Below, piece by piece: positions 1 to 47,423 of a stretch of 47,423 bases of DNA. Source of the DNA: a virus (taxonomy: Duplodnaviria; Caudoviricetes); the IMG/VR virus record IMGVR_UViG_3300002307_000077, positions 1 through 47,423 of that record. One strand, 5' to 3'. The notes beneath the pieces were generated by a model. That model was not told the origin of the DNA, ran no database searches, and worked only from the letters and a program-made list of their open reading frames with translations. Positions within the stretch are counted from its first letter, which is position 1, and each line of letters begins with the position of its first letter. The position numbers were made by a program, and so were the translations under genes.

Positions 1-3
1 AAG

Positions 4-468
4 ATGAAGCGCGAAGCCAAGATCATGGAGAATGAGGCAATCATCGCTGACCCCGACAAAAAGCCGTGGGAAAAGATGGTCGCTGAGGCCACCATCATTG
101 AATGCAAGTCGGCTGAAGACACATGGCGCAATAACCATGAAGCCGCCATCATGGAGCTGAAGACCATCAACGACCTGATGGCGGAGCTTGATCCGCAACG
201 CAAATACGGCCACCTCCCCATGTTGGAGGCCAATGAGGCCCACCAGCGCGACGAGTGGCTGGGTGAGTTGCAGGGCCGTGTGGAGAACTTCATTCTGTCT
301 CAGGGCAATATCCCGCACGATCACCTCAACACCATGCGCTGCCACCCAGACTTCGAGACAAAGATTGTGCCGCACATCAAGCAAGTCTTTACGGCTCTGG
401 CTGGAAAAAGTGAGCGTCTGGACCTTCTTACTCGTCAGGCTCCCATATTCTTGGAGGATAAATCGTGA
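4..468 (+). CDS. Hypothetical phage protein, probably 5'-truncated by the window edge
   Basis: Frame is open from position 1; helical, charged sequence; GTGA overlap with next gene. Confidence 0.7.
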   Translation: MKREAKIMENEAIIADPDKKPWEKMVAEATIIECKSAEDTWRNNHEAAIMELKTINDLMAELDPQRKYGHLPMLEANEAHQRDEWLGELQGRVENFILSQGNIPHDHLNTMRCHPDFETKIVPHIKQVFTALAGKSERLDLLTRQAPIFLEDKS

Positions 469-806
469 CTGGATACGTCAAAACAACGACCGACAATCAG
501 TTTGTCGAATACCCCTACGGCGCTGAAGAGCTGATGCGGGACAACCCCGGCTTTGGCTACACGCCTTACTCCGACTTTGTTGAGATTTTTCCCAACACTG
601 ACGCATATAAACTGCATGGATTTCGCATTCACTATGTTGAAATTGATGCCGATCCAACTTATGACGGTAAGACGCAAACGGTATCCCGTTCGCCTGAGCC
701 GTTTGTTCGTGATGGCAAGTGGGTCTTTTCATGGATTGTCCGTGACCTGACACCAGAAGAAATTGCCAACATGGAGAAGATGCAGGCTGAACTTCGTCGT
801 CCTTGA
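465..806 (+). CDS. Hypothetical protein, possibly tail-fibre assembly-like
   Basis: GGAGG RBS upstream of GTG; YPY...L..DNP and W...W.V..L..EE pattern typical of tail-associated small phage proteins. Confidence 0.6.
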   Translation: MTGYVKTTTDNQFVEYPYGAEELMRDNPGFGYTPYSDFVEIFPNTDAYKLHGFRIHYVEIDADPTYDGKTQTVSRSPEPFVRDGKWVFSWIVRDLTPEEIANMEKMQAELRRP

Positions 807-817
807 GGGGAAAAGGT

Positions 818-1453
818 ATGACTGACGAGCTTGAGCAAATACACTGTTTTCCTACGACTATTTATGTAGTTAAGAAGCCACAATTCTTAGACACGGTTCG
901 TCCAGTCGTTGATGAATACATTGAAAAGCGCAAGAAAGAACAGGGTCAACATAACGAAATTTACCCTGTTTACATGACCGACAATCTCTTTGAAGACCCG
1001 CGCCTAGAAGACTTCTGCGGATATATCGGCAGCACGGCGTGGAACATTCTTGGCGGTCAGGGCTATGACATGCCCAAGTTTAGCACCTCATTTACAGAAA
1101 TGTGGGGCCAGCACCACTACAAATACTCAGGCATGGACCAACACGTTCATCCCTACGGCTCACAGATCATCGGCTTTTACTTCCTCAGATCACCACAGGG
1201 CGGCTCTGCGGCCACATTCCATGACCCCCGCGCCGGAAAGGTGCAGGCCAGTCTGCCTGAGTTTGATATAGCCCAGATCAGCGGTGCTAGTAATCAGATC
1301 AATGTGGCTCCAGAGGCTGGGACCATGATCTTCACAAACGCTTGGTTGCCACACTCATTCACGCGCAACGGCTCTGAAGATCCAGTGACATTCATTCATT
1401 TCAATCTGAGCGTCATTGCCAATCCTCCTGCTCCGGCGGCTGAGGTGATCTAA
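818..1453 (+). CDS. Putative 2OG-Fe(II) oxygenase (TIGR02466-like)
   Basis: HVH metal motif, GFYFL, FHDPR, and distal WLPH histidine; ATG 818 preferred over TTG 803. Confidence 0.8.
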   Translation: MTDELEQIHCFPTTIYVVKKPQFLDTVRPVVDEYIEKRKKEQGQHNEIYPVYMTDNLFEDPRLEDFCGYIGSTAWNILGGQGYDMPKFSTSFTEMWGQHHYKYSGMDQHVHPYGSQIIGFYFLRSPQGGSAATFHDPRAGKVQASLPEFDIAQISGASNQINVAPEAGTMIFTNAWLPHSFTRNGSEDPVTFIHFNLSVIANPPAPAAEVI

Positions 1454-1677
1454 TGAAGTATCACATCAGATACAATAAGAGTGCTGGGGAGCCTTCGCGT
1501 GGCACTCCAGACCACAAGTGGCGGGTGTTTGAAAATGATAAAGAATATCTCTTCAAGAACTTCAAAGTGAATGTGCCGTGCCACAATGAGTTTGCTTACG
1601 GTGAGTGGAACTTGGCTTGCGAAGGTGTTTTAGTGATTGATCGGGAGACATCGACCGCGATCATCAATTTGGCATAG
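1453..1677 (+). CDS. Hypothetical protein (74 aa)
   Basis: TAATG coupling to upstream gene; fits operon. Confidence 0.7.
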   Translation: MKYHIRYNKSAGEPSRGTPDHKWRVFENDKEYLFKNFKVNVPCHNEFAYGEWNLACEGVLVIDRETSTAIINLA

Positions 1678-1685
1678 GGGGTAAC

Positions 1686-2789
1686 ATGCCATTGAAAATA
1701 TGCGTGTACGCTGTTGCGAAGAACGAAGAACAGTTTGTCGAACGGTTCTGCAATTCTGCTAAAGATGCTGATCTGATTCTGGTCGCAGACACTGGAAGCA
1801 CTGACAAGACTATAGACTATGCCCGTGATTGTGGGGCGGTAGTCCATAACATTCATGTACGCCCGTGGCGCTTCGACATTGCTCGTAATGCTGCCCTAGC
1901 CCTTATCCCCGCCGATATAGATGTTTGTATTAGTCTAGATCTGGATGAGGTGCTGGAGCCCGGTTGGCGTGAGGCTATTGAAGAAGTTTGGGAACAGGGA
2001 AAAACCACTAATCTCTGGTACTATTTTGACTGGGGTATGGGCATTAAGTTCCCTTATCGCAAGATCCACAGCCGTCATGGCTATCACTGGTTCCACCCGT
2101 GTCACGAAGATCTGCGTATTGATGCCCGTGTGGAAGAAGTTAAGGCTTGGGTCCCTAAATTGCTGGTTAGTCATCATCCAGACCCAACCAAGTCTCGCGG
2201 CCAGTATATGGAAATACTGGAAGTTGCGGTTAAAGAAGATGACCGCCAACCTACCCATTTCTTCTATTACAGCCGTGAACTGACGTTTTATGAGCGTTGG
2301 GATGAGGCAATTGTTGCTTTGAACAAGTACCTTTCTCTGGACGCAGCGAGCAATCAAAACGAACGCTGTTACGCCATGAGGCTGCTGGGTAAGTGCTACA
2401 GCGAGAAGAACAACTGGTACGAGGCTGAGAAGTGGTATCTACAGGCGGCTGGTGAAGCTCCCAATACCCGTGAGCCGTGGTGCGAATTAGCTATGCTTTA
2501 TTATCGCCAGAATCGGTGGCCTGAGTGTTTTGCCATGTCTATGCGGGCACTTCAGATTGTGGACCGGCAGCTAGTTTATACTTGCGATCCAGCAGTTTGG
2601 GGCTATTGGGCGCATGATTTATTGTCCATAGCAGCTTGGCATATGAATCTGTTTGATATATCTATTGAGCAGGCAAAGCTGGCTTTAGAACATGCTCCTG
2701 ATGACCCTAGATTACAGGCGAATCTTGTGTATGTAATGGGCAAACAAGAGACGGATCATGAGCCTGATGGACACGCAGACGCTGATTAA
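1686..2789 (+). CDS. Glycosyltransferase family 2 with C-terminal TPR repeats
   Basis: ICVYAVAKNEE, DTGSTD, ARNAAL, DLDE (DxD) motifs; TPR-like helices after about aa 185. Confidence 0.9.
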   Translation: MPLKICVYAVAKNEEQFVERFCNSAKDADLILVADTGSTDKTIDYARDCGAVVHNIHVRPWRFDIARNAALALIPADIDVCISLDLDEVLEPGWREAIEEVWEQGKTTNLWYYFDWGMGIKFPYRKIHSRHGYHWFHPCHEDLRIDARVEEVKAWVPKLLVSHHPDPTKSRGQYMEILEVAVKEDDRQPTHFFYYSRELTFYERWDEAIVALNKYLSLDAASNQNERCYAMRLLGKCYSEKNNWYEAEKWYLQAAGEAPNTREPWCELAMLYYRQNRWPECFAMSMRALQIVDRQLVYTCDPAVWGYWAHDLLSIAAWHMNLFDISIEQAKLALEHAPDDPRLQANLVYVMGKQETDHEPDGHADAD

Positions 2790-3000
2790 TTTAGCAGGTG
2801 GGACAACACTTGCGGTCATTGGCTGGTTTGCCCGATCAATTTATGATGCAGTCAACGAATTAAGACGGGATTTGCACGAAATTGAAGTAGATTTGCCCAA
2901 AAGTTACGTTTCAAAAGATGATTTCCAAGTAACAATGAAACACATAGAAGATATGTTCCAGCGTATATACGATAAGCTAGACAATAAGGCTGACAAATGA
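2758..3000 (+). CDS. Small membrane protein with coiled coil, candidate holin-type lysis protein
   Basis: N-terminal hydrophobic helix LAGGTTLAVIGWFA then heptads; lies upstream of endolysin; start may be 2767. Confidence 0.55.
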   Translation: MSLMDTQTLINLAGGTTLAVIGWFARSIYDAVNELRRDLHEIEVDLPKSYVSKDDFQVTMKHIEDMFQRIYDKLDNKADK

Positions 3001-3467
3001 TTTCTGCGGACTCCATTACCAAGCCTATTGCGGCTGCAACTGCAATTGTCACGCTGTTTGGTGGTGGGTATTCTATTTATGATAAAATGAAACCCGGACC
3101 CAAAAACATCCTAGAATGGGATGGAGATCATTTCAGTATCTCAAATGGGCCAGCTTCTGGTGAGTTCAAGGTAGTTGTTGCGCGGCAAAAGATCCGCGAT
3201 GACTGCACAGTTGAGGCTTTTGGCCTTGAAGTTCGGGATGCTAATTTCATTGTCCATAAGGCATCCTCATCTGTCTCCACGTTCTCTGGACCAGCCAGCC
3301 CTACGGTGGACAAGTTTGGCTACACAATGACAATCGAAAAGCCTGAAAGTGTGGCTTTGGGCAGCGCAAAGCTGATTGCCCGCATCACTTACAAGTGTCC
3401 AGAAGGCAATGTCATCATTGCTTATCCAGACCATAAGAACTTGAATTTCAATATTGAGGGCAGATAA
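2997..3467 (+). CDS. Membrane-anchored hypothetical protein in lysis cassette
   Basis: N-terminal TM (IAAATAIVTLFGGGY), beta-rich soluble part with two Cys. Confidence 0.6.
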   Translation: MISADSITKPIAAATAIVTLFGGGYSIYDKMKPGPKNILEWDGDHFSISNGPASGEFKVVVARQKIRDDCTVEAFGLEVRDANFIVHKASSSVSTFSGPASPTVDKFGYTMTIEKPESVALGSAKLIARITYKCPEGNVIIAYPDHKNLNFNIEGR

Positions 3468-3469
3468 TC

Positions 3470-4201
3470 ATGCGTATGTCAGATCAGGGCATAGACGCCC
3501 TTCTCAAGAAGTTTGAGGGCTGCAAGCTAAAGGCTTACAAAGACCCTGTAGCCATTTGGACTATTGGCTACGGCCATACTTCCGCCGCTGGCGCACCTGA
3601 TGTCACTGAAGGTCTTACGATCACTCAAGCTGAAGCTGAAGAAATCCTAAAGCGAGATTTGGTCAAATACGAGAAGCCTGTGGCCGATCTAGTCAAGGTT
3701 CCCCTTAGCCAGCACCAGTTCGATGTTCTGGTGGACTTTTGCTATAATGCTGGTGTCGGCAACCTAAAATCCTCAACCCTTCTCAAGCGGGTAAATGCAG
3801 GTGACTTTGATGCTGTCCCTAATGAGCTGATGAAGTGGACTAAGGCCAAAGGTAAGGAATTGCCGGGGCTAGTTCGTCGCCGCAGGGCAGAATCCGAATG
3901 GTGGCGTGATTTAAATAACAAGCCAGTGGTTGAGGAAGACCAAAGGGTTGAGCCGGACACCGTTCCTGTCAAAACCATTACTGAGAGCAAACAGGCCAAT
4001 GGAGCCGTTGTTCTTGGAGCTTTAGGGTCTGTCGGGGCTGCGAAAGAAGTAATGACGCAGGTTCAGGAGGCCAATGGCCTGTTTGGGTCAGCTATCGCAA
4101 TGGCTCAGGACATGAATTTCCTAATCATGTTAGCTGTGGTCGGCATTGGGGCGGCTATCTGGTACTGGCGTAAACAGAACTTAGAGAAGCACGGGGTATG
4201 A
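3470..4201 (+). CDS. Endolysin, GH24 (T4 lysozyme-like) with C-terminal hydrophobic segments
   Basis: E-X8-D-X5-T triad in FEGCKLKAYKDPVAIWTIGYGHT; YNAG; GLVRRRRAE; C-terminal FLIMLAVVGIGAAIWYW. Confidence 0.93.
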   Translation: MRMSDQGIDALLKKFEGCKLKAYKDPVAIWTIGYGHTSAAGAPDVTEGLTITQAEAEEILKRDLVKYEKPVADLVKVPLSQHQFDVLVDFCYNAGVGNLKSSTLLKRVNAGDFDAVPNELMKWTKAKGKELPGLVRRRRAESEWWRDLNNKPVVEEDQRVEPDTVPVKTITESKQANGAVVLGALGSVGAAKEVMTQVQEANGLFGSAIAMAQDMNFLIMLAVVGIGAAIWYWRKQNLEKHGV

Positions 4202-4428
4202 TAGCTTTTCTATTCACCCCCGTAGGTCGGTATGTCGCCATAGGAATCATTGTTTTCATGGCGGCGGCTGGCGCTTATTGGAAGATTAGGGCTGATGCTG
4301 TGGCTGAAATTGAGGCCGCTGCAACTGCGGATGCTGTCAGGAGAATGGAAAATGCGATACGCGCTGGTGATGCTGCTGGTACTTCCCCTGACAAATTGCG
4401 CCAGTCTGACGGCAACGCCCGTGACTAA
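4198..4428 (+). CDS. Inner-membrane spanin (Rz-like)
   Basis: N-terminal TM followed by Ala-rich helix, directly after endolysin. Confidence 0.7.
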   Translation: MIAFLFTPVGRYVAIGIIVFMAAAGAYWKIRADAVAEIEAAATADAVRRMENAIRAGDAAGTSPDKLRQSDGNARD

Positions 4429-4549
4429 TGGGGCTGTTTGCAGCGTCTGGAAGCCGGTATCTTGGTCCAAGAAAGACACTGATCTGACAATTACAGAGAT
4501 AAAAGTGAACAATGCCCGCCGAGAGGGATGGTGCGAAGGACAGAAATAA
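4352..4549 (+). CDS. Outer-membrane lipoprotein spanin (Rz1-like), overlapping the i-spanin
   Basis: MRYALVMLLVLPLTNC signal with lipobox Cys; starts inside the i-spanin gene in another frame. Confidence 0.75.
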   Translation: MRYALVMLLVLPLTNCASLTATPVTNGAVCSVWKPVSWSKKDTDLTITEIKVNNARREGWCEGQK

Positions 4550-4581
4550 GTGCTATAATCAGCATTTAAAGGAATTGAAAT

Positions 4582-5331
4582 ATGACTACTGGTCTTTCGT
4601 ACAATGGCAGCGTGGCTGGTACTACCAGTTATGTATCTCAAATTGCCACTATGGCAGTGGTTGAGTCAACAAACACAGAGTTCCAGATTGTATTGCCCCA
4701 GATGATTACATACGCGGAAAACCGTATGTACAGGGATCTTGACTTCCTTTTTACCTCTACCGCCTTAACAGGTTATAGCTTGACTGCTGGCAACAGACAA
4801 TTGACTATTCCTGATGGGGCAATCGTTGTCAGTGAACAAATCAACATTTTGACTCCGGTTGGTCAGTCTAATCCCGATGCTTCCACTGCTACCAGAAACC
4901 CTTGTTTGCCAACTACAAAAGAGTTCTTGGACGCAGTGTACGGTTCAAATGCTTCAGCAGATCGTGGTTTGCCACAGTATTTCGTACCATTTAATGACAA
5001 TTTGTTCCTAGTTGGCCCAGTACCTGATGCAAGTTACGGGGTCGAGATTATCGGCACATACCGCCCTGCCAGTTTGTCAGCAACAAATCAAACAACATTT
5101 ATCAGCCTATATCTGCCTGATGTATTCATTATGGCTTCTATGATCTATATTTCAGCCTATCAACGCAACTTTGGTCGCCAAAACGATGATCCGCAGATGG
5201 CAGTCAGCTATGAGAGCCAGTATCAGGCCCTGCTGAAAGGTGCTGCTGTTGAGGAAGCTCGTAAGAAGTTTGAGGCTTCTGGGTGGACTTCTCAGTCACC
5301 GTCACCCGTTGCAACTCCATCACGGGGCTAA
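4582..5331 (+). CDS. Head-tail adaptor / tail tubular protein A-like
   Basis: Size, position before nozzle, ITYAENRMYRDL and LFLVGPVPD..Y.VEI motifs of podovirus adaptors. Confidence 0.65.
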   Translation: MTTGLSYNGSVAGTTSYVSQIATMAVVESTNTEFQIVLPQMITYAENRMYRDLDFLFTSTALTGYSLTAGNRQLTIPDGAIVVSEQINILTPVGQSNPDASTATRNPCLPTTKEFLDAVYGSNASADRGLPQYFVPFNDNLFLVGPVPDASYGVEIIGTYRPASLSATNQTTFISLYLPDVFIMASMIYISAYQRNFGRQNDDPQMAVSYESQYQALLKGAAVEEARKKFEASGWTSQSPSPVATPSRG

Positions 5332-5334
5332 AAC

Positions 5335-7473
5335 ATGGCTCATGCTAGTGTCAAGCTCAACCCCGGCGTCGATCAGAACGAAACGCCAGCTCTTAATGAG
5401 ACTGGCATTTCTACATCTAATTTGATCCGATTCATCCCAGATCGCGTACAAGGCGCTTTGACACAGAAGCTGGGTGGTTGGACTAAGTATCCCAACTCTG
5501 GCCAAGCTGCTATGCCAGCCGTTGTCCGTGCTCTGTGGGCTTGGGAAGATACTAACGCTAATTCTCATTTAGCGGTGGGGACGGGTAATAGTACAGCGAA
5601 CGTATCTTATCTTGCTGTTTTTACTGGTGCTACTTCACAAGAAATTACACCGACAACGCTATATGATGATACAACTGTTGCCCTATCAACAACAGCCTTA
5701 TCCTCAACTGTAACTATTACAGATGCAGTTACGGCAAATGTTAGTTCTCTTGATACCGTTTATATTGTTACGCCTATTAGTGTTGGTGGCTTGATTCTTT
5801 CTGGCCTTTATTCGTGCACCAATATCAGCTCCACACAATATTCTATTACTGCCACCAACGTGCTGGGCGCTCCATTAGGAGCAACTTCTACAGTGAGCGC
5901 AGGCGGCGCTGTACCGCAATATACAACTACAAGCGGCAGTAGTGTGGTTACAGTGACCCTTAACAATCATACATATATTAATGGCGACACGTTTGCAGCT
6001 TTGATTTCTACAACGGTCGGCGGCGTTACTATCTTTGGTAATTACATTGTCAGTGGCGTTGCATCTACTACATTCTATATTCAAGTAGCATCAAATGCGA
6101 CTTCATCGACATCTGCTTACATGAATGGCGGTAATGCCAGATATATTTACAGCAAGGGCACTGGCGGTGCGGTTTCTGGCACTGGATATGGCTACGGAAC
6201 TTATGATGGTGGCATTTACGGCACGGGTAACGGTGGTGGAGTAACCCCCGGAACTGGTGACAAAATCCCATCTACAGACTGGACATTAGATAACTGGGGC
6301 GAGATTCTTCTTGCTTGCAGCCATGAGACAACGATTGATGATGTTCCGTTTACTCCAGTATATAGCTGGTCGCCTATATCCGGGCAGACAACAGCTAACA
6401 TTATTCCTGAATCTCCGCCTGTTAACGAAGGCATATTTACTGCTATGCCTCAACGGCAAATCATTGCGTATGGATCAACAGATAACGGCATCCAAGATCC
6501 GCTTTTGATCCGTTGGTGTGACGTTAACGATTACAATTCATGGATTGCGCTTCCCACCAATCAGGCTGGCGAATACCGTGTCCCAAAGGGCTCAAAAATT
6601 ATTGGTGGCATTCAAGGTCCTCAACAGGGCCTGATTTGGACAGATCTTGCCATTTGGGCCATGCAGTACGTTGGTTTGCCTTACGTTTATCAGTTCAACG
6701 AAATTGCTACTGGTTGCGGTCTGATAGCTAAAAAGGCTGCAACTTCTCTTGGCGGCATAGTGTATTGGATGGGTGCAAGCCAGTTCTATATGCTTGGCCC
6801 CAATGGTGTTCAGCCAGTAGTCTGCCCAATCTGGGACGTAATCTTCCAAGATCTAGATACTTCTGCTGCCGCATTAAAGAGAATCCGCGTGGCTGCTAAC
6901 TCACGGTTTGGGGAAATTGCTTGGTATTACCCCAGCAAATCAAACGGTGGTGAAGTTACAAACTACGTTAAATACAATGTTAATTTGCAAAAGTGGGACT
7001 ACGGCACTCTTACCCGCACCGCATGGATAAATGAATCCGTTCTAGGCCCGCCTATTGGGGCTGGAGTCCTTCCCGGCAGCACTGGCAGCTATCTCGTACA
7101 GCACGAAACATCCCCGGATGCCGTTAATAGTAACGGCGTAGCTGTAGCAATGAACTCATCATTCCGCACTGGTTACTTTACCATGCAGGAAGGCGATTTA
7201 AAAACATTTATAGATCAAGTATGGCCTGATTTTAAGTGGGGTTATTTTGGCGGCACACAGAACGCTGAAGTTCAGCTTCAGTTTTTCTATACTGATTATG
7301 CCGGTCAAACGCCGCAATCATCGCCCATTTTCACTATGACTCAGGCTACAACATACATTACGCCTCGAATACGAGGGCGTTTGGTGTCTATCAGTATATC
7401 TAGCAGCGATATAGGCAGCTTTTGGCGTATTGGTAATGTGCGCTATAGGCTACAACCTGATGGCAAATACTAA
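5335..7473 (+). CDS. Tail nozzle / DNA stabilisation protein (P22 gp10-like)
   Basis: Beta-propeller-like motifs (WTLDNWGE, PLLIRWCD, IATGCGLI, VYWMG) with a Thr/Ser-rich beta insert. Confidence 0.75.
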   Translation: MAHASVKLNPGVDQNETPALNETGISTSNLIRFIPDRVQGALTQKLGGWTKYPNSGQAAMPAVVRALWAWEDTNANSHLAVGTGNSTANVSYLAVFTGATSQEITPTTLYDDTTVALSTTALSSTVTITDAVTANVSSLDTVYIVTPISVGGLILSGLYSCTNISSTQYSITATNVLGAPLGATSTVSAGGAVPQYTTTSGSSVVTVTLNNHTYINGDTFAALISTTVGGVTIFGNYIVSGVASTTFYIQVASNATSSTSAYMNGGNARYIYSKGTGGAVSGTGYGYGTYDGGIYGTGNGGGVTPGTGDKIPSTDWTLDNWGEILLACSHETTIDDVPFTPVYSWSPISGQTTANIIPESPPVNEGIFTAMPQRQIIAYGSTDNGIQDPLLIRWCDVNDYNSWIALPTNQAGEYRVPKGSKIIGGIQGPQQGLIWTDLAIWAMQYVGLPYVYQFNEIATGCGLIAKKAATSLGGIVYWMGASQFYMLGPNGVQPVVCPIWDVIFQDLDTSAAALKRIRVAANSRFGEIAWYYPSKSNGGEVTNYVKYNVNLQKWDYGTLTRTAWINESVLGPPIGAGVLPGSTGSYLVQHETSPDAVNSNGVAVAMNSSFRTGYFTMQEGDLKTFIDQVWPDFKWGYFGGTQNAEVQLQFFYTDYAGQTPQSSPIFTMTQATTYITPRIRGRLVSISISSSDIGSFWRIGNVRYRLQPDGKY

Positions 7474-9851
7474 TGGCTAATGTCCCGTACATACTTGGTA
7501 ATTCATACCTAGATGCCAACTTTGCAGCTCTGGTCGCAGGGCAAGCCGGGTGGTTCAACGTATTTGTGTATGGTGCTACGGGTAATGGCGTTACGGATGA
7601 CACTGTTGCCATCCAAGCAGCTTATACGGCTGCTGCGGCATATGCAGCTACAAATGGTGGCGCAACGGTCTTTTTCCCTGATGGGACATACCTTATCAGT
7701 GACGAAATTGCAGTTTCTGTATCTAATATCACACTGCGTGGTGCTGGGTTCAGAACAGCTATTCTAAAGCAATCGAATACAGCTAAAAACGTAATCAAAA
7801 ATACTGCCAGCAATAATGCTTTTTTAGACCTGACTTTGACATATTCGACACAAGGAGCCATCAATACGTCTGGCTTTTTGTCACAAGGTGCGGGCGGTGC
7901 TGCTAATACGCAAGTATTTAATACCGTTGTAACTAATCTTGCGGTCTATAACTCCTACGATGCTATCCAAAGTAATTGGGAAAATGGTTGCTTTTACAGC
8001 AATATCTTTATTGGAACAGTTGGAAGCAATACAAAACGGTATGGGGTTTATTTAAATCAGTCTGCAAATGTCACCTTAAGCCAATACCTAGTTTTAAATG
8101 TTGATCCATCTGGAACTTTAAGCGGTGCTGCAATTTGTCTGAACGGTGGATATACTCAAGGGTGCGTCATTAAAGACGGCGAGTTCTATAATAATAACCG
8201 CCCGTTGCTTATTACCGGCACAGCAAATGGATCAGGCACTGCCCCAACATATTTGGGGAGCCCAGCTCATTGCTATTTTTTAAATGGATTCTACGACAGC
8301 GGTAGAATTGATTCATACATCCAGTATGGCCAGAATCTTGTATTTACAAATTGCTGGTTCTCTGGTGGCCGTACTTCATCCGGTTATCCGGGCCTTACAA
8401 TTAGTAATTGTATCGAAGCATCGTTTGTAAATTGCCAATTTGCCGTTAGTGGCGCTGAAGGTTGTTACGTTAATAACACTTCTAAGGATCTTATCTTTGA
8501 TGGCTGTTCGTTCTTAAACAACTCGTATTCTGCCGGTTCCGGCGCTAAGAGCGGCCTTTATATTGCGGCAGGAACGCAGTATTTTACCATTGCCAACTGC
8601 AATGCTGGCATGAGCTCCTACATAGCTGGCTACGGAAACCAAAAATACGGCATCGAAATCGCCGGAACTACTGCTGATTATTTCAATGTTTCCGGCTGTA
8701 ATTTTGAAGGCAATTTGACTGGCGGCTTAAGTAATGGATCTACCCAGTCCCATTGGACGGTTAGCGATCCTAAGAGCGGTTTAATCCAGACATCTGGTAC
8801 TGGCGGGTCATCCGGTTCTACCGGCTTTGCTCTTTCGCCATCCAGCAAGGCTGCTTTCTGGCAAACTGGCACATATGTCAATTTAAATCTAAGCCAATAT
8901 GCCTCAGTATCTTATAATGGCAGCACTTCCACCCCCATTATGACTGCTAACATTGATACTGTTGGCGGCGGTTCATCTACACAAATGTGGGCTGCAAGTG
9001 GTTCTGGGTCAACATATACATTTACATTAGGTTCTGGCGTAAACTTGTCTGCCAGCGGGACTATCCAATCTTCTGCTATATGGTCAGGTTCTGGGACAGC
9101 AAATACTGTAGGTACACAATATGCGTATCTTTGGTCGCAGTCTGGTCCATATGGTGGCGTCCAGCTAGGGTCCAACACATCTGTTTATGGCAATCCAAGT
9201 GGAGACTTATATCTCAACAGTGCTACAGGCGGAGCCGCTTGTCTAAAGTTCGAGAGTGGTGCTGCTACCTTCAGGTCTGCGCTAACTGTATATGCTGGTA
9301 ATATACAATCTAGCGGCAGTGTGACGGGGACTAGCTTTATTGTCTCACCCGGCATCTCGTACACATATAGCGGTGGATATGGCAGCATTAACTTTGCCAG
9401 CAATACGTCAATCTATGGCAACGGTAGTCAGATGGCTGGCGCTGTTGGGGGCTCCACAGCATATATTTATACAACAAGCTCATTTACGCTTGGATCTGGA
9501 ATAACTGCGGCCAACGCATTTGGCTTCACGGCTTGGACAAACGTGTCTGATGAGCGGTTAAAAAAGAATATTGAGCCATACACAGTCGGGTTTAAAGACG
9601 TAGCAGACTTGAAGCCTGTTTATTACCAGTACAATGGGCAGGGCGGAACTGTAGATGATGGCCGCAAATTTGTCGGGTTTATTGCTCAAGACATTGAAAA
9701 AACTTCATTCTCTAGCATGGTACAAGATCATGACTTTGAAGGTGAGGCTTACAAAACGGTGAATACAAGTGAGCTTATTTTTGCGCTTGTTAATACTGTT
9801 AAGGAATTGGAAGCCCGCATTAAGGTGCTGGAAGAAAAGGCAGGAGCTTAA
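7473..9851 (+). CDS. Tailspike with pectate-lyase-like beta-helix and C-terminal peptidase S74 chaperone
   Basis: YGATGNGVTDDTVAIQAA...VFFPDGTY start of beta-helix; SDERLKKNI cleavage motif, GFIAQD, terminal coiled coil. Confidence 0.88.
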   Translation: MANVPYILGNSYLDANFAALVAGQAGWFNVFVYGATGNGVTDDTVAIQAAYTAAAAYAATNGGATVFFPDGTYLISDEIAVSVSNITLRGAGFRTAILKQSNTAKNVIKNTASNNAFLDLTLTYSTQGAINTSGFLSQGAGGAANTQVFNTVVTNLAVYNSYDAIQSNWENGCFYSNIFIGTVGSNTKRYGVYLNQSANVTLSQYLVLNVDPSGTLSGAAICLNGGYTQGCVIKDGEFYNNNRPLLITGTANGSGTAPTYLGSPAHCYFLNGFYDSGRIDSYIQYGQNLVFTNCWFSGGRTSSGYPGLTISNCIEASFVNCQFAVSGAEGCYVNNTSKDLIFDGCSFLNNSYSAGSGAKSGLYIAAGTQYFTIANCNAGMSSYIAGYGNQKYGIEIAGTTADYFNVSGCNFEGNLTGGLSNGSTQSHWTVSDPKSGLIQTSGTGGSSGSTGFALSPSSKAAFWQTGTYVNLNLSQYASVSYNGSTSTPIMTANIDTVGGGSSTQMWAASGSGSTYTFTLGSGVNLSASGTIQSSAIWSGSGTANTVGTQYAYLWSQSGPYGGVQLGSNTSVYGNPSGDLYLNSATGGAACLKFESGAATFRSALTVYAGNIQSSGSVTGTSFIVSPGISYTYSGGYGSINFASNTSIYGNGSQMAGAVGGSTAYIYTTSSFTLGSGITAANAFGFTAWTNVSDERLKKNIEPYTVGFKDVADLKPVYYQYNGQGGTVDDGRKFVGFIAQDIEKTSFSSMVQDHDFEGEAYKTVNTSELIFALVNTVKELEARIKVLEEKAGA

Positions 9852-9852
9852 C

Positions 9853-10203
9853 GTGGCCTCATTAGATGACATTTTAACAACTGCCAAAAACATTGTTACT
9901 GCCATTAACGGCATTTCCAACAAACTTGACAGGTTCTCTGCGTCCGGCGCTTCCTATACATATGCCAATATTACTGCTACTACTTTGATTAAATCGGGAT
10001 CTGGAAGCATAGCTGTGGTAAGCGTTACGACACCGGGAACTACAAGTGGTACGATTTACGATGCCAATGCTGTTGGCGTTACCTCTAGCCCTATATTTAA
10101 GATTCCTATGACTGTAGGACTTACAATTGTAAATATGCCTGTTTCAAATGGCATTGTTGTTGCTCCGGGTACGGGACAGGCCGTATCCATAAGTTATTCG
10201 TGA
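9853..10203 (+). CDS. Hypothetical virion-associated protein (116 aa)
   Basis: AGGAG RBS before GTG 9853; beta-rich C-terminal half. Confidence 0.65.
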
Positions 10204-10210
10204 GGTTTTA

Positions 10211-10828
10211 ATGCCCCTTAAGCCCGGTTCTTCACGGAAAACTGTCAGCTCTAACATTTCAGAGCTTGTTGATTCTGGACGCCCCCAAAAACAAGCCGTA
10301 GCTATTGCCCTTAGCACGGCTCGTAAGCATCGTGCATTTGGTGGGCATACGCCTGCATTTATACAAAAGCCAGTTGCACCCCAAGCTAACAAGATACACG
10401 TTGGGCCGATTCACAGCGCAGTCGCTGGACGCACAGATCACCTGCCAATGAATGTCCCGTCAGGAGCCTATGTAATCCCTGCTGACATTATTTCAGCTAT
10501 GGGAGAAGGCAATACTATTGCGGGATTCCGTGTTGCTAAAAGCATCTTCAACAGGCCGCTTTATGGGGGTGGGAAGAACCCTTATGGTGCGCCATCTGCT
10601 CCATACGGTCAGTCAATGCCCGGAAAGGCTGAAGGCGGCGCTACAAGTGACCCTAGCGTAGAGATCGTCGCTGCTGGTGGAGAATATGTCATTGACCCGG
10701 AAGATGTGACATGGTTGGGCGATGGTGACATAGATCATGGCCATAAGACATTAGATGAGTTTGTTAACAAGTTCCGTGCGAAAACGGTCAAAGTGTTAAG
10801 GAAATTACCCGGCCCGAAGAAAAATTGA
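10211..10828 (+). CDS. Virion protein with AxGG motifs and duplicated G(A/E)YVI module
   Basis: RAFGG, KAEGG; [20 protein letters not shown] and [12 protein letters not shown] resemble the SDSIPA..GEYV module of phage virion proteins. Confidence 0.65.
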
Positions 10829-10835
10829 GGACACA

Positions 10836-11327
10836 ATGGCAGAGGAAACTAAGGTTCGAACTGGTACACCCGAAGATATTCATGGGATGATGGATTTAGC
10901 ATTGCAGGCTTGCGAAGAAAATGGCCTGACAAATCCCAACCCTGAAAAGCTGCTCAATCAGATTTGGGCTGCTCTGAATCAAGAACACGGTATTGTCGGT
11001 ATTATTGGTAAATATGGACAACCGCTTGAAGCTGCTATATTACTTAGAACAGAGGCATTGTGGTATTCGGACGAATTTTCTCTCGTCGAACGGGCAGTTT
11101 TTGTACACCCGGAGTATCGCAGTGCTAAAGGCGGAAGGGCGCGGAAATTGTGCGAGTTTGCAAAAAAAGCCGCCGAGTCATTAGATATTCCGTTAATTAT
11201 AGGCGTATTAAGTTCTGATCGTACTGAGTCAAAAGTTCGGATGTATGAGAGACTTTTCGGTGAATATTCAGGTGCTTACTGGATTGTAGGCCGGAGAACT
11301 GGCACTTGGAAAGCTGCTGCGGAGTAA
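10836..11327 (+). CDS. GNAT-fold protein in tail module
   Basis: VFVHPEYRSAKGGRARKL resembles the acetyl-CoA binding motif A. Confidence 0.7.
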   Translation: MAEETKVRTGTPEDIHGMMDLALQACEENGLTNPNPEKLLNQIWAALNQEHGIVGIIGKYGQPLEAAILLRTEALWYSDEFSLVERAVFVHPEYRSAKGGRARKLCEFAKKAAESLDIPLIIGVLSSDRTESKVRMYERLFGEYSGAYWIVGRRTGTWKAAAE

Positions 11328-11332
11328 CATAG

Positions 11333-11470
11333 ATGGGCCATAGGGTTTGCTCAAAATGTAAGACTAACAAACCTCTGACTGAGTTTCGTAAAGACTCGCC
11401 TGCATTTGAAAATCTCAGCAAGAAAAACAAATTTCCTGAAGAATATCAGCACCTTGCGTGGGGGATTTAA
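11333..11470 (+). pseudogene. Internally deleted HNH homing endonuclease remnant (45 aa, absent from ORF track)
   Basis: Manual translation MGHRVCSKCKTNKPLTEFRKDSPAFENLSKKNKFPEEYQHLAWGI joins an N-terminal CxxC..KPLxEF motif to a C-terminal PA.ENLSK.NK motif; no HNH core. Confidence 0.6.
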
Positions 11471-11472
11471 TT

Positions 11473-14400
11473 ATGGGGGGAAAGACCAGTACATCAACCC
11501 AATCGGTGCAAATCCCGCCGGAAGTTCTGGCTCGATATAATGCTGTCAATAAACGCGCCGAAGAAGCTGCCTCCCAGCCTTTTCAAGAATATTCAAACGA
11601 TCCAAATGCGTTTGTCGCCCCTATAAATACTACTCAGCAGACCGGCATTAACCAGACTCTTAATGCGTCCCAGCAAGCACAGCCCTATTTTGGCGCTGCT
11701 ACTGGAATGACTGCTGCTGGTTCTGGAGCTGTTAACCCTGACCAGCTTCAAACTGCTCAATATATGAATCCATATACCCAGAATGTGGTGGATGCTACAA
11801 CTGCTGCTCTTCAACAACAGCAGGGCCAGCAACTTTCCCAACAACAAACACAAGCTATCAAGTCTGGCGCATTTGGCGGGAACCGTTCTGGATTGGAGAG
11901 GGCTGTTCTGCAAGGTCAGCAAGGTCTAGCTACAGCTCAAGCCATTTCTCCATTATATCAACGTGGCTATGAACAGGCTCTAGCCACAGCACAACAGCAA
12001 CAGGGCGTAAATTTAAGCGCTCAACAAGCTAACCAAGCTCGGCTTTTGCAAGGTGGTCAGCAACTGGCTGGGTTGGGTGCTGCCGCACAAACCGCTGGTT
12101 TGCAGGGTGCAAATGCTTTGCAACAAGCTGGCGCAACTCAGCAACAGACAACTCAAGCTGGTCTAGGCGCTCTCTACAATCAATGGCTACAGAAGCAAGG
12201 CTACCCCTATCAACAGGCTCAGTTCTTGGCAAATATTGCGGAAGGTACTGGTTCTCTGTCTGGGAGCACAACTACTACTAATCAGCCAGCTCCTTTCTTT
12301 GGATCTGATCGTCGCCTTAAGCATGACGTTAAGCGTATCGGTGAGACTGATAAGGGCCTGCCAATCTACAGCTTTAAGTATAAAGACGATCCCGAAGAGC
12401 AGACCCGCATTGGCTTTATGGCTGATGAAGTTGAGAAACGACATCCAGAAGATGTCGGCCTTTCTGGCGGTTACAAGACAGTTAATTATGAAGGTGTGGC
12501 AGACAAAGAAAGCCGCCCTCATCGTTACGATGGCGGTCTAGTCCCCGACTCTGCTGGCGGTGCTGTTATGCCAGAAATGTCAGGCGAGGGTTATGCTGAA
12601 GGTGGCATGGCTGGCGCTAGTGATTTTGTGCCTCCAATGCGTAGCATCTTTGGTAATCCCGGAGCTGGTGGCAATGCTGGGTTGGCGCAGGTCTTGGCTG
12701 CACAGCAAGGTAGCGGCCAACGCAAGTTAATGATGCCATCTCAAGGTTTGAAGCCGATTACACCAGAATTTAACCAATTGCTTGGCGCTGGTCAGCAGGT
12801 TGCTGATCTCGGTGGATTGGCTGGTAAGGGCTGGGATACCGGCAAGTCTGCGTTACTTGGCTCAGAAGCATATAAAGACTCTAAAACTGGTAAAGATATA
12901 GCCGCAACAACTGGCCTTATTGGCTCTGGCGGTTCATCTGATAATGCTGGTTATTTGAAGAAAATCTTTGGCAGTAGCCCCGGAATGGCTGGAGGAGGCG
13001 GTGTGAATCCTTACTCCATCTCAGACGATCCAATGGCGGATGTTGTTAAAGAAGGCGAGGAAAAGAAGCACGAGCTGATGAAGCCTAATCAAGCACCCGG
13101 CGCTCCTCCTAGCCCATTTAGCCAAATTATGGGCGGTGTTGGCGCTGCCACAAGTTTGGCAAAGGCTGGCACTACAGCAATGGAAGGGCTGGAAGCTCTT
13201 GGCGAGTTCTTGCCTATGCTTCTTCTTGCCAACGGCGGCGTTGCAGGTGGTCGTAAGCATTATGACGATGGTGGAGATGTTCCTCCAGAAACCGTGCCTC
13301 CGATGGATTATCGGTCTATGTTAGTCAATTCAGCTAAGAAAGCTGGGATTGATCCTGATAATTATGTAAGAGTTGCTCAAGCTGAAAGTTCGTTACGCCC
13401 ACGTTCTGGCGATGATGGATCATCTGGTGGCATTCTTCAATTCCATGTCGGTGATGTTTCTGAAAAGTATCCTCACGCTGGTTTGGGTAATGCAATATTT
13501 AAGGATGTATATCCCGAATTGGATAAATCGTTATCACCGCAAGAAAAAGTCAAATGGCTTAATGCGCCCGAAAATCAACAAGCTCTTTCTGATTATGGAG
13601 CGCAACATATAGCTAAAAACGGCTATGGAGCATGGACTACAGCGCGGCAAATGGGCCTTGCGGGCGGTCGCGGCTCTCGATCTGAGGCTTCTGCTCCTTC
13701 TAAGGGCGGCTTCAGCGGGATAAGCGCACCTGATACATTTAATAATCAACCTCAAGGTTGGGGTGATTTCCTGACAAGTAAGCAGTTTGTATTGCCGTTG
13801 CTTTCAGGTCTTGGGAAGATGGCTGGATCAAATAGCCGTTATCTAGGTTCGGCTGTGTTGCAGGGTTTGGGTGGAGCTGCTGAGTCTTACGAAAACCTAC
13901 AAAACCAAACTTCGCAGATTCAACTTCGTCAGTCTGAAATTGCCAAAAATACACTCGGCATGTTGAAAGATAGGTTTATCCCTATCCCGACAGGAACTGG
14001 CCAGCCTGCGTGGCGCGATACCATGACTGGTAAAATCCTTAATCAAGCTCAATTTGCTGCTGCAATGAGCGGGGCGGCTAGTGCAATGGGGAATGCTACT
14101 AATGTTCCTTACGCATCACCAGTTAGTACCAAAGACCCGATACAGATTGCGGGATCAACATCACCCGGCACAAATGCTGTAGCGAAATCTGGCGAAGACA
14201 TAATGAAGGCAAGTGGCGTTACGCCTGAGTCTGCTAAAAACACAGCTCCACCGCCGGATGCTTTTGCTAACGTAGCTGATGAATTTAACCCCTATTTGCT
14301 TACGCAGAAAGCTGAACAATATCGCAGGCTTTCAGAAGAAGCTCGTACTCTTGGTAAGGATAACCAATCGACTGGTTATTTGTCTGAGGCTGAAAAGTAC

Positions 14401-15246
14401 GAACAAAAAATTGAAAAAATTATGAAAGGTGATTTGCCTGTATTGGACAAAAACAATCAGCCTACTGTCATCAAAGAAATTCAAGAAAATATTAATCGTA
14501 AAAATGCGGATGCGGATTTTGCTAAATCAATGGCAACTCAACGTGGCGAATTTGCTAAAGCCGCAGATCAATATCTAGAAGAATTTGACCCGCAGCTTCA
14601 AATAATTATGGACTTATCACGAATTTACCAAATGGGTGAATTGGGTCGCGGATCTGAGGCTATTGCAGATCTGATAGGTTATGCCAGAAGAGTTCCATAT
14701 ATTGGCGAAATTCTTAAAGATAAGTTACCTGATCTTGTTGCATCACAATCTCTTAGTGACCAATCTAAAAAAGAATCTCTTACAATGGCGTTCAAAACCA
14801 TTAGGGAGGCTCAAGCCCAACGCGCTCCTGCTACAGCTTTGAAGGAAGCCGTGATGACAGTTGCGAATCCTGAAATGGCTCCTGAAGCTCGCTGGGGTCT
14901 CTTAACGAGCCAGCTTGGTCAGGAATTGTGGAAAAAAGCTCAAAATGAAGATTGGATTAATGCTGGAAGGCCGAATCATTCAAAATACCTTATTGATTGG
15001 AAGAAAGATCCTAAACATTCAATCGACAATTATGTAGAACAAGCTCGTAAAATGATCCCTGAATTTAAGGGTGTCACACCTACTGAGAGGCAAAATCGCC
15101 GTCCGTTAGGAAATGAAGGGCAACAACAACAGACATCTGTGCCTACTGTGACACCACAAATGGATCAGCAAGCCATTCAATGGGCTAAACAGCATCCGAC
15201 AGACCCGAAAGCCATTCAAATCTTGAAAGCAAATGGGGTTCAATAA
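11473..15246 (+). CDS. Large DNA ejection (internal virion) protein with internal S74-like domain and lysozyme/SLT-like domain
   Basis: Gln/Ala-rich N-terminus (YMNPY, GAFGG); GSDRRLKHDV...GFMADEVE...YKTVNY; AKKAGIDP...AQAESS...GILQF; ATG 11473 preferred. Confidence 0.8.
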   Translation: MGGKTSTSTQSVQIPPEVLARYNAVNKRAEEAASQPFQEYSNDPNAFVAPINTTQQTGINQTLNASQQAQPYFGAATGMTAAGSGAVNPDQLQTAQYMNPYTQNVVDATTAALQQQQGQQLSQQQTQAIKSGAFGGNRSGLERAVLQGQQGLATAQAISPLYQRGYEQALATAQQQQGVNLSAQQANQARLLQGGQQLAGLGAAAQTAGLQGANALQQAGATQQQTTQAGLGALYNQWLQKQGYPYQQAQFLANIAEGTGSLSGSTTTTNQPAPFFGSDRRLKHDVKRIGETDKGLPIYSFKYKDDPEEQTRIGFMADEVEKRHPEDVGLSGGYKTVNYEGVADKESRPHRYDGGLVPDSAGGAVMPEMSGEGYAEGGMAGASDFVPPMRSIFGNPGAGGNAGLAQVLAAQQGSGQRKLMMPSQGLKPITPEFNQLLGAGQQVADLGGLAGKGWDTGKSALLGSEAYKDSKTGKDIAATTGLIGSGGSSDNAGYLKKIFGSSPGMAGGGGVNPYSISDDPMADVVKEGEEKKHELMKPNQAPGAPPSPFSQIMGGVGAATSLAKAGTTAMEGLEALGEFLPMLLLANGGVAGGRKHYDDGGDVPPETVPPMDYRSMLVNSAKKAGIDPDNYVRVAQAESSLRPRSGDDGSSGGILQFHVGDVSEKYPHAGLGNAIFKDVYPELDKSLSPQEKVKWLNAPENQQALSDYGAQHIAKNGYGAWTTARQMGLAGGRGSRSEASAPSKGGFSGISAPDTFNNQPQGWGDFLTSKQFVLPLLSGLGKMAGSNSRYLGSAVLQGLGGAAESYENLQNQTSQIQLRQSEIAKNTLGMLKDRFIPIPTGTGQPAWRDTMTGKILNQAQFAAAMSGAASAMGNATNVPYASPVSTKDPIQIAGSTSPGTNAVAKSGEDIMKASGVTPESAKNTAPPPDAFANVADEFNPYLLTQKAEQYRRLSEEARTLGKDNQSTGYLSEAEKYEQKIEKIMKGDLPVLDKNNQPTVIKEIQENINRKNADADFAKSMATQRGEFAKAADQYLEEFDPQLQIIMDLSRIYQMGELGRGSEAIADLIGYARRVPYIGEILKDKLPDLVASQSLSDQSKKESLTMAFKTIREAQAQRAPATALKEAVMTVANPEMAPEARWGLLTSQLGQELWKKAQNEDWINAGRPNHSKYLIDWKKDPKHSIDNYVEQARKMIPEFKGVTPTERQNRRPLGNEGQQQQTSVPTVTPQMDQQAIQWAKQHPTDPKAIQILKANGVQ

Positions 15247-17612
15247 TGGACTTTGATCCTGATGCTTATCTTGCTCAAAAGGTAGGTAACACACCTGCCT
15301 CTGCGTCCAACGCGCCACCTGCCTTTGACCCAGATGCTTATCTGGCTCAGAAGATGGGTGGTAAACCATCTGCGCCAACGCCAGAGCAAGAGCATGAGGC
15401 CAATGTTGCCAAATATGCTGATGATGCTAAGAGATTCCATAATGAATTTCCATTAGAATCTGCACTCCCTAGCCTTCAATTGCCTATTATCAGCGATATA
15501 GCAAAAAAAGGTTCAGCATTTGTTTCCTCTTTAGTTCCGGGGAGCGAAGATAGATATGGCGCAACTCAAGGCGAGAGATACAAGAACATTTCTGCTCGTC
15601 AAGATGCTATAGAGCGGGAGCGTAAAGCAAGGCAGTCTGGTTTGTCATCGGCACTTGAGACAGCCGGTAATGTTGCTGGTTCTGTTGCTTTGACACCTGC
15701 TTTAGGCATTGAAGCTGCTGCTACAAGGGTATTACCTAATCTAGCTGGGCGCGTCTTGGGTGCGGCTGGTGAGGGTGCGGCATATTCTACGGCTGAACAT
15801 TTAGCGTCTGCACCTGCTGAAAAATCCGTTGGCAAAACATTGTCTGAGCTTCCGGGCGCGGCAGCTCAAGGCGCTTTGTTTGGTGCTGCTGCTGTGCCTG
15901 TTGGAGCTGCTATCGGTAAGGTTGGAGAAAAATCAAAAAGCGCATACAATTTTCTGTTCAATCCAGAAGAATATGCAGCTCAAAAACTGGCTACTGCGGC
16001 CAGAGAGGCTGCGCCAAATGCTCCCGGATTAAAGACGGGGGAAGCTGGGTATTTGGCTGAAGTCGGCGCTCCTGTAAGTGTTGCTGATGTTAGAGGCGTC
16101 AAGCCTGTTATAGAAAAAGCTGCGGCTATCTCACCGGAGAGTCAACACTTAGCTGAGATAAATCAATCTCTTAAAGATAGATTGCAAGAAAGCTCTCAGA
16201 CATTTCAAAATATTCTTGATAACTCTTATTCATCTCTTGTCGGCAAAGTTAATGCAAAAATAGATCCTGTTGCAGTTAAGAGAGAAGCTAGAGACGAGGC
16301 AATTAGTGTTAATAAGCCTGCTTATTTAGCGGCTTATAACGCCCCTGCTGCACAAAATATGTGGACACCAGAACTGCAAAATTTTGTTAACACAGAAGCA
16401 GGACAAAAGGCTGTCAAATTTGCAGTGGAGAACTCTAAACTAAGTGCGTTTGCAAAGGGTAATACTCCACAGAGAAATCCATTTATCAAGGATGATAATG
16501 GGATCTATGTGCTAAACCCTAGATCTGCACCGCCAAATCTTGAATTTTGGGATCAAGCTAAACGTGGCTTAAACGATCAAGTTTCCAGCTTGTATAGATC
16601 TGGTGACAATGGTGCAGCTAAAGTGGCGCGTGATGCCCAAGAAACTTTTACACAGCATCTGAAAGATGTAGTCCCGCAGTATCAAAATGCTCTGTCTGGC
16701 GCAAAGAGATATATAGATCAGGACAATGCTTTTGATGCAGGTATGGATTTCTTCCGTCTGGCAGATACAAGCACAAAAACAGACCCGTTAAAGCTGCGTA
16801 AACAAATTGAGTATTTCCAAACTCCTACTAATCAAGGTGGATATACACAAAAAGAAAAAGAAATGTTTAATCAGGGGCTTATCTCATACATTAAGGATAA
16901 CCCTATACAAGCTGCAAAAGTTTTCTCCAAAGCAGATGCAGTAACAATGAATAATCTATCGTCTGTTATGGAACCAGAACTATTGAAGGCCGCTTACACG
17001 GCTTCTCAAGTTAGTCGGCTGTCTGCGCTTACCCAAGAGATAAAAGTTAAAGAATCAAAAGGCTTGATAAAAAAACTAGGTGCTGGTGCTGGTTTATTCT
17101 TTCTTGCCTTAGCAGAACATCCAATTGAAAGCATACAGTATCTCTTTCAAAGCCAGCTTACTTCTGCTGGAACTACTCTTGGTGGTTTGGCTCTTCTTGG
17201 CGGCAAATTGGGGTATAATAAATTACAAATTGCCAGAGCTAATCGCATTTTAGAAATGGCAGCATCAACGGACCCCAGAATTATTAAGAAGTTGCATAGC
17301 GATGTATTGGGAAACCCCGAAGAGCAAAACCTTCTTCAGAATATGGAAACTGGTCTGCAAAGGTGGGTTCTTTATTCAAGAGAAAATGCTGGCGGGTTAG
17401 CTCGATATATGGGTACAGTAGCTGGTCAGGCGAACGGCGGTCGCATTGAGCGCAAATCTGGCGGTCGTATTAGCCCAGCCTCTAAAGCTGATAGGTTGAT
17501 CTTGGCCGCAGAGAAGGCTAAAAAGTACATCAATAAACATACAGAGGCGCTACTCAACGAGCCGGATGCCACTATAGTTCATGCTCTATCAATCGCTAAA
17601 AAGGCCATCTGA
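15246..17612 (+). CDS. DNA ejection (internal virion) protein
   Basis: FDPDAYLAQK twice at N-terminus, Ala/Gly-rich hydrophobic segments, follows the large ejection protein. Confidence 0.7.
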   Translation: MDFDPDAYLAQKVGNTPASASNAPPAFDPDAYLAQKMGGKPSAPTPEQEHEANVAKYADDAKRFHNEFPLESALPSLQLPIISDIAKKGSAFVSSLVPGSEDRYGATQGERYKNISARQDAIERERKARQSGLSSALETAGNVAGSVALTPALGIEAAATRVLPNLAGRVLGAAGEGAAYSTAEHLASAPAEKSVGKTLSELPGAAAQGALFGAAAVPVGAAIGKVGEKSKSAYNFLFNPEEYAAQKLATAAREAAPNAPGLKTGEAGYLAEVGAPVSVADVRGVKPVIEKAAAISPESQHLAEINQSLKDRLQESSQTFQNILDNSYSSLVGKVNAKIDPVAVKREARDEAISVNKPAYLAAYNAPAAQNMWTPELQNFVNTEAGQKAVKFAVENSKLSAFAKGNTPQRNPFIKDDNGIYVLNPRSAPPNLEFWDQAKRGLNDQVSSLYRSGDNGAAKVARDAQETFTQHLKDVVPQYQNALSGAKRYIDQDNAFDAGMDFFRLADTSTKTDPLKLRKQIEYFQTPTNQGGYTQKEKEMFNQGLISYIKDNPIQAAKVFSKADAVTMNNLSSVMEPELLKAAYTASQVSRLSALTQEIKVKESKGLIKKLGAGAGLFFLALAEHPIESIQYLFQSQLTSAGTTLGGLALLGGKLGYNKLQIARANRILEMAASTDPRIIKKLHSDVLGNPEEQNLLQNMETGLQRWVLYSRENAGGLARYMGTVAGQANGGRIERKSGGRISPASKADRLILAAEKAKKYINKHTEALLNEPDATIVHALSIAKKAI
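15887..16000 (+). repeat. 114-bp repeat, copy 1 (inverted relative to 28661-28774)
   Basis: Direct alignment to the reverse complement of 28661-28774: 111/114 identical. Confidence 0.97.
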
Positions 17613-17614
17613 AC

Positions 17615-19048
17615 ATGACAACGACAACAAACAAAAGTTTGAACGAACCTGCGATTGGCTCTTCTAGCTGGGGCGGTCCACTTAACGATAATTTTACATA
17701 TCTAGATGCTGCGTTGGGGTCTAGCACATCTCTTTCACTGACATCTGCTACATTAACTGTGTCGCAGTATCGCTCGCTGGTTTTGAGTGTTAGCGGAGCC
17801 AACAGTGCAGCCATTGTATATACAATTCCGGCTGGAGTTGGCGGTCAGTGGATTGTTAGCAACCAAACAACAGGCACTGGCACAATTACCGTCATACAAA
17901 GCGGCATTGGCGTTGCCTGCACGAATGGTAAGCATACGCTCGTCTATGCTAACGGCTCTGGCGTCTATACGGCGGATGACTGGCAGAGCGGTGGCGGTGG
18001 GGGTGGCGGATCTCCCGGCGGCTCAACAAATTCAATCCAATATAATACCAGTGGTACTTTTGGCGGCAGTGCCAATTTTACATATGATGGTACAAATGTT
18101 AACCAGATTGGCTCCACAAACGCCGAGTTGAAATATACAATCAATAACCAGCTTACAGGCGCTAGCGTTGCTTCGTCTTTGTATCTTACTGCTGGAACTG
18201 TTGGATCAGGGATTTACGGGTCGCTGTCCACTTGGAATAATAGTGGCACAAACTCCTACATGCAGCTATCTGGCAGCTCCGCTGTTGCCACTATCAATCA
18301 TGGTTTTACTACCCATAATTTCTATGCCTTGAACCTTTCGACACCATATGCACAGATTGGTACGGCAGGTCTTAAACTTGGCTCTTCATTAGCTCTCAAT
18401 ATTTATCATGATGGGTCTAATGCTTATTACACCACATCTACGGGTGATACGACATTCTCATCGCCCAACGCATCGCTGATTAAGTTTGTCAGCGCACCAT
18501 CTGGGGCACAACGTGCTACGTTAGATCCCAATGGTAATTTCTGTGCTGGTAATATTCCATCTCAAGCATCATCTGGCATCTATTCGTCCATTGCTGCTTC
18601 TGGTGTGTTCAACCGTGCTGGCGCTACAGGCACTCTTGGTAGCACAGTTTACAACATTGAGTTCTTAGGCGGCTCAAACTGTCATCTGTGGGTCGGTAAT
18701 AGCGACTTCGGTCAGATCTCGACAACATCTGACTATCGTTTGAAGAAAGACGTTACAACAACAATTATTCCAGCTTTGGACCGTGTTAATCGTCTGCGTC
18801 CAGTCAACTACGCATTTAAATATGACAGCATCCCCCGTGAAGGTTTTATCGCTCACGAAGTGCAGGAAGTCATCCCATCTGCGGTATCATACAACAAAGA
18901 TGATATTGCATCTGACGGAAAGATTCAGCCACAGTCACTGAATATTGCGCCTCTTGTCGCTGTATTGACAAAAGCTATACAGGAACTCAGCGCGGAAGTG
19001 TCTGCGCTGAGTAAAGAACTTGATGCTGTTAAGTCTAAGCTGCCTTGA
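17615..19048 (+). CDS. Tail fibre with C-terminal peptidase S74 chaperone
   Basis: N-terminal WGGPLNDNF anchor, poly-Gly hinge, SDYRLKKDV, GFIAHEVQEVIP, terminal coiled coil. Confidence 0.85.
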   Translation: MTTTTNKSLNEPAIGSSSWGGPLNDNFTYLDAALGSSTSLSLTSATLTVSQYRSLVLSVSGANSAAIVYTIPAGVGGQWIVSNQTTGTGTITVIQSGIGVACTNGKHTLVYANGSGVYTADDWQSGGGGGGGSPGGSTNSIQYNTSGTFGGSANFTYDGTNVNQIGSTNAELKYTINNQLTGASVASSLYLTAGTVGSGIYGSLSTWNNSGTNSYMQLSGSSAVATINHGFTTHNFYALNLSTPYAQIGTAGLKLGSSLALNIYHDGSNAYYTTSTGDTTFSSPNASLIKFVSAPSGAQRATLDPNGNFCAGNIPSQASSGIYSSIAASGVFNRAGATGTLGSTVYNIEFLGGSNCHLWVGNSDFGQISTTSDYRLKKDVTTTIIPALDRVNRLRPVNYAFKYDSIPREGFIAHEVQEVIPSAVSYNKDDIASDGKIQPQSLNIAPLVAVLTKAIQELSAEVSALSKELDAVKSKLP

Positions 19049-19571
19049 TCTGCGGTTTCTTAAACGGTGCAGGGTGGTAGCAAAGACTGTAATGGTATGG
19101 GCACATAGATGCTCTATGAATTTTTGCACCGCAGTATAGTGTATCTGCGTCATCTACTTCACCAATGATATACCTACAGCTATCAATCTTTAGATCCGTT
19201 ATATAAATAGGATCATTGGTTGGAGGTATTAGCGGTTCCATTACCATGCGCTTCTCCCTAAGTGGGAATGGAATTGTTTTACCTTTAAGTTTATGTTTGT
19301 TGTTAATACTTTGTTCTTGCTGTGATTTTTGCATCCTATTCAGCTCAACTTTACGTTCTTCTTTTCGTTGAAAATAAATAGAACGTCTAGTTTCTTTAGG
19401 TATAACTTTTGGTTTTATATCTACCCATCCAGCAGCCCTAGCTCTTCCTACGCGGCCAATGACTGCATTCCTTGTTATATGTAATACCCTACCTATTTCA
19501 GTTGCTGTGCTACCTTCGTTCCACATTTTCAAAATAAGATCTAAATCTTCTTTTTTAGCCTTATCAACCAT
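19035..19571 (-). CDS. gcrA: GcrA cell-cycle regulator homologue
   Basis: N-terminal LKMWNEGSTATEIG...TRNAVIGRV.R HTH and C-terminal L...CRY.IG......YCG......CPYH...CY. Confidence 0.88.
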   Translation of the reverse strand: MVDKAKKEDLDLILKMWNEGSTATEIGRVLHITRNAVIGRVGRARAAGWVDIKPKVIPKETRRSIYFQRKEERKVELNRMQKSQQEQSINNKHKLKGKTIPFPLREKRMVMEPLIPPTNDPIYITDLKIDSCRYIIGEVDDADTLYCGAKIHRASMCPYHYSLCYHPAPFKKPQIKAA

Positions 19572-19606
19572 ATTGCCTTATCCCCCTTATGTGTTACCTT
19601 TGAATT

Positions 19607-19640
19607 TCTCTTAAAGCTACCGTCTTCGCGCTTTAAGAGA
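19607..19640. other. 11-bp stem-loop upstream of gcrA
   Basis: TCTCTTAAAGC (19607-19617) pairs with GCTTTAAGAGA (19630-19640). Confidence 0.6.
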
Positions 19641-19651
19641 GTCCCCCACTT

Positions 19652-19690
19652 AACCCGGTAGTGTGCCAATGGCTCTACCGGGTTCTTTTC
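19652..19690 (+). terminator. Probable intrinsic terminator
   Basis: AACCCGGTAG / CTACCGGGTT 10-bp stem followed by CTTTTC on + strand. Confidence 0.55.
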
Positions 19691-20287
19691 TTACCAATAG
19701 TGTAGTGATCCAATCCAGCTAGGGATCTTCGCGTTAACAGCCATTTTAATATATTGCTGGCGATAGCGCTCTGCTTTGCGTGTCAGACGTTTATTGAATG
19801 GGCTTCCAGACACATGGCAGGACGCAAATTGAGAAGATGTTCTCGCACCCAGTTGGACGCATCTCTCCATATGCCTGATGCCAGCCTCGATCTGAGCGGT
19901 GCAGGATGAGTTTAACTCATATGCAGTGATACCCAAGCTCTCAGCACTACCTACAAGTACCTGTAGAGGCCCCACAGCGCGTCCGTGACGGGTCTTAGGG
20001 CCTTTGACATGGCAAGTGTAGCCAGACTCAATTTTAGCGATCTTAAGGGCAGGTTCTACCCATTCTTGGCCGATACGAGATCGCACCTTATCCGCAATCT
20101 CTGTGGCAACTTGTTTTTGGGTTTTCGACATTGTGTCAGTCCAACTTAAATCAATATCAACATTTTTCCCCCATCCAGCTTTGTCTCTGCGAAAGAAGAT
20201 TGCTGCGTTGTCATCACCCTCAAAAGCCATTGTAGCAATGGACATAGTTAAGATTGATGCAATCGTAGGGATGATTACATTCTTCAT
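19691..20287 (-). CDS. Secreted lytic transglycosylase (SLT-like)
   Basis: Signal-peptide-like MKNVIIPTIASILTMSIATMA; IAKIESG catalytic Glu motif; AVGPLQV; IEAGIRHM. Confidence 0.78.
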   Translation of the reverse strand: MKNVIIPTIASILTMSIATMAFEGDDNAAIFFRRDKAGWGKNVDIDLSWTDTMSKTQKQVATEIADKVRSRIGQEWVEPALKIAKIESGYTCHVKGPKTRHGRAVGPLQVLVGSAESLGITAYELNSSCTAQIEAGIRHMERCVQLGARTSSQFASCHVSGSPFNKRLTRKAERYRQQYIKMAVNAKIPSWIGSLHYW

Positions 20288-20392
20288 GCGGTATCCTTTC
20301 AAAATGTGGGCGCTTTGCTAGAGCGCATCTCTCTCCATAAGATCATCAGGTTGATGATGGCTTATTGTTTCACATGAATCTGAGTAAGGCAA

Positions 20393-20596
20393 TCATTCGG
20401 CTTTTGATGGTCTGCCAAATGACACATTCGGTTGAGCCTTGATCTTTGGATTAGGCCAAGTCCAGCATTCACCGTTGCTGTCATTTAGACAGATCCACAT
20501 CAGATCATATTCTGGCCCATAATCAATCCACCCAATCGCCATCGCTTTCCCATCCGGCGTTATTACTGGGATTGGCGGATTCAACTGTAACAGCAT
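20393..20596 (-). CDS. Hypothetical phage protein
   Basis: LQLNPPIPV.TPDG...IDYG...W...GECWTW pattern; start uncertain (20596 or 20605). Confidence 0.7.
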   Translation of the reverse strand: MLLQLNPPIPVITPDGKAMAIGWIDYGPEYDLMWICLNDSNGECWTWPNPKIKAQPNVSFGRPSKAE

Positions 20597-21005
20597 TTTG
20601 TTCATCCAATACACGTTGATGACGTCTTACGCCATGCAGGATTGACGAATGGTCGTAAGGTTCCGCTGGTCTGCATATGCGCCCGATTTGATTGTATGTT
20701 AGGCCGCACTGCTTCAATGTCCACCAAATCTCATTTCGCACAAGACTTGGAATCCTATATCTTTTGTCATTAAACACTTCGTCCCATTCTAAGTTTTTCT
20801 GTGCTAAAATTTCATCAATTACAAGTTGATGTTTTGTTCTATACGCTGGGTTTTTGATTCTCTTCAATGGTTGCGGCGGCTCTTTCGAGGTAATTGTCAT
20901 CGTGGGCCTCACATATGCAAATGGTTTAGGTTTTTCCCTACCTAATCTTTCGCTGACTTTCTCATAAGATTTGAACAGTTTTTGCTGATAATTGCTATAT
21001 GACAT
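20523..21005 (-). CDS. Protein with DnaA domain IV-like (Bac_DnaA_C) HTH
   Basis: R.EIWW.L...GLTY.QIGR......DHSSILHGVRR matches the DnaA C-terminal signature. Confidence 0.75.
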   Translation of the reverse strand: MSYSNYQQKLFKSYEKVSERLGREKPKPFAYVRPTMTITSKEPPQPLKRIKNPAYRTKHQLVIDEILAQKNLEWDEVFNDKRYRIPSLVRNEIWWTLKQCGLTYNQIGRICRPAEPYDHSSILHGVRRHQRVLDEQNAVTVESANPSNNAGWESDGDWVD

Positions 21006-21007
21006 TA

Positions 21008-21205
21008 TTACTCACCTTCTACATTTAACACTTTGCTAATTTTGCTTCTAACATCTGTTGCTGACCAACAATCGCATTTGCTATAAATATCTTTAAGAAG
21101 TTCTGCCATCTCTTCAATGCGATCAGCGGATTCTGAAGCAAGGCTCCAACGCAAAACCGTCTCTGGGTCTTCAGCCCGCAGCCGCTTCACAAGATCGTCC
21201 ATCAT
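21008..21205 (-). CDS. Array mini-gene (modules C + degenerate B)
   Basis: MMDDLVKRLR start; ADRIEE. Confidence 0.75.
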   Translation of the reverse strand: MMDDLVKRLRAEDPETVLRWSLASESADRIEEMAELLKDIYSKCDCWSATDVRSKISKVLNVEGE

Positions 21206-21644
21206 CTTTCCCCTCCAGTGCTTTGCGGGCGTTTAGATTGATGTGAAACACCAAATCTACGAGAGATTTGATAGAAACGTTGCCCTCTGGGTTTTTGAAA
21301 GGGTGAATGTCGATTATCTCCCGCAGCGCCGCCTCTAACTGTTCGATGCGGCTGGCTTGTTCTGCGCACTTTTCGTCGATGATCTTGACGTACTCACTAT
21401 CAGACATGACCGACAGGCGTAGCTTTTCTAATGTTTGATTATACAATTTGCCCCATTTGTTTCTTGATTTAATTAGCCGCTTTACTTCCGCCTCCAGCTT
21501 CTCGATGCGGTCGGCGGCTTGTTTTTCAAAAATAATATTTAAGCTTTTTAAACCCATTCTTTCAACAGCCAAACCAATCTCGTAGTCATACTTCTTATTG
21601 TTTTCTATGTAGGCGGTAAATATCTTCCCAAGACCATTAGTCAT
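21171..21644 (-). CDS. Array mini-gene (B, B, A), 157 aa
   Basis: True start MTNGL at 21644 behind the GGAGG of the connector; ADRIEKLEA, SRIEQLEAALREIID, ARKALEGKDD. Confidence 0.75.
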   Translation of the reverse strand: MTNGLGKIFTAYIENNKKYDYEIGLAVERMGLKSLNIIFEKQAADRIEKLEAEVKRLIKSRNKWGKLYNQTLEKLRLSVMSDSEYVKIIDEKCAEQASRIEQLEAALREIIDIHPFKNPEGNVSIKSLVDLVFHINLNARKALEGKDDGRSCEAAAG

Positions 21645-21879
21645 CTTTCCCCTCCAGTGCTTTGCGGGTAACGCCAACCATTTCTATCAACAACCTCAGC
21701 AAGTAGCCTTCAGCTGCCGTCATTGGCTCAGGTATGCCTTCAGACCCTGCATATACCTCATAAATCTCCCGCAGCGCCGCCTCCAACTGCTCGATGCGGG
21801 CTTCTAATTTGGCAACGTGTCCTGCACGACGCATTGCCTCAAGCGTGTCTGGGTGGATAACTGTATAACGATCAATCAT
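21637..21879 (-). CDS. Array mini-gene (B, A)
   Basis: ARIEQLEAALREI; RKALEGKDD. Confidence 0.75.
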   Translation of the reverse strand: MIDRYTVIHPDTLEAMRRAGHVAKLEARIEQLEAALREIYEVYAGSEGIPEPMTAAEGYLLRLLIEMVGVTRKALEGKDD

Positions 21880-22076
21880 TTCGGAACCTCTAGTTTTGCT
21901 TCCTGCATCATTTGTGCAATTTGGTAGGCCAGTTGAGGCTCAAGCCTGAAATATATTACCTTCCCATCTTTATCTTTCAGATTTCGAGCGGCCATCATGA
22001 GCCATTCGGCCAGTTCCTCAGTGTTTTTAGGCTTGTAACTTGAGAGAAGTGACATTGGGCTTTTAGGCGGGATCAT
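21876..22076 (-). CDS. Hypothetical protein (66 aa)
   Basis: Coupled start/stop overlaps on both sides. Confidence 0.65.
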   Translation of the reverse strand: MIPPKSPMSLLSSYKPKNTEELAEWLMMAARNLKDKDGKVIYFRLEPQLAYQIAQMMQEAKLEVPK

Positions 22077-22357
22077 TACTTGTCTCCTTTATTAGGATTC
22101 CAATCTGGAAGATTCAGATCATCTCTTACAATGTTTGTAATATACCCAACTACATACCATCGTTTTCCATTATTATGTTCAGCCATTAAATGCCATCTGT
22201 CACCATATGGCCCAATGCTAAATTGATAAAAATCGTCGTCGTCACCCCATTGTTTTACAAAATCAATGTTAAGCAACTCCTCAAAAGTTTTGAAGTTTTG
22301 CGTCGCAGGATCAAATCCAGACACAAAGTTTGGTATGTGCTGCTTAATCGTCCCCAT
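22076..22357 (-). CDS. Hypothetical protein (93 aa)
   Basis: TGATG overlap with upstream gene; aromatic-rich. Confidence 0.7.
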   Translation of the reverse strand: MGTIKQHIPNFVSGFDPATQNFKTFEELLNIDFVKQWGDDDDFYQFSIGPYGDRWHLMAEHNNGKRWYVVGYITNIVRDDLNLPDWNPNKGDK

Positions 22358-22656
22358 CACTCATCCCCCTTCTTAGGCGGTGGCGGAAGTGGCATCCAGT
22401 GGGTGGGAACTACAGCGGAACGATGATACTCAGATGTCCATGTCATTCCATTTGTTGCCCAGCGCATAGCAAGAACCCACTGCCCGTTACTTCCAATGAT
22501 TGCCCCAATATCTTTTGGCGCGTTCTCTATAGGTTGCCATCCTGAGTCGATTATCTCCCGCAGCGCCGCCTCCAGCTTCTCAATGCGGTCACGATCAACG
22601 GCTTTTTGGCGCAACATTTCATTGACTGCGCTTGCTATTGTTTCTGCTTCAGTCAT
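22357..22656 (-). CDS. Array mini-gene: module B fused to DUF551-like domain (99 aa)
   Basis: Start MTEAE at 22656; DRIEKLEAALREIID followed by GWQPIENAPKD...PTHWMPLPPPP. Confidence 0.8.
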   Translation of the reverse strand: MTEAETIASAVNEMLRQKAVDRDRIEKLEAALREIIDSGWQPIENAPKDIGAIIGSNGQWVLAMRWATNGMTWTSEYHRSAVVPTHWMPLPPPPKKGDE

Positions 22657-23020
22657 CCTTCCACTCCAGTGCTTTACGGGCGATAACAATTCGCTCAGAC
22701 AATATCTGCGCGATGTCGAACATGTTGGTCACGGAACTTGTTGACCATTCAGTCGTGTAGCCTTCTGCTACTTTTGCCAGCGCCGCCTCAAGCTCCTCGA
22801 TGCGGTCTTCGGCGTCGAGCATCCGAAGTTCAAAGCTCAGGGCCTTGCCAAGTTGTTCCGCGAAGTCCGCCTGTGTGTTCGCCAAATGCCTCCCCAACGC
22901 CTCAATTCGGTCGGCTGCTTCTTGCCTTTCACCCCACAATGTTACTCGCGCCTCACGTTGATACTGCCGATCTTCTGGCAATTCATCTGCGCGTAACCGC
23001 TTCACAAGATCGTCAGTCAT
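22649..23020 (-). CDS. Array mini-gene (C, B, B, A)
   Basis: MTDDLVKRLR; ADRIEAL; DRIEELEAAL; ARKALEWKDD. Confidence 0.78.
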   Translation of the reverse strand: MTDDLVKRLRADELPEDRQYQREARVTLWGERQEAADRIEALGRHLANTQADFAEQLGKALSFELRMLDAEDRIEELEAALAKVAEGYTTEWSTSSVTNMFDIAQILSERIVIARKALEWKDD

Positions 23021-23208
23021 TACTCATCCCCCTTCTTAGGCGGTGGTGGAAGCGGCATCCAATGGGTGGGATCGCGTTTCTCATAGGTTGTTTGCTCAAG
23101 CCACCACGTCGTTCCACAAAAAAACCCGATCAAAATATCATCGCCACAAAACACCAAAACGTTTATGTAATCTTTTGGCGCGGTCTCTATAGGTTGCCAT
23201 TCAGTCAT
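23020..23208 (-). CDS. DUF551-like protein (62 aa)
   Basis: MTEWQPIETAPKD...PTHWMPLPPPP; start at 23208 in the connector. Confidence 0.82.
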   Translation of the reverse strand: MTEWQPIETAPKDYINVLVFCGDDILIGFFCGTTWWLEQTTYEKRDPTHWMPLPPPPKKGDE

Positions 23209-23512
23209 CTTGCCCCTCCAGTGCTTTGCGGGCGATTTGTCTGGCTTCCCAAAGCATGTGGCGCGCGTAATCCAACTCAGGGACATCTGCATATGCATAG
23301 CTCGGGTTACCATCGTGAATGTGTGACAGCGCCTCCAGCGCCGCTTCCAGCTTCTCGATGCGGTCGGCTGTGACAGATGCAGCCGCAATCCAACAAGATT
23401 GACGATCTTCGCCAAGCTCATTCCATGTCCACAGTGGTTTGCCATCAATGGTTTTGCCGCCAGCCTGAATGGAATAGGCATTCCACATAAGTTTTGCGAT
23501 ATTTTCACTCAT
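23201..23512 (-). CDS. Array mini-gene (unique N-domain, B, A), 103 aa
   Basis: Start MSENI at 23512; ADRIEKLEAAL; ARKALEGQDD. Confidence 0.75.
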   Translation of the reverse strand: MSENIAKLMWNAYSIQAGGKTIDGKPLWTWNELGEDRQSCWIAAASVTADRIEKLEAALEALSHIHDGNPSYAYADVPELDYARHMLWEARQIARKALEGQDD

Positions 23513-23738
23513 CTTTTTTCTCCTCAACAAGAGCTGCAACCTTAATTTTCAAAAGATGTTCGTATGCCATCTCGCACTTCTCCGCATAGGAAAGGCCCAT
23601 CTCACTCAACATGCCAAGAGCAACTAGCAGCGCCGCCTCCAGCTGTTCGATGCGGTCGGCAGCTTCATAACGCAACGCCTGTTCATCTGCGCTAGTATGT
23701 ATGCCAATACGCAGCCGCCTCACAAGATCGTCAGTCAT
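23505..23738 (-). CDS. Array mini-gene (C, B), 77 aa
   Basis: MTDDLVRRLR at 23738; ADRIEQLEAAL. Confidence 0.75.
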   Translation of the reverse strand: MTDDLVRRLRIGIHTSADEQALRYEAADRIEQLEAALLVALGMLSEMGLSYAEKCEMAYEHLLKIKVAALVEEKKDE

Positions 23739-24045
23739 CTTTCTTACCCTTCTTCCTTTCAACGATTGCCCTAAGCTTTTCAACGTACCAATCCCAACGG
23801 CACGATGCGCGATCCTTCAGGCTCTCTATCTTGTCTGCAATGAACAGTTCATGCCCATCAAGCAGGCGCTTGTTTAGCGCCATGATGGCAATGACTTCCC
23901 AATCTGCTTGGTCCTGTTTGGCTTGTTGCGCTGCAAGACGAACTCCGTCATTGATGCCTTTTATAGCCCATCCTATTGCATCCTCATCTTTCTCAATGGT
24001 GCGGCAAATATGAAGATAGAATTGAGCCTTTTCCTGTTCAGTCAT
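23731..24045 (-). CDS. Hypothetical protein
   Basis: Coupled; ends KKDD in an AAAGATGA junction. Confidence 0.7.
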   Translation of the reverse strand: MTEQEKAQFYLHICRTIEKDEDAIGWAIKGINDGVRLAAQQAKQDQADWEVIAIMALNKRLLDGHELFIADKIESLKDRASCRWDWYVEKLRAIVERKKGKKDD

Positions 24046-24386
24046 CACAGCCCGTCTCCTTCGGAAAAATCCAACTCAACCTGCACACACGCGATGCGAT
24101 ACCCCATAGCTTGTATGTCAGCTTTTCTCTTCTCTTGATAAACGAAAAAGCAATTATCTGGATAAACATTGATCCAAACCAGTTGCTTGATGCGCGGTTT
24201 GACTTCGATGATTTTAAACTCGCTGTAAACCGAAAAGCCATCGGAGTTCCAGCAATGACTTCGCCAAACTGGTTCGTGGAGGTCTTTAATTGCCCCATGT
24301 ACAGGAAAATCATCACCCCCATCAGTCGCATAGATGCGGACTTCGCGGCCATCGGGGGTGAGGTACTTTTTGGTCATGTCGATCAT
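24045..24386 (-). CDS. Hypothetical phage protein
   Basis: Y.T.DGREVRIYATDG...PVHGA; ATGA overlap. Confidence 0.72.
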   Translation of the reverse strand: MIDMTKKYLTPDGREVRIYATDGGDDFPVHGAIKDLHEPVWRSHCWNSDGFSVYSEFKIIEVKPRIKQLVWINVYPDNCFFVYQEKRKADIQAMGYRIACVQVELDFSEGDGL

Positions 24387-24697
24387 GAGAAAAATCCTTT
24401 TCGCTGCGGTGTGTACATTCTGTCCAATGTGCGTTTATCAATATCAATTGGAATGTTTTCTAATGCCTCCATGACAATTTGCCTGAACAAATCCATATTG
24501 TTTTGAGGTGCTATAATTTTGCGCTGTACGGTTTGCTCATTATAGTCATAGGGGAATTCAACCAATTTAACCAAACCTTCAGGCTGGAAAATTGTCTTTA
24601 CCTGCATCAATTGATCAGCTTTGATGACTGCTGGGGCAGCAATGACGCCAGTCAGTACTTTCAGGAATGATCTGCGTGGAATGATAAAATCGCTCAT
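24383..24697 (-). CDS. Protein with twin-arginine (Tat)-like N-terminus
   Basis: PRRSFLK followed by hydrophobic VLTGVIAAPAVIKA. Confidence 0.7.
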   Translation of the reverse strand: MSDFIIPRRSFLKVLTGVIAAPAVIKADQLMQVKTIFQPEGLVKLVEFPYDYNEQTVQRKIIAPQNNMDLFRQIVMEALENIPIDIDKRTLDRMYTPQRKGFFS

Positions 24698-24700
24698 AGT

Positions 24701-24820
24701 TCACCTTCCCAAAAATTCATCACGCACCAATTTGATTAGCAAACACGATGACAAAAGCATCATGCCGCTAATAAGGATAAATAACCACAAGAGGAGCATT
24801 TCAATTAGAAAGTCTGTCAT
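24701..24820 (-). CDS. Membrane microprotein (39 aa, absent from ORF track)
   Basis: Manual translation MTDFLIEMLLLWLFILISGMMLLSSCLLIKLVRDEFLGR; ATGA overlap, fills the gap. Confidence 0.6.
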   Translation of the reverse strand: MTDFLIEMLLLWLFILISGMMLLSSCLLIKLVRDEFLGR

Positions 24821-25452
24821 AGACTAGATACCTTGTTCGATATTTTCTTTGCTCTTTTGGCTGCATCTTCTGGATGGCCCCAAGCAATATGGGTCAGGCT
24901 TTTGAGTTTCTGTATCGAAGGATAGATCTGGCGAGAAACTATACATAGCGTAGGATTACCGTCATCTATGTAGCTCTTAGCAAAATCTGCAAATCTGCCA
25001 ATTCTTTTAGGCAAATCTTCTAGCTCACCCATTCCAATATAAGTATCAGCCAATTTCATAAAGCTGATTATCTCAGCCCTATGGACTTTAGGGCTAGGAA
25101 TAGCATCAAAGTTGGGATCTGGCATTGGATCTGGAGCCACAATTTCTGTCAATTCGGGGGCTTGTTCCAACTCTATAATTATATCCGCAACAGAGACAGC
25201 ATCATCTGTTTTCTTCTTCTTTTTTTTGCTAGGCTTTTTTACTTCTGGCTTAGGCTCGGCAACCACTTCTGGCGGATTAGCTTCACCTTCAACTACTTTC
25301 TTCTTTTTATTTTTGGGCTTTTTCATTTCTTCCGGTTTAGCCAATTCCATAACTCGATTTATGTAGAAATTGCTAATGCTCACAAAGGCTAGCTCAATCT
25401 CAATAAGAGCTAATTGTCTTTTGTCCATCTGGTTTTGTTGCAACATATTCAT
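24817..25452 (-). CDS. Hypothetical protein with Lys/Pro/Glu-rich linker
   Basis: 211-aa ORF with GAAGGTG RBS. Confidence 0.7.
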   Translation of the reverse strand: MNMLQQNQMDKRQLALIEIELAFVSISNFYINRVMELAKPEEMKKPKNKKKKVVEGEANPPEVVAEPKPEVKKPSKKKKKKTDDAVSVADIIIELEQAPELTEIVAPDPMPDPNFDAIPSPKVHRAEIISFMKLADTYIGMGELEDLPKRIGRFADFAKSYIDDGNPTLCIVSRQIYPSIQKLKSLTHIAWGHPEDAAKRAKKISNKVSSL

Positions 25453-25557
25453 AATGTCACCTTCATAGTTTTGGGTTTTGTAATAATGATCGTTGTTGAG
25501 AAGTGTTTAGAGCCGCACTTTTTTAGTCTATCAGCGCGGCTACCTTTTTGCCTAAAG

Positions 25558-25920
25558 TTATTCGCCATCCGTTCTAGGTAGCGGCGCAAACTTACGAGCA
25601 ATTTCTTGTACTCCAGCCATCAGCTCATCGTCTGTCTGATCTTCTTTGCGCTTGGGTGCAAACATCATTCTAAATGCGCGATAGTTTATTCCATCAAGAT
25701 AACTATCAGCATTTTGAGGAGACGTTGCAATCCTAGCATCTTTAACTGACTCTAAAATTGTAGCCACCATATACGGTGTAATTTCTACATCCAACTTTAA
25801 AGACGCAATTTGAGCAGAACGCAAGAAGTTTTCTTCAATGCTGCCGTAATCTTTTCCGCGTTGGTTAATAATTTGGCCCGCTTGGTTTAGGATCTCATAC
25901 GGTGTCATATTTTTCTCCAA
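25558..25920 (-). CDS. DUF6378-like protein
   Basis: IL..A..II..RG.DYG...NF.R.A and K.AR......DSY.D..NY motifs. Confidence 0.7.
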   Translation of the reverse strand: MEKNMTPYEILNQAGQIINQRGKDYGSIEENFLRSAQIASLKLDVEITPYMVATILESVKDARIATSPQNADSYLDGINYRAFRMMFAPKRKEDQTDDELMAGVQEIARKFAPLPRTDGE

Positions 25921-26158
25921 TTGATAGTTGATATTCAGCTACTTTGCCGATTAGTGAACAGTTAAGAACAAGATTACCGCGATCTTCCAAATGTGGATTT
26001 GGATGGTTCTTTTTGTAATATTGTTTTATAGCGATGTAGTCTGTTGTGTTTAGTGTCTTGCATAAATCTTCGCATGATTTGGCTGGATGCTCGCCAATCA
26101 CTTGATGGATATTCCTCTCGTTTACGGACTCCATGTTCATAGTAAATAAAAATATCAC
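25895..26158 (-). CDS. Hypothetical protein
   Basis: GGAGG RBS before GTG. Confidence 0.65.
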   Translation of the reverse strand: MIFLFTMNMESVNERNIHQVIGEHPAKSCEDLCKTLNTTDYIAIKQYYKKNHPNPHLEDRGNLVLNCSLIGKVAEYQLSIGEKYDTV

Positions 26159-26167
26159 ACTAACCTC

Positions 26168-26524
26168 CTAATGATCGACGGGATCACGCAGTACAACGGT
26201 CCCATCCATCTTCTTTTTCCACTTGGAATTTCTGCCCATTTGCATGGGTGATTTAGATTTCTTAATGCCTAAATGCTTTGCCTGTACGCGCTTCACTTTA
26301 GCAATTAAAGGCATATCTACTTTAGCTGTATGCACTCTGTGGCACTTGCGATGAGCTACCAGCCAATTGCTTTCATCGTCTTTGCCACCAGCTTCTAATG
26401 GGATCTCATGCGAGACATCCCAATCCTCACCGGGGACAACCTTCATGTTGCAGAAGTGGCAAACTCCACCATGACGCATAAAGATACTGACACGCATTTT
26501 GGAAGTAATACGAACACGGATCAA
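26168..26524 (-). CDS. HNH endonuclease
   Basis: CHFC...HEIPLEAGG.D..SN..VAH..CH. Confidence 0.85.
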   Translation of the reverse strand: MIRVRITSKMRVSIFMRHGGVCHFCNMKVVPGEDWDVSHEIPLEAGGKDDESNWLVAHRKCHRVHTAKVDMPLIAKVKRVQAKHLGIKKSKSPMQMGRNSKWKKKMDGTVVLRDPVDH

Positions 26525-26802
26525 TGGAGTACTCCATTATCATCGCTTAGAATAATAGATGCTGCCATTGCATGTTGTAAAACTAGTTCGTTCATATCTT
26601 TCATAAAATGCAACACATGTCCTTTCTTAATGTGAGAATGAGCCAAACAGAAGCCCATAATAAGACACAGTGCCTCTATTGTAATATCAAACGGGTATCC
26701 ATCTAAACAAAGTCCTATACTATCTGCTAACTCTTTAATTTTTCTTTGTTCTTCTTCTGTATACTCGCATTCTTCTGGTTCAGTTTTCTTTTTCTTTGCC
26801 AT
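26521..26802 (-). CDS. Hypothetical protein
   Basis: GGAG RBS, fits operon. Confidence 0.65.
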   Translation of the reverse strand: MAKKKKTEPEECEYTEEEQRKIKELADSIGLCLDGYPFDITIEALCLIMGFCLAHSHIKKGHVLHFMKDMNELVLQHAMAASIILSDDNGVLH

Positions 26803-26811
26803 GTCAATCTC

Positions 26812-27129
26812 CTATAATTTCATTTCTGCTCTTCTTGTTGCATTGAATGATTGCCATTCGTAATGTTTCATTCTGATATATTCCAATTGCACTTTTAAAA
26901 GGGAAGCACGTTCTCTGGTTTGCACCATAGATACTACATGCTCCTTCCATTCATCAGAAGCCTTGACTCTCATCTCAGCTTTACTGACTGGCATATCGCC
27001 AAGATCTAGCATCATCTTAGACAATACTGCGCTTTTAGTTTCTTCCAGCATATTAGCCGCAGAGTCAGCTTCTACCCACTGTTTGGCTATTATTCTGAAT
27101 TGCTCTGAGAACTCTAAGTTTTCGCTCAT
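26812..27129 (-). CDS. Hypothetical coiled-coil protein in recombination module
   Basis: Helical hairpin-like sequence, ATGA overlap. Confidence 0.7.
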   Translation of the reverse strand: MSENLEFSEQFRIIAKQWVEADSAANMLEETKSAVLSKMMLDLGDMPVSKAEMRVKASDEWKEHVVSMVQTRERASLLKVQLEYIRMKHYEWQSFNATRRAEMKL

Positions 27130-27611
27130 CGTTTACCTATTAATATTTTAGCGTTTGTCATATCAATATATGCGTTTTCTCTAACTATTTTGCCTCCATT
27201 CATGGTGGCTTGTGTTCGTGACATTTTGTTTTCTATTTTAACATTCCAGCCAGTCTCTGGTTTCCAAATTGTTTCAAAGTATAAGGCATCTTCTTTTGCC
27301 AAATAGAAGAACCCTATAAATGGAACTTGAAGACTATCCGCAACTTTTGCTGCCTTGCGGATCTTCTCTGCTGTTACCAGCCATTGCTCTCTAAACTTAT
27401 ACTGGAACACGCTTATCGTTAGAATTGTTCGGCATTTAGTTTCCACAACGCCGACAATCTTATCATCTTTCACCAGAACAGCATCAACAATCGCTGGTCG
27501 ATCTTTTGGCGTTTCGCAATACCTTATCTTAGGGTATTTCTCATGCCAAAGCTCAACAGCTTTGATTTCTTGTAATCTAGATCGTTGACCTTTCGGCGTG
27601 AGAATATCCAC
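27126..27611 (-). CDS. PD-(D/E)xK-type nuclease-like protein
   Basis: VDA...VVETKCR motif. Confidence 0.6.
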   Translation of the reverse strand: MDILTPKGQRSRLQEIKAVELWHEKYPKIRYCETPKDRPAIVDAVLVKDDKIVGVVETKCRTILTISVFQYKFREQWLVTAEKIRKAAKVADSLQVPFIGFFYLAKEDALYFETIWKPETGWNVKIENKMSRTQATMNGGKIVRENAYIDMTNAKILIGKR

Positions 27612-27862
27612 TAGAAAGGAATCTCATCATCAATGTTAGTCGGGCCTTTAGCCTCGACACGAGAGCGGGTTTGAGGCGATGCATCTTTCTGCTTAAAAGA
27701 GAACGAAAAAAACTTGCCTGTTTTGCCTTCTTTGATCCAAGCAGAGATCCAGTATTCTACGCCAGAGATAAGGGCTTTGCCATTATAGTCAGGGTGAGTG
27801 TCCAGCTCTTTGCGGTCATTCTTGAATAATGTACCCGTGTTGTCTCTAACTTCATATGCCAT
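27611..27862 (-). CDS. Small single-stranded DNA-binding protein
   Basis: GTLFKN..K....PDY.G......YWISAW; acidic DDEIPF tail; next to exonuclease and ERF. Confidence 0.72.
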   Translation of the reverse strand: MAYEVRDNTGTLFKNDRKELDTHPDYNGKALISGVEYWISAWIKEGKTGKFFSFSFKQKDASPQTRSRVEAKGPTNIDDEIPF

Positions 27863-28478
27863 TATATTGTTCTCCAAGTTTATTCAGTTTGTGTATTTTA
27901 TCGTTAAGCTCGTTGATGAACTTAACAACCTCTGCTTCCAGATCTGCAATCCTGCTATCGTCACGTTCGATGCGCTGGGTAAACAACGCAAGTTTCGGTG
28001 GGACGCGAGGGTCGAAGCTGATGAAATCACACCATTGCCTTCCAGTGCAAGCCATCTGCCACATCATTTGCGGAATGTATTTGTCTGGTATTTCTCCAGA
28101 CATTACAGTTTCCAGATGAGTGCTCGTGTTTGGACACTTGATCTCAATCAACCCGTCATCATCCACGAGCCCATCTGGACTGCATCCGCTGTTCTCAATG
28201 CTGGGGTGGGGAACAAACCCGATTGTCTGAACGAGATTACCGTGAAGGCCCTCATACACCTCACGAGCAGTCTTTTCATGGGCTGTCCCCCACTCCATCG
28301 CTGGCGTTTTGTATTTCTCGACGGGTAGCCCAGTAATACGTTCCACCAACAATTCTGACATATAGGTTGCCCGCAATGATGAATATCCATTGCGAGTCCT
28401 AGCTGAAAGATCTGCGACACGGCTAGCTGTCACCTTGCCGCATCTGGCATCGAACCACTCTTTAGAGCCCTGTTCCAT
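27852..28478 (-). CDS. YqaJ / lambda-exonuclease family protein
   Basis: QGS.EW...R.G.VTAS; MEWG..HE; SPDG; IEIKCP; Q..WQM. Confidence 0.92.
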   Translation of the reverse strand: MEQGSKEWFDARCGKVTASRVADLSARTRNGYSSLRATYMSELLVERITGLPVEKYKTPAMEWGTAHEKTAREVYEGLHGNLVQTIGFVPHPSIENSGCSPDGLVDDDGLIEIKCPNTSTHLETVMSGEIPDKYIPQMMWQMACTGRQWCDFISFDPRVPPKLALFTQRIERDDSRIADLEAEVVKFINELNDKIHKLNKLGEQYNGI

Positions 28479-28479
28479 G

Positions 28480-29268
28480 TCAGCCTTCCTGCTTTTCTTC
28501 GTCAGCCAGAACACCAGCCCGTTTCATGTCTGCAATGACATTGGAGTCAATTGAAACACGAACATTCTGAGGTAGTATAGACCACCAAGAACGAAGCGGG
28601 ATAGACCCTAATGCAGCTCTACTAAACCCTTCTGCGATAATATCATCAATGCTTTTATCAGCCACAGTAGCCAGTTTTTGAGCTGCATATTCTTCTGGAT
28701 TGAACAGAAAATTGTATGCGCTTTTTGATTTTTCTCCAACTTTACCGATAGCAGCTCCAATAGGCACAGCAGCATCAAACTCTGTGTCAGGCTTTGGCTT
28801 GGCGGGTGCTTTAGACTTCTCGCCCTTTTTAGGTGCTGACTCTGCAACGAAGTGGTTCGTTGCAAACTTTGCCTTATCTGGCTCAACAGCGGCATTACCA
28901 TCATCATCTTCAGTAGCGAGACACAGTAGTGACATAATGCCATAGCGCCTTGCATATGTGAGCGCAGAGCCGATGCCATGAGCATCTGCCTTCGCAATAG
29001 GAACCCATGTGGACGCCACCATGAATTGGCCGGAACTATGTAACAGCATTGTCTCCACAGATACGCCATTCTGTCCCACAGTCGGGAACTGTGTTAAGGC
29101 CAACTCATTTTCGGACAGCGGGTCTTTAATCGTGCTGCGTACTGATGATAGATCCGCGTACTTGGATTTAAAAAACGGATTCTGTGCATTCTTTGTAGCG
29201 TCTTGGATCGCACCTTGTGCCTTAGCTAATGCTCCAGCCAACTGGCCGATTTCTTCACTCATCTTCAT
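28480..29268 (-). CDS. erf: ERF-family ssDNA annealing recombinase carrying a 38-aa ejection-protein insert
   Basis: ALAKAQ, NPFFKSKYADL, GSALTYARRY, EDDDGNAA; insert at 28661-28774. Confidence 0.9.
   Translation of the reverse strand: MKMSEEIGQLAGALAKAQGAIQDATKNAQNPFFKSKYADLSSVRSTIKDPLSENELALTQFPTVGQNGVSVETMLLHSSGQFMVASTWVPIAKADAHGIGSALTYARRYGIMSLLCLATEDDDGNAAVEPDKAKFATNHFVAESAPKKGEKSKAPAKPKPDTEFDAAVPIGAAIGKVGEKSKSAYNFLFNPEEYAAQKLATVADKSIDDIIAEGFSRAALGSIPLRSWWSILPQNVRVSIDSNVIADMKRAGVLADEEKQEG
28661..28774 (-). repeat. 114-bp repeat, copy 2 (inside erf)
   Basis: Mismatches to copy 1 only at 28664, 28741 and 28761. Confidence 0.97.
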
Positions 29269-29269
29269 C

Positions 29270-29560
29270 TCAAAGGTTCCTTTCAATATATGACAAAATG
29301 TCATCCTCACAAGCATCGAATATTTTCTGATACATTACATCCGATGGCCCCGCTGTATAAGTTGATGGCGGTTCTTCATCATAGTCAAGCCAATATGTCA
29401 TTGGCCCCATTTCAAGTATTTCTGGGTATAAATTAGGTTCACCAACACTGCGATCACCGCGCAGCAGATCGTAACACACTTCGATGCTACCAGTTGCAAA
29501 GCGGCTAGACCCATCGACAGTAATTCGTAATTCGTCAAAACTGTATATCAAAGACTCCAT
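29270..29560 (-). CDS. Acidic hypothetical protein (96 aa)
   Basis: GGAG RBS before ATG 29560. Confidence 0.65.
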   Translation of the reverse strand: MESLIYSFDELRITVDGSSRFATGSIEVCYDLLRGDRSVGEPNLYPEILEMGPMTYWLDYDEEPPSTYTAGPSDVMYQKIFDACEDDILSYIERNL

Positions 29561-29579
29561 TTTTATCTCCATATCAATC

Positions 29580-29660
29580 ATTGCCACCCATATGGCAATA
29601 ATCAAATAAGGTTGTCAAGTTATATTTGACAAGCGGATAAAATAATTATATACATTAAGC
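29580..29660. promoter_or_regulatory. Divergent promoter region
   Basis: Back-to-back TTGACA (- at 29618-29613, + at 29626-29631) at the strand switch; ATTGCC/GGCAAT inverted repeat. Confidence 0.7.
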
Positions 29661-29870
29661 ATGAAATACGAGAGAAGTCCGACACTTATTGCCATATTAA
29701 AAAATCGCGGCACAGCCAGTGCAATAGCGAAACAGCTCGGCGTGACCCGTGCTGCCATATCGGCTTGGCGAGAAATTCCGATCACAAGACTTAAAGAAAT
29801 CAGTAAGATAACTGGCATTCCCCGCGAACAATTAAGGCCAGACATATTTGAAGAATTATATGGAGAATAA
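29661..29870 (+). CDS. Cro-like HTH protein
   Basis: ASAIAKQLGVTRAAISAW...IP; C-terminal LRPDIF. Confidence 0.85.
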   Translation: MKYERSPTLIAILKNRGTASAIAKQLGVTRAAISAWREIPITRLKEISKITGIPREQLRPDIFEELYGE

Positions 29871-29871
29871 A

Positions 29872-30204
29872 ATGGTTTATACCGCAGATGAAATACTTAA
29901 ATTATTTAATGATGGACATGAAACATACGAGATTGCGGCAATTTTACATATTCCAGAAGCAGAAGCCTATAATGTTCTAGCAGTAGCCAGAGAGATTAAA
30001 AATGTCTTCAAAGATCACAGTAACTCTGCCGCTGCCTCCCTCAGTAAACAGGTTATGGCGCACGACCCGTTCGGGTGGGATGTACCGAAGTCCAAAGTAC
30101 GCAGCGTGGCTAAAAGAGTCAGCGTGGATGATAGCAGCCCAGACAAAAGGTCAAAAGATAACAGGATACTATACGTTGATTTTAAAAGCAGTAGCGCCAG
30201 ATAA
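29872..30204 (+). CDS. Small HTH-like protein; 3' part overlaps rusA
   Basis: GGAG RBS; LF.DG.ETYEIAAIL.I.EAE.YN.L. Confidence 0.55.
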   Translation: MVYTADEILKLFNDGHETYEIAAILHIPEAEAYNVLAVAREIKNVFKDHSNSAAASLSKQVMAHDPFGWDVPKSKVRSVAKRVSVDDSSPDKRSKDNRILYVDFKSSSAR

Positions 30205-30361
30205 ACGTAAGCGGGATTTAGATAACCTACTAAAAGCTGCGAGTGATGTACTGACTCATTCGGGGGTTATTACAGACGATCATCTTTGTAGAGCATTAAG
30301 GGCCGAATGGGTTCTTGCTGACTTTGAATGTGAAATAACTATAGAGGCTGTAAATGTCTAA
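30002..30361 (+). CDS. rusA: RusA-family Holliday junction resolvase
   Basis: LP.PPSVN..WR; PDKRKRDLDN..KA..D.L...G...DD. Confidence 0.92.
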   Translation: MSSKITVTLPLPPSVNRLWRTTRSGGMYRSPKYAAWLKESAWMIAAQTKGQKITGYYTLILKAVAPDKRKRDLDNLLKAASDVLTHSGVITDDHLCRALRAEWVLADFECEITIEAVNV

Positions 30362-30563
30362 GATACCATTATCAGATCAGATATTAGCTGTGGAGCGAGC
30401 CGCCATTAATTTAAAAGGCCACATAGAGATCTTGCAGGGTCTGGTCGCACAAAAGAAGCGTGATCCTATCGTATTGATAACAAAGGAAAGTTGGCTACCA
30501 GACTTGGAGGCAGCTTTAGTTACCTTGAAATGGCTAGACAAAAATAAAGATAAATTGAGATAA
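30354..30563 (+). CDS. Hypothetical protein
   Basis: GAGG RBS, coupled to rusA. Confidence 0.65.
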   Translation: MSKIPLSDQILAVERAAINLKGHIEILQGLVAQKKRDPIVLITKESWLPDLEAALVTLKWLDKNKDKLR

Positions 30564-30627
30564 GACATATTGACAGCAATTTAATTAAATGGTTTGTTAA
30601 TATTGCCTTAACAAACAGGAGTACATA

Positions 30628-30843
30628 ATGGGTAATTTATCTGATGCAGATTTGAAATTGATGCTCAATAGTTCGCGGGAAAAGCAGCTCCGCGATGCCA
30701 TGAATGACTGCGGATTAGACATCTCTCAGCTCGCCTCATTGTGCGGTGTAGGCATTCGGACTGTCTATCGGTGGCTCAGTGGGACAACCCAACCACCCCA
30801 ATCTACCTATACAATTTTGCACCTTTTGTCACCAATGCCGTGA
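30628..30843 (+). CDS. XRE-type HTH protein
   Basis: GL...QLA..CGV..RTVYRWLSG; AGGAG RBS; TTGACA at 30570. Confidence 0.8.
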   Translation: MGNLSDADLKLMLNSSREKQLRDAMNDCGLDISQLASLCGVGIRTVYRWLSGTTQPPQSTYTILHLLSPMP

Positions 30844-31018
30844 CTAATTGACATGACAAAATAGCAAGTCAGGCGTGTCAAAATGTCTGGCTTGTCGGGT
30901 GGCACGAGTCTTGCGGTAATAGGTAATAATATATTAGTTACCTATTGAGGCAATAGTAACTTCTAGTGCGTCCAGAGAATGCAATTATAAGTTAGATATA
31001 CTATAGCAGGCTAGAGCC
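30844..31018. other. Palindrome-rich intergenic region, candidate replication origin
   Basis: AATAGGTAA-TAATATATTA-G-TTACCTATT (30918-30946), AT-rich, directly before helicase and primase. Confidence 0.4.
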
Positions 31019-32494
31019 ATGATCCTTAGAAACTATCAATTACAATCTATAGAACAACTGCGTCAAAGTGTCAGTGCTGGAAATAAACGCCCAGTGATCC
31101 AAAGTCCCACTGGAAGCGGCAAAACTGTCTTGGCCGCAGCTCTGGTCCAAATGGCAAGGCAGAGAAACAAAACGGTTATGTTCACCGTCCCAGCCCTGAG
31201 CCTGATCGATCAGACCGTTGAGCGGTTTGCTAGTCAGGGGATCGACTGCGGTGTGATCCAAGCAAACCACTACCTGACGGATTCATCGATGCCTGTGCAG
31301 GTTGCGTCCGTCCAGACATTGGCTCGCAGAAAAATCCCGATGATGGATTTGGTAATCGTGGACGAGTGCCACATCCAGTTCGAATTGTATTCTAATTGGT
31401 TCAAAGATCCGGCTTGGAGCAAGATCCCGATTGTCGGACTGACGGCCACTCCGTGGCAGAAGGGCATGGGCAAGTTGTGGGATGATCTGATTATCGGAAC
31501 TACCACCCAAGAGTTGATCGACAAAGGTTACCTATCCGATTTTAAGGTTTTCGCTCCCGGAAACAAACCAAACTTGAGCAATGTCAGGCTAGTAGCTGGG
31601 GATTACGATAAAAAACAACTCGGAAAGGTCATGGACGATGATCTCTTGGTCGCAGACATCGTTTCGACTTGGCTCGAACGAGCGAAAGGACGCCCCACAA
31701 TTTGTTTTGCGGTAAACCGCTTACATGCCAAGCACTTACAGAAACAATTTGAAGATGCTGGCGTTAAGGCTGGTTACATGGATGCGTACACAAAACCCGA
31801 AGATCGTCAGCATATTGTCAACCAATTTGCCTCAAAAGATATTGAAATCATTTGCAATGTTGGTGTTCTGACCACTGGGTTCGATGCTGATGTGCGGTGT
31901 GTAATCCTAGCTCGACCGACAAAATCCGAGATTTTATACACGCAGATGATTGGTCGTGGATTGCGTCAAGCTATTGGAAAGGATCATTGTTTGATTCTGG
32001 ACCACAGTGATACAACTTTGCGGTTAGGGTTTGTGACCGACATCCATTACACGGTTCTGGATGATGGGACTAAGAACAAAACAACCAATAAATCCAAAGA
32101 GGTACTGCCTAAGCAGTGCCCCAAATGTGCGTATCTGCGACCGCCGAAGGTACGCATCTGCCCGTCATGCGGCCATATTGCCGACCCCAAATCCGACATC
32201 ACCACCAGCGAAGGCGAGCTGGTAGAGTTGGATCGCAAGACCAAAGCGGTTATCAAACATTCGAAATCGATTGAAGAGCGGCAGGATTTCTACTCTGAGC
32301 TAATCCAACACGCTAACGTGCTGCAATACAAATCAGGTTGGGCCTATTACGCCTACAAGGATAAATTCGGGACTTTCCCGCCCAATTTCTTCCACACTGA
32401 ACCGAAGTCTATGAGTTTAGAAACTTTTAACTGGATCAGGCATCGCAATATTGCCCGCGCTAAAGCTCGTGCCAAAATGTCAGGTGCAAAATGA
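31019..32494 (+). CDS. Superfamily 2 DExH helicase with C-terminal zinc finger
   Basis: SPTGSGKT, DECH, LTAT, TTGFD, QMIGRGLR, CPKC..CPSC. Confidence 0.95.
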   Translation: MILRNYQLQSIEQLRQSVSAGNKRPVIQSPTGSGKTVLAAALVQMARQRNKTVMFTVPALSLIDQTVERFASQGIDCGVIQANHYLTDSSMPVQVASVQTLARRKIPMMDLVIVDECHIQFELYSNWFKDPAWSKIPIVGLTATPWQKGMGKLWDDLIIGTTTQELIDKGYLSDFKVFAPGNKPNLSNVRLVAGDYDKKQLGKVMDDDLLVADIVSTWLERAKGRPTICFAVNRLHAKHLQKQFEDAGVKAGYMDAYTKPEDRQHIVNQFASKDIEIICNVGVLTTGFDADVRCVILARPTKSEILYTQMIGRGLRQAIGKDHCLILDHSDTTLRLGFVTDIHYTVLDDGTKNKTTNKSKEVLPKQCPKCAYLRPPKVRICPSCGHIADPKSDITTSEGELVELDRKTKAVIKHSKSIEERQDFYSELIQHANVLQYKSGWAYYAYKDKFGTFPPNFFHTEPKSMSLETFNWIRHRNIARAKARAKMSGAK

Positions 32495-33399
32495 GCACTG
32501 AGGCACAGGACATCGCACGAGGCAGATGGCGTGAGCTTCTGCCCCAGCTCGGCGTCGATCCGATATTCCTTCGCAACCGACACGGACCCTGCCCGATCTG
32601 CGGTGGCTCTGACCGATTCCGTTTTGATGATCGTGACGGGACTGGATCGTTTTACTGCAACCAATGCGGGGCAGGTGACGGCTACACGTTGGTTTGCAAA
32701 GTGACAGGTCAATCGTTTCGGGACGTTGCGAAACAAGTCAGGACCATGATGGGTCTTAAAACGATTGCAAGAGCGACCACGACCGACACCGACGATAAAG
32801 TAGCTATGAAGCGGGTTTGGGAGGCCGCACACGAGACTTCAGAGGGTGGTCCGCTACCCATATACCTGACTAGGCGCTTAGGCGTTGTATGGCGCTCTAA
32901 TTCAATCCGTGAAGCATCTGAGCTATGGCATCCATTTGCTAAGTCGAAGTACCCAGCTATGGTTAGCAAGATTGCTAACATGGATGGCAAGGTAGCTAAC
33001 CTGCATCTGACCTATCTGACCAATGACGGGTTCAAAGCACCCATCGAAAAGGCCAAATTGATTATGGCTGGTAAATTGCCAGATGGCTGTGCTGTGCGTC
33101 TTGGTCCTCCACAACCGACAATGGGCATTGCAGAGGGCATCGAATCAGCAATGTCAGCCAGTCTTTTGCACAATGACATGACCGTCTGGGCTGCGACCAA
33201 CGGGACCATGCTGGCAAAATGGCAGCCACCATTGGGTGTGACCAATGTTGTTATTTTCGGTGACAACGACCAATCATTCACAGGCCATGCCAGAGCTTAT
33301 GCCCTAGCCAATCGCCTAGCCATAAACGGTTTTGGCGTGACCGTGATGATCCCGCCAAAGCCTGACACAGATTGGAATGATGTTTTGTTAGGTCACTGA
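32491..33399 (+). CDS. DNA primase (P4-type zinc-binding domain + Toprim)
   Basis: HGPCPICGGSDRFRFDD...CNQCGAGDG; AEGIESA; FGDND. Confidence 0.92.
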   Translation: MSTEAQDIARGRWRELLPQLGVDPIFLRNRHGPCPICGGSDRFRFDDRDGTGSFYCNQCGAGDGYTLVCKVTGQSFRDVAKQVRTMMGLKTIARATTTDTDDKVAMKRVWEAAHETSEGGPLPIYLTRRLGVVWRSNSIREASELWHPFAKSKYPAMVSKIANMDGKVANLHLTYLTNDGFKAPIEKAKLIMAGKLPDGCAVRLGPPQPTMGIAEGIESAMSASLLHNDMTVWAATNGTMLAKWQPPLGVTNVVIFGDNDQSFTGHARAYALANRLAINGFGVTVMIPPKPDTDWNDVLLGH

Positions 33400-33524
33400 C
33401 CCCAATTGTCTGGATGTTGCGGATCATAATAATCTCGCGGCTGGCAAGATTTCCAAAATACCCAAACTGCTGCTGCAAATGGGCTAACAATTATCACTGC
33501 CATAATTACATCGACCACTGTCAT
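33393..33524 (-). CDS. Membrane microprotein (43 aa, absent from ORF track)
   Basis: Manual translation MTVVDVIMAVIIVSPFAAAVWVFWKSCQPRDYYDPQHPDNWGQ; AGGTG RBS. Confidence 0.55.
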   Translation of the reverse strand: MTVVDVIMAVIIVSPFAAAVWVFWKSCQPRDYYDPQHPDNWGQ

Positions 33525-33532
33525 TCTGTCAC

Positions 33533-33814
33533 CTAATGGAATGATGCTAGCAACCAATCAATGGCTGTTTGTTTACCATCGAAGTGCATGATCTCGCCCC
33601 GAATGCTCAAAGCGCGATAGCCGCCGTGTGGTGGCCTGACCCTAATCGGATTAACCCAGCCGACCGTTCGGTTATTCCACTCGACCATCCAGACGCCATC
33701 TTGACCAAGCTCGACCTTGACCGCACTTTCGGGACTAGGGCGGGACGCAGAGCTCTTTGGCTGCATTGCTGCACCGTGCATTTGTTTTAAGAAATCACAT
33801 AATAATTCACTCAT
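33533..33814 (-). CDS. Hypothetical protein
   Basis: GAGGGG RBS before ATG 33814. Confidence 0.65.
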   Translation of the reverse strand: MSELLCDFLKQMHGAAMQPKSSASRPSPESAVKVELGQDGVWMVEWNNRTVGWVNPIRVRPPHGGYRALSIRGEIMHFDGKQTAIDWLLASFH

Positions 33815-33825
33815 TGTCTTTCCCC

Positions 33826-34077
33826 TCAATATGTATCGACCACTTGACCATTGACCAATAACACAGCCCCTAGCCTATCGCCCTGACCAACCATAGCCAG
33901 AGCTAACGACATTGCATGTATTGTGTCATAAAGCAGACCACCACCAAAACCACGTTCTAAATGGTCGTCGCAGTGGCTTGCATCATAATTATAAATTGCA
34001 TTCTCTGATTTCGCTTCATCATAAGTCTTATGTTTTTTTGTATCATAAATGTGGATTTTAATTGTGTTCGTCCCCAT
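33826..34077 (-). CDS. Hypothetical protein
   Basis: Fits operon spacing. Confidence 0.6.
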   Translation of the reverse strand: MGTNTIKIHIYDTKKHKTYDEAKSENAIYNYDASHCDDHLERGFGGGLLYDTIHAMSLALAMVGQGDRLGAVLLVNGQVVDTY

Positions 34078-34078
34078 T

Positions 34079-34168
34079 TTAGCCCCCCAATGCTACGCAA
34101 GCCAGACCAATGGCTGCGACCAATGCGCCAAGCGCCATTATTTCTGATAAGATTCTGATAACTAACAT
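34079..34168 (-). CDS. Membrane microprotein (29 aa, absent from ORF track)
   Basis: Manual translation MLVIRILSEIMALGALVAAIGLACVALGG; GAGGGG RBS; fills the gap. Confidence 0.55.
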   Translation of the reverse strand: MLVIRILSEIMALGALVAAIGLACVALGG

Positions 34169-34178
34169 TGCGACCCCC

Positions 34179-34415
34179 TCAGTGACCAATTGTGAAAACA
34201 TAATCCCCATTGGGCAGACTGCCCGCCCCCGTAATTTTCACGTTCCAATTCATTTTATCAATCAGTTTTAACGCAGCGCATCTAGCATTTTCTCCAGATT
34301 GCAATGAATGGTCATACGGGAAGGTAGTTTGCAATCCACCCTCTGCAAATGCTTTCCAGCGCGATGGTTTATGGTTAGTGCATCCCAAATATCTGACTTG
34401 TATAGCCTTCTTCAT
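34179..34415 (-). CDS. Hypothetical phage protein
   Basis: AI.VRYLG.TN.KPSR.KA...; AGGAG RBS. Confidence 0.75.
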   Translation of the reverse strand: MKKAIQVRYLGCTNHKPSRWKAFAEGGLQTTFPYDHSLQSGENARCAALKLIDKMNWNVKITGAGSLPNGDYVFTIGH

Positions 34416-34429
34416 ATCAAACTCTCCTA

Positions 34430-34756
34430 TTAATTTATGGGTTGAAATCTTGCATTGAATGCAGCTTCTTGACGCATCTCCTTTGCGTATTTGCGAACAA
34501 ATTCAACCCAAGATCCGCCGTCATATTTTTGAGTAAAATAATCGGCAGCTTCTAAAGTCATGCCCAGATTTACTAATGTTTTATCAATCAGAGATTGATT
34601 CCTCATTGTTTGAGCTTGAGCATATGTCGTTTGATGACTTTCTACCCAGCCATTGCGAATTGTGCAAAACGTCTGCACCGACCATTGGCCGGAGCGTGGC
34701 AACAATGGGCTGACTTGAGTGCGGGCTGTTTTCATTGCTGTTTTTAAACTAGTCAT
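34430..34756 (-). CDS. Hypothetical protein, N-terminus shared with 35711-35956
   Basis: MTSLKTAMKTART; GGAG RBS. Confidence 0.72.
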   Translation of the reverse strand: MTSLKTAMKTARTQVSPLLPRSGQWSVQTFCTIRNGWVESHQTTYAQAQTMRNQSLIDKTLVNLGMTLEAADYFTQKYDGGSWVEFVRKYAKEMRQEAAFNARFQPIN

Positions 34757-34778
34757 ATCTCAATCTCCATCATTTATT
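34712..34778. repeat. 67-bp direct repeat, copy 1 (RBS + first 15 codons)
   Basis: 63/67 identical to 35912-35978. Confidence 0.92.
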
Positions 34779-34797
34779 AATCTACCATCGAATAAAA

Positions 34798-35004
34798 TCA
34801 GTATTTTGTAGGCTCCTCCTCGCAATATGGCTCGATAGTCTCGATTTGCCAGATATAGTTTTCTGTATCAATAATTGCAGCCTTTTCCTCCTCTCCTTCC
34901 ATATCATAAACATAATTCTCAATATCATTATAATCTGTCAGGTCTGTTTCGATGACCATCGTGTGCCAGCATTCTTGTTTAATCATCACTGTATATATGG
35001 GCAT
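34798..35004 (-). CDS. Very acidic small protein
   Basis: AGGAG RBS; Asp/Glu-rich. Confidence 0.7.
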   Translation of the reverse strand: MPIYTVMIKQECWHTMVIETDLTDYNDIENYVYDMEGEEEKAAIIDTENYIWQIETIEPYCEEEPTKY

Positions 35005-35016
35005 ATCAAACTCTCC

Positions 35017-35238
35017 TCAACGTGTTGTAATATGATATGAAGGATACGACCCATCGACCACGACCATCTCGCCGCGATAGCCAAATGCATCGACCAAGAA
35101 CCGCCGAAAGGCGCGGCGCTGACCACGAGGAACGTGATATTCCCAAACTTTCCCGTCATGATGAACGTATGCATGGCCGCGATTAAAAAATAAGGGCCTT
35201 TGCCCGTGCTGATGTGGTGTATATGTGCAGATAAACAT
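35017..35238 (-). CDS. Hypothetical protein
   Basis: GGAG RBS before ATG 35238; promoter upstream. Confidence 0.65.
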   Translation of the reverse strand: MFICTYTPHQHGQRPLFFNRGHAYVHHDGKVWEYHVPRGQRRAFRRFLVDAFGYRGEMVVVDGSYPSYHITTR

Positions 35239-35284
35239 TTCAATCTCCATCATTTGTTGATCGACCGATCATCGACCATGACTA

Positions 35285-35335
35285 AATTTAATCGACCAAT
35301 GTCATTTTGTCAATAGTATTTTTGTAAATAATTTA
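35285..35335 (-). promoter_or_regulatory. Sigma70-type promoter with AT-rich upstream element
   Basis: TTGACA (35313-35308), 17 nt, TAAATT (35290-35285); upstream TAAATTATTTAC. Confidence 0.75.
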
Positions 35336-35386
35336 ATGACCAAACCAAACGACCGCGTGAAATATGAATTCTAATAAAGATTAATA

Positions 35387-35410
35387 ATGCGGGGGGCTGT
35401 GCCCCCGCAT
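35387..35410 (-). terminator. Intrinsic terminator after 35414-35677 gene
   Basis: ATGCGGGGG / CCCCCGCAT stem, A/T-rich tail on - strand. Confidence 0.7.
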
Positions 35411-35413
35411 CAA

Positions 35414-35677
35414 TTAAGCATGTTTGCTCAAAAATCTTTTAATCTGCCGTACTTCTTTTTGAGCCGTTATCTGCTCTTCTCGCGTGTATCGGCCCATCAA
35501 CATATCATTATTAGTCGTTTCGCTTTCGTAATACATCCCAAGCTGATATTTTGCTTCATCGACCAATGATTTCAATTGAGTGTAATAATTATATGTGTGC
35601 TCGCTTGCTCGACCGTTAACAGCCCTGAGCATTTCTTCAATTTTATCTCTGTTTTGATCTGTCACAGATAGTTTCAT
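35414..35677 (-). CDS. Hypothetical protein
   Basis: GGGG RBS before ATG 35677; terminator follows. Confidence 0.68.
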   Translation of the reverse strand: MKLSVTDQNRDKIEEMLRAVNGRASEHTYNYYTQLKSLVDEAKYQLGMYYESETTNNDMLMGRYTREEQITAQKEVRQIKRFLSKHA

Positions 35678-35710
35678 CTCAATCCCCATCATAGAATTTA
35701 AGCATTTTAG

Positions 35711-35956
35711 TTAACCTGCGGAACTGAGTTTGACTTCGCTGACGCATAGTAAATCCGCATCCATACTATGAATAGCACCGTCGGTGAAATACAAGCGGAC
35801 ATTGCCCGGACGATCCTCCACCGCGATACATTTAGTGCCGTGGAGTTTATGTAGTGGCTGTTGAGTGCTGGGCTGATTGATCCATACACGGAAGATGCGT
35901 GGCTTAGAACCGACTTTAGTGCGAGCTGTTTTGATTGCTGTTTTTAAACTAGTCAT
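35711..35956 (-). CDS. Hypothetical protein, N-terminus shared with 34430-34756
   Basis: MTSLKTAIKTART then unrelated VWINQPST.QP.H domain. Confidence 0.72.
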   Translation of the reverse strand: MTSLKTAIKTARTKVGSKPRIFRVWINQPSTQQPLHKLHGTKCIAVEDRPGNVRLYFTDGAIHSMDADLLCVSEVKLSSAG

Positions 35957-35978
35957 ATCTCAATCTCCAACATTTATT
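35912..35978. repeat. 67-bp direct repeat, copy 2
   Basis: 1200 nt from copy 1. Confidence 0.92.
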
Positions 35979-36008
35979 GATCGACCGACCAAAGCGACCG
36001 ACCAACCC

Positions 36009-36060
36009 AATATGACCAATCAGCGTCATTTTGTCAATAAAGATTTTTGTAAATAATTTA
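36009..36060 (-). promoter_or_regulatory. Sigma70-type promoter, paralogous to 35285-35335
   Basis: TTGACA (36037-36032), 17 nt, CATATT; same upstream TAAATTATTTAC. Confidence 0.7.
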
Positions 36061-36122
36061 GTGACCAAACCAAACGACCGACCGACCGACCAATTGTGTC
36101 ACTGTAATAATTACAATTGTGC

Positions 36123-36172
36123 TAAATTATTTACTTGCATCTGCCAGTCAATTTGATAGTGTCATTTTGTCA
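36123..36172 (+). promoter_or_regulatory. Probable promoter with TGTCA-N3-TGTCA box
   Basis: TAAATTATTTAC, TTGCAT, 16 nt, TAGTGT, box at 36160-36172. Confidence 0.55.
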
Positions 36173-36192
36173 CCTAACCAATGGGGTCTAAA

Positions 36193-36417
36193 ATGTCTTA
36201 TAAACCCGAAGTCCAAACAGATAGCACGGGACAATGGTACGGTAATGCATTGCGCTTTGCGACCGAGCAAGAGGCCTATGATAGTGCCAGAGACTTAGCG
36301 GCGCGTTGGTTCGCCGTTTTGTCATACCGTGCGACCAAGAGCGATGAGCCCGTGAATTATACCTACCACGATCACAAGTTGGCACAAGTTGAAAAGGAAA
36401 CGACCAATGACCATTGA
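36193..36417 (+). CDS. Hypothetical phage protein
   Basis: W.GNALRFATE.EA motif; promoter upstream. Confidence 0.72.
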   Translation: MSYKPEVQTDSTGQWYGNALRFATEQEAYDSARDLAARWFAVLSYRATKSDEPVNYTYHDHKLAQVEKETTNDH

Positions 36418-36610
36418 CCAAGCAATCTCGATTTTAGGTATTAATCGGGCTCGATATGAAGTCCAAAATATGGCAATTGCACTCACTTTTGGTTCATATC
36501 TTAACACAAAACAAGAGCAAGATAGGCTTGAGGCTTCCACTTTTGTGCTTAAGCATTGGAAAGATTATCAACAGGCTTGCCAGCAAGAGCGCGATTCGCT
36601 TTTGCGTTAA
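36407..36610 (+). CDS. Hypothetical protein
   Basis: AAGGA RBS before ATG 36407. Confidence 0.65.
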   Translation: MTIDQAISILGINRARYEVQNMAIALTFGSYLNTKQEQDRLEASTFVLKHWKDYQQACQQERDSLLR

Positions 36611-36633
36611 TGGCCCAAAGGCTCAAATATCAA

Positions 36634-36672
36634 TTGACATAATGACAATGCTTAGCTATTGTCATTATGTCA
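36634..36672 (+). promoter_or_regulatory. Promoter embedded in a perfect 15-bp-arm inverted repeat
   Basis: TTGACA (36634), 17 nt, TATTGT (36657); TGACATAATGACAAT-N8-ATTGTCATTATGTCA. Confidence 0.8.
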
Positions 36673-36692
36673 CTTATTTTATGGGGTTTAAT

Positions 36693-37379
36693 ATGTCTTA
36701 CAATGTTGCCTTTACACGCTTTTCGCGCAATGCAAAGACTGGTCCAATTCCAGTCTCTACAACGACCTATGAGACTTGCCCAATCGGTTGTCCATTGCGT
36801 GACAATGGCTGTTACGGAAGCGGCGGACCATTGGGAATGTTTTGGGCCAAAGTCACAAGCGGAAGCGCAAGCATTGGGTGGCAAGCATTCCTGAAATCAG
36901 TCTCAAAATTGCCTAAAGGCACGCTTTGGCGTCACAATCAAGCTGGTGACCTGCCAAGCCGAGACAAAATCAATATTGACAGCGAAACATTGTCTCAATT
37001 GGTTAAGGCTAACAAAGGCAAGAGAGGCTTCACATATACTCATTATGATATTTTAAACAATGAAACTAATAAACAAGCTATAAAAAAAGCCAATGAATTA
37101 GGCTTTAGGATTAACTTAAGCGCTAATAATCTTGAACATGCGGATAGGCTTTATGACACTGGCATTGCGCCCGTTGTCACAATCTTGCCAGAAAGCGCCA
37201 AGCCAAGCGACGATATTATAACGCCACAGGGGCGCAAAGTCGTGATTTGTCCTGCTACCTATCGGGACGATGTGACTTGCATGTCATGCGGCATATGCTC
37301 AAAAGAGCGCAAAGCAATCATTGGTTTCCCCGTGCACGGGGTTCAAAAGCGCAAAGCCAATGTGGTGGCCAATAGCTAG
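36693..37379 (+). CDS. Cys-rich probable Fe-S protein (gp88 / radical-SAM-like fold), 228 aa
   Basis: TCPIGCPLRDNGCY, WRHNQAGD, FTYTH, CPA......CMSCGIC; ATG 36693 follows the promoter. Confidence 0.65.
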   Translation: MSYNVAFTRFSRNAKTGPIPVSTTTYETCPIGCPLRDNGCYGSGGPLGMFWAKVTSGSASIGWQAFLKSVSKLPKGTLWRHNQAGDLPSRDKINIDSETLSQLVKANKGKRGFTYTHYDILNNETNKQAIKKANELGFRINLSANNLEHADRLYDTGIAPVVTILPESAKPSDDIITPQGRKVVICPATYRDDVTCMSCGICSKERKAIIGFPVHGVQKRKANVVANS

Positions 37380-37394
37380 CAATAGGCAAAGAAA

Positions 37395-37425
37395 TAGGGC
37401 CCGTATAGGGCCCTAGTCTTTTGAT
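37395..37425. terminator. Probable bidirectional terminator between convergent genes
   Basis: TAGGGCCC-GTATA-GGGCCCTA with T-rich 3' and A-rich 5' flanks. Confidence 0.7.
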
Positions 37426-37439
37426 TTATTATATTTGGT

Positions 37440-37649
37440 TTATTTCACTGCAGTAATAATCCCGTCCTTTAGTGTGACTTGTCCGAACCATTCGCGCCCT
37501 AGATTAGTAATATGTGGCCGATTTGCGACTGTTATTGTGCCATTGTCTTTATATTCGGGTCCGAAAATGCTAGTCTCAATATAACGCAAAGGCTTGCCAA
37601 TATTTGCTTTGCACTCTTTCTTTGAGGGGTATTTTGCAATAAGGGTCAT
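37440..37649 (-). CDS. Hypothetical phage protein (69 aa)
   Basis: YPSKKE.K..IG..L.YIETS.FG.EY; AAGGA RBS. Confidence 0.75.
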   Translation of the reverse strand: MTLIAKYPSKKECKANIGKPLRYIETSIFGPEYKDNGTITVANRPHITNLGREWFGQVTLKDGIITAVK

Positions 37650-37671
37650 TAGTTTAGTCCTTTTGTTTAGG

Positions 37672-37722
37672 TGACAATATGACAATATAATAAAGACAAA
37701 ATATCGCCAAGTAAATAATTAA
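37672..37722 (-). promoter_or_regulatory. Probable promoter with TGTCA-N3-TGTCA box
   Basis: TTAATTATTTAC, TTGGCG, 17 nt, TATTGT; box at 37672-37684. Confidence 0.55.
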
Positions 37723-37969
37723 GAATGTTTGTAATGTCTTTTTTACACTTGTGGTTGATTGTTAATCTAGTCTTTACATTGTCAAGCAATTCATTACAAT
37801 TAATTTAAACGGGTTTTAAAGGCTTTTGAGGGGCTTTTGCAATTGCGGGTGCAGTCATACCGGCATTGTCATTATGTCGCATGGGTGACGGTTTCGTGTT
37901 TTGTTCTCGTTTTAAGACTTGTTTGCAGGAAATTGCTGCGAAACAGCTTGGCCGCATAGGGGAGAGATT

Positions 37970-38662
37970 ATGGTTAAGGATACAGAAGAAGCAAAGAGAG
38001 AGAGACAAAAGGCAAGAGAAGCAAAGAGAGAGGCCAATCGTTTAAAGTGGGCCGGATTAGAAAGGGACGTAAAGGGACAGATAAACGACAAGGCCGACAA
38101 TGCTATTGTCGCATTGAGACAGAGAGCTTCGCCTGTCCCTTATAGTGACGCGATCGCAACGGAAATATGCGAGCGCATGGGACAGGGGCAATCATTGGAA
38201 AAGATATGTGAATTGCCGCATATGCCAGCGGTGTCTAGCGTTATGCGATGGTTGAATGATGCGTCAAAGGCCTCTTTCAGGGATGATTACACACGCGCAC
38301 GGGAAAGGCTTTGCGATGCGCTACTCGATCAATGCGTATCAATTGCGGATGAAGCTCTAAGCCCCGACAAAATGACAGATGAAGTCTCTGCAAACGATAA
38401 CATCCAACACGCAAGGCTCATGATCGAAACGCGCATCAAAGCCATTGGCAAAATGCTACCGAAGAAGTACGGCGATCTTTCCCGCATGGAATTGACAGGT
38501 GCAGACGGCGGCGCAATCCAGATGCGAAGTGTCACAGTGACAATTGACAGCGCAGTGTTGGACGCAAGCCAGCGCGATGTGTTGCGAAAAGCTTTGCTTG
38601 CAGCGCGTGATGGTCACAATGTCATAGAGCATGATCGCGACAAAACGTCAGACGAGAGTTAG
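37970..38662 (+). CDS. terS: Terminase small subunit (Sf6-like)
   Basis: YS.AIA.EICER...G.SL..IC....MP....V.RWL, F..DY.RARE, ARL.I.TR......K..PKKYGD; GGAG RBS before ATG 37970. Confidence 0.88.
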   Translation: MVKDTEEAKRERQKAREAKREANRLKWAGLERDVKGQINDKADNAIVALRQRASPVPYSDAIATEICERMGQGQSLEKICELPHMPAVSSVMRWLNDASKASFRDDYTRARERLCDALLDQCVSIADEALSPDKMTDEVSANDNIQHARLMIETRIKAIGKMLPKKYGDLSRMELTGADGGAIQMRSVTVTIDSAVLDASQRDVLRKALLAARDGHNVIEHDRDKTSDES

Positions 38663-38763
38663 GGCCCCTGACCATCGACCACCCGTACCCCCGCCTAATA
38701 GAAAGGCCCCGTCATGGTAATGGTTCCTCCATCTCCCCGACATAGCCCCCAAAAACCAACTAC

Positions 38764-38975
38764 GGGTCCCTTTGACATTTTGACATGGGTCCCCTCCCCT
38801 ATATAGCTATGGGTCCCCCTACCTATGGGTCCCCTATGTTGTTATGTATGTATAGGGTCCCCTATAACCTCTATGCAGCCAAGTTGCTTTGCAGCCGGGT
38901 CCCCCCGATTGTATGTAAGGAATATTCCTTACCTTTGTATAGATTGACTTGACATAACTTTGTGTTAGGGTCCCC
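38764..38975 (+). repeat. Cluster of seven GGGTCCC heptamers plus an 18-bp palindrome between terS and terL
   Basis: GGGTCCC at 38764, 38787, 38811, 38827, 38855, 38897, 38968; GTAAGGAATATTCCTTAC at 38915-38932. Confidence 0.9.
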
Positions 38976-38976
38976 T

Positions 38977-39210
38977 ATGGATGACGTAATAGCAAAATTA
39001 CTAGCTTATAACGTCCCTAATAGGGAGTTAGCTATATACCGTGATGATGACGGCATATGGATTGCCGAATATGTCAATGACGATATGACGCAGAATATGT
39101 GGGAGTCGCATGGTATATATTACAGCACCGGCAAATCTCTGGACGCAGTGTTAGTGCAATTGTTGTGTAATTTGGAACAGGTCTTTAAAAATGACACTTA
39201 TCAATATTGA
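38977..39210 (+). CDS. Hypothetical protein
   Basis: Open frame overlapping terL start; RBS weak. Confidence 0.5.
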   Translation: MDDVIAKLLAYNVPNRELAIYRDDDGIWIAEYVNDDMTQNMWESHGIYYSTGKSLDAVLVQLLCNLEQVFKNDTYQY

Positions 39211-40987
39211 TGGGTCCCTTGTTAATATCGAAGATCAATTGCGGGATCTGGATAAGGCCGATTGCGAAGATAGCCTGTATACGTTCCTGCAAAAGTCATG
39301 GAAGTATATTGATGCCTCCCCATTTTCGGATGGTTGGCCAATGCAAGCTATCGCAGAACACCTTGAGGCGGTTGTAGATGGTCAGATCAAACGGTTGATA
39401 ATCAACATACCTCCCCGTATGGGAAAGTCATCCATAACCTCCGTAGCCTTTCCTGCATGGGTATGGACCCAAAGAAATCAAAGCTCCACTTCGGGTCCCG
39501 GTGTACAATTGCTACACGCCTCATATGCCCACTCTTTGGCACTCAGGGACTCCGTTAAATGCCGCAGACTGATCGAGTCAGCATGGTATCAGTCCCTATG
39601 GGGCGATAGGTTCCAGCTTGTCTCTGACCAGAATACTAAGGGACGTTTTGCCAATGACCAGAATGGGGAAAGATTGATTACTGCCGTTGAAGCTCGTGTA
39701 ACGGGTGAAGGTGGTAATATTATTGTGATCGATGATCCCAATGCAGCCAACGAAGCCTATTCTGAGGCATCCATCTTTACCACAACCGAATGGTGGGATG
39801 GCACAATGTCGACCCGTCTTAATGACATGAAGACAGGCGCATTTATTGTTATTCAGCAAAGATTGTCGGAATTAGATTTAACTGGACACATTTTGTCAAA
39901 AGATGTTGGTGAATGGACGCATCTGTGTTTGCCGATGCGCTATGAATGGAACAGACATTCTGTCACGCAGATTGGCTGGAATGACCCTCGCGGTCTAGAT
40001 GAGCAGGGAGAACCGTTGGTCTTTGTCGATGAGGACGGAACACGGCATCCAAGAGATCCTGACGCTGCTGCTGAATTGACATTGCGTGAAGGAACATTTC
40101 TTTGGCCAGATCGTTTTGCTGACAAAGAAGTCACCCTATTGGAAAAACAACTGGGTCCGCGATCAGCAGGCCAGCTCCAGCAGCGCCCCAGCCCTAAAGG
40201 CGGCGGTATTATTAAGGATGAATGGTGGCAGCTTTGGAGTTCACCCGTATACCCGGATATGTCTTATGTTATTGCGTCACTTGATACTGCATACACAACC
40301 AAGCAGGAAAATGATTTCAGTGCCATGACAGTCTGGGGTGTCTTTACTCGTGATACAGCTAACAGCCAAAACCCGTTTGACAATATTACAGGTTACAGTA
40401 GCCGCAATGGGATGACAAAAGATGGCAAGATGCAAAACATTGATGCTCAATCAGCACTCTTCGATGAAGCCGTTAGGGTACGTTATGCGAAAGATTTTTC
40501 GGATCAGGACTTTCCGAAAGTCATGCTCATGGACGCATGGCAAGCCAAACTCGAAATCCACGAGTTGGTTGCAAAGGTTGCCGCGACTTGCCGCAAAATG
40601 AAAGTAGACGTACTCCTCATTGAAAATAAAGCCGCCGGTCATTCTGTCGCTCAAGAAATACGCCGGATTTATGGTAGCGAGAATTTTGGAGTAATGCTAA
40701 AAGATCCAAAAGGCATGGACAAAATGGCACGGCTCTATTCAATCCAGCATTTGTTTGCCGAAAAGATGGTGTACGCCCCATCAAAGGTATGGGCTCAAAT
40801 GGTCATAGACCAGACCAGCCAGTTTCCAAAAGGCAGACACGATGACTTGGTAGATACCGTCTCAATGGGTATAAAACACTTGCGAGACATTGGTGTGCTT
40901 ACTAGAAGTATCGAATGGGCCGCAGAAGTTGAATCCAGTATGCGGTTCGAAGGAAACAATAATCTTCAACCCCTATATCCGATTTAG
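39191..40987 (+). CDS. terL: Terminase large subunit
   Basis: INIPPRMGKS Walker A, IVIDDP Walker B, SLDTA, IENKAAG, FPKGRHDDLVD nuclease motifs. Confidence 0.96.
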   Translation: MTLINIDGSLVNIEDQLRDLDKADCEDSLYTFLQKSWKYIDASPFSDGWPMQAIAEHLEAVVDGQIKRLIINIPPRMGKSSITSVAFPAWVWTQRNQSSTSGPGVQLLHASYAHSLALRDSVKCRRLIESAWYQSLWGDRFQLVSDQNTKGRFANDQNGERLITAVEARVTGEGGNIIVIDDPNAANEAYSEASIFTTTEWWDGTMSTRLNDMKTGAFIVIQQRLSELDLTGHILSKDVGEWTHLCLPMRYEWNRHSVTQIGWNDPRGLDEQGEPLVFVDEDGTRHPRDPDAAAELTLREGTFLWPDRFADKEVTLLEKQLGPRSAGQLQQRPSPKGGGIIKDEWWQLWSSPVYPDMSYVIASLDTAYTTKQENDFSAMTVWGVFTRDTANSQNPFDNITGYSSRNGMTKDGKMQNIDAQSALFDEAVRVRYAKDFSDQDFPKVMLMDAWQAKLEIHELVAKVAATCRKMKVDVLLIENKAAGHSVAQEIRRIYGSENFGVMLKDPKGMDKMARLYSIQHLFAEKMVYAPSKVWAQMVIDQTSQFPKGRHDDLVDTVSMGIKHLRDIGVLTRSIEWAAEVESSMRFEGNNNLQPLYPI

Positions 40988-40998
40988 GTTGTGACATT

Positions 40999-41217
40999 AT
41001 GACTCAAGTTCGTTGCCGTGCTATTGTAGATGTTGTCCGAGAAGCTGTTCCGCCATTTGTTGGTTTGACAGAATATCGTGTTGAGGCATGGGGTTATGAG
41101 CCCTATGATTTTGTGCGCGTCTATACTATTGATGCGAAAAGTGATACTGTTGCAGCTCAAGAGGGAATCCGGCGCTTCGTTGAGGAAATGGAATCTCTAT
41201 CAGATACAAAGGCTTAA
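40999..41217 (+). CDS. Hypothetical protein
   Basis: Fills the gap between terL and portal. Confidence 0.7.
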   Translation: MTQVRCRAIVDVVREAVPPFVGLTEYRVEAWGYEPYDFVRVYTIDAKSDTVAAQEGIRRFVEEMESLSDTKA

Positions 41218-41219
41218 CT

Positions 41220-43553
41220 ATGCCCATAGTGCCCGGATTATCACCTAACATCCGCGAATTGGCTGAACCTGAGCCAGATTTGCAAGATGATGCCGATATT
41301 GTCATTGAGTCATCTGATGAAGACTCTGACCAATTTAATACCGACAATGATGGTAACATTTTAACAATCGAGCATCCCGATGGCGCTATCACAATTTCTC
41401 TTGACGGCAGCCCTATCTCTCGCGCTGCTGATCGGGGACCTACCGGGTGGTTCGATAATCTTGCAGATGATATTGCTGACGGCAATCTTGAAAACATTGC
41501 TAGCGAGTTACTGCGCGGAATAGAAGATGATTTAACCAGCCGCAGAGATTGGATTGAGGATCGCGCCAATGGCATCAAGCTGTTGGGTCTTAAGCTAGAG
41601 ATTCCCGGACTAGGTGGATCTGCTGATGGTGCGCCCGTTGAAGGCATGAGCCGTGTGCGTCATCCACTTCTTTTGGAAGCAGTGCTGCGGTTTCAAGCCA
41701 ATGCCAGATCAGAACTGTTGCCCACCGATGGGCCAGTCAAGATCCGCAATGACAATAATAATGCCGACTTGCAGGAAGATCAAAGAGCCAATGCTCTTGA
41801 GCGGGATCTGAATCACTTCCTGACGGCTGTAGCTACTGAATACTATCCAGACACAGATCGTATGCTTTTGTCTTTGGGGTTTGGTGGCACAGCATTCAAG
41901 AAGGTTTACTATTGCCCGCTGCGTAATCGCCCGGTCAGCGAAACTGTGGACGCAAATGATCTTATAGTGAATAATGCCGCAACTGATCTGCGAAATGCTC
42001 GCCGTGTCACACACCGCACAAATCTCAAACCCTCAACAGTCAAGCGGTTACAGATCTTAGGCGTGTACCGCGATATTGATTTGCCGCCTCCTTCCGAAAT
42101 GTCACTTGATAGTGTTCAGCGGGAAGAAAAATCCCAGCAAGGCATTGAAGTTGGCTCTTTGCGTCCAGAAGATCGCGACCGTGAGATCTATGAATGTTAT
42201 TGCGAGCTGGATATTCCCGGCTTTGAACATAAGCTCAAAGGCAAAGTAACCGGCCTTGAGTTGCCATATACCGTTACTATTGATGTTACATCCAAGAAGG
42301 TTCTATCCATTGTTAGAAATTATGACGAAGATGACGCAGAACTGCCGGAAGCCAGAACAAACTTTGTTAAGTACACTTTTGTCCCCGGTTTTGGTTTCTA
42401 TGATATTGGTCTGCTACATATCTTGGGCAATACTACTAATGCCATTACGGCTGCTTGGCGCGAGCTTCTTGATGCTGGGATGTATTCTAACTTCCCCGGC
42501 TTCCTCATGGCAGATACGGGTGCTCGACAAAATACAAACATCTTCCGTGTCCCACCCGGTGGAGCCGCGCTAGTTAAAACTAACGGGATGCCAATCAGCC
42601 AAGCCATTATGCCATTGCCATACAAAGAACCGTCAGGCGCTTTGATGAATCTGGTAAACAATATGGCTGAAACAGGTATGCGTATTGGCGGTACATCCGA
42701 GACGCAAGTTGGAGAAGGTAAGGCTGACGCACCTGTTGGGACTACGCTTGCCATGATCGAGCAAGCCACTAAGGTCTTGAACTCAGTTCATAAGCGCCTT
42801 CATGCAGCACAAGCTGAAGAGTTCCAGTTACTTGCACGTTGCTTTAGAGAACATCCCGAAAGTTTCTGGCAACGTAACCGCCGCCCTGCTTATCAATGGG
42901 ATGAAGAAACATTTTTACAGGCGTTGGATGACTGCAATATTGTTCCACAAGCAGATCCTAACACATCCAATCATGCTCAACGCATGATGAAGATTACTGC
43001 GTTGAAGCAACTGCAATCGCAAAACCCGTCCATGTATGACCCCATTGCAATTGATGTTGCAGCACTTCAAGCTCTTGGTTGGAGCAACCCCCAACAATTT
43101 ATGGCTCCCCCCAGCTCACAAGGCAAACCCCCGCCAGAACTTATCCAAGCGCAAGCCAAAATGGCAAACGAAAAGCAAAACTCGGATGCTCGTATGTTGG
43201 ACAGCCAGACACGCGCCAAAGAAACTCAAGCCCAGATCGAACTGGAACAACAAAGGTTGCAGCTTGAGTCTGGTGGTGGTGAGGATGGCGGCTTAGACAA
43301 AGCCAAGATGATAGACTTCCAGCTCAGGGCGGATGACATTCGCCAGCGCCAAGAGGACGCAATGCTGGACGCAGTTAACCGTAAGAGGGACCGGGAAAGC
43401 CGTGAACGCCTAGCAGCGATCAAACTGGCAGAAGAAGTGTCTCGTAACCCGCAAGCATTGGGTTATGTTGACAAAGTTATTGATCCTGCAATGTTACAGC
43501 GGTTAGAGGGTAATGAGCCTACGCTGGACGGCAAGAAAACTGGAGAACTCTGA
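41220..43553 (+). CDS. Portal protein (P22-like, long C-terminal coiled coil)
   Basis: HPLLLEA..RFQA, G.AFKKVY, GFYDIGL, PVGTT.A..E; position after terL. Confidence 0.9.
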   Translation: MPIVPGLSPNIRELAEPEPDLQDDADIVIESSDEDSDQFNTDNDGNILTIEHPDGAITISLDGSPISRAADRGPTGWFDNLADDIADGNLENIASELLRGIEDDLTSRRDWIEDRANGIKLLGLKLEIPGLGGSADGAPVEGMSRVRHPLLLEAVLRFQANARSELLPTDGPVKIRNDNNNADLQEDQRANALERDLNHFLTAVATEYYPDTDRMLLSLGFGGTAFKKVYYCPLRNRPVSETVDANDLIVNNAATDLRNARRVTHRTNLKPSTVKRLQILGVYRDIDLPPPSEMSLDSVQREEKSQQGIEVGSLRPEDRDREIYECYCELDIPGFEHKLKGKVTGLELPYTVTIDVTSKKVLSIVRNYDEDDAELPEARTNFVKYTFVPGFGFYDIGLLHILGNTTNAITAAWRELLDAGMYSNFPGFLMADTGARQNTNIFRVPPGGAALVKTNGMPISQAIMPLPYKEPSGALMNLVNNMAETGMRIGGTSETQVGEGKADAPVGTTLAMIEQATKVLNSVHKRLHAAQAEEFQLLARCFREHPESFWQRNRRPAYQWDEETFLQALDDCNIVPQADPNTSNHAQRMMKITALKQLQSQNPSMYDPIAIDVAALQALGWSNPQQFMAPPSSQGKPPPELIQAQAKMANEKQNSDARMLDSQTRAKETQAQIELEQQRLQLESGGGEDGGLDKAKMIDFQLRADDIRQRQEDAMLDAVNRKRDRESRERLAAIKLAEEVSRNPQALGYVDKVIDPAMLQRLEGNEPTLDGKKTGEL

Positions 43554-44521
43554 TGGCTGAATTTGACCCTAAAAGTCTTTGGAACATTTTAGATCGTGGT
43601 ACAACTGGCGAGTTTCGCGCAGGTGCTATTGGTCAACTTATTCGCTCCAGAGACCCACTAGCGCCATCAAATGCTTGGGGCATTGTTAATGGCCGTTATG
43701 TTAACCAGCAAGGAACCGGGCTTTCAGTTCGCGGTCCCGGTGGCAGAATGGTTCCGGCGATGGCTCCGGCAGAAATCGAGAAAGCTGCCAATTCATTAGG
43801 GTCAAAGCTGCAAAAAATTAGGGATCAAGATCGGTTAAATACCCCTAGCACCGAATTGGTTACAACTCCTAAAGCTGAAGATTATAAGCCTAATTTTCAG
43901 CTTCTTCCAGAAACCAAATTGCCTGCTATTGTGGAGCAGTTCAACCGCCCACAAGGCCGTCCCCCAATTCCGCCTCGTGCCAAATCCGGTGCAACGGGTT
44001 CAGATTGGGTTGCCCCTGTTGTTGGTTTGGGAGCTTTAGGTGCTGCCAGTACATTGTTTGGAAGCAAGCCGTATCCATCAGTAGAATCTGCACCAAACCC
44101 ACCAGCTCCTAGTGCTGCTCCATCCGGCGACAGTTGGGAACAAGACCCCGAAACAGGTCAACTTCGCCGCAGCCAAGATTTTACTGGATTGACTGGCCCC
44201 GCTGGGACACCCGCGCAGCTCCGTGAGCCGGTAGAAGTTGCTAAAACAGTTAGACCTGCACCTGCAAATGTCCCTTTGCCTCCGCAACGTCCCAAAGAAA
44301 TATACTGGGGTGATCCTGATCGTGCATCAGATTTCTTTCGTGCCAGCAAACAAATGCAAGAGTACGAAAAGAATGATACGCCTTTCATTGGCCGTTCTGG
44401 ATTGGCAAGTGATCCAGACAATATGAAACGCGGCGGGACTGCAAAGGGCGGGATGAACCGCGATGCAGTTGTGCATAAAGCTCTTGAGATCATCCATCAC
44501 ATGCTAATGCGCGGTCACTAA
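43553..44521 (+). CDS. Pro-rich probable internal virion protein
   Basis: Low complexity; C-terminal MKRGG...DAVVHKALEII. Confidence 0.65.
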   Translation: MAEFDPKSLWNILDRGTTGEFRAGAIGQLIRSRDPLAPSNAWGIVNGRYVNQQGTGLSVRGPGGRMVPAMAPAEIEKAANSLGSKLQKIRDQDRLNTPSTELVTTPKAEDYKPNFQLLPETKLPAIVEQFNRPQGRPPIPPRAKSGATGSDWVAPVVGLGALGAASTLFGSKPYPSVESAPNPPAPSAAPSGDSWEQDPETGQLRRSQDFTGLTGPAGTPAQLREPVEVAKTVRPAPANVPLPPQRPKEIYWGDPDRASDFFRASKQMQEYEKNDTPFIGRSGLASDPDNMKRGGTAKGGMNRDAVVHKALEIIHHMLMRGH

Positions 44522-44522
44522 C

Positions 44523-46586
44523 ATGCAAAAGTCCAAAAAAGAACGCTATTTGGTTGAAGACCCAATCGGCTTCTTTGAGGATCGTTGGGAGAATGCCAAG
44601 CGCGTTGCCCGCAATGTTGCCGATTCAAATGTTGTGCAAGCCATGCGTGTCGATCCTTTAGCTACAATGAAAGTTTTAGGAGAAGAAGCATGGGACACAG
44701 CTAAAGAAGCTCCCGGCAACTTATATCGTTATGCCCAAGAAAAACCCCATGAGCTTTGGGGTAATGCTGCTGAAATGGGCGCTACAGCCGTTATGCCCGG
44801 TCCTATGTTAGCTCGGTATGTTGTTATGCAACCAACGGATGCAAACGCAGGCGAGGATGATTTAACGGCTGAGATACAAAGAAGAATGCAGGAGCAAGGC
44901 AAAAGTTCTCTTGCAGAAGTCGAACCCGGTTCGTTGGCCGCAGAAGGCGAATATGTTAAAGCACACGGTGGCGTAGTTGAACACGCTTTGCGGATGCTTC
45001 GCCATCACTACGCAACCGATGGCACTGTTACACCGTTAACGGAAGAAGAAAAAAAGAAACAACAAGCTCTTGAAATTGCTAAGAAATTAAATGCGGAAGA
45101 TTCAGGCGACCCAACAATAGCAGGTTCGCAACCAGCTACTATCGCAGATATGGCAGCAGCTATTAACGCTGGAGCAGCTCGCGGTGATAACTCTATGTTT
45201 GGTAACAAAGACAATGCAGATCGTTCTGGCGTAATTAGCGGCATCATGGATGCGGCTAAGGGAGCTGGCAATTCAATTGTTGACGCGGCTAAGGGCGTAG
45301 GCAACACTGTTGTAGATACAGCAAAAAGCGGATTTAACGCTGTAACAAATGCTTTTACCCCAGCGCCGCAATATGTTGACATGCCATTGCCTCCTTCAAG
45401 GCCGTCTGAAGAAGAATTTCAGGCGTACAACAGCCCTACTGTGACGACAGCAACAGCCCCAGCCGCCCCAGTTACTCCGTCTGCGCCAGCGCCACAATAC
45501 GTTGATATGCCGTTGCCTCCTTCAAGGCCAACCGAAGAAGAGTTTAAGGCTTACAATAGCCCTATTGTAACGACAGCAGCAGCTCCGGTTACTTTGTCTG
45601 CGCCAGCCGCTCCGGCTGCACCAGCGCCTCAAGCGACTCGTGGCATTACAGTTGCTGAAGAAGTGCCGCCAGCTCAAATACCTGCACCTATTGCAACCTC
45701 TGCTACAACCCCTGCACAAGCTCAAACTGCAACAAGCATGATGTTTGGGCCGTCTGCTGGAGTAAATCAATCATTCCAAAATGCAGCACCGACATTATCA
45801 ATGTCGGGCTTTCAGCCGTACTCTGATGTAATGGCTCCGTATTCTAATACGCTAGGCGCTCAAGGTGCTGCGCCAAATGTTGGTTCAATGCCCGGATCTG
45901 CTACTGGATTTCCCGGAGGAGCGCCGCAGCAGGGTCAAATTTCTGGCCTAAATCAAATGCCAATGTCTGTGGACGTTGTGCCGGATTACACATTTGGGTC
46001 TGATAAATATGGTCCTTCATTGAACCAGACACAGGCTGAAATGCTTGGTTTTGATCGTGTCAGTGATGCCGACAAAAATGCTGCTTGGCAGGCAGAAAGT
46101 GACCGCATGGGCAGTCGCGGTTTTGAATCTAATCCCATCACTGGATTAACTGATATTAGCAATTACAACTCCCCATCTTTTACTAGTGACCCCGCTCTTG
46201 TCGGCACTAGCCCAGAGTCGGTTAGTTATGGCGGTCTGACACCCGCCGGTGCTTCTGCTGCAATCAATGCTGATGTTCTGGCAGGTGGTACATCTTTGTT
46301 TGGCGAAGATGACAAAGCCGATTACGGGCCACCCGGCGGTGTTGAGGTTGAAGGTAATGCCCCTGAAGGTACAGGCCAAGAAGGCAGCGGCCTTGAAGGC
46401 GATGGTGGCGGTGGAGCGCCAGAAGGCGGTGGGGGCTCGCCCGATGAAAAACGCGGCGGTAGAATTAATGTAAGAAGAAATGATACTTTCGTAAATCATG
46501 CACTTAGGGTATCTTCTAAATTCGGATCTGACGCTGCTGATAGGTCCGTGAAAAAGGCAAAAGCGGCACGGTGGACGCACCGGTAA
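44523..46586 (+). CDS. Low-complexity probable internal virion protein
   Basis: Ala/Pro/Gly-rich; KAHGGVVEHAL and KRGGRI...FVNHAL; internal repeats. Confidence 0.7.
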   Translation: MQKSKKERYLVEDPIGFFEDRWENAKRVARNVADSNVVQAMRVDPLATMKVLGEEAWDTAKEAPGNLYRYAQEKPHELWGNAAEMGATAVMPGPMLARYVVMQPTDANAGEDDLTAEIQRRMQEQGKSSLAEVEPGSLAAEGEYVKAHGGVVEHALRMLRHHYATDGTVTPLTEEEKKKQQALEIAKKLNAEDSGDPTIAGSQPATIADMAAAINAGAARGDNSMFGNKDNADRSGVISGIMDAAKGAGNSIVDAAKGVGNTVVDTAKSGFNAVTNAFTPAPQYVDMPLPPSRPSEEEFQAYNSPTVTTATAPAAPVTPSAPAPQYVDMPLPPSRPTEEEFKAYNSPIVTTAAAPVTLSAPAAPAAPAPQATRGITVAEEVPPAQIPAPIATSATTPAQAQTATSMMFGPSAGVNQSFQNAAPTLSMSGFQPYSDVMAPYSNTLGAQGAAPNVGSMPGSATGFPGGAPQQGQISGLNQMPMSVDVVPDYTFGSDKYGPSLNQTQAEMLGFDRVSDADKNAAWQAESDRMGSRGFESNPITGLTDISNYNSPSFTSDPALVGTSPESVSYGGLTPAGASAAINADVLAGGTSLFGEDDKADYGPPGGVEVEGNAPEGTGQEGSGLEGDGGGGAPEGGGGSPDEKRGGRINVRRNDTFVNHALRVSSKFGSDAADRSVKKAKAARWTHR
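45360..45578 (+). repeat. Intragenic tandem duplication, period 126 nt
   Basis: PAPQYVDMPLPPSRP(S/T)EEEF(Q/K)AYNSP(T/I)VTTA twice; mostly synonymous differences. Confidence 0.9.
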
Positions 46587-46605
46587 TCCTAGCTAGGAGA
46601 GTAGT

Positions 46606-47423
46606 ATGTCGGAAATGGCAAAGCAGGCTCGTGAAGCCAGTAAAGCAAAAGCTCAGAGGATGGTATCGCCCAATAAAGGCAGCATTGATGCCAGTGGTTG
46701 GACAGAGCCAGTAATGAACACAGAGGCAAAAACGGGTTTGCGCCCAGTTTCTCCTCGTGCGTTTAAACGCGGCGGTAAAGTTGCTGGTGATGTTGTTAAA
46801 GCTAATATGGGAAAAGCACCCCGCAAGCCTAGCAATGAAGCCAAGCAATGGGTCGATGCTAAGATTAACCGCAATGTCAAAGAAGCCAATGCTGAATTGG
46901 GTGAACCCCATATTGGCGGTCTTAAGCATGGTGGTCGCACTCATAAAGCTGATGGTGGCGCTGGTGATGGCAAAAATACAGCTTCTCAAGACAACCAGAC
47001 AACAGATGCAGAATACAGGAAGCGCCTTGAAGCAGCTCAATCTGGACGCAAATCCGGTGGACGCACAGGCAAGGCTGGTGGTGGTCTTACAGATCCCCGC
47101 GCCACTGCTGCTGCAATGATGGGAGCAGCTAACTCTCGTGGGAATGTTCCATCTTCCATGATGCAGTTTGGAGGGCTCAAAAAAGGCTTGCTTTCTCCCA
47201 TGCGTAAATCTGGCGGAAAAGCCGAAAAGCATGAGGATGTGGCAGAAGATAAGGCCCTCATCAAGAAGATGGTTAAGTCAGCAGCCCGTACCGGAAAAGC
47301 TGAAGGCGGCGGTAACTATACTGGCGGGACACGCCCCACTGGTGGCCGTATTGCTCGTAAGTCTGGCGGTAAAGCTAAGACCAACGTGAACATCTTGATT
47401 CATGCTGGTGGCAAACCCGGCAT
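46606..47423 (+). CDS. Basic Gly/Lys-rich protein with many KxGG/AxGG motifs, 3'-truncated (absent from ORF track)
   Basis: AGGAG RBS; manual translation MSEMAKQAREASKAKAQRM... stays open to the window end. Confidence 0.85.
   Translation, partial: MSEMAKQAREASKAKAQRMVSPNKGSIDASGWTEPVMNTEAKTGLRPVSPRAFKRGGKVAGDVVKANMGKAPRKPSNEAKQWVDAKINRNVKEANAELGEPHIGGLKHGGRTHKADGGAGDGKNTASQDNQTTDAEYRKRLEAAQSGRKSGGRTGKAGGGLTDPRATAAAMMGAANSRGNVPSSMMQFGGLKKGLLSPMRKSGGKAEKHEDVAEDKALIKKMVKSAARTGKAEGGGNYTGGTRPTGGRIARKSGGKAKTNVNILIHAGGKPG

Follow-up and report, generated by a model that had tools for sequence, protein, structure and literature searches.

Short DNA blocks that recur in a row of small genes of a lake virus are common to many phages, related and unrelated, and comparison of contigs indicates that gene halves and whole genes are exchanged at these blocks. 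The earlier note underrated this scale, the blocks being far from private to one phage. We consider it probable that the genes form a shuffling locus based on linkers within coding sequence, where co-occurring phages exchange gene halves and whole genes at the blocks.

Layout of the array and its shared blocks

The window is the whole analysed stretch of 47,423 nt (IMG/VR record IMGVR_UViG_3300002307_000077; Duplodnaviria, Caudoviricetes), and the genome has a completeness estimate of 82%. The host of this array-bearing lake virus is likely an alphaproteobacterium. Genome-contig matches were discarded as a source of host information: three of the five were on MAG contigs in which several blocks and phage-like neighbours occur and which are probably phage DNA that had been binned, and the remaining two were lone matches of 27-29 nt in Paenibacillaceae.

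On the minus strand, 11 coupled small genes (21008..24045) are built around three in-frame blocks. Block C forms gene starts (three copies), block B an internal helix (seven strong and two weak copies), and block A gene ends (four copies), the latter additionally encoding the ribosome site and the start of the following gene. A DUF551 start block (97% identity) and a DUF551 end block D (93% identity) occur twice each, and three genes in the row are block-free. The features are as follows, with x, y and z denoting variable pieces.

21008..24386, minus: 12 small genes in a row, tightly packed or overlapping (11 array genes and the upstream anchor gene)
24045..24386, minus: upstream anchor gene, 113 aa
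23731..24045, minus: block-free passenger gene, 104 aa
23505..23738, minus: C-x-B-y gene, 77 aa; C 23709-23732, B 23628-23660
23201..23512, minus: x-B-y-A gene, 103 aa; B 23336-23368, A 23210-23236
23020..23208, minus: DUF551 gene (PF04448, E 6e-6); start block 23170-23200, end block D 23018-23071
22649..23020, minus: C-x-B(weak)-y-B-z-A gene, 123 aa; C 22991-23014, weak B about 22894, B at 22778, A 22658-22684
22357..22656, minus: x-B gene with a DUF551 domain fused in frame behind B; B 22561-22593, start block 22510-22540, D 22355-22408
22076..22357, minus: block-free passenger gene, 93 aa; 86-87% copies in loci L021 and L027
21876..22076, minus: block-free passenger gene, 66 aa; 73-78% copies in loci L043, L055 and L068
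21637..21879, minus: x-B-y-A gene, 80 aa; B 21772-21804, A 21646-21672
21171..21644, minus: x-B-y-B-z-A gene; B 21483-21515 and 21324-21356, A 21207-21233; stop at 21171 reached by read-through, 35-nt overlap with the next gene
21008..21205, minus: C-x-B(weak)-y gene; C 21176-21199, weak B about 21106
20523..21005, minus: downstream anchor gene, 160 aa
27852..28514, minus: YqaJ exonuclease, candidate ERF partner (E 3.5e-29)
28480..29316, minus: ERF (E 4e-23), a single-strand annealing protein and candidate recombinase for this phage alone

The array of coupled genes with reused blocks that the earlier note had described was borne out, with 160 direct 12-mer repeat pairs compared with a mean of 0.6 and a maximum of 4 in 200 shuffles; other 3-kb segments had a median of 0 and a maximum of 65. 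Modules A and C lay where that note had put them, module D occurred twice as it had stated, its gene architectures were recovered, with the DUF551 start block as an addition that it had not named, and both ERF and YqaJ are encoded in the same genome. Its B positions also held, but the copy placed at 22898 is weak and not full. Two of the 11 array genes passed the DUF551 cut-off (PF04448; 25.5 and 27.4 bits against a cut-off of 22). Sigma70-like promoters and terminators occurred at shuffle level, and the blocks are not marked by them.

Exchange between relatives at the blocks

Two close relatives, L092 and L093, have 98.8% identity across 243 nt of upstream sequence and 99.7% across 2,479 nt of downstream sequence, and their sole difference is a piece of 88 nt in the former and 67 nt in the latter, which starts in B and ends in A. 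A lone B-to-A piece is common to L091 and L093 (123 nt, 94%), L093 and L094 diverge at C, and L094 departs from the window at the A/C joint. Close relatives follow the window to the A/C junction of gene 21008-21205 (about 21210-21217) and then diverge, while the downstream anchor gene retains 84-92% identity in them despite differing arrays. Relatives carry one or two homologs of the upstream anchor gene just upstream of their own, different arrays. At these short, conserved repeats, close relatives differ by gain, loss or replacement of variable genes.

Single pieces recur elsewhere in other company. Passenger gene 23731-24045 has a 93.7% copy with different neighbours in L009 and is cleanly missing from one contig of run X8, in which 24045 is joined to 23734. 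The N half of gene 23201-23512 is common to L009 and L023 only as far as B, all three variable pieces of gene 22649-23020 were found with other partners, the N half of gene 21637-21879 is paired with seven different C-terminal halves across phages, and only the B-to-B piece of gene 21171-21644 is common to L083 (85%).

Assemblers that switch between co-occurring phages at common blocks might produce such a mosaic. In line with this explanation, the depth of block DNA in lake metagenomes is 50-200x that of single-copy flanks, contigs end at blocks, some block pairs have exact runs of 31-39 nt in common, and some joints of the window are not spanned by a single contig. We nevertheless regard an assembly artefact as very improbable, given that only 0-1.8% of window-versus-other copy pairs have at least 31 nt in common, that common pieces are mostly 75-94% and not 100% identical, and that separate assemblies repeat the same joins. 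Contigs with zero differences span 19500-21513, 22760-23199 and 23180-23788, and the runs that they come from may be the window's source. Contig-run joints were left out of the deletion counts because they are mostly block pairs of other phages.

Breaks between phages are concentrated at B. Of the 240 sharp alignment ends (sites that are not independent) in B-bearing genes from 74 non-redundant loci, 182 fell within B -12/+48 nt, compared with 37% expected; 5' ends peaked at the start of B and 3' ends at its end. Across whole arrays, 39-41% of sharp ends lay outside blocks and gene ends, compared with 70% expected. These stricter counts supersede a first, lenient one (561 of 1,788 ends inside cargo). 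Statistics for A are biased because loci were picked by exact match to A.

The two arms of B are rarely shared together: only 8 of 113 pairs with a common pre-B arm also had a common post-B arm (7 of 129 in the reverse direction), compared with 13,206 of 18,147 anchor pairs (54% per gene pair) in a block-free control. The 238 B copies showed 231 distinct joins; one C-terminal half was joined to 41 N-half families and one N half to 15 C-half families. Searches by cargo DNA alone had B at the joint in every return. Six four-gamete sets were found, all on the one C-terminal half for which the protein search was enriched, and none among the loci alone.

The same concentration could follow from random illegitimate recombination if only those products survived that kept the B helix and the gene boundaries, the blocks then being protein motifs or translation signals and not substrates. 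B is a helix boundary in the structure model, A and C coincide with gene ends, A has a GGAGG site, and selection for intact helices would likewise pile up surviving breaks at B. Not every break falls in a block: about 40% of sharp ends do not, and a deletion in L091 sits at a 7-nt microhomology away from all blocks. Against such a filter, the alignments of both partners cross B before they diverge, and the fixed synonymous codons of this internal block (see below) are not predicted by it; we therefore consider the filter unlikely. The reading of the blocks as in-frame crossover points, proposed in the earlier note, is supported by exchange as known here from contig comparison. Instead of a collinear and invariant array, randomly placed breakpoints and saturated synonymous sites, which that note had set against crossover at the blocks, we found block-bounded swaps, break concentration and unsaturated sites.

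Conservation of the blocks as DNA and recombination enzymes

Identity at fourfold sites was 0.72 in B, compared with 0.44 when core genes were taken from the same 211 locus pairs, and therefore the blocks are, by sequence, conserved as DNA and not merely as protein. For C the value was 0.69 (120 locus pairs). GC3 within the window was 0.77 in blocks, 0.44 in cargo and 0.42 in core genes, and that of B was 0.75 even in low-GC loci. Two synonymous codons in B are fixed as GCG-GCG at 87% and 86%, compared with about 30% expected. Two B copies from different phages resemble each other as much as two from a single locus (0.695 and 0.683, respectively).

Conservation at this level might also reflect a DNA or RNA signal, such as the target of a site-specific recombinase or nickase, a hairpin or a binding site, with programmed shuffling as in integrons. 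The B consensus forms a GC stem (-17.8 kcal/mol as RNA; mean z about -1 compared with synonymous recodings), and CTGGAGG, present in both A and B, is concentrated in the array (7 of 8 minus-strand copies in the window). Yet no compensatory changes in the stem were found in 238 distinct B copies, pairing was close to the independent-column level, the consensus fold of the alignment was empty, and breaks were distributed along the entire block. B was rejected as a conserved hairpin, and a programmed signal of any of these kinds appears quite unlikely. A Chi-like reading of GCTGGAGG was dropped as well, its four minus-strand copies all being B-type sequence and showing no genome-wide enrichment.

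No integrase, serine recombinase or other dedicated recombinase was detected among the 49 window proteins scanned, which include all array genes and their neighbours. ERF, which is reported to recombine substrates of 78% identity (PMC3945230), occurs in 5 of 27 array-bearing records and in two of the nine complete genomes, which lends no support to the earlier suggestion that ERF and YqaJ drive the shuffling. Other annealing or ssDNA-binding families in the complete genomes were RecT (0/9), Rad52/Sak (0/9), AAA_24 (1/9) and an Enc34-type ssDNA-binding protein (4/9), and two of the nine had none of the five families.

Linker-based shuffling would likely proceed by ordinary homologous recombination in mixed infection. 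A crossover in B would keep the frame and make any front half joinable to any back half, one in A or C would swap a whole gene and bring with it a prepared stop, a GGAGG ribosome site and an overlapping start, and a double crossover would replace one piece. The enzyme may be any annealing protein or host system at hand, with no dedicated recombinase, and the blocks may stay alike because recombination repeatedly re-imports them from a community pool.

Cargo, candidate functions and comparison with known systems

The protein family comprises about 6,000 clusters at 50% identity, for which no Pfam or PHROG model was found. Roseobacter phage CRP-831 has a C-x-B gene. The GenBank phage collection gave two weak DNA matches, no RNA data set was listed among the carriers (which says nothing about expression), and no description of these blocks was found in the main texts of the open-access literature. 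The earlier note had assumed effector domains as cargo, but most cargo is a loop of 10-35 residues and whole domains are the exception. Cargo is, on the sequence evidence, under purifying selection (pN/pS 0.10 and 0.19; the L083 pair, which is out of frame, was excluded). The structure model has three helices with B as the long central one (pLDDT 76, pTM 0.45), and B is predicted to be a short coiled coil. The array products are small proteins, predicted to be helical, that likely show variable loops to host targets, and they probably have a host- or defence-directed role, acting on the host or its defences.

Recognisable captured cargo includes WDGH, which lies between blocks in 38 of 120 among the longer homologs listed, Dam, which sits between two A joints in another phage, and a gp5.9-like segment in frame behind B in homolog P0274 (PF25708, E 3.6e-11; 1 of 120 among the longer homologs listed). 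The anti-defence role suggested earlier has two candidate cargoes (Dam and the gp5.9-like piece), both in other phages, and none of the window genes matched an anti-defence or other functional family. A PDB search with P0274 did not recover gp5.9 at E 0.1. PADLOC/NCBIfam matches to JetC, PDC-S28, Cas12a and SpiroCoCo (E 0.003-0.008) were set aside as weak, generic helical matches, and a PDB match of a single amphipathic helix to YacP, a Bacillus NYN nuclease (E 2.6e-4), was judged to be chance.

As a tentative extension, freshwater alphaproteobacterial phages of different kinds may have in common a single open library of combinations, in loose analogy to V(D)J joining but spread over the community. 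Its universal coding linkers would be kept by second-order selection, and any co-infecting phage would plug short binding loops or whole counter-defence domains onto a common oligomerising helix scaffold, giving new defence inhibitors; we regard this as possible but doubtful.

Linkers have long been proposed in models of modular phage evolution, and in the documented cases, the PeSLs, whole genes are moved at non-coding repeats. Here the linkers lie within genes, with exact coordinates and in many phages of one habitat; selected linkers and filtered random breaks can therefore be tested against each other via one 33-nt block. The model-less clusters, a part of viral dark matter, would be recombinants of one small kit, and treating them as separate families therefore inflates novelty. 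The blocks are also usable as mining bait, anything between them having been captured and passed around.

T7 gp5.9, a small and acidic protein that forms a parallel coiled coil, inhibits RecBCD, a hub of host defence (PMC9836394); the array's likeness to it concerns one putative cargo in one homolog. Like the lambdoid Ead/Ea22 and DUF551 mosaic proteins, of which Ead/Ea22 are coiled coils, the array products are small and have exchangeable ends, and DUF551 is a portable domain in both, here fused behind B in 22357-22656 (PMC10834534). Ea22 is described as one long coiled coil with a variable C-terminal domain (PMC10834534). In the array, by contrast, an 11-residue helix serves as a two-sided joint, up to nine per array and with fixed synonymous sites. 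Kinship to Ead/Ea22, which the earlier note had named as mosaic genes, was not supported, profile PF13935 giving no match in the genome at E 1 and none in 40 family members. An ESM feature score of 0.81 to a cluster with 44% PF13935 is noted as a lead only.

Rad52-like phage recombinases, including Erf of phage D3, allow exchange between short diverged homologies (PMC3945230). Such relaxed recombination is a general mechanism rather than a locus design, and most array carriers lack ERF. Domain mosaicism in phages, like the exchange proposed for the array, involves ongoing shuffling of protein fragments between phages; the sequence-based test of that survey needed fragments of at least 50 aa, and accessory proteins of unknown function were flagged there as unexplored (PMC10684548). 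The array pieces are mostly 10-35 aa and have defined DNA joints.

In the PeSL cassettes of T4-type phages, homologous exchange takes place at short conserved repeats that lie among small genes not essential to the phage (PMC2839356). The array resembles them and the Botstein-Campbell linker model in that pieces are inserted, deleted or replaced with no dedicated recombinase involved. PeSLs combine an intergenic promoter with a stem-loop and move whole genes (PMC2839356), whereas the array blocks are translated, do not show the promoter/terminator pattern, and include one that lies mid-gene and swaps half-genes in frame.

Blocks of the array and their distribution

The small genes of the array share short in-frame blocks, namely C at gene starts, B as an internal helix, A at a gene end and the next start, and D as the DUF551 end, and carry variable pieces (arms, halves, cargo) between them. 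The features concerned are:

20523-21005, 160-aa gene, downstream anchor
21008-24045, minus strand, array of small genes
22649-23020, 123-aa gene, C-x-B(weak)-y-B-z-A
23505-23738, C-x-B-y gene
24045-24386, upstream anchor gene

Repeat analysis of the window located A (four copies), C (three) and B (seven strong copies and two weak ones) where the earlier note had placed them, together with two copies of D. A second DUF551 repeat, a start block in two copies, had gone unnamed. Direct 12-mer pairs in the array region numbered 160 versus 0.6 in shuffles. As A ends with GGAGG followed by an ATGA overlap, it reads as C-terminal peptide, ribosome site and start of the next gene all at once. Among the array genes, only the two DUF551 genes gave a Pfam match or a good PHROG score.

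The exact 28-nt A pattern is present in 85 IMG/VR stretches and the exact 30-nt B pattern in 43 (44 copies, all in frame within ORFs; their upstream arms form 30 families and their downstream arms 34). Collapsing near-identical loci left 74, one of them the window; B and C played no part in choosing them. Protein-level searching of these loci gave 243 B, 146 A and 84 C copies, and the controls gave ≤4 antisense matches and none on reversed sequence. Their basic gene form is C-x-B-y-A (45 cases; variants BA, B, CBBA, CB and BBA), their arrays adjoin terminase, helicase or lysozyme genes, their GC content is 37–63%, and their core genes are only ~63–75% identical to those of the window. A profile from 40 C-x-B-y-A-type genes matched 606 clusters (50% identity) at E 1e-10 and 6,178 at 0.001, where some weak matches may be generic helices; the 40 genes themselves had no PHROG match (0/40) and weak, scattered Pfam matches. 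In lake metagenomes, the summed contig depth over the blocks, which is not a copy number, was 50–200x that of the phage's single-copy flank, which shows that many carriers co-occur. The cultured marine roseophage CRP-831 has one C-x-B gene. We regard the blocks as a property of a phage community.

Arrays also adjoin a Bax1-inhibitor family membrane protein (PF01027, E 2e-59; L061:5026-5724, in a 107-kb phage record) and, in loci L006, L007, L019, L040, L049, L064 and L072, a DnaA C-terminal-like helix-turn-helix gene; window gene 20523-21005, which has no Pfam match, may be of the latter kind.

The 47.4-kb virus record (estimated ~82% complete) encodes, by Pfam scan, an SU10-type portal and adaptor, terminase, helicase, primase, RusA, ERF, YqaJ and GcrA, the last of which points to an alphaproteobacterial host. 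GcrA matches occur in 16/27 other array-bearing records (over cut-off in 11), and the runs containing the window's stretch are freshwater metagenomes. The structural region (803-2789, 7473-19048) encodes a 2OG-Fe(II) oxygenase, a glycosyltransferase with TPR repeats and three S74 chaperone-domain proteins.

Exchange at the blocks

Four relatives retrieved via the 160-aa flank gene have ~90% identical flanks and different arrays. Between L092 and L093, one replaced piece that begins in B and ends in A is flanked by 98.8% and 99.7% identity. L091 and L093 have a lone B-to-A piece in common, L093 and L094 diverge at C, and L094 departs from the window at the A/C joint. Contigs of metagenome runs X5, X6 and X10 are 96–98% identical to the window up to 21209-21210 and continue with other sequence, and one X8 contig joins 24045 straight to 23734, its match to the window ending inside B. 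Two observations speak against a strict blocks-only rule: L091 has lost sequence at a 7-nt microhomology that lies away from all blocks, and exchanges are also seen inside the duplicated anchor gene. The upstream anchor gene (24045-24386; also in L091, L093 and L099) precedes many arrays, has no Pfam or PHROG family, and is in relatives a tandem duplicate, mosaic between copies.

Across the 74 loci, 182/240 sharp ends within B-bearing genes lay in B (37% expected), with 5' ends clustering where B begins and 3' ends where it stops; for whole arrays, 39–41% of ends were outside blocks and gene ends versus 70% expected. Breakpoint sites are non-independent, so the p-values overstate significance. 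Arms were linked across B in 8/113 and 7/129 pairs (two directions), compared with 73% (pooled) or 54% (by gene pair) among block-free anchors, and 238 B copies represented 231 distinct joins. When 98 homologs of the 123-aa gene were pooled with the locus genes, one C half occurred with 41 families of partners and one N half with 15; six four-gamete sets were found, every one with the single search-enriched C half, and none in the loci alone. In the homologous protein P0004, the front of 23505-23738 is naturally joined to the back of 22649-23020. Cargo-DNA-only searches, with patterns built from relatives already known, returned four distinct genes with four N halves and eight (one truncated) with seven C halves, all switching at B. 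On these comparisons, we consider block-bounded exchange well supported.

Block DNA and recombination

Codon choice in B and C varies far less than the codon usage of each locus predicts (GCG-GCG, 87% and 86% versus ~30%; CTT, 94% versus 23%). The synonymous-site comparison suggested earlier found sites in B and C unsaturated, with fourfold-site identities of 0.72 and 0.69, respectively, versus 0.44 when core genes were compared for those locus pairs. Within the window, the blocks have a GC3 of 0.77, compared with 0.44 for cargo and 0.42 for core genes. A hairpin as the reason for block conservation was rejected, as no covariation was found. B copies from one locus resemble each other no more closely than copies from different loci, a pattern more in keeping with re-import from a common pool than with homogenisation within the genome.

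The earlier note had shuffling driven by ERF (28480-29316) with YqaJ (27852-28514), and Erf is described as recombining diverged substrates without need for RecA (PMC3945230). ERF is present in only 5/27 array carriers, which speaks against this proposal. Nine complete genomes included two with ERF, one with an AAA_24 protein (presumably Sak4-like), four with an Enc34-type ssDNA-binding protein (which we take to be gp2.5-like) and two with none of five annealing or ssDNA-binding families. The block kit is therefore not bound to any single recombinase. The most likely mechanism, and a rather probable one, is that coding linkers common to the phages serve as sites of ordinary homologous recombination.

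Other repeats occur in the window. Through a 117-nt inverted duplication (15884-16000, plus strand; 28661-28777, minus strand; 96.6% identical), the C-terminal part of ERF contains 39 in-frame codons of a 788-aa virion-region gene; the recombinase gene itself thus seems to have taken up this segment recently, by ectopic capture. AT-rich dispersed direct repeats (75–125 nt, 79–92% identical; 34712-34786, 35237-35355, 35912-36080), in a part with few long ORFs, may represent promoter cassettes belonging to a second variable region. A tandem duplication of ~140 nt (78% identical; 45360-45632) lies within a 687-aa gene (44523-46586).

Products and known systems

Two arm families had pN/pS values of 0.10 and 0.19, and two passenger genes gave 0.03/0.18 and 0.08/0.43; we read the cargo as being under purifying selection. 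The idea that domains are shuffled holds in part: whole domains are sometimes captured, but the median arm has only 25–28 residues. One such insert is an entire Dam adenine methylase (PF05869, E 2.5e-27; L021:5456-5917), which runs from an A joint to an in-frame end within the following A block. Of 120 longer homologs listed (of 173 found), 38 have a WDGH annotation, and this domain lies between two B copies in five sequences inspected; a T7 gp5.9-like segment follows B in one protein. For 124 other homologs no match exceeded the Pfam cut-off, and 139/186 array-region ORFs gave mainly flanking-gene families. In the AlphaFold model of P0002 (pLDDT 76, pTM 0.45), a protein whose C half is common with the window, B forms the central one of three helices. 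By analogy with gp5.9, described as a RecBCD inhibitor forming a parallel coiled coil (PMC9836394), B may act as a dimerising stem. The array is a real feature of the sequence.

The blocks have a parallel in the 'boundary sequences' of lambdoid phages. Searches of the open-access literature yielded no description of the array's blocks. The array resembles the mosaicism of Ea22 and DUF551 genes (PMC10834534), but kinship with Ead/Ea22 was not borne out (PF13935 negative for the array). It works in like manner to PeSL (promoter plus stem-loop cassettes of T4-type phages) and Botstein-Campbell linker shuffling, but lies outside PeSL because its linkers are coding and one is intragenic (PMC2839356).

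Follow-up and report, generated by a model that had tools for sequence, protein, structure and literature searches.

Introduction

The closest solved relative of the recombinase described here is Gp77 of phage SECphi27 (PDB 9y6u), in which residues 1-125 form a 24-mer ring and the remainder of the protein is peripheral and flexible. The gene for Gp77 is essential to its phage, and ERF rings trigger the host defence RAZR (PMC13017515). In Red-beta, the C-terminal domain binds both the exonuclease and SSB by way of a flexible linker (PMC11611040). The pairing segment of Red-beta measures 23-27 bp and that of RecA 31-34 bp, the published substrates of such annealases run to hundreds of bases, and the Erf/Exo pair of D3 can invert, in lambda, a segment flanked by inverted repeats of 800 bp (PMC3945230).

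Illegitimate recombination in phage mosaicism was reportedly treated by Morris et al. in 2008. Template-switch insertions, whether of the MMBIR/FoSTeS type or as templated mutagenesis in T4, are known mainly from eukaryotes or as short local changes. Work on mosaicism describes joining at little or no homology, and survival of the product when coding is kept, for gene-sized exchanges between genomes (PMC8136500, PMC3945230).

The locus examined here shares these two properties with phage mosaicism, whereas the piece that moved is smaller than a gene, 108 nt copied from the same genome type, and donor, empty site and allele are all available for inspection. As in MMBIR/FoSTeS-type insertions, the copy derives from a distant locus, is inverted, cost the target no sequence and shows 2 nt of exact together with longer imperfect homology. 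We propose, with a probability of roughly 0.8, that a segment of a probable ejection protein gene entered erf by a one-off, microhomology-primed templated insertion, and that it likely persists as a tolerated, neutral scar in a predicted-flexible linker.

Results

A podovirus-like phage with an ERF module

The window (the whole stretch of DNA analysed, 47,423 nt) is a linear virus record with an estimated completeness of 82%. It belongs to a podovirus-like phage with an SU10-type portal and adaptor, a terminase and fibres, and the phage is present in freshwater metagenomes. A GcrA homologue at 19035-19571 (-) suggests an alphaproteobacterial host. Coordinates of the features discussed below are collected in Table 1.

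Table 1. Positions in the window of the two genes that share a segment, their neighbours and the parts of the repeat.
Feature	Position	Strand	Remarks
Upstream ejection/virion protein gene	11458-15246	+	phrog_6121, E 2e-19; phrog_4287 DNA ejection protein, E 3e-9
Donor gene	15246-17612	+	788 aa; phrog_5880 (PHROG 5880, E 2e-31)
Donor left border	15878-15891	+	GTTTGGTGCTGCTG; agrees at 11/14 with the empty erf site of L003, GTTTGATGTGGCTG
Donor segment	15888-15995	+	Donor residues 215-250; matches the insert at 106/108
Small single-strand DNA binding protein gene	27611-27862	-	Same module as erf; phrog_18154, E 6e-18
YqaJ/lambda-exonuclease-like gene	27852-28478	-	Directly downstream of erf; Pfam YqaJ, E 3e-29
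erf gene	28480-29268	-	262 aa (P0001); Pfam ERF, E 3e-23; PHROG 2324/155
Exact core, 76 nt	28665-28740	-	Common to 15921-15996
Insert, 108 nt / 36 codons	28666-28773	-	ERF residues 166-201; borders can shift by 2 nt (TG)

The erf gene most likely starts at the ATG at 29268. Its product scores 82.7 bits against PF04404 (ERF), for a cut-off of 25, and carries GS-x-x-TY-x-RRY and acidic DDD motifs, which we take to be the ERF signature. The residues Y, R, R, D, D, D, G and N are invariant in 86/86 aligned ERF sequences, the query included. An annealing domain (approximately residues 1-125) is followed by a linker and a three-helix C-terminal domain (approximately 202-262), and a model built on the 86 sequences gave pLDDT values of 81-98 per block in both domains. 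The top Foldseek match of this model was Gp77 (E 4e-8), followed by Mgm101 and RAD52, which indicates a Rad52-like fold. Among ERF homologues, Gp77 was the one solved structure found; its N-terminal domain is 37% identical to the present one (TM 0.80 over the target), and the two proteins are alike in having a flexible C-terminal region (PMC13017515). The YqaJ-like exonuclease is the likely partner of ERF. Elsewhere, in four proteins of 480-562 aa (P0159-P0162), the ERF domain is joined to 5'-3' exonuclease domains (PF01367, PF02739).

Two copies of one segment, in inverted orientation and the same frame

A preliminary description of this DNA had noted that erf carries an in-frame copy of part of an ejection-protein gene, and pairwise comparison of 15887-16000 (+) with 28661-28774 (-) reproduced the identity it gave (111/114 positions), the shared codon phase of the two copies within their ORFs and the quoted peptide. 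The copies differ at 15900/28761, 15920/28741 and 15997/28664. The length of 38 codons had to be revised, as the empty allele of L003 defines an insert of 108 nt, or 36 codons, and the remaining 6 nt of the 114-nt match belong to the recipient and are similar to the donor's flanks. Likewise, the count of three mismatches stands for the repeat, but just two of them fall inside the insert, with 28664 being the recipient's own base. In a self-comparison of the window this is the longest inverted repeat (117 nt, 97%), with the runner-up at 35 nt and 80%.

A pattern scan of viral contigs located the segment nowhere but in the window's own record. A mobile palindromic element in coding sequence, of the RPE/REP type, was ruled out by the finding of two copies only and by ordinary folding, with z values of 0.05 (donor) and -0.32 (empty site) and no unusual hairpin. 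A promoter gained with the insert was also rejected: the 9/12 consensus match at 28738-28711 is one of 7 in the region, where shuffled sequences give 5.0 +/- 2.3, and was taken as chance. The pentapeptide GEKSK occurs at ERF residues 149-153, in the native linker of this allele, and at 178-182, in the insert, in different codons, and its recurrence is probably a matter of chance in Lys-rich sequence.

Other repeats in the window are of a different kind. A small-ORF array at 21177-23750 (-) contains boundary and internal repeats of 28-57 nt (D1, D2, D6, D10, D12) and a recurring segment of the 'ADRIEQLEAAL' type; many joints between these repeats occur in other phages of the examined runs, at depths in the hundreds, as for exchangeable cassettes. 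Between 34712 and 36080, intergenic direct repeats (75 nt at 92% and 38 nt at 97%; D5, D7, D16) precede small leftward ORFs, two of which start with the same peptide, and these repeats are possibly a repeated promoter module. Imperfect inverted-repeat pairs (I2 and I5; 36110-36181 and 37663-37735) flank a block at 36181-37685 that holds a DUF7227 gene.

The donor is probably a P22 gp16-like ejection protein

The donor protein belongs to phrog_5880, an unannotated family (12/12; 12,014 representatives). It gave no significant Pfam match, with none to PF26808 (Phage_P22_gp16) in the Pfam copy scanned, and no PDB sequence match. Three lines of evidence nevertheless make it a probable ejection protein of the P22 gp16-like type, as judged from sequence. 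Its gene follows those for an acetyltransferase and the phrog_4287/6121 protein, an order that fits an ejection cassette placed after the tail genes; its Atlas features lie at 0.92-0.93 to clusters with PF26808 (170-172 features shared; PF26808 present in 9/30 matches); and 11/32 of its homologues, a chosen set biased to long ones, carry extensions of the cell-wall hydrolase type. In size, position, Gly/Ala-rich hydrophobic stretches and Atlas features it resembles the described gp16-like proteins (PF26808; PMC8954989, PMC8402733), from which it differs in lacking a direct profile match and in the unannotated state of its family.

A metagenome scan with the donor protein returned only the window itself, three relatives whose similarity is confined to its last 60-70 residues, and six weak matches at the N-terminus. 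GenBank phages gave a single match of 7% coverage, and the fragments G001 and G002 do not include the donor. Relatives L084 and L085 suggest that the ejection cassette is exchanged as a unit: over the compared interval 11977-17436, they match the window at 79% between 11.98 and 13.28 kb, then show no long match until similarity resumes at about 90% from 17.43 kb onwards, and L086 matches on the right side only. The gene at 11458-15246 (+) has an internal Peptidase_S74 domain (residues 283-331), which is also found in both fibre genes.

The insert is present in read-derived contigs of three runs

Four runs contain 98% of the region's words, and three of them (X1, X3 and X4) were examined; all may be the source of the window. 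In X1 and X4, contigs with zero differences stop at 15950 and 28694 and restart at 15967 and 28711, which places the breaks 30 letters into the 76-nt core on all four sides, a core that contigs made from short words cannot phase across. The four flanks are equal in depth in the read-derived contigs (7.6-9.0 in X1, 20.3-22.8 in X4 and 43-45 in X3). In X3, the one run where the core is listed, it forms its own contig of exactly 76 nt at depth 80.9, about twice that of the flanks. The 28774 junction is spanned by 63 contig letters that include both diagnostic bases. At the 28665 junction the contig enters the insert by 30 letters, all donor-derived and missing from the empty allele, which is one short of our 31-letter bridging rule. 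No empty-site joint is listed in X1, X3 or X4, whose contigs drop rare variants. Furthermore, the same ERF protein (P0001) is recorded on 5 contigs from three sources, and a 70,742-base contig carries both the same ERF and the same donor protein.

An assembly chimera, against which the three mismatches had been cited at the outset, is effectively refuted by these data. The letter that is missing at 28665, and the possibility that X1, X3 and X4 are themselves the origin of the window's DNA, are the points in its favour. Against it, contigs assembled separately in three runs agree, with 0 other letters, equal depths and the X3 core at 80.9; one junction is fully bridged; and P0001 recurs on contigs from three sources. 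Four equal-depth flanks around the exact core characterise 3/3 same-strain runs examined.

The segment was copied from the ejection gene into erf

The empty site was found in two records by the pattern scan of viral contigs, and in L002 and L003 the 108 nt are missing at this site with nothing else lost. In three runs from three other studies (X5, X6 and X14), position 28664 is joined to 28773 with an ambiguity of 2 letters, at depths of 22.9, 14.8 and 25.8; these joints were placed at 85% likeness with 31 letters on the short side. X7, in which a contig ends at 28664 with 85 unplaced letters, was left out of the counts. At the protein level the insert occurs in 1/22 close ERF proteins, this being the window's own, and the junction is empty in 21/22, in a set that leaves out 3 members of one cluster. 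Apart from the insert, the natural 226-aa allele P0136 departs from the window's ERF at a single residue. Conversely, the segment is retained in 8/8 close and 2/2 more distant (68%) ejection alleles that cover the region, and its occupancy across 107 family homologues is 0.84.

Since the other close ERF alleles are empty and the close donor alleles all keep the segment, the direction of copying from the ejection gene to erf is settled at the level of sequence comparison, in agreement with the capture first suggested and with the alignment of homologues put forward as its check: the ejection family normally holds the segment and ERF normally lacks it. Copying from erf into the ejection gene is excluded by the same allele counts and by the family occupancy. 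The insert is, on these alignments, strain-specific and entailed no loss of erf sequence. We self-compared 80 further ERF loci (909,940 bp; repeats of at least 50 nt and at least 90%) and none of the repeats touched the ERF match; the 10-kb flanks used would miss even the present case, with its donor 12.7 kb away, and no rate follows from this comparison. A literature search, with most subscription papers outside its reach, returned no report of a phage event exactly like this one.

The insertion is young on the scale of the species

Close donor alleles fall into two classes, IGKVGEK (2/8, including the window) and AGKIVDK (6/8), and the insert is of the IGKVGEK class, like the minority allele of the window's own donor. 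Between the insert and the donor contigs of X5, X6 and X14 there are 10-12 differing letters, as against 2 differences in 108 nt between the insert and the window's donor. The first of these is a V in the donor and an I in the insert; with V in 8/8 close donors, the change probably arose in the erf copy. The second is silent and falls in a lysine codon, where X5, X6 and X14 read as the insert does, suggesting that the change probably arose in the donor or that the template was a sibling genome.

The divergence between insert and donor has a 95% range of 0.2-6.7%, which overlaps the 2.0-2.5% that separates the window from X6 (64/3,124 and 98/3,858), and 'recent', the term used initially, is therefore a loose one. 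By these differences and its presence in 1/22 alleles, the insertion would be young on the species scale, and not necessarily fresh. A dense substitution block at donor residues 222-227 (15909-15926, +), IGKVGE against AGKIVD, separates the allele classes and suggests patch exchange.

Junctions and a model for the origin of the insert

The left border of the donor and the empty erf site agree at 11/14 positions when a one-codon (3-nt) slip in a GCT run is allowed, and the exact overlap at both ends of the insert is the 2 nt TG. A score of 11/14 is reached at 7/94,659 window sites, the donor included, and at 0.05% of 6,286 codon-phased sites. The rank of the left junction varies with window size (7 to 494 sites as good in windows of 10-20 nt, and 42-494 at sizes other than 14 nt), and P is about 0.001-0.07, depending on that size, after allowing for 13 offsets. 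The right border, at 7/14, is near chance, being equalled by 2.5-15% of sites. Left-junction microhomology had been noted earlier; it survives in the comparison of donor with empty allele, but the original comparison used the filled allele and in part set the insert against itself.

These findings enable us to propose a model. In erf, a free 3' end with the terminal letters ...GTTTGATG would have mispaired with the similar left border of the donor, been extended by 108 nt on the donor template with the slip of one GCT unit, and rejoined erf at the 2-nt TG overlap with no erf sequence lost. In this model the left border would be the priming site and the right border a loose return, and the template may have been this genome's own allele or that of a near-identical co-infecting sibling. 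What was found matches a templated insertion, namely an empty allele without target loss and a template elsewhere in the genome (106/108, own allele class). Selection would have kept an in-frame, stop-free product, the kind that leaves ERF intact, and the shared frame then reflects survival and not design. Among random 108-mers, 29% are stop-free and 37% of those are in the native frame (32 listed genes), so the shared frame needs no function to explain it.

Which machinery made the insert is a separate matter. It was suggested at first that ERF itself made the capture, and it is possible, if less likely, that ERF with its exonuclease caught the mispairing: in the relaxed homologous recombination of Rad52-like annealases there is a precedent, the ERF, YqaJ-like exonuclease and SSB genes adjoin here, and the finished repeat is a plausible substrate (PMC3945230). 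However, the longest exact run at the break is 2 nt against a pairing segment of 23-27 bp, a threshold taken from Red-beta and not from ERF, and the junctions of 11/14 and 7/14 fall well below the substrates published for annealases (PMC3945230). The role of ERF in making the insert is unproven, as the junction homology is too short for published Red or RecA pairing, and we favour a replicative polymerase switch or end joining as the probable source.

The insert lengthens a variable linker between two intact domains

As described initially, the insert follows the annealing domain, and the linker that takes it up is hypervariable, with an intact domain on either side. Across this linker, the conserved anchors N and W stand 30-67 residues apart in 85 homologues, with a median of 40; in the present protein the distance is 103. 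Residues 163-190 of the model are below pLDDT 50, a low score to be expected for an insert without alignment depth; a helix is modelled at 191-203, spanning the start of a donor-derived helix, and the insert is not featureless. With the insert, the protein is predicted to work as a usual ERF ring whose C-terminal domain is held on a longer tether. The insert-bearing strain occurs at depths of 8-45 in X1, X3 and X4, which would imply a functional long allele, provided that this phage, too, requires ERF. Neutrality, which was one of the options raised at the start, is suggested by linker position and by rarity (1/22).

It is conceivable, though improbable, that the added linker length confers a mild, non-specific advantage, by giving the C-terminal domain more reach to the exonuclease or the host SSB or by shielding the ring from a host sensor, and that the allele swept locally. 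The contacts made by the Red-beta C-terminal domain over a flexible linker (PMC11611040), the triggering of RAZR by ERF rings (PMC13017515), and the lack of a listed empty allele in X1, X3 and X4, runs that may be one population, are compatible with such a benefit. Against this, the Gp77 study places RAZR escape mutations at residues 19-41 and finds activation unaffected by deletion of the C-terminal region (PMC13017515). Moreover, the allele is absent from 21 other close alleles and from three other studies, and local fixation is explained by hitch-hiking or drift. Compared with Gp77, the insert follows the ring domain and lies outside the RAZR-contacting part (PMC13017515). RAZR escape as the role of the insert was itself set aside, as the position of the escape sites and the dispensable C-terminal region do not support it (PMC13017515).

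Virion loading and membrane contact

The preliminary description also raised the idea that the insert acts as a virion-loading or membrane-contact tag, such that ERF is packaged, co-injected and joins the genome ends on entry. Its appeal lies in the probable nature of the donor, in the start of a family-conserved helix within the insert (consensus N-P-x-x-E-A-x-R-R, partly degenerate here), in the 10-residue N-terminal tag that suffices to load T4 IPIII (PMC8402733) and in the circularisation of P22 DNA by Erf upon entry (PMC13017515). As regards membrane contact, the insert starts halfway through the most hydrophobic stretch of the donor (residues 205-223, hydropathy 1.55), and the best 19-residue value over the insert in ERF is 0.42, below the maxima of the soluble ERF domains (0.95 and 0.92); no hydrophobic 19-residue stretch of the membrane-anchor kind is present, and this part of the idea was not supported. 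As regards loading, P22 gp7 uses residues 21-154 and gp20 its first 314, regions of 134-314 residues, whereas a gp16 fragment of 171 residues went undetected in particles (PMC8402733). The segment is internal in both proteins, unlike the N-terminal capsid tag of T4 IPIII (PMC8402733); a 24-mer ring like that of Gp77 would presumably have to disassemble to pass the portal; and 1/22 alleles has the insert. Given that the insert halves the donor's hydrophobic helix and sits in a hypervariable linker, we consider loading or membrane contact very unlikely.

A possible inversion between the copies

An in-frame inverted repeat could invert the intervening 12.7 kb. Inversion would be predicted to yield two in-frame hybrids, one of 739 aa joining the N-terminal part of ERF to the C-terminal part of the ejection protein, the other of 311 aa joining the ejection N-terminal part to the ERF C-terminal domain. 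Programmed inversion of the Gin/Cin type relies on a site-specific invertase and leaves the population with genomes of both orientations. No invertase was found among the 26 window proteins scanned, an ORF subset of a genome estimated to be 82% complete. Hybrid proteins were absent from searches covering 143-455, 433-1379 and 460-2000 residues (8,000 candidates each) and from the listed cluster members (15/18 listed for one cluster).

That the 114-nt repeat is an invertible switch, flipping the 12.7 kb to make hybrids of use to the phage, strikes us as remote. Both copies are in the same frame, the 76 exact nucleotides exceed the pairing segments of Red-beta (23-27 bp) and RecA (31-34 bp), and D3 Erf/Exo does invert repeats, albeit of 800 bp (PMC3945230), from which occasional inversion is to be expected. 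Besides the missing hybrids, however, inversion would split the ejection gene and move a fibre gene and many early-type genes between operons, which is probably lethal, and we would expect inversions to be rare and mostly dead. A recombinase as virion cargo, whether by a 36-residue piece that loads ERF or by a 12.7-kb flip whose 739-aa ERF-ejection hybrid is injected with the DNA, joining genome ends before gene expression, is most doubtful.

Discussion

The insert defines no new system, and its importance would be much greater only if ERF were virion-borne or the inversion hybrids useful. If it is a neutral scar, as we think likely from its rarity and position, it documents a single illegitimate-recombination event in a wild phage with unusual completeness, as donor, recipient, empty site, origin allele and junctions are all visible. 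It shows pieces smaller than a gene moving between unrelated genes, and the acceptance of 36 foreign residues by the ERF linker marks this position as a permissive site for tagging annealases.
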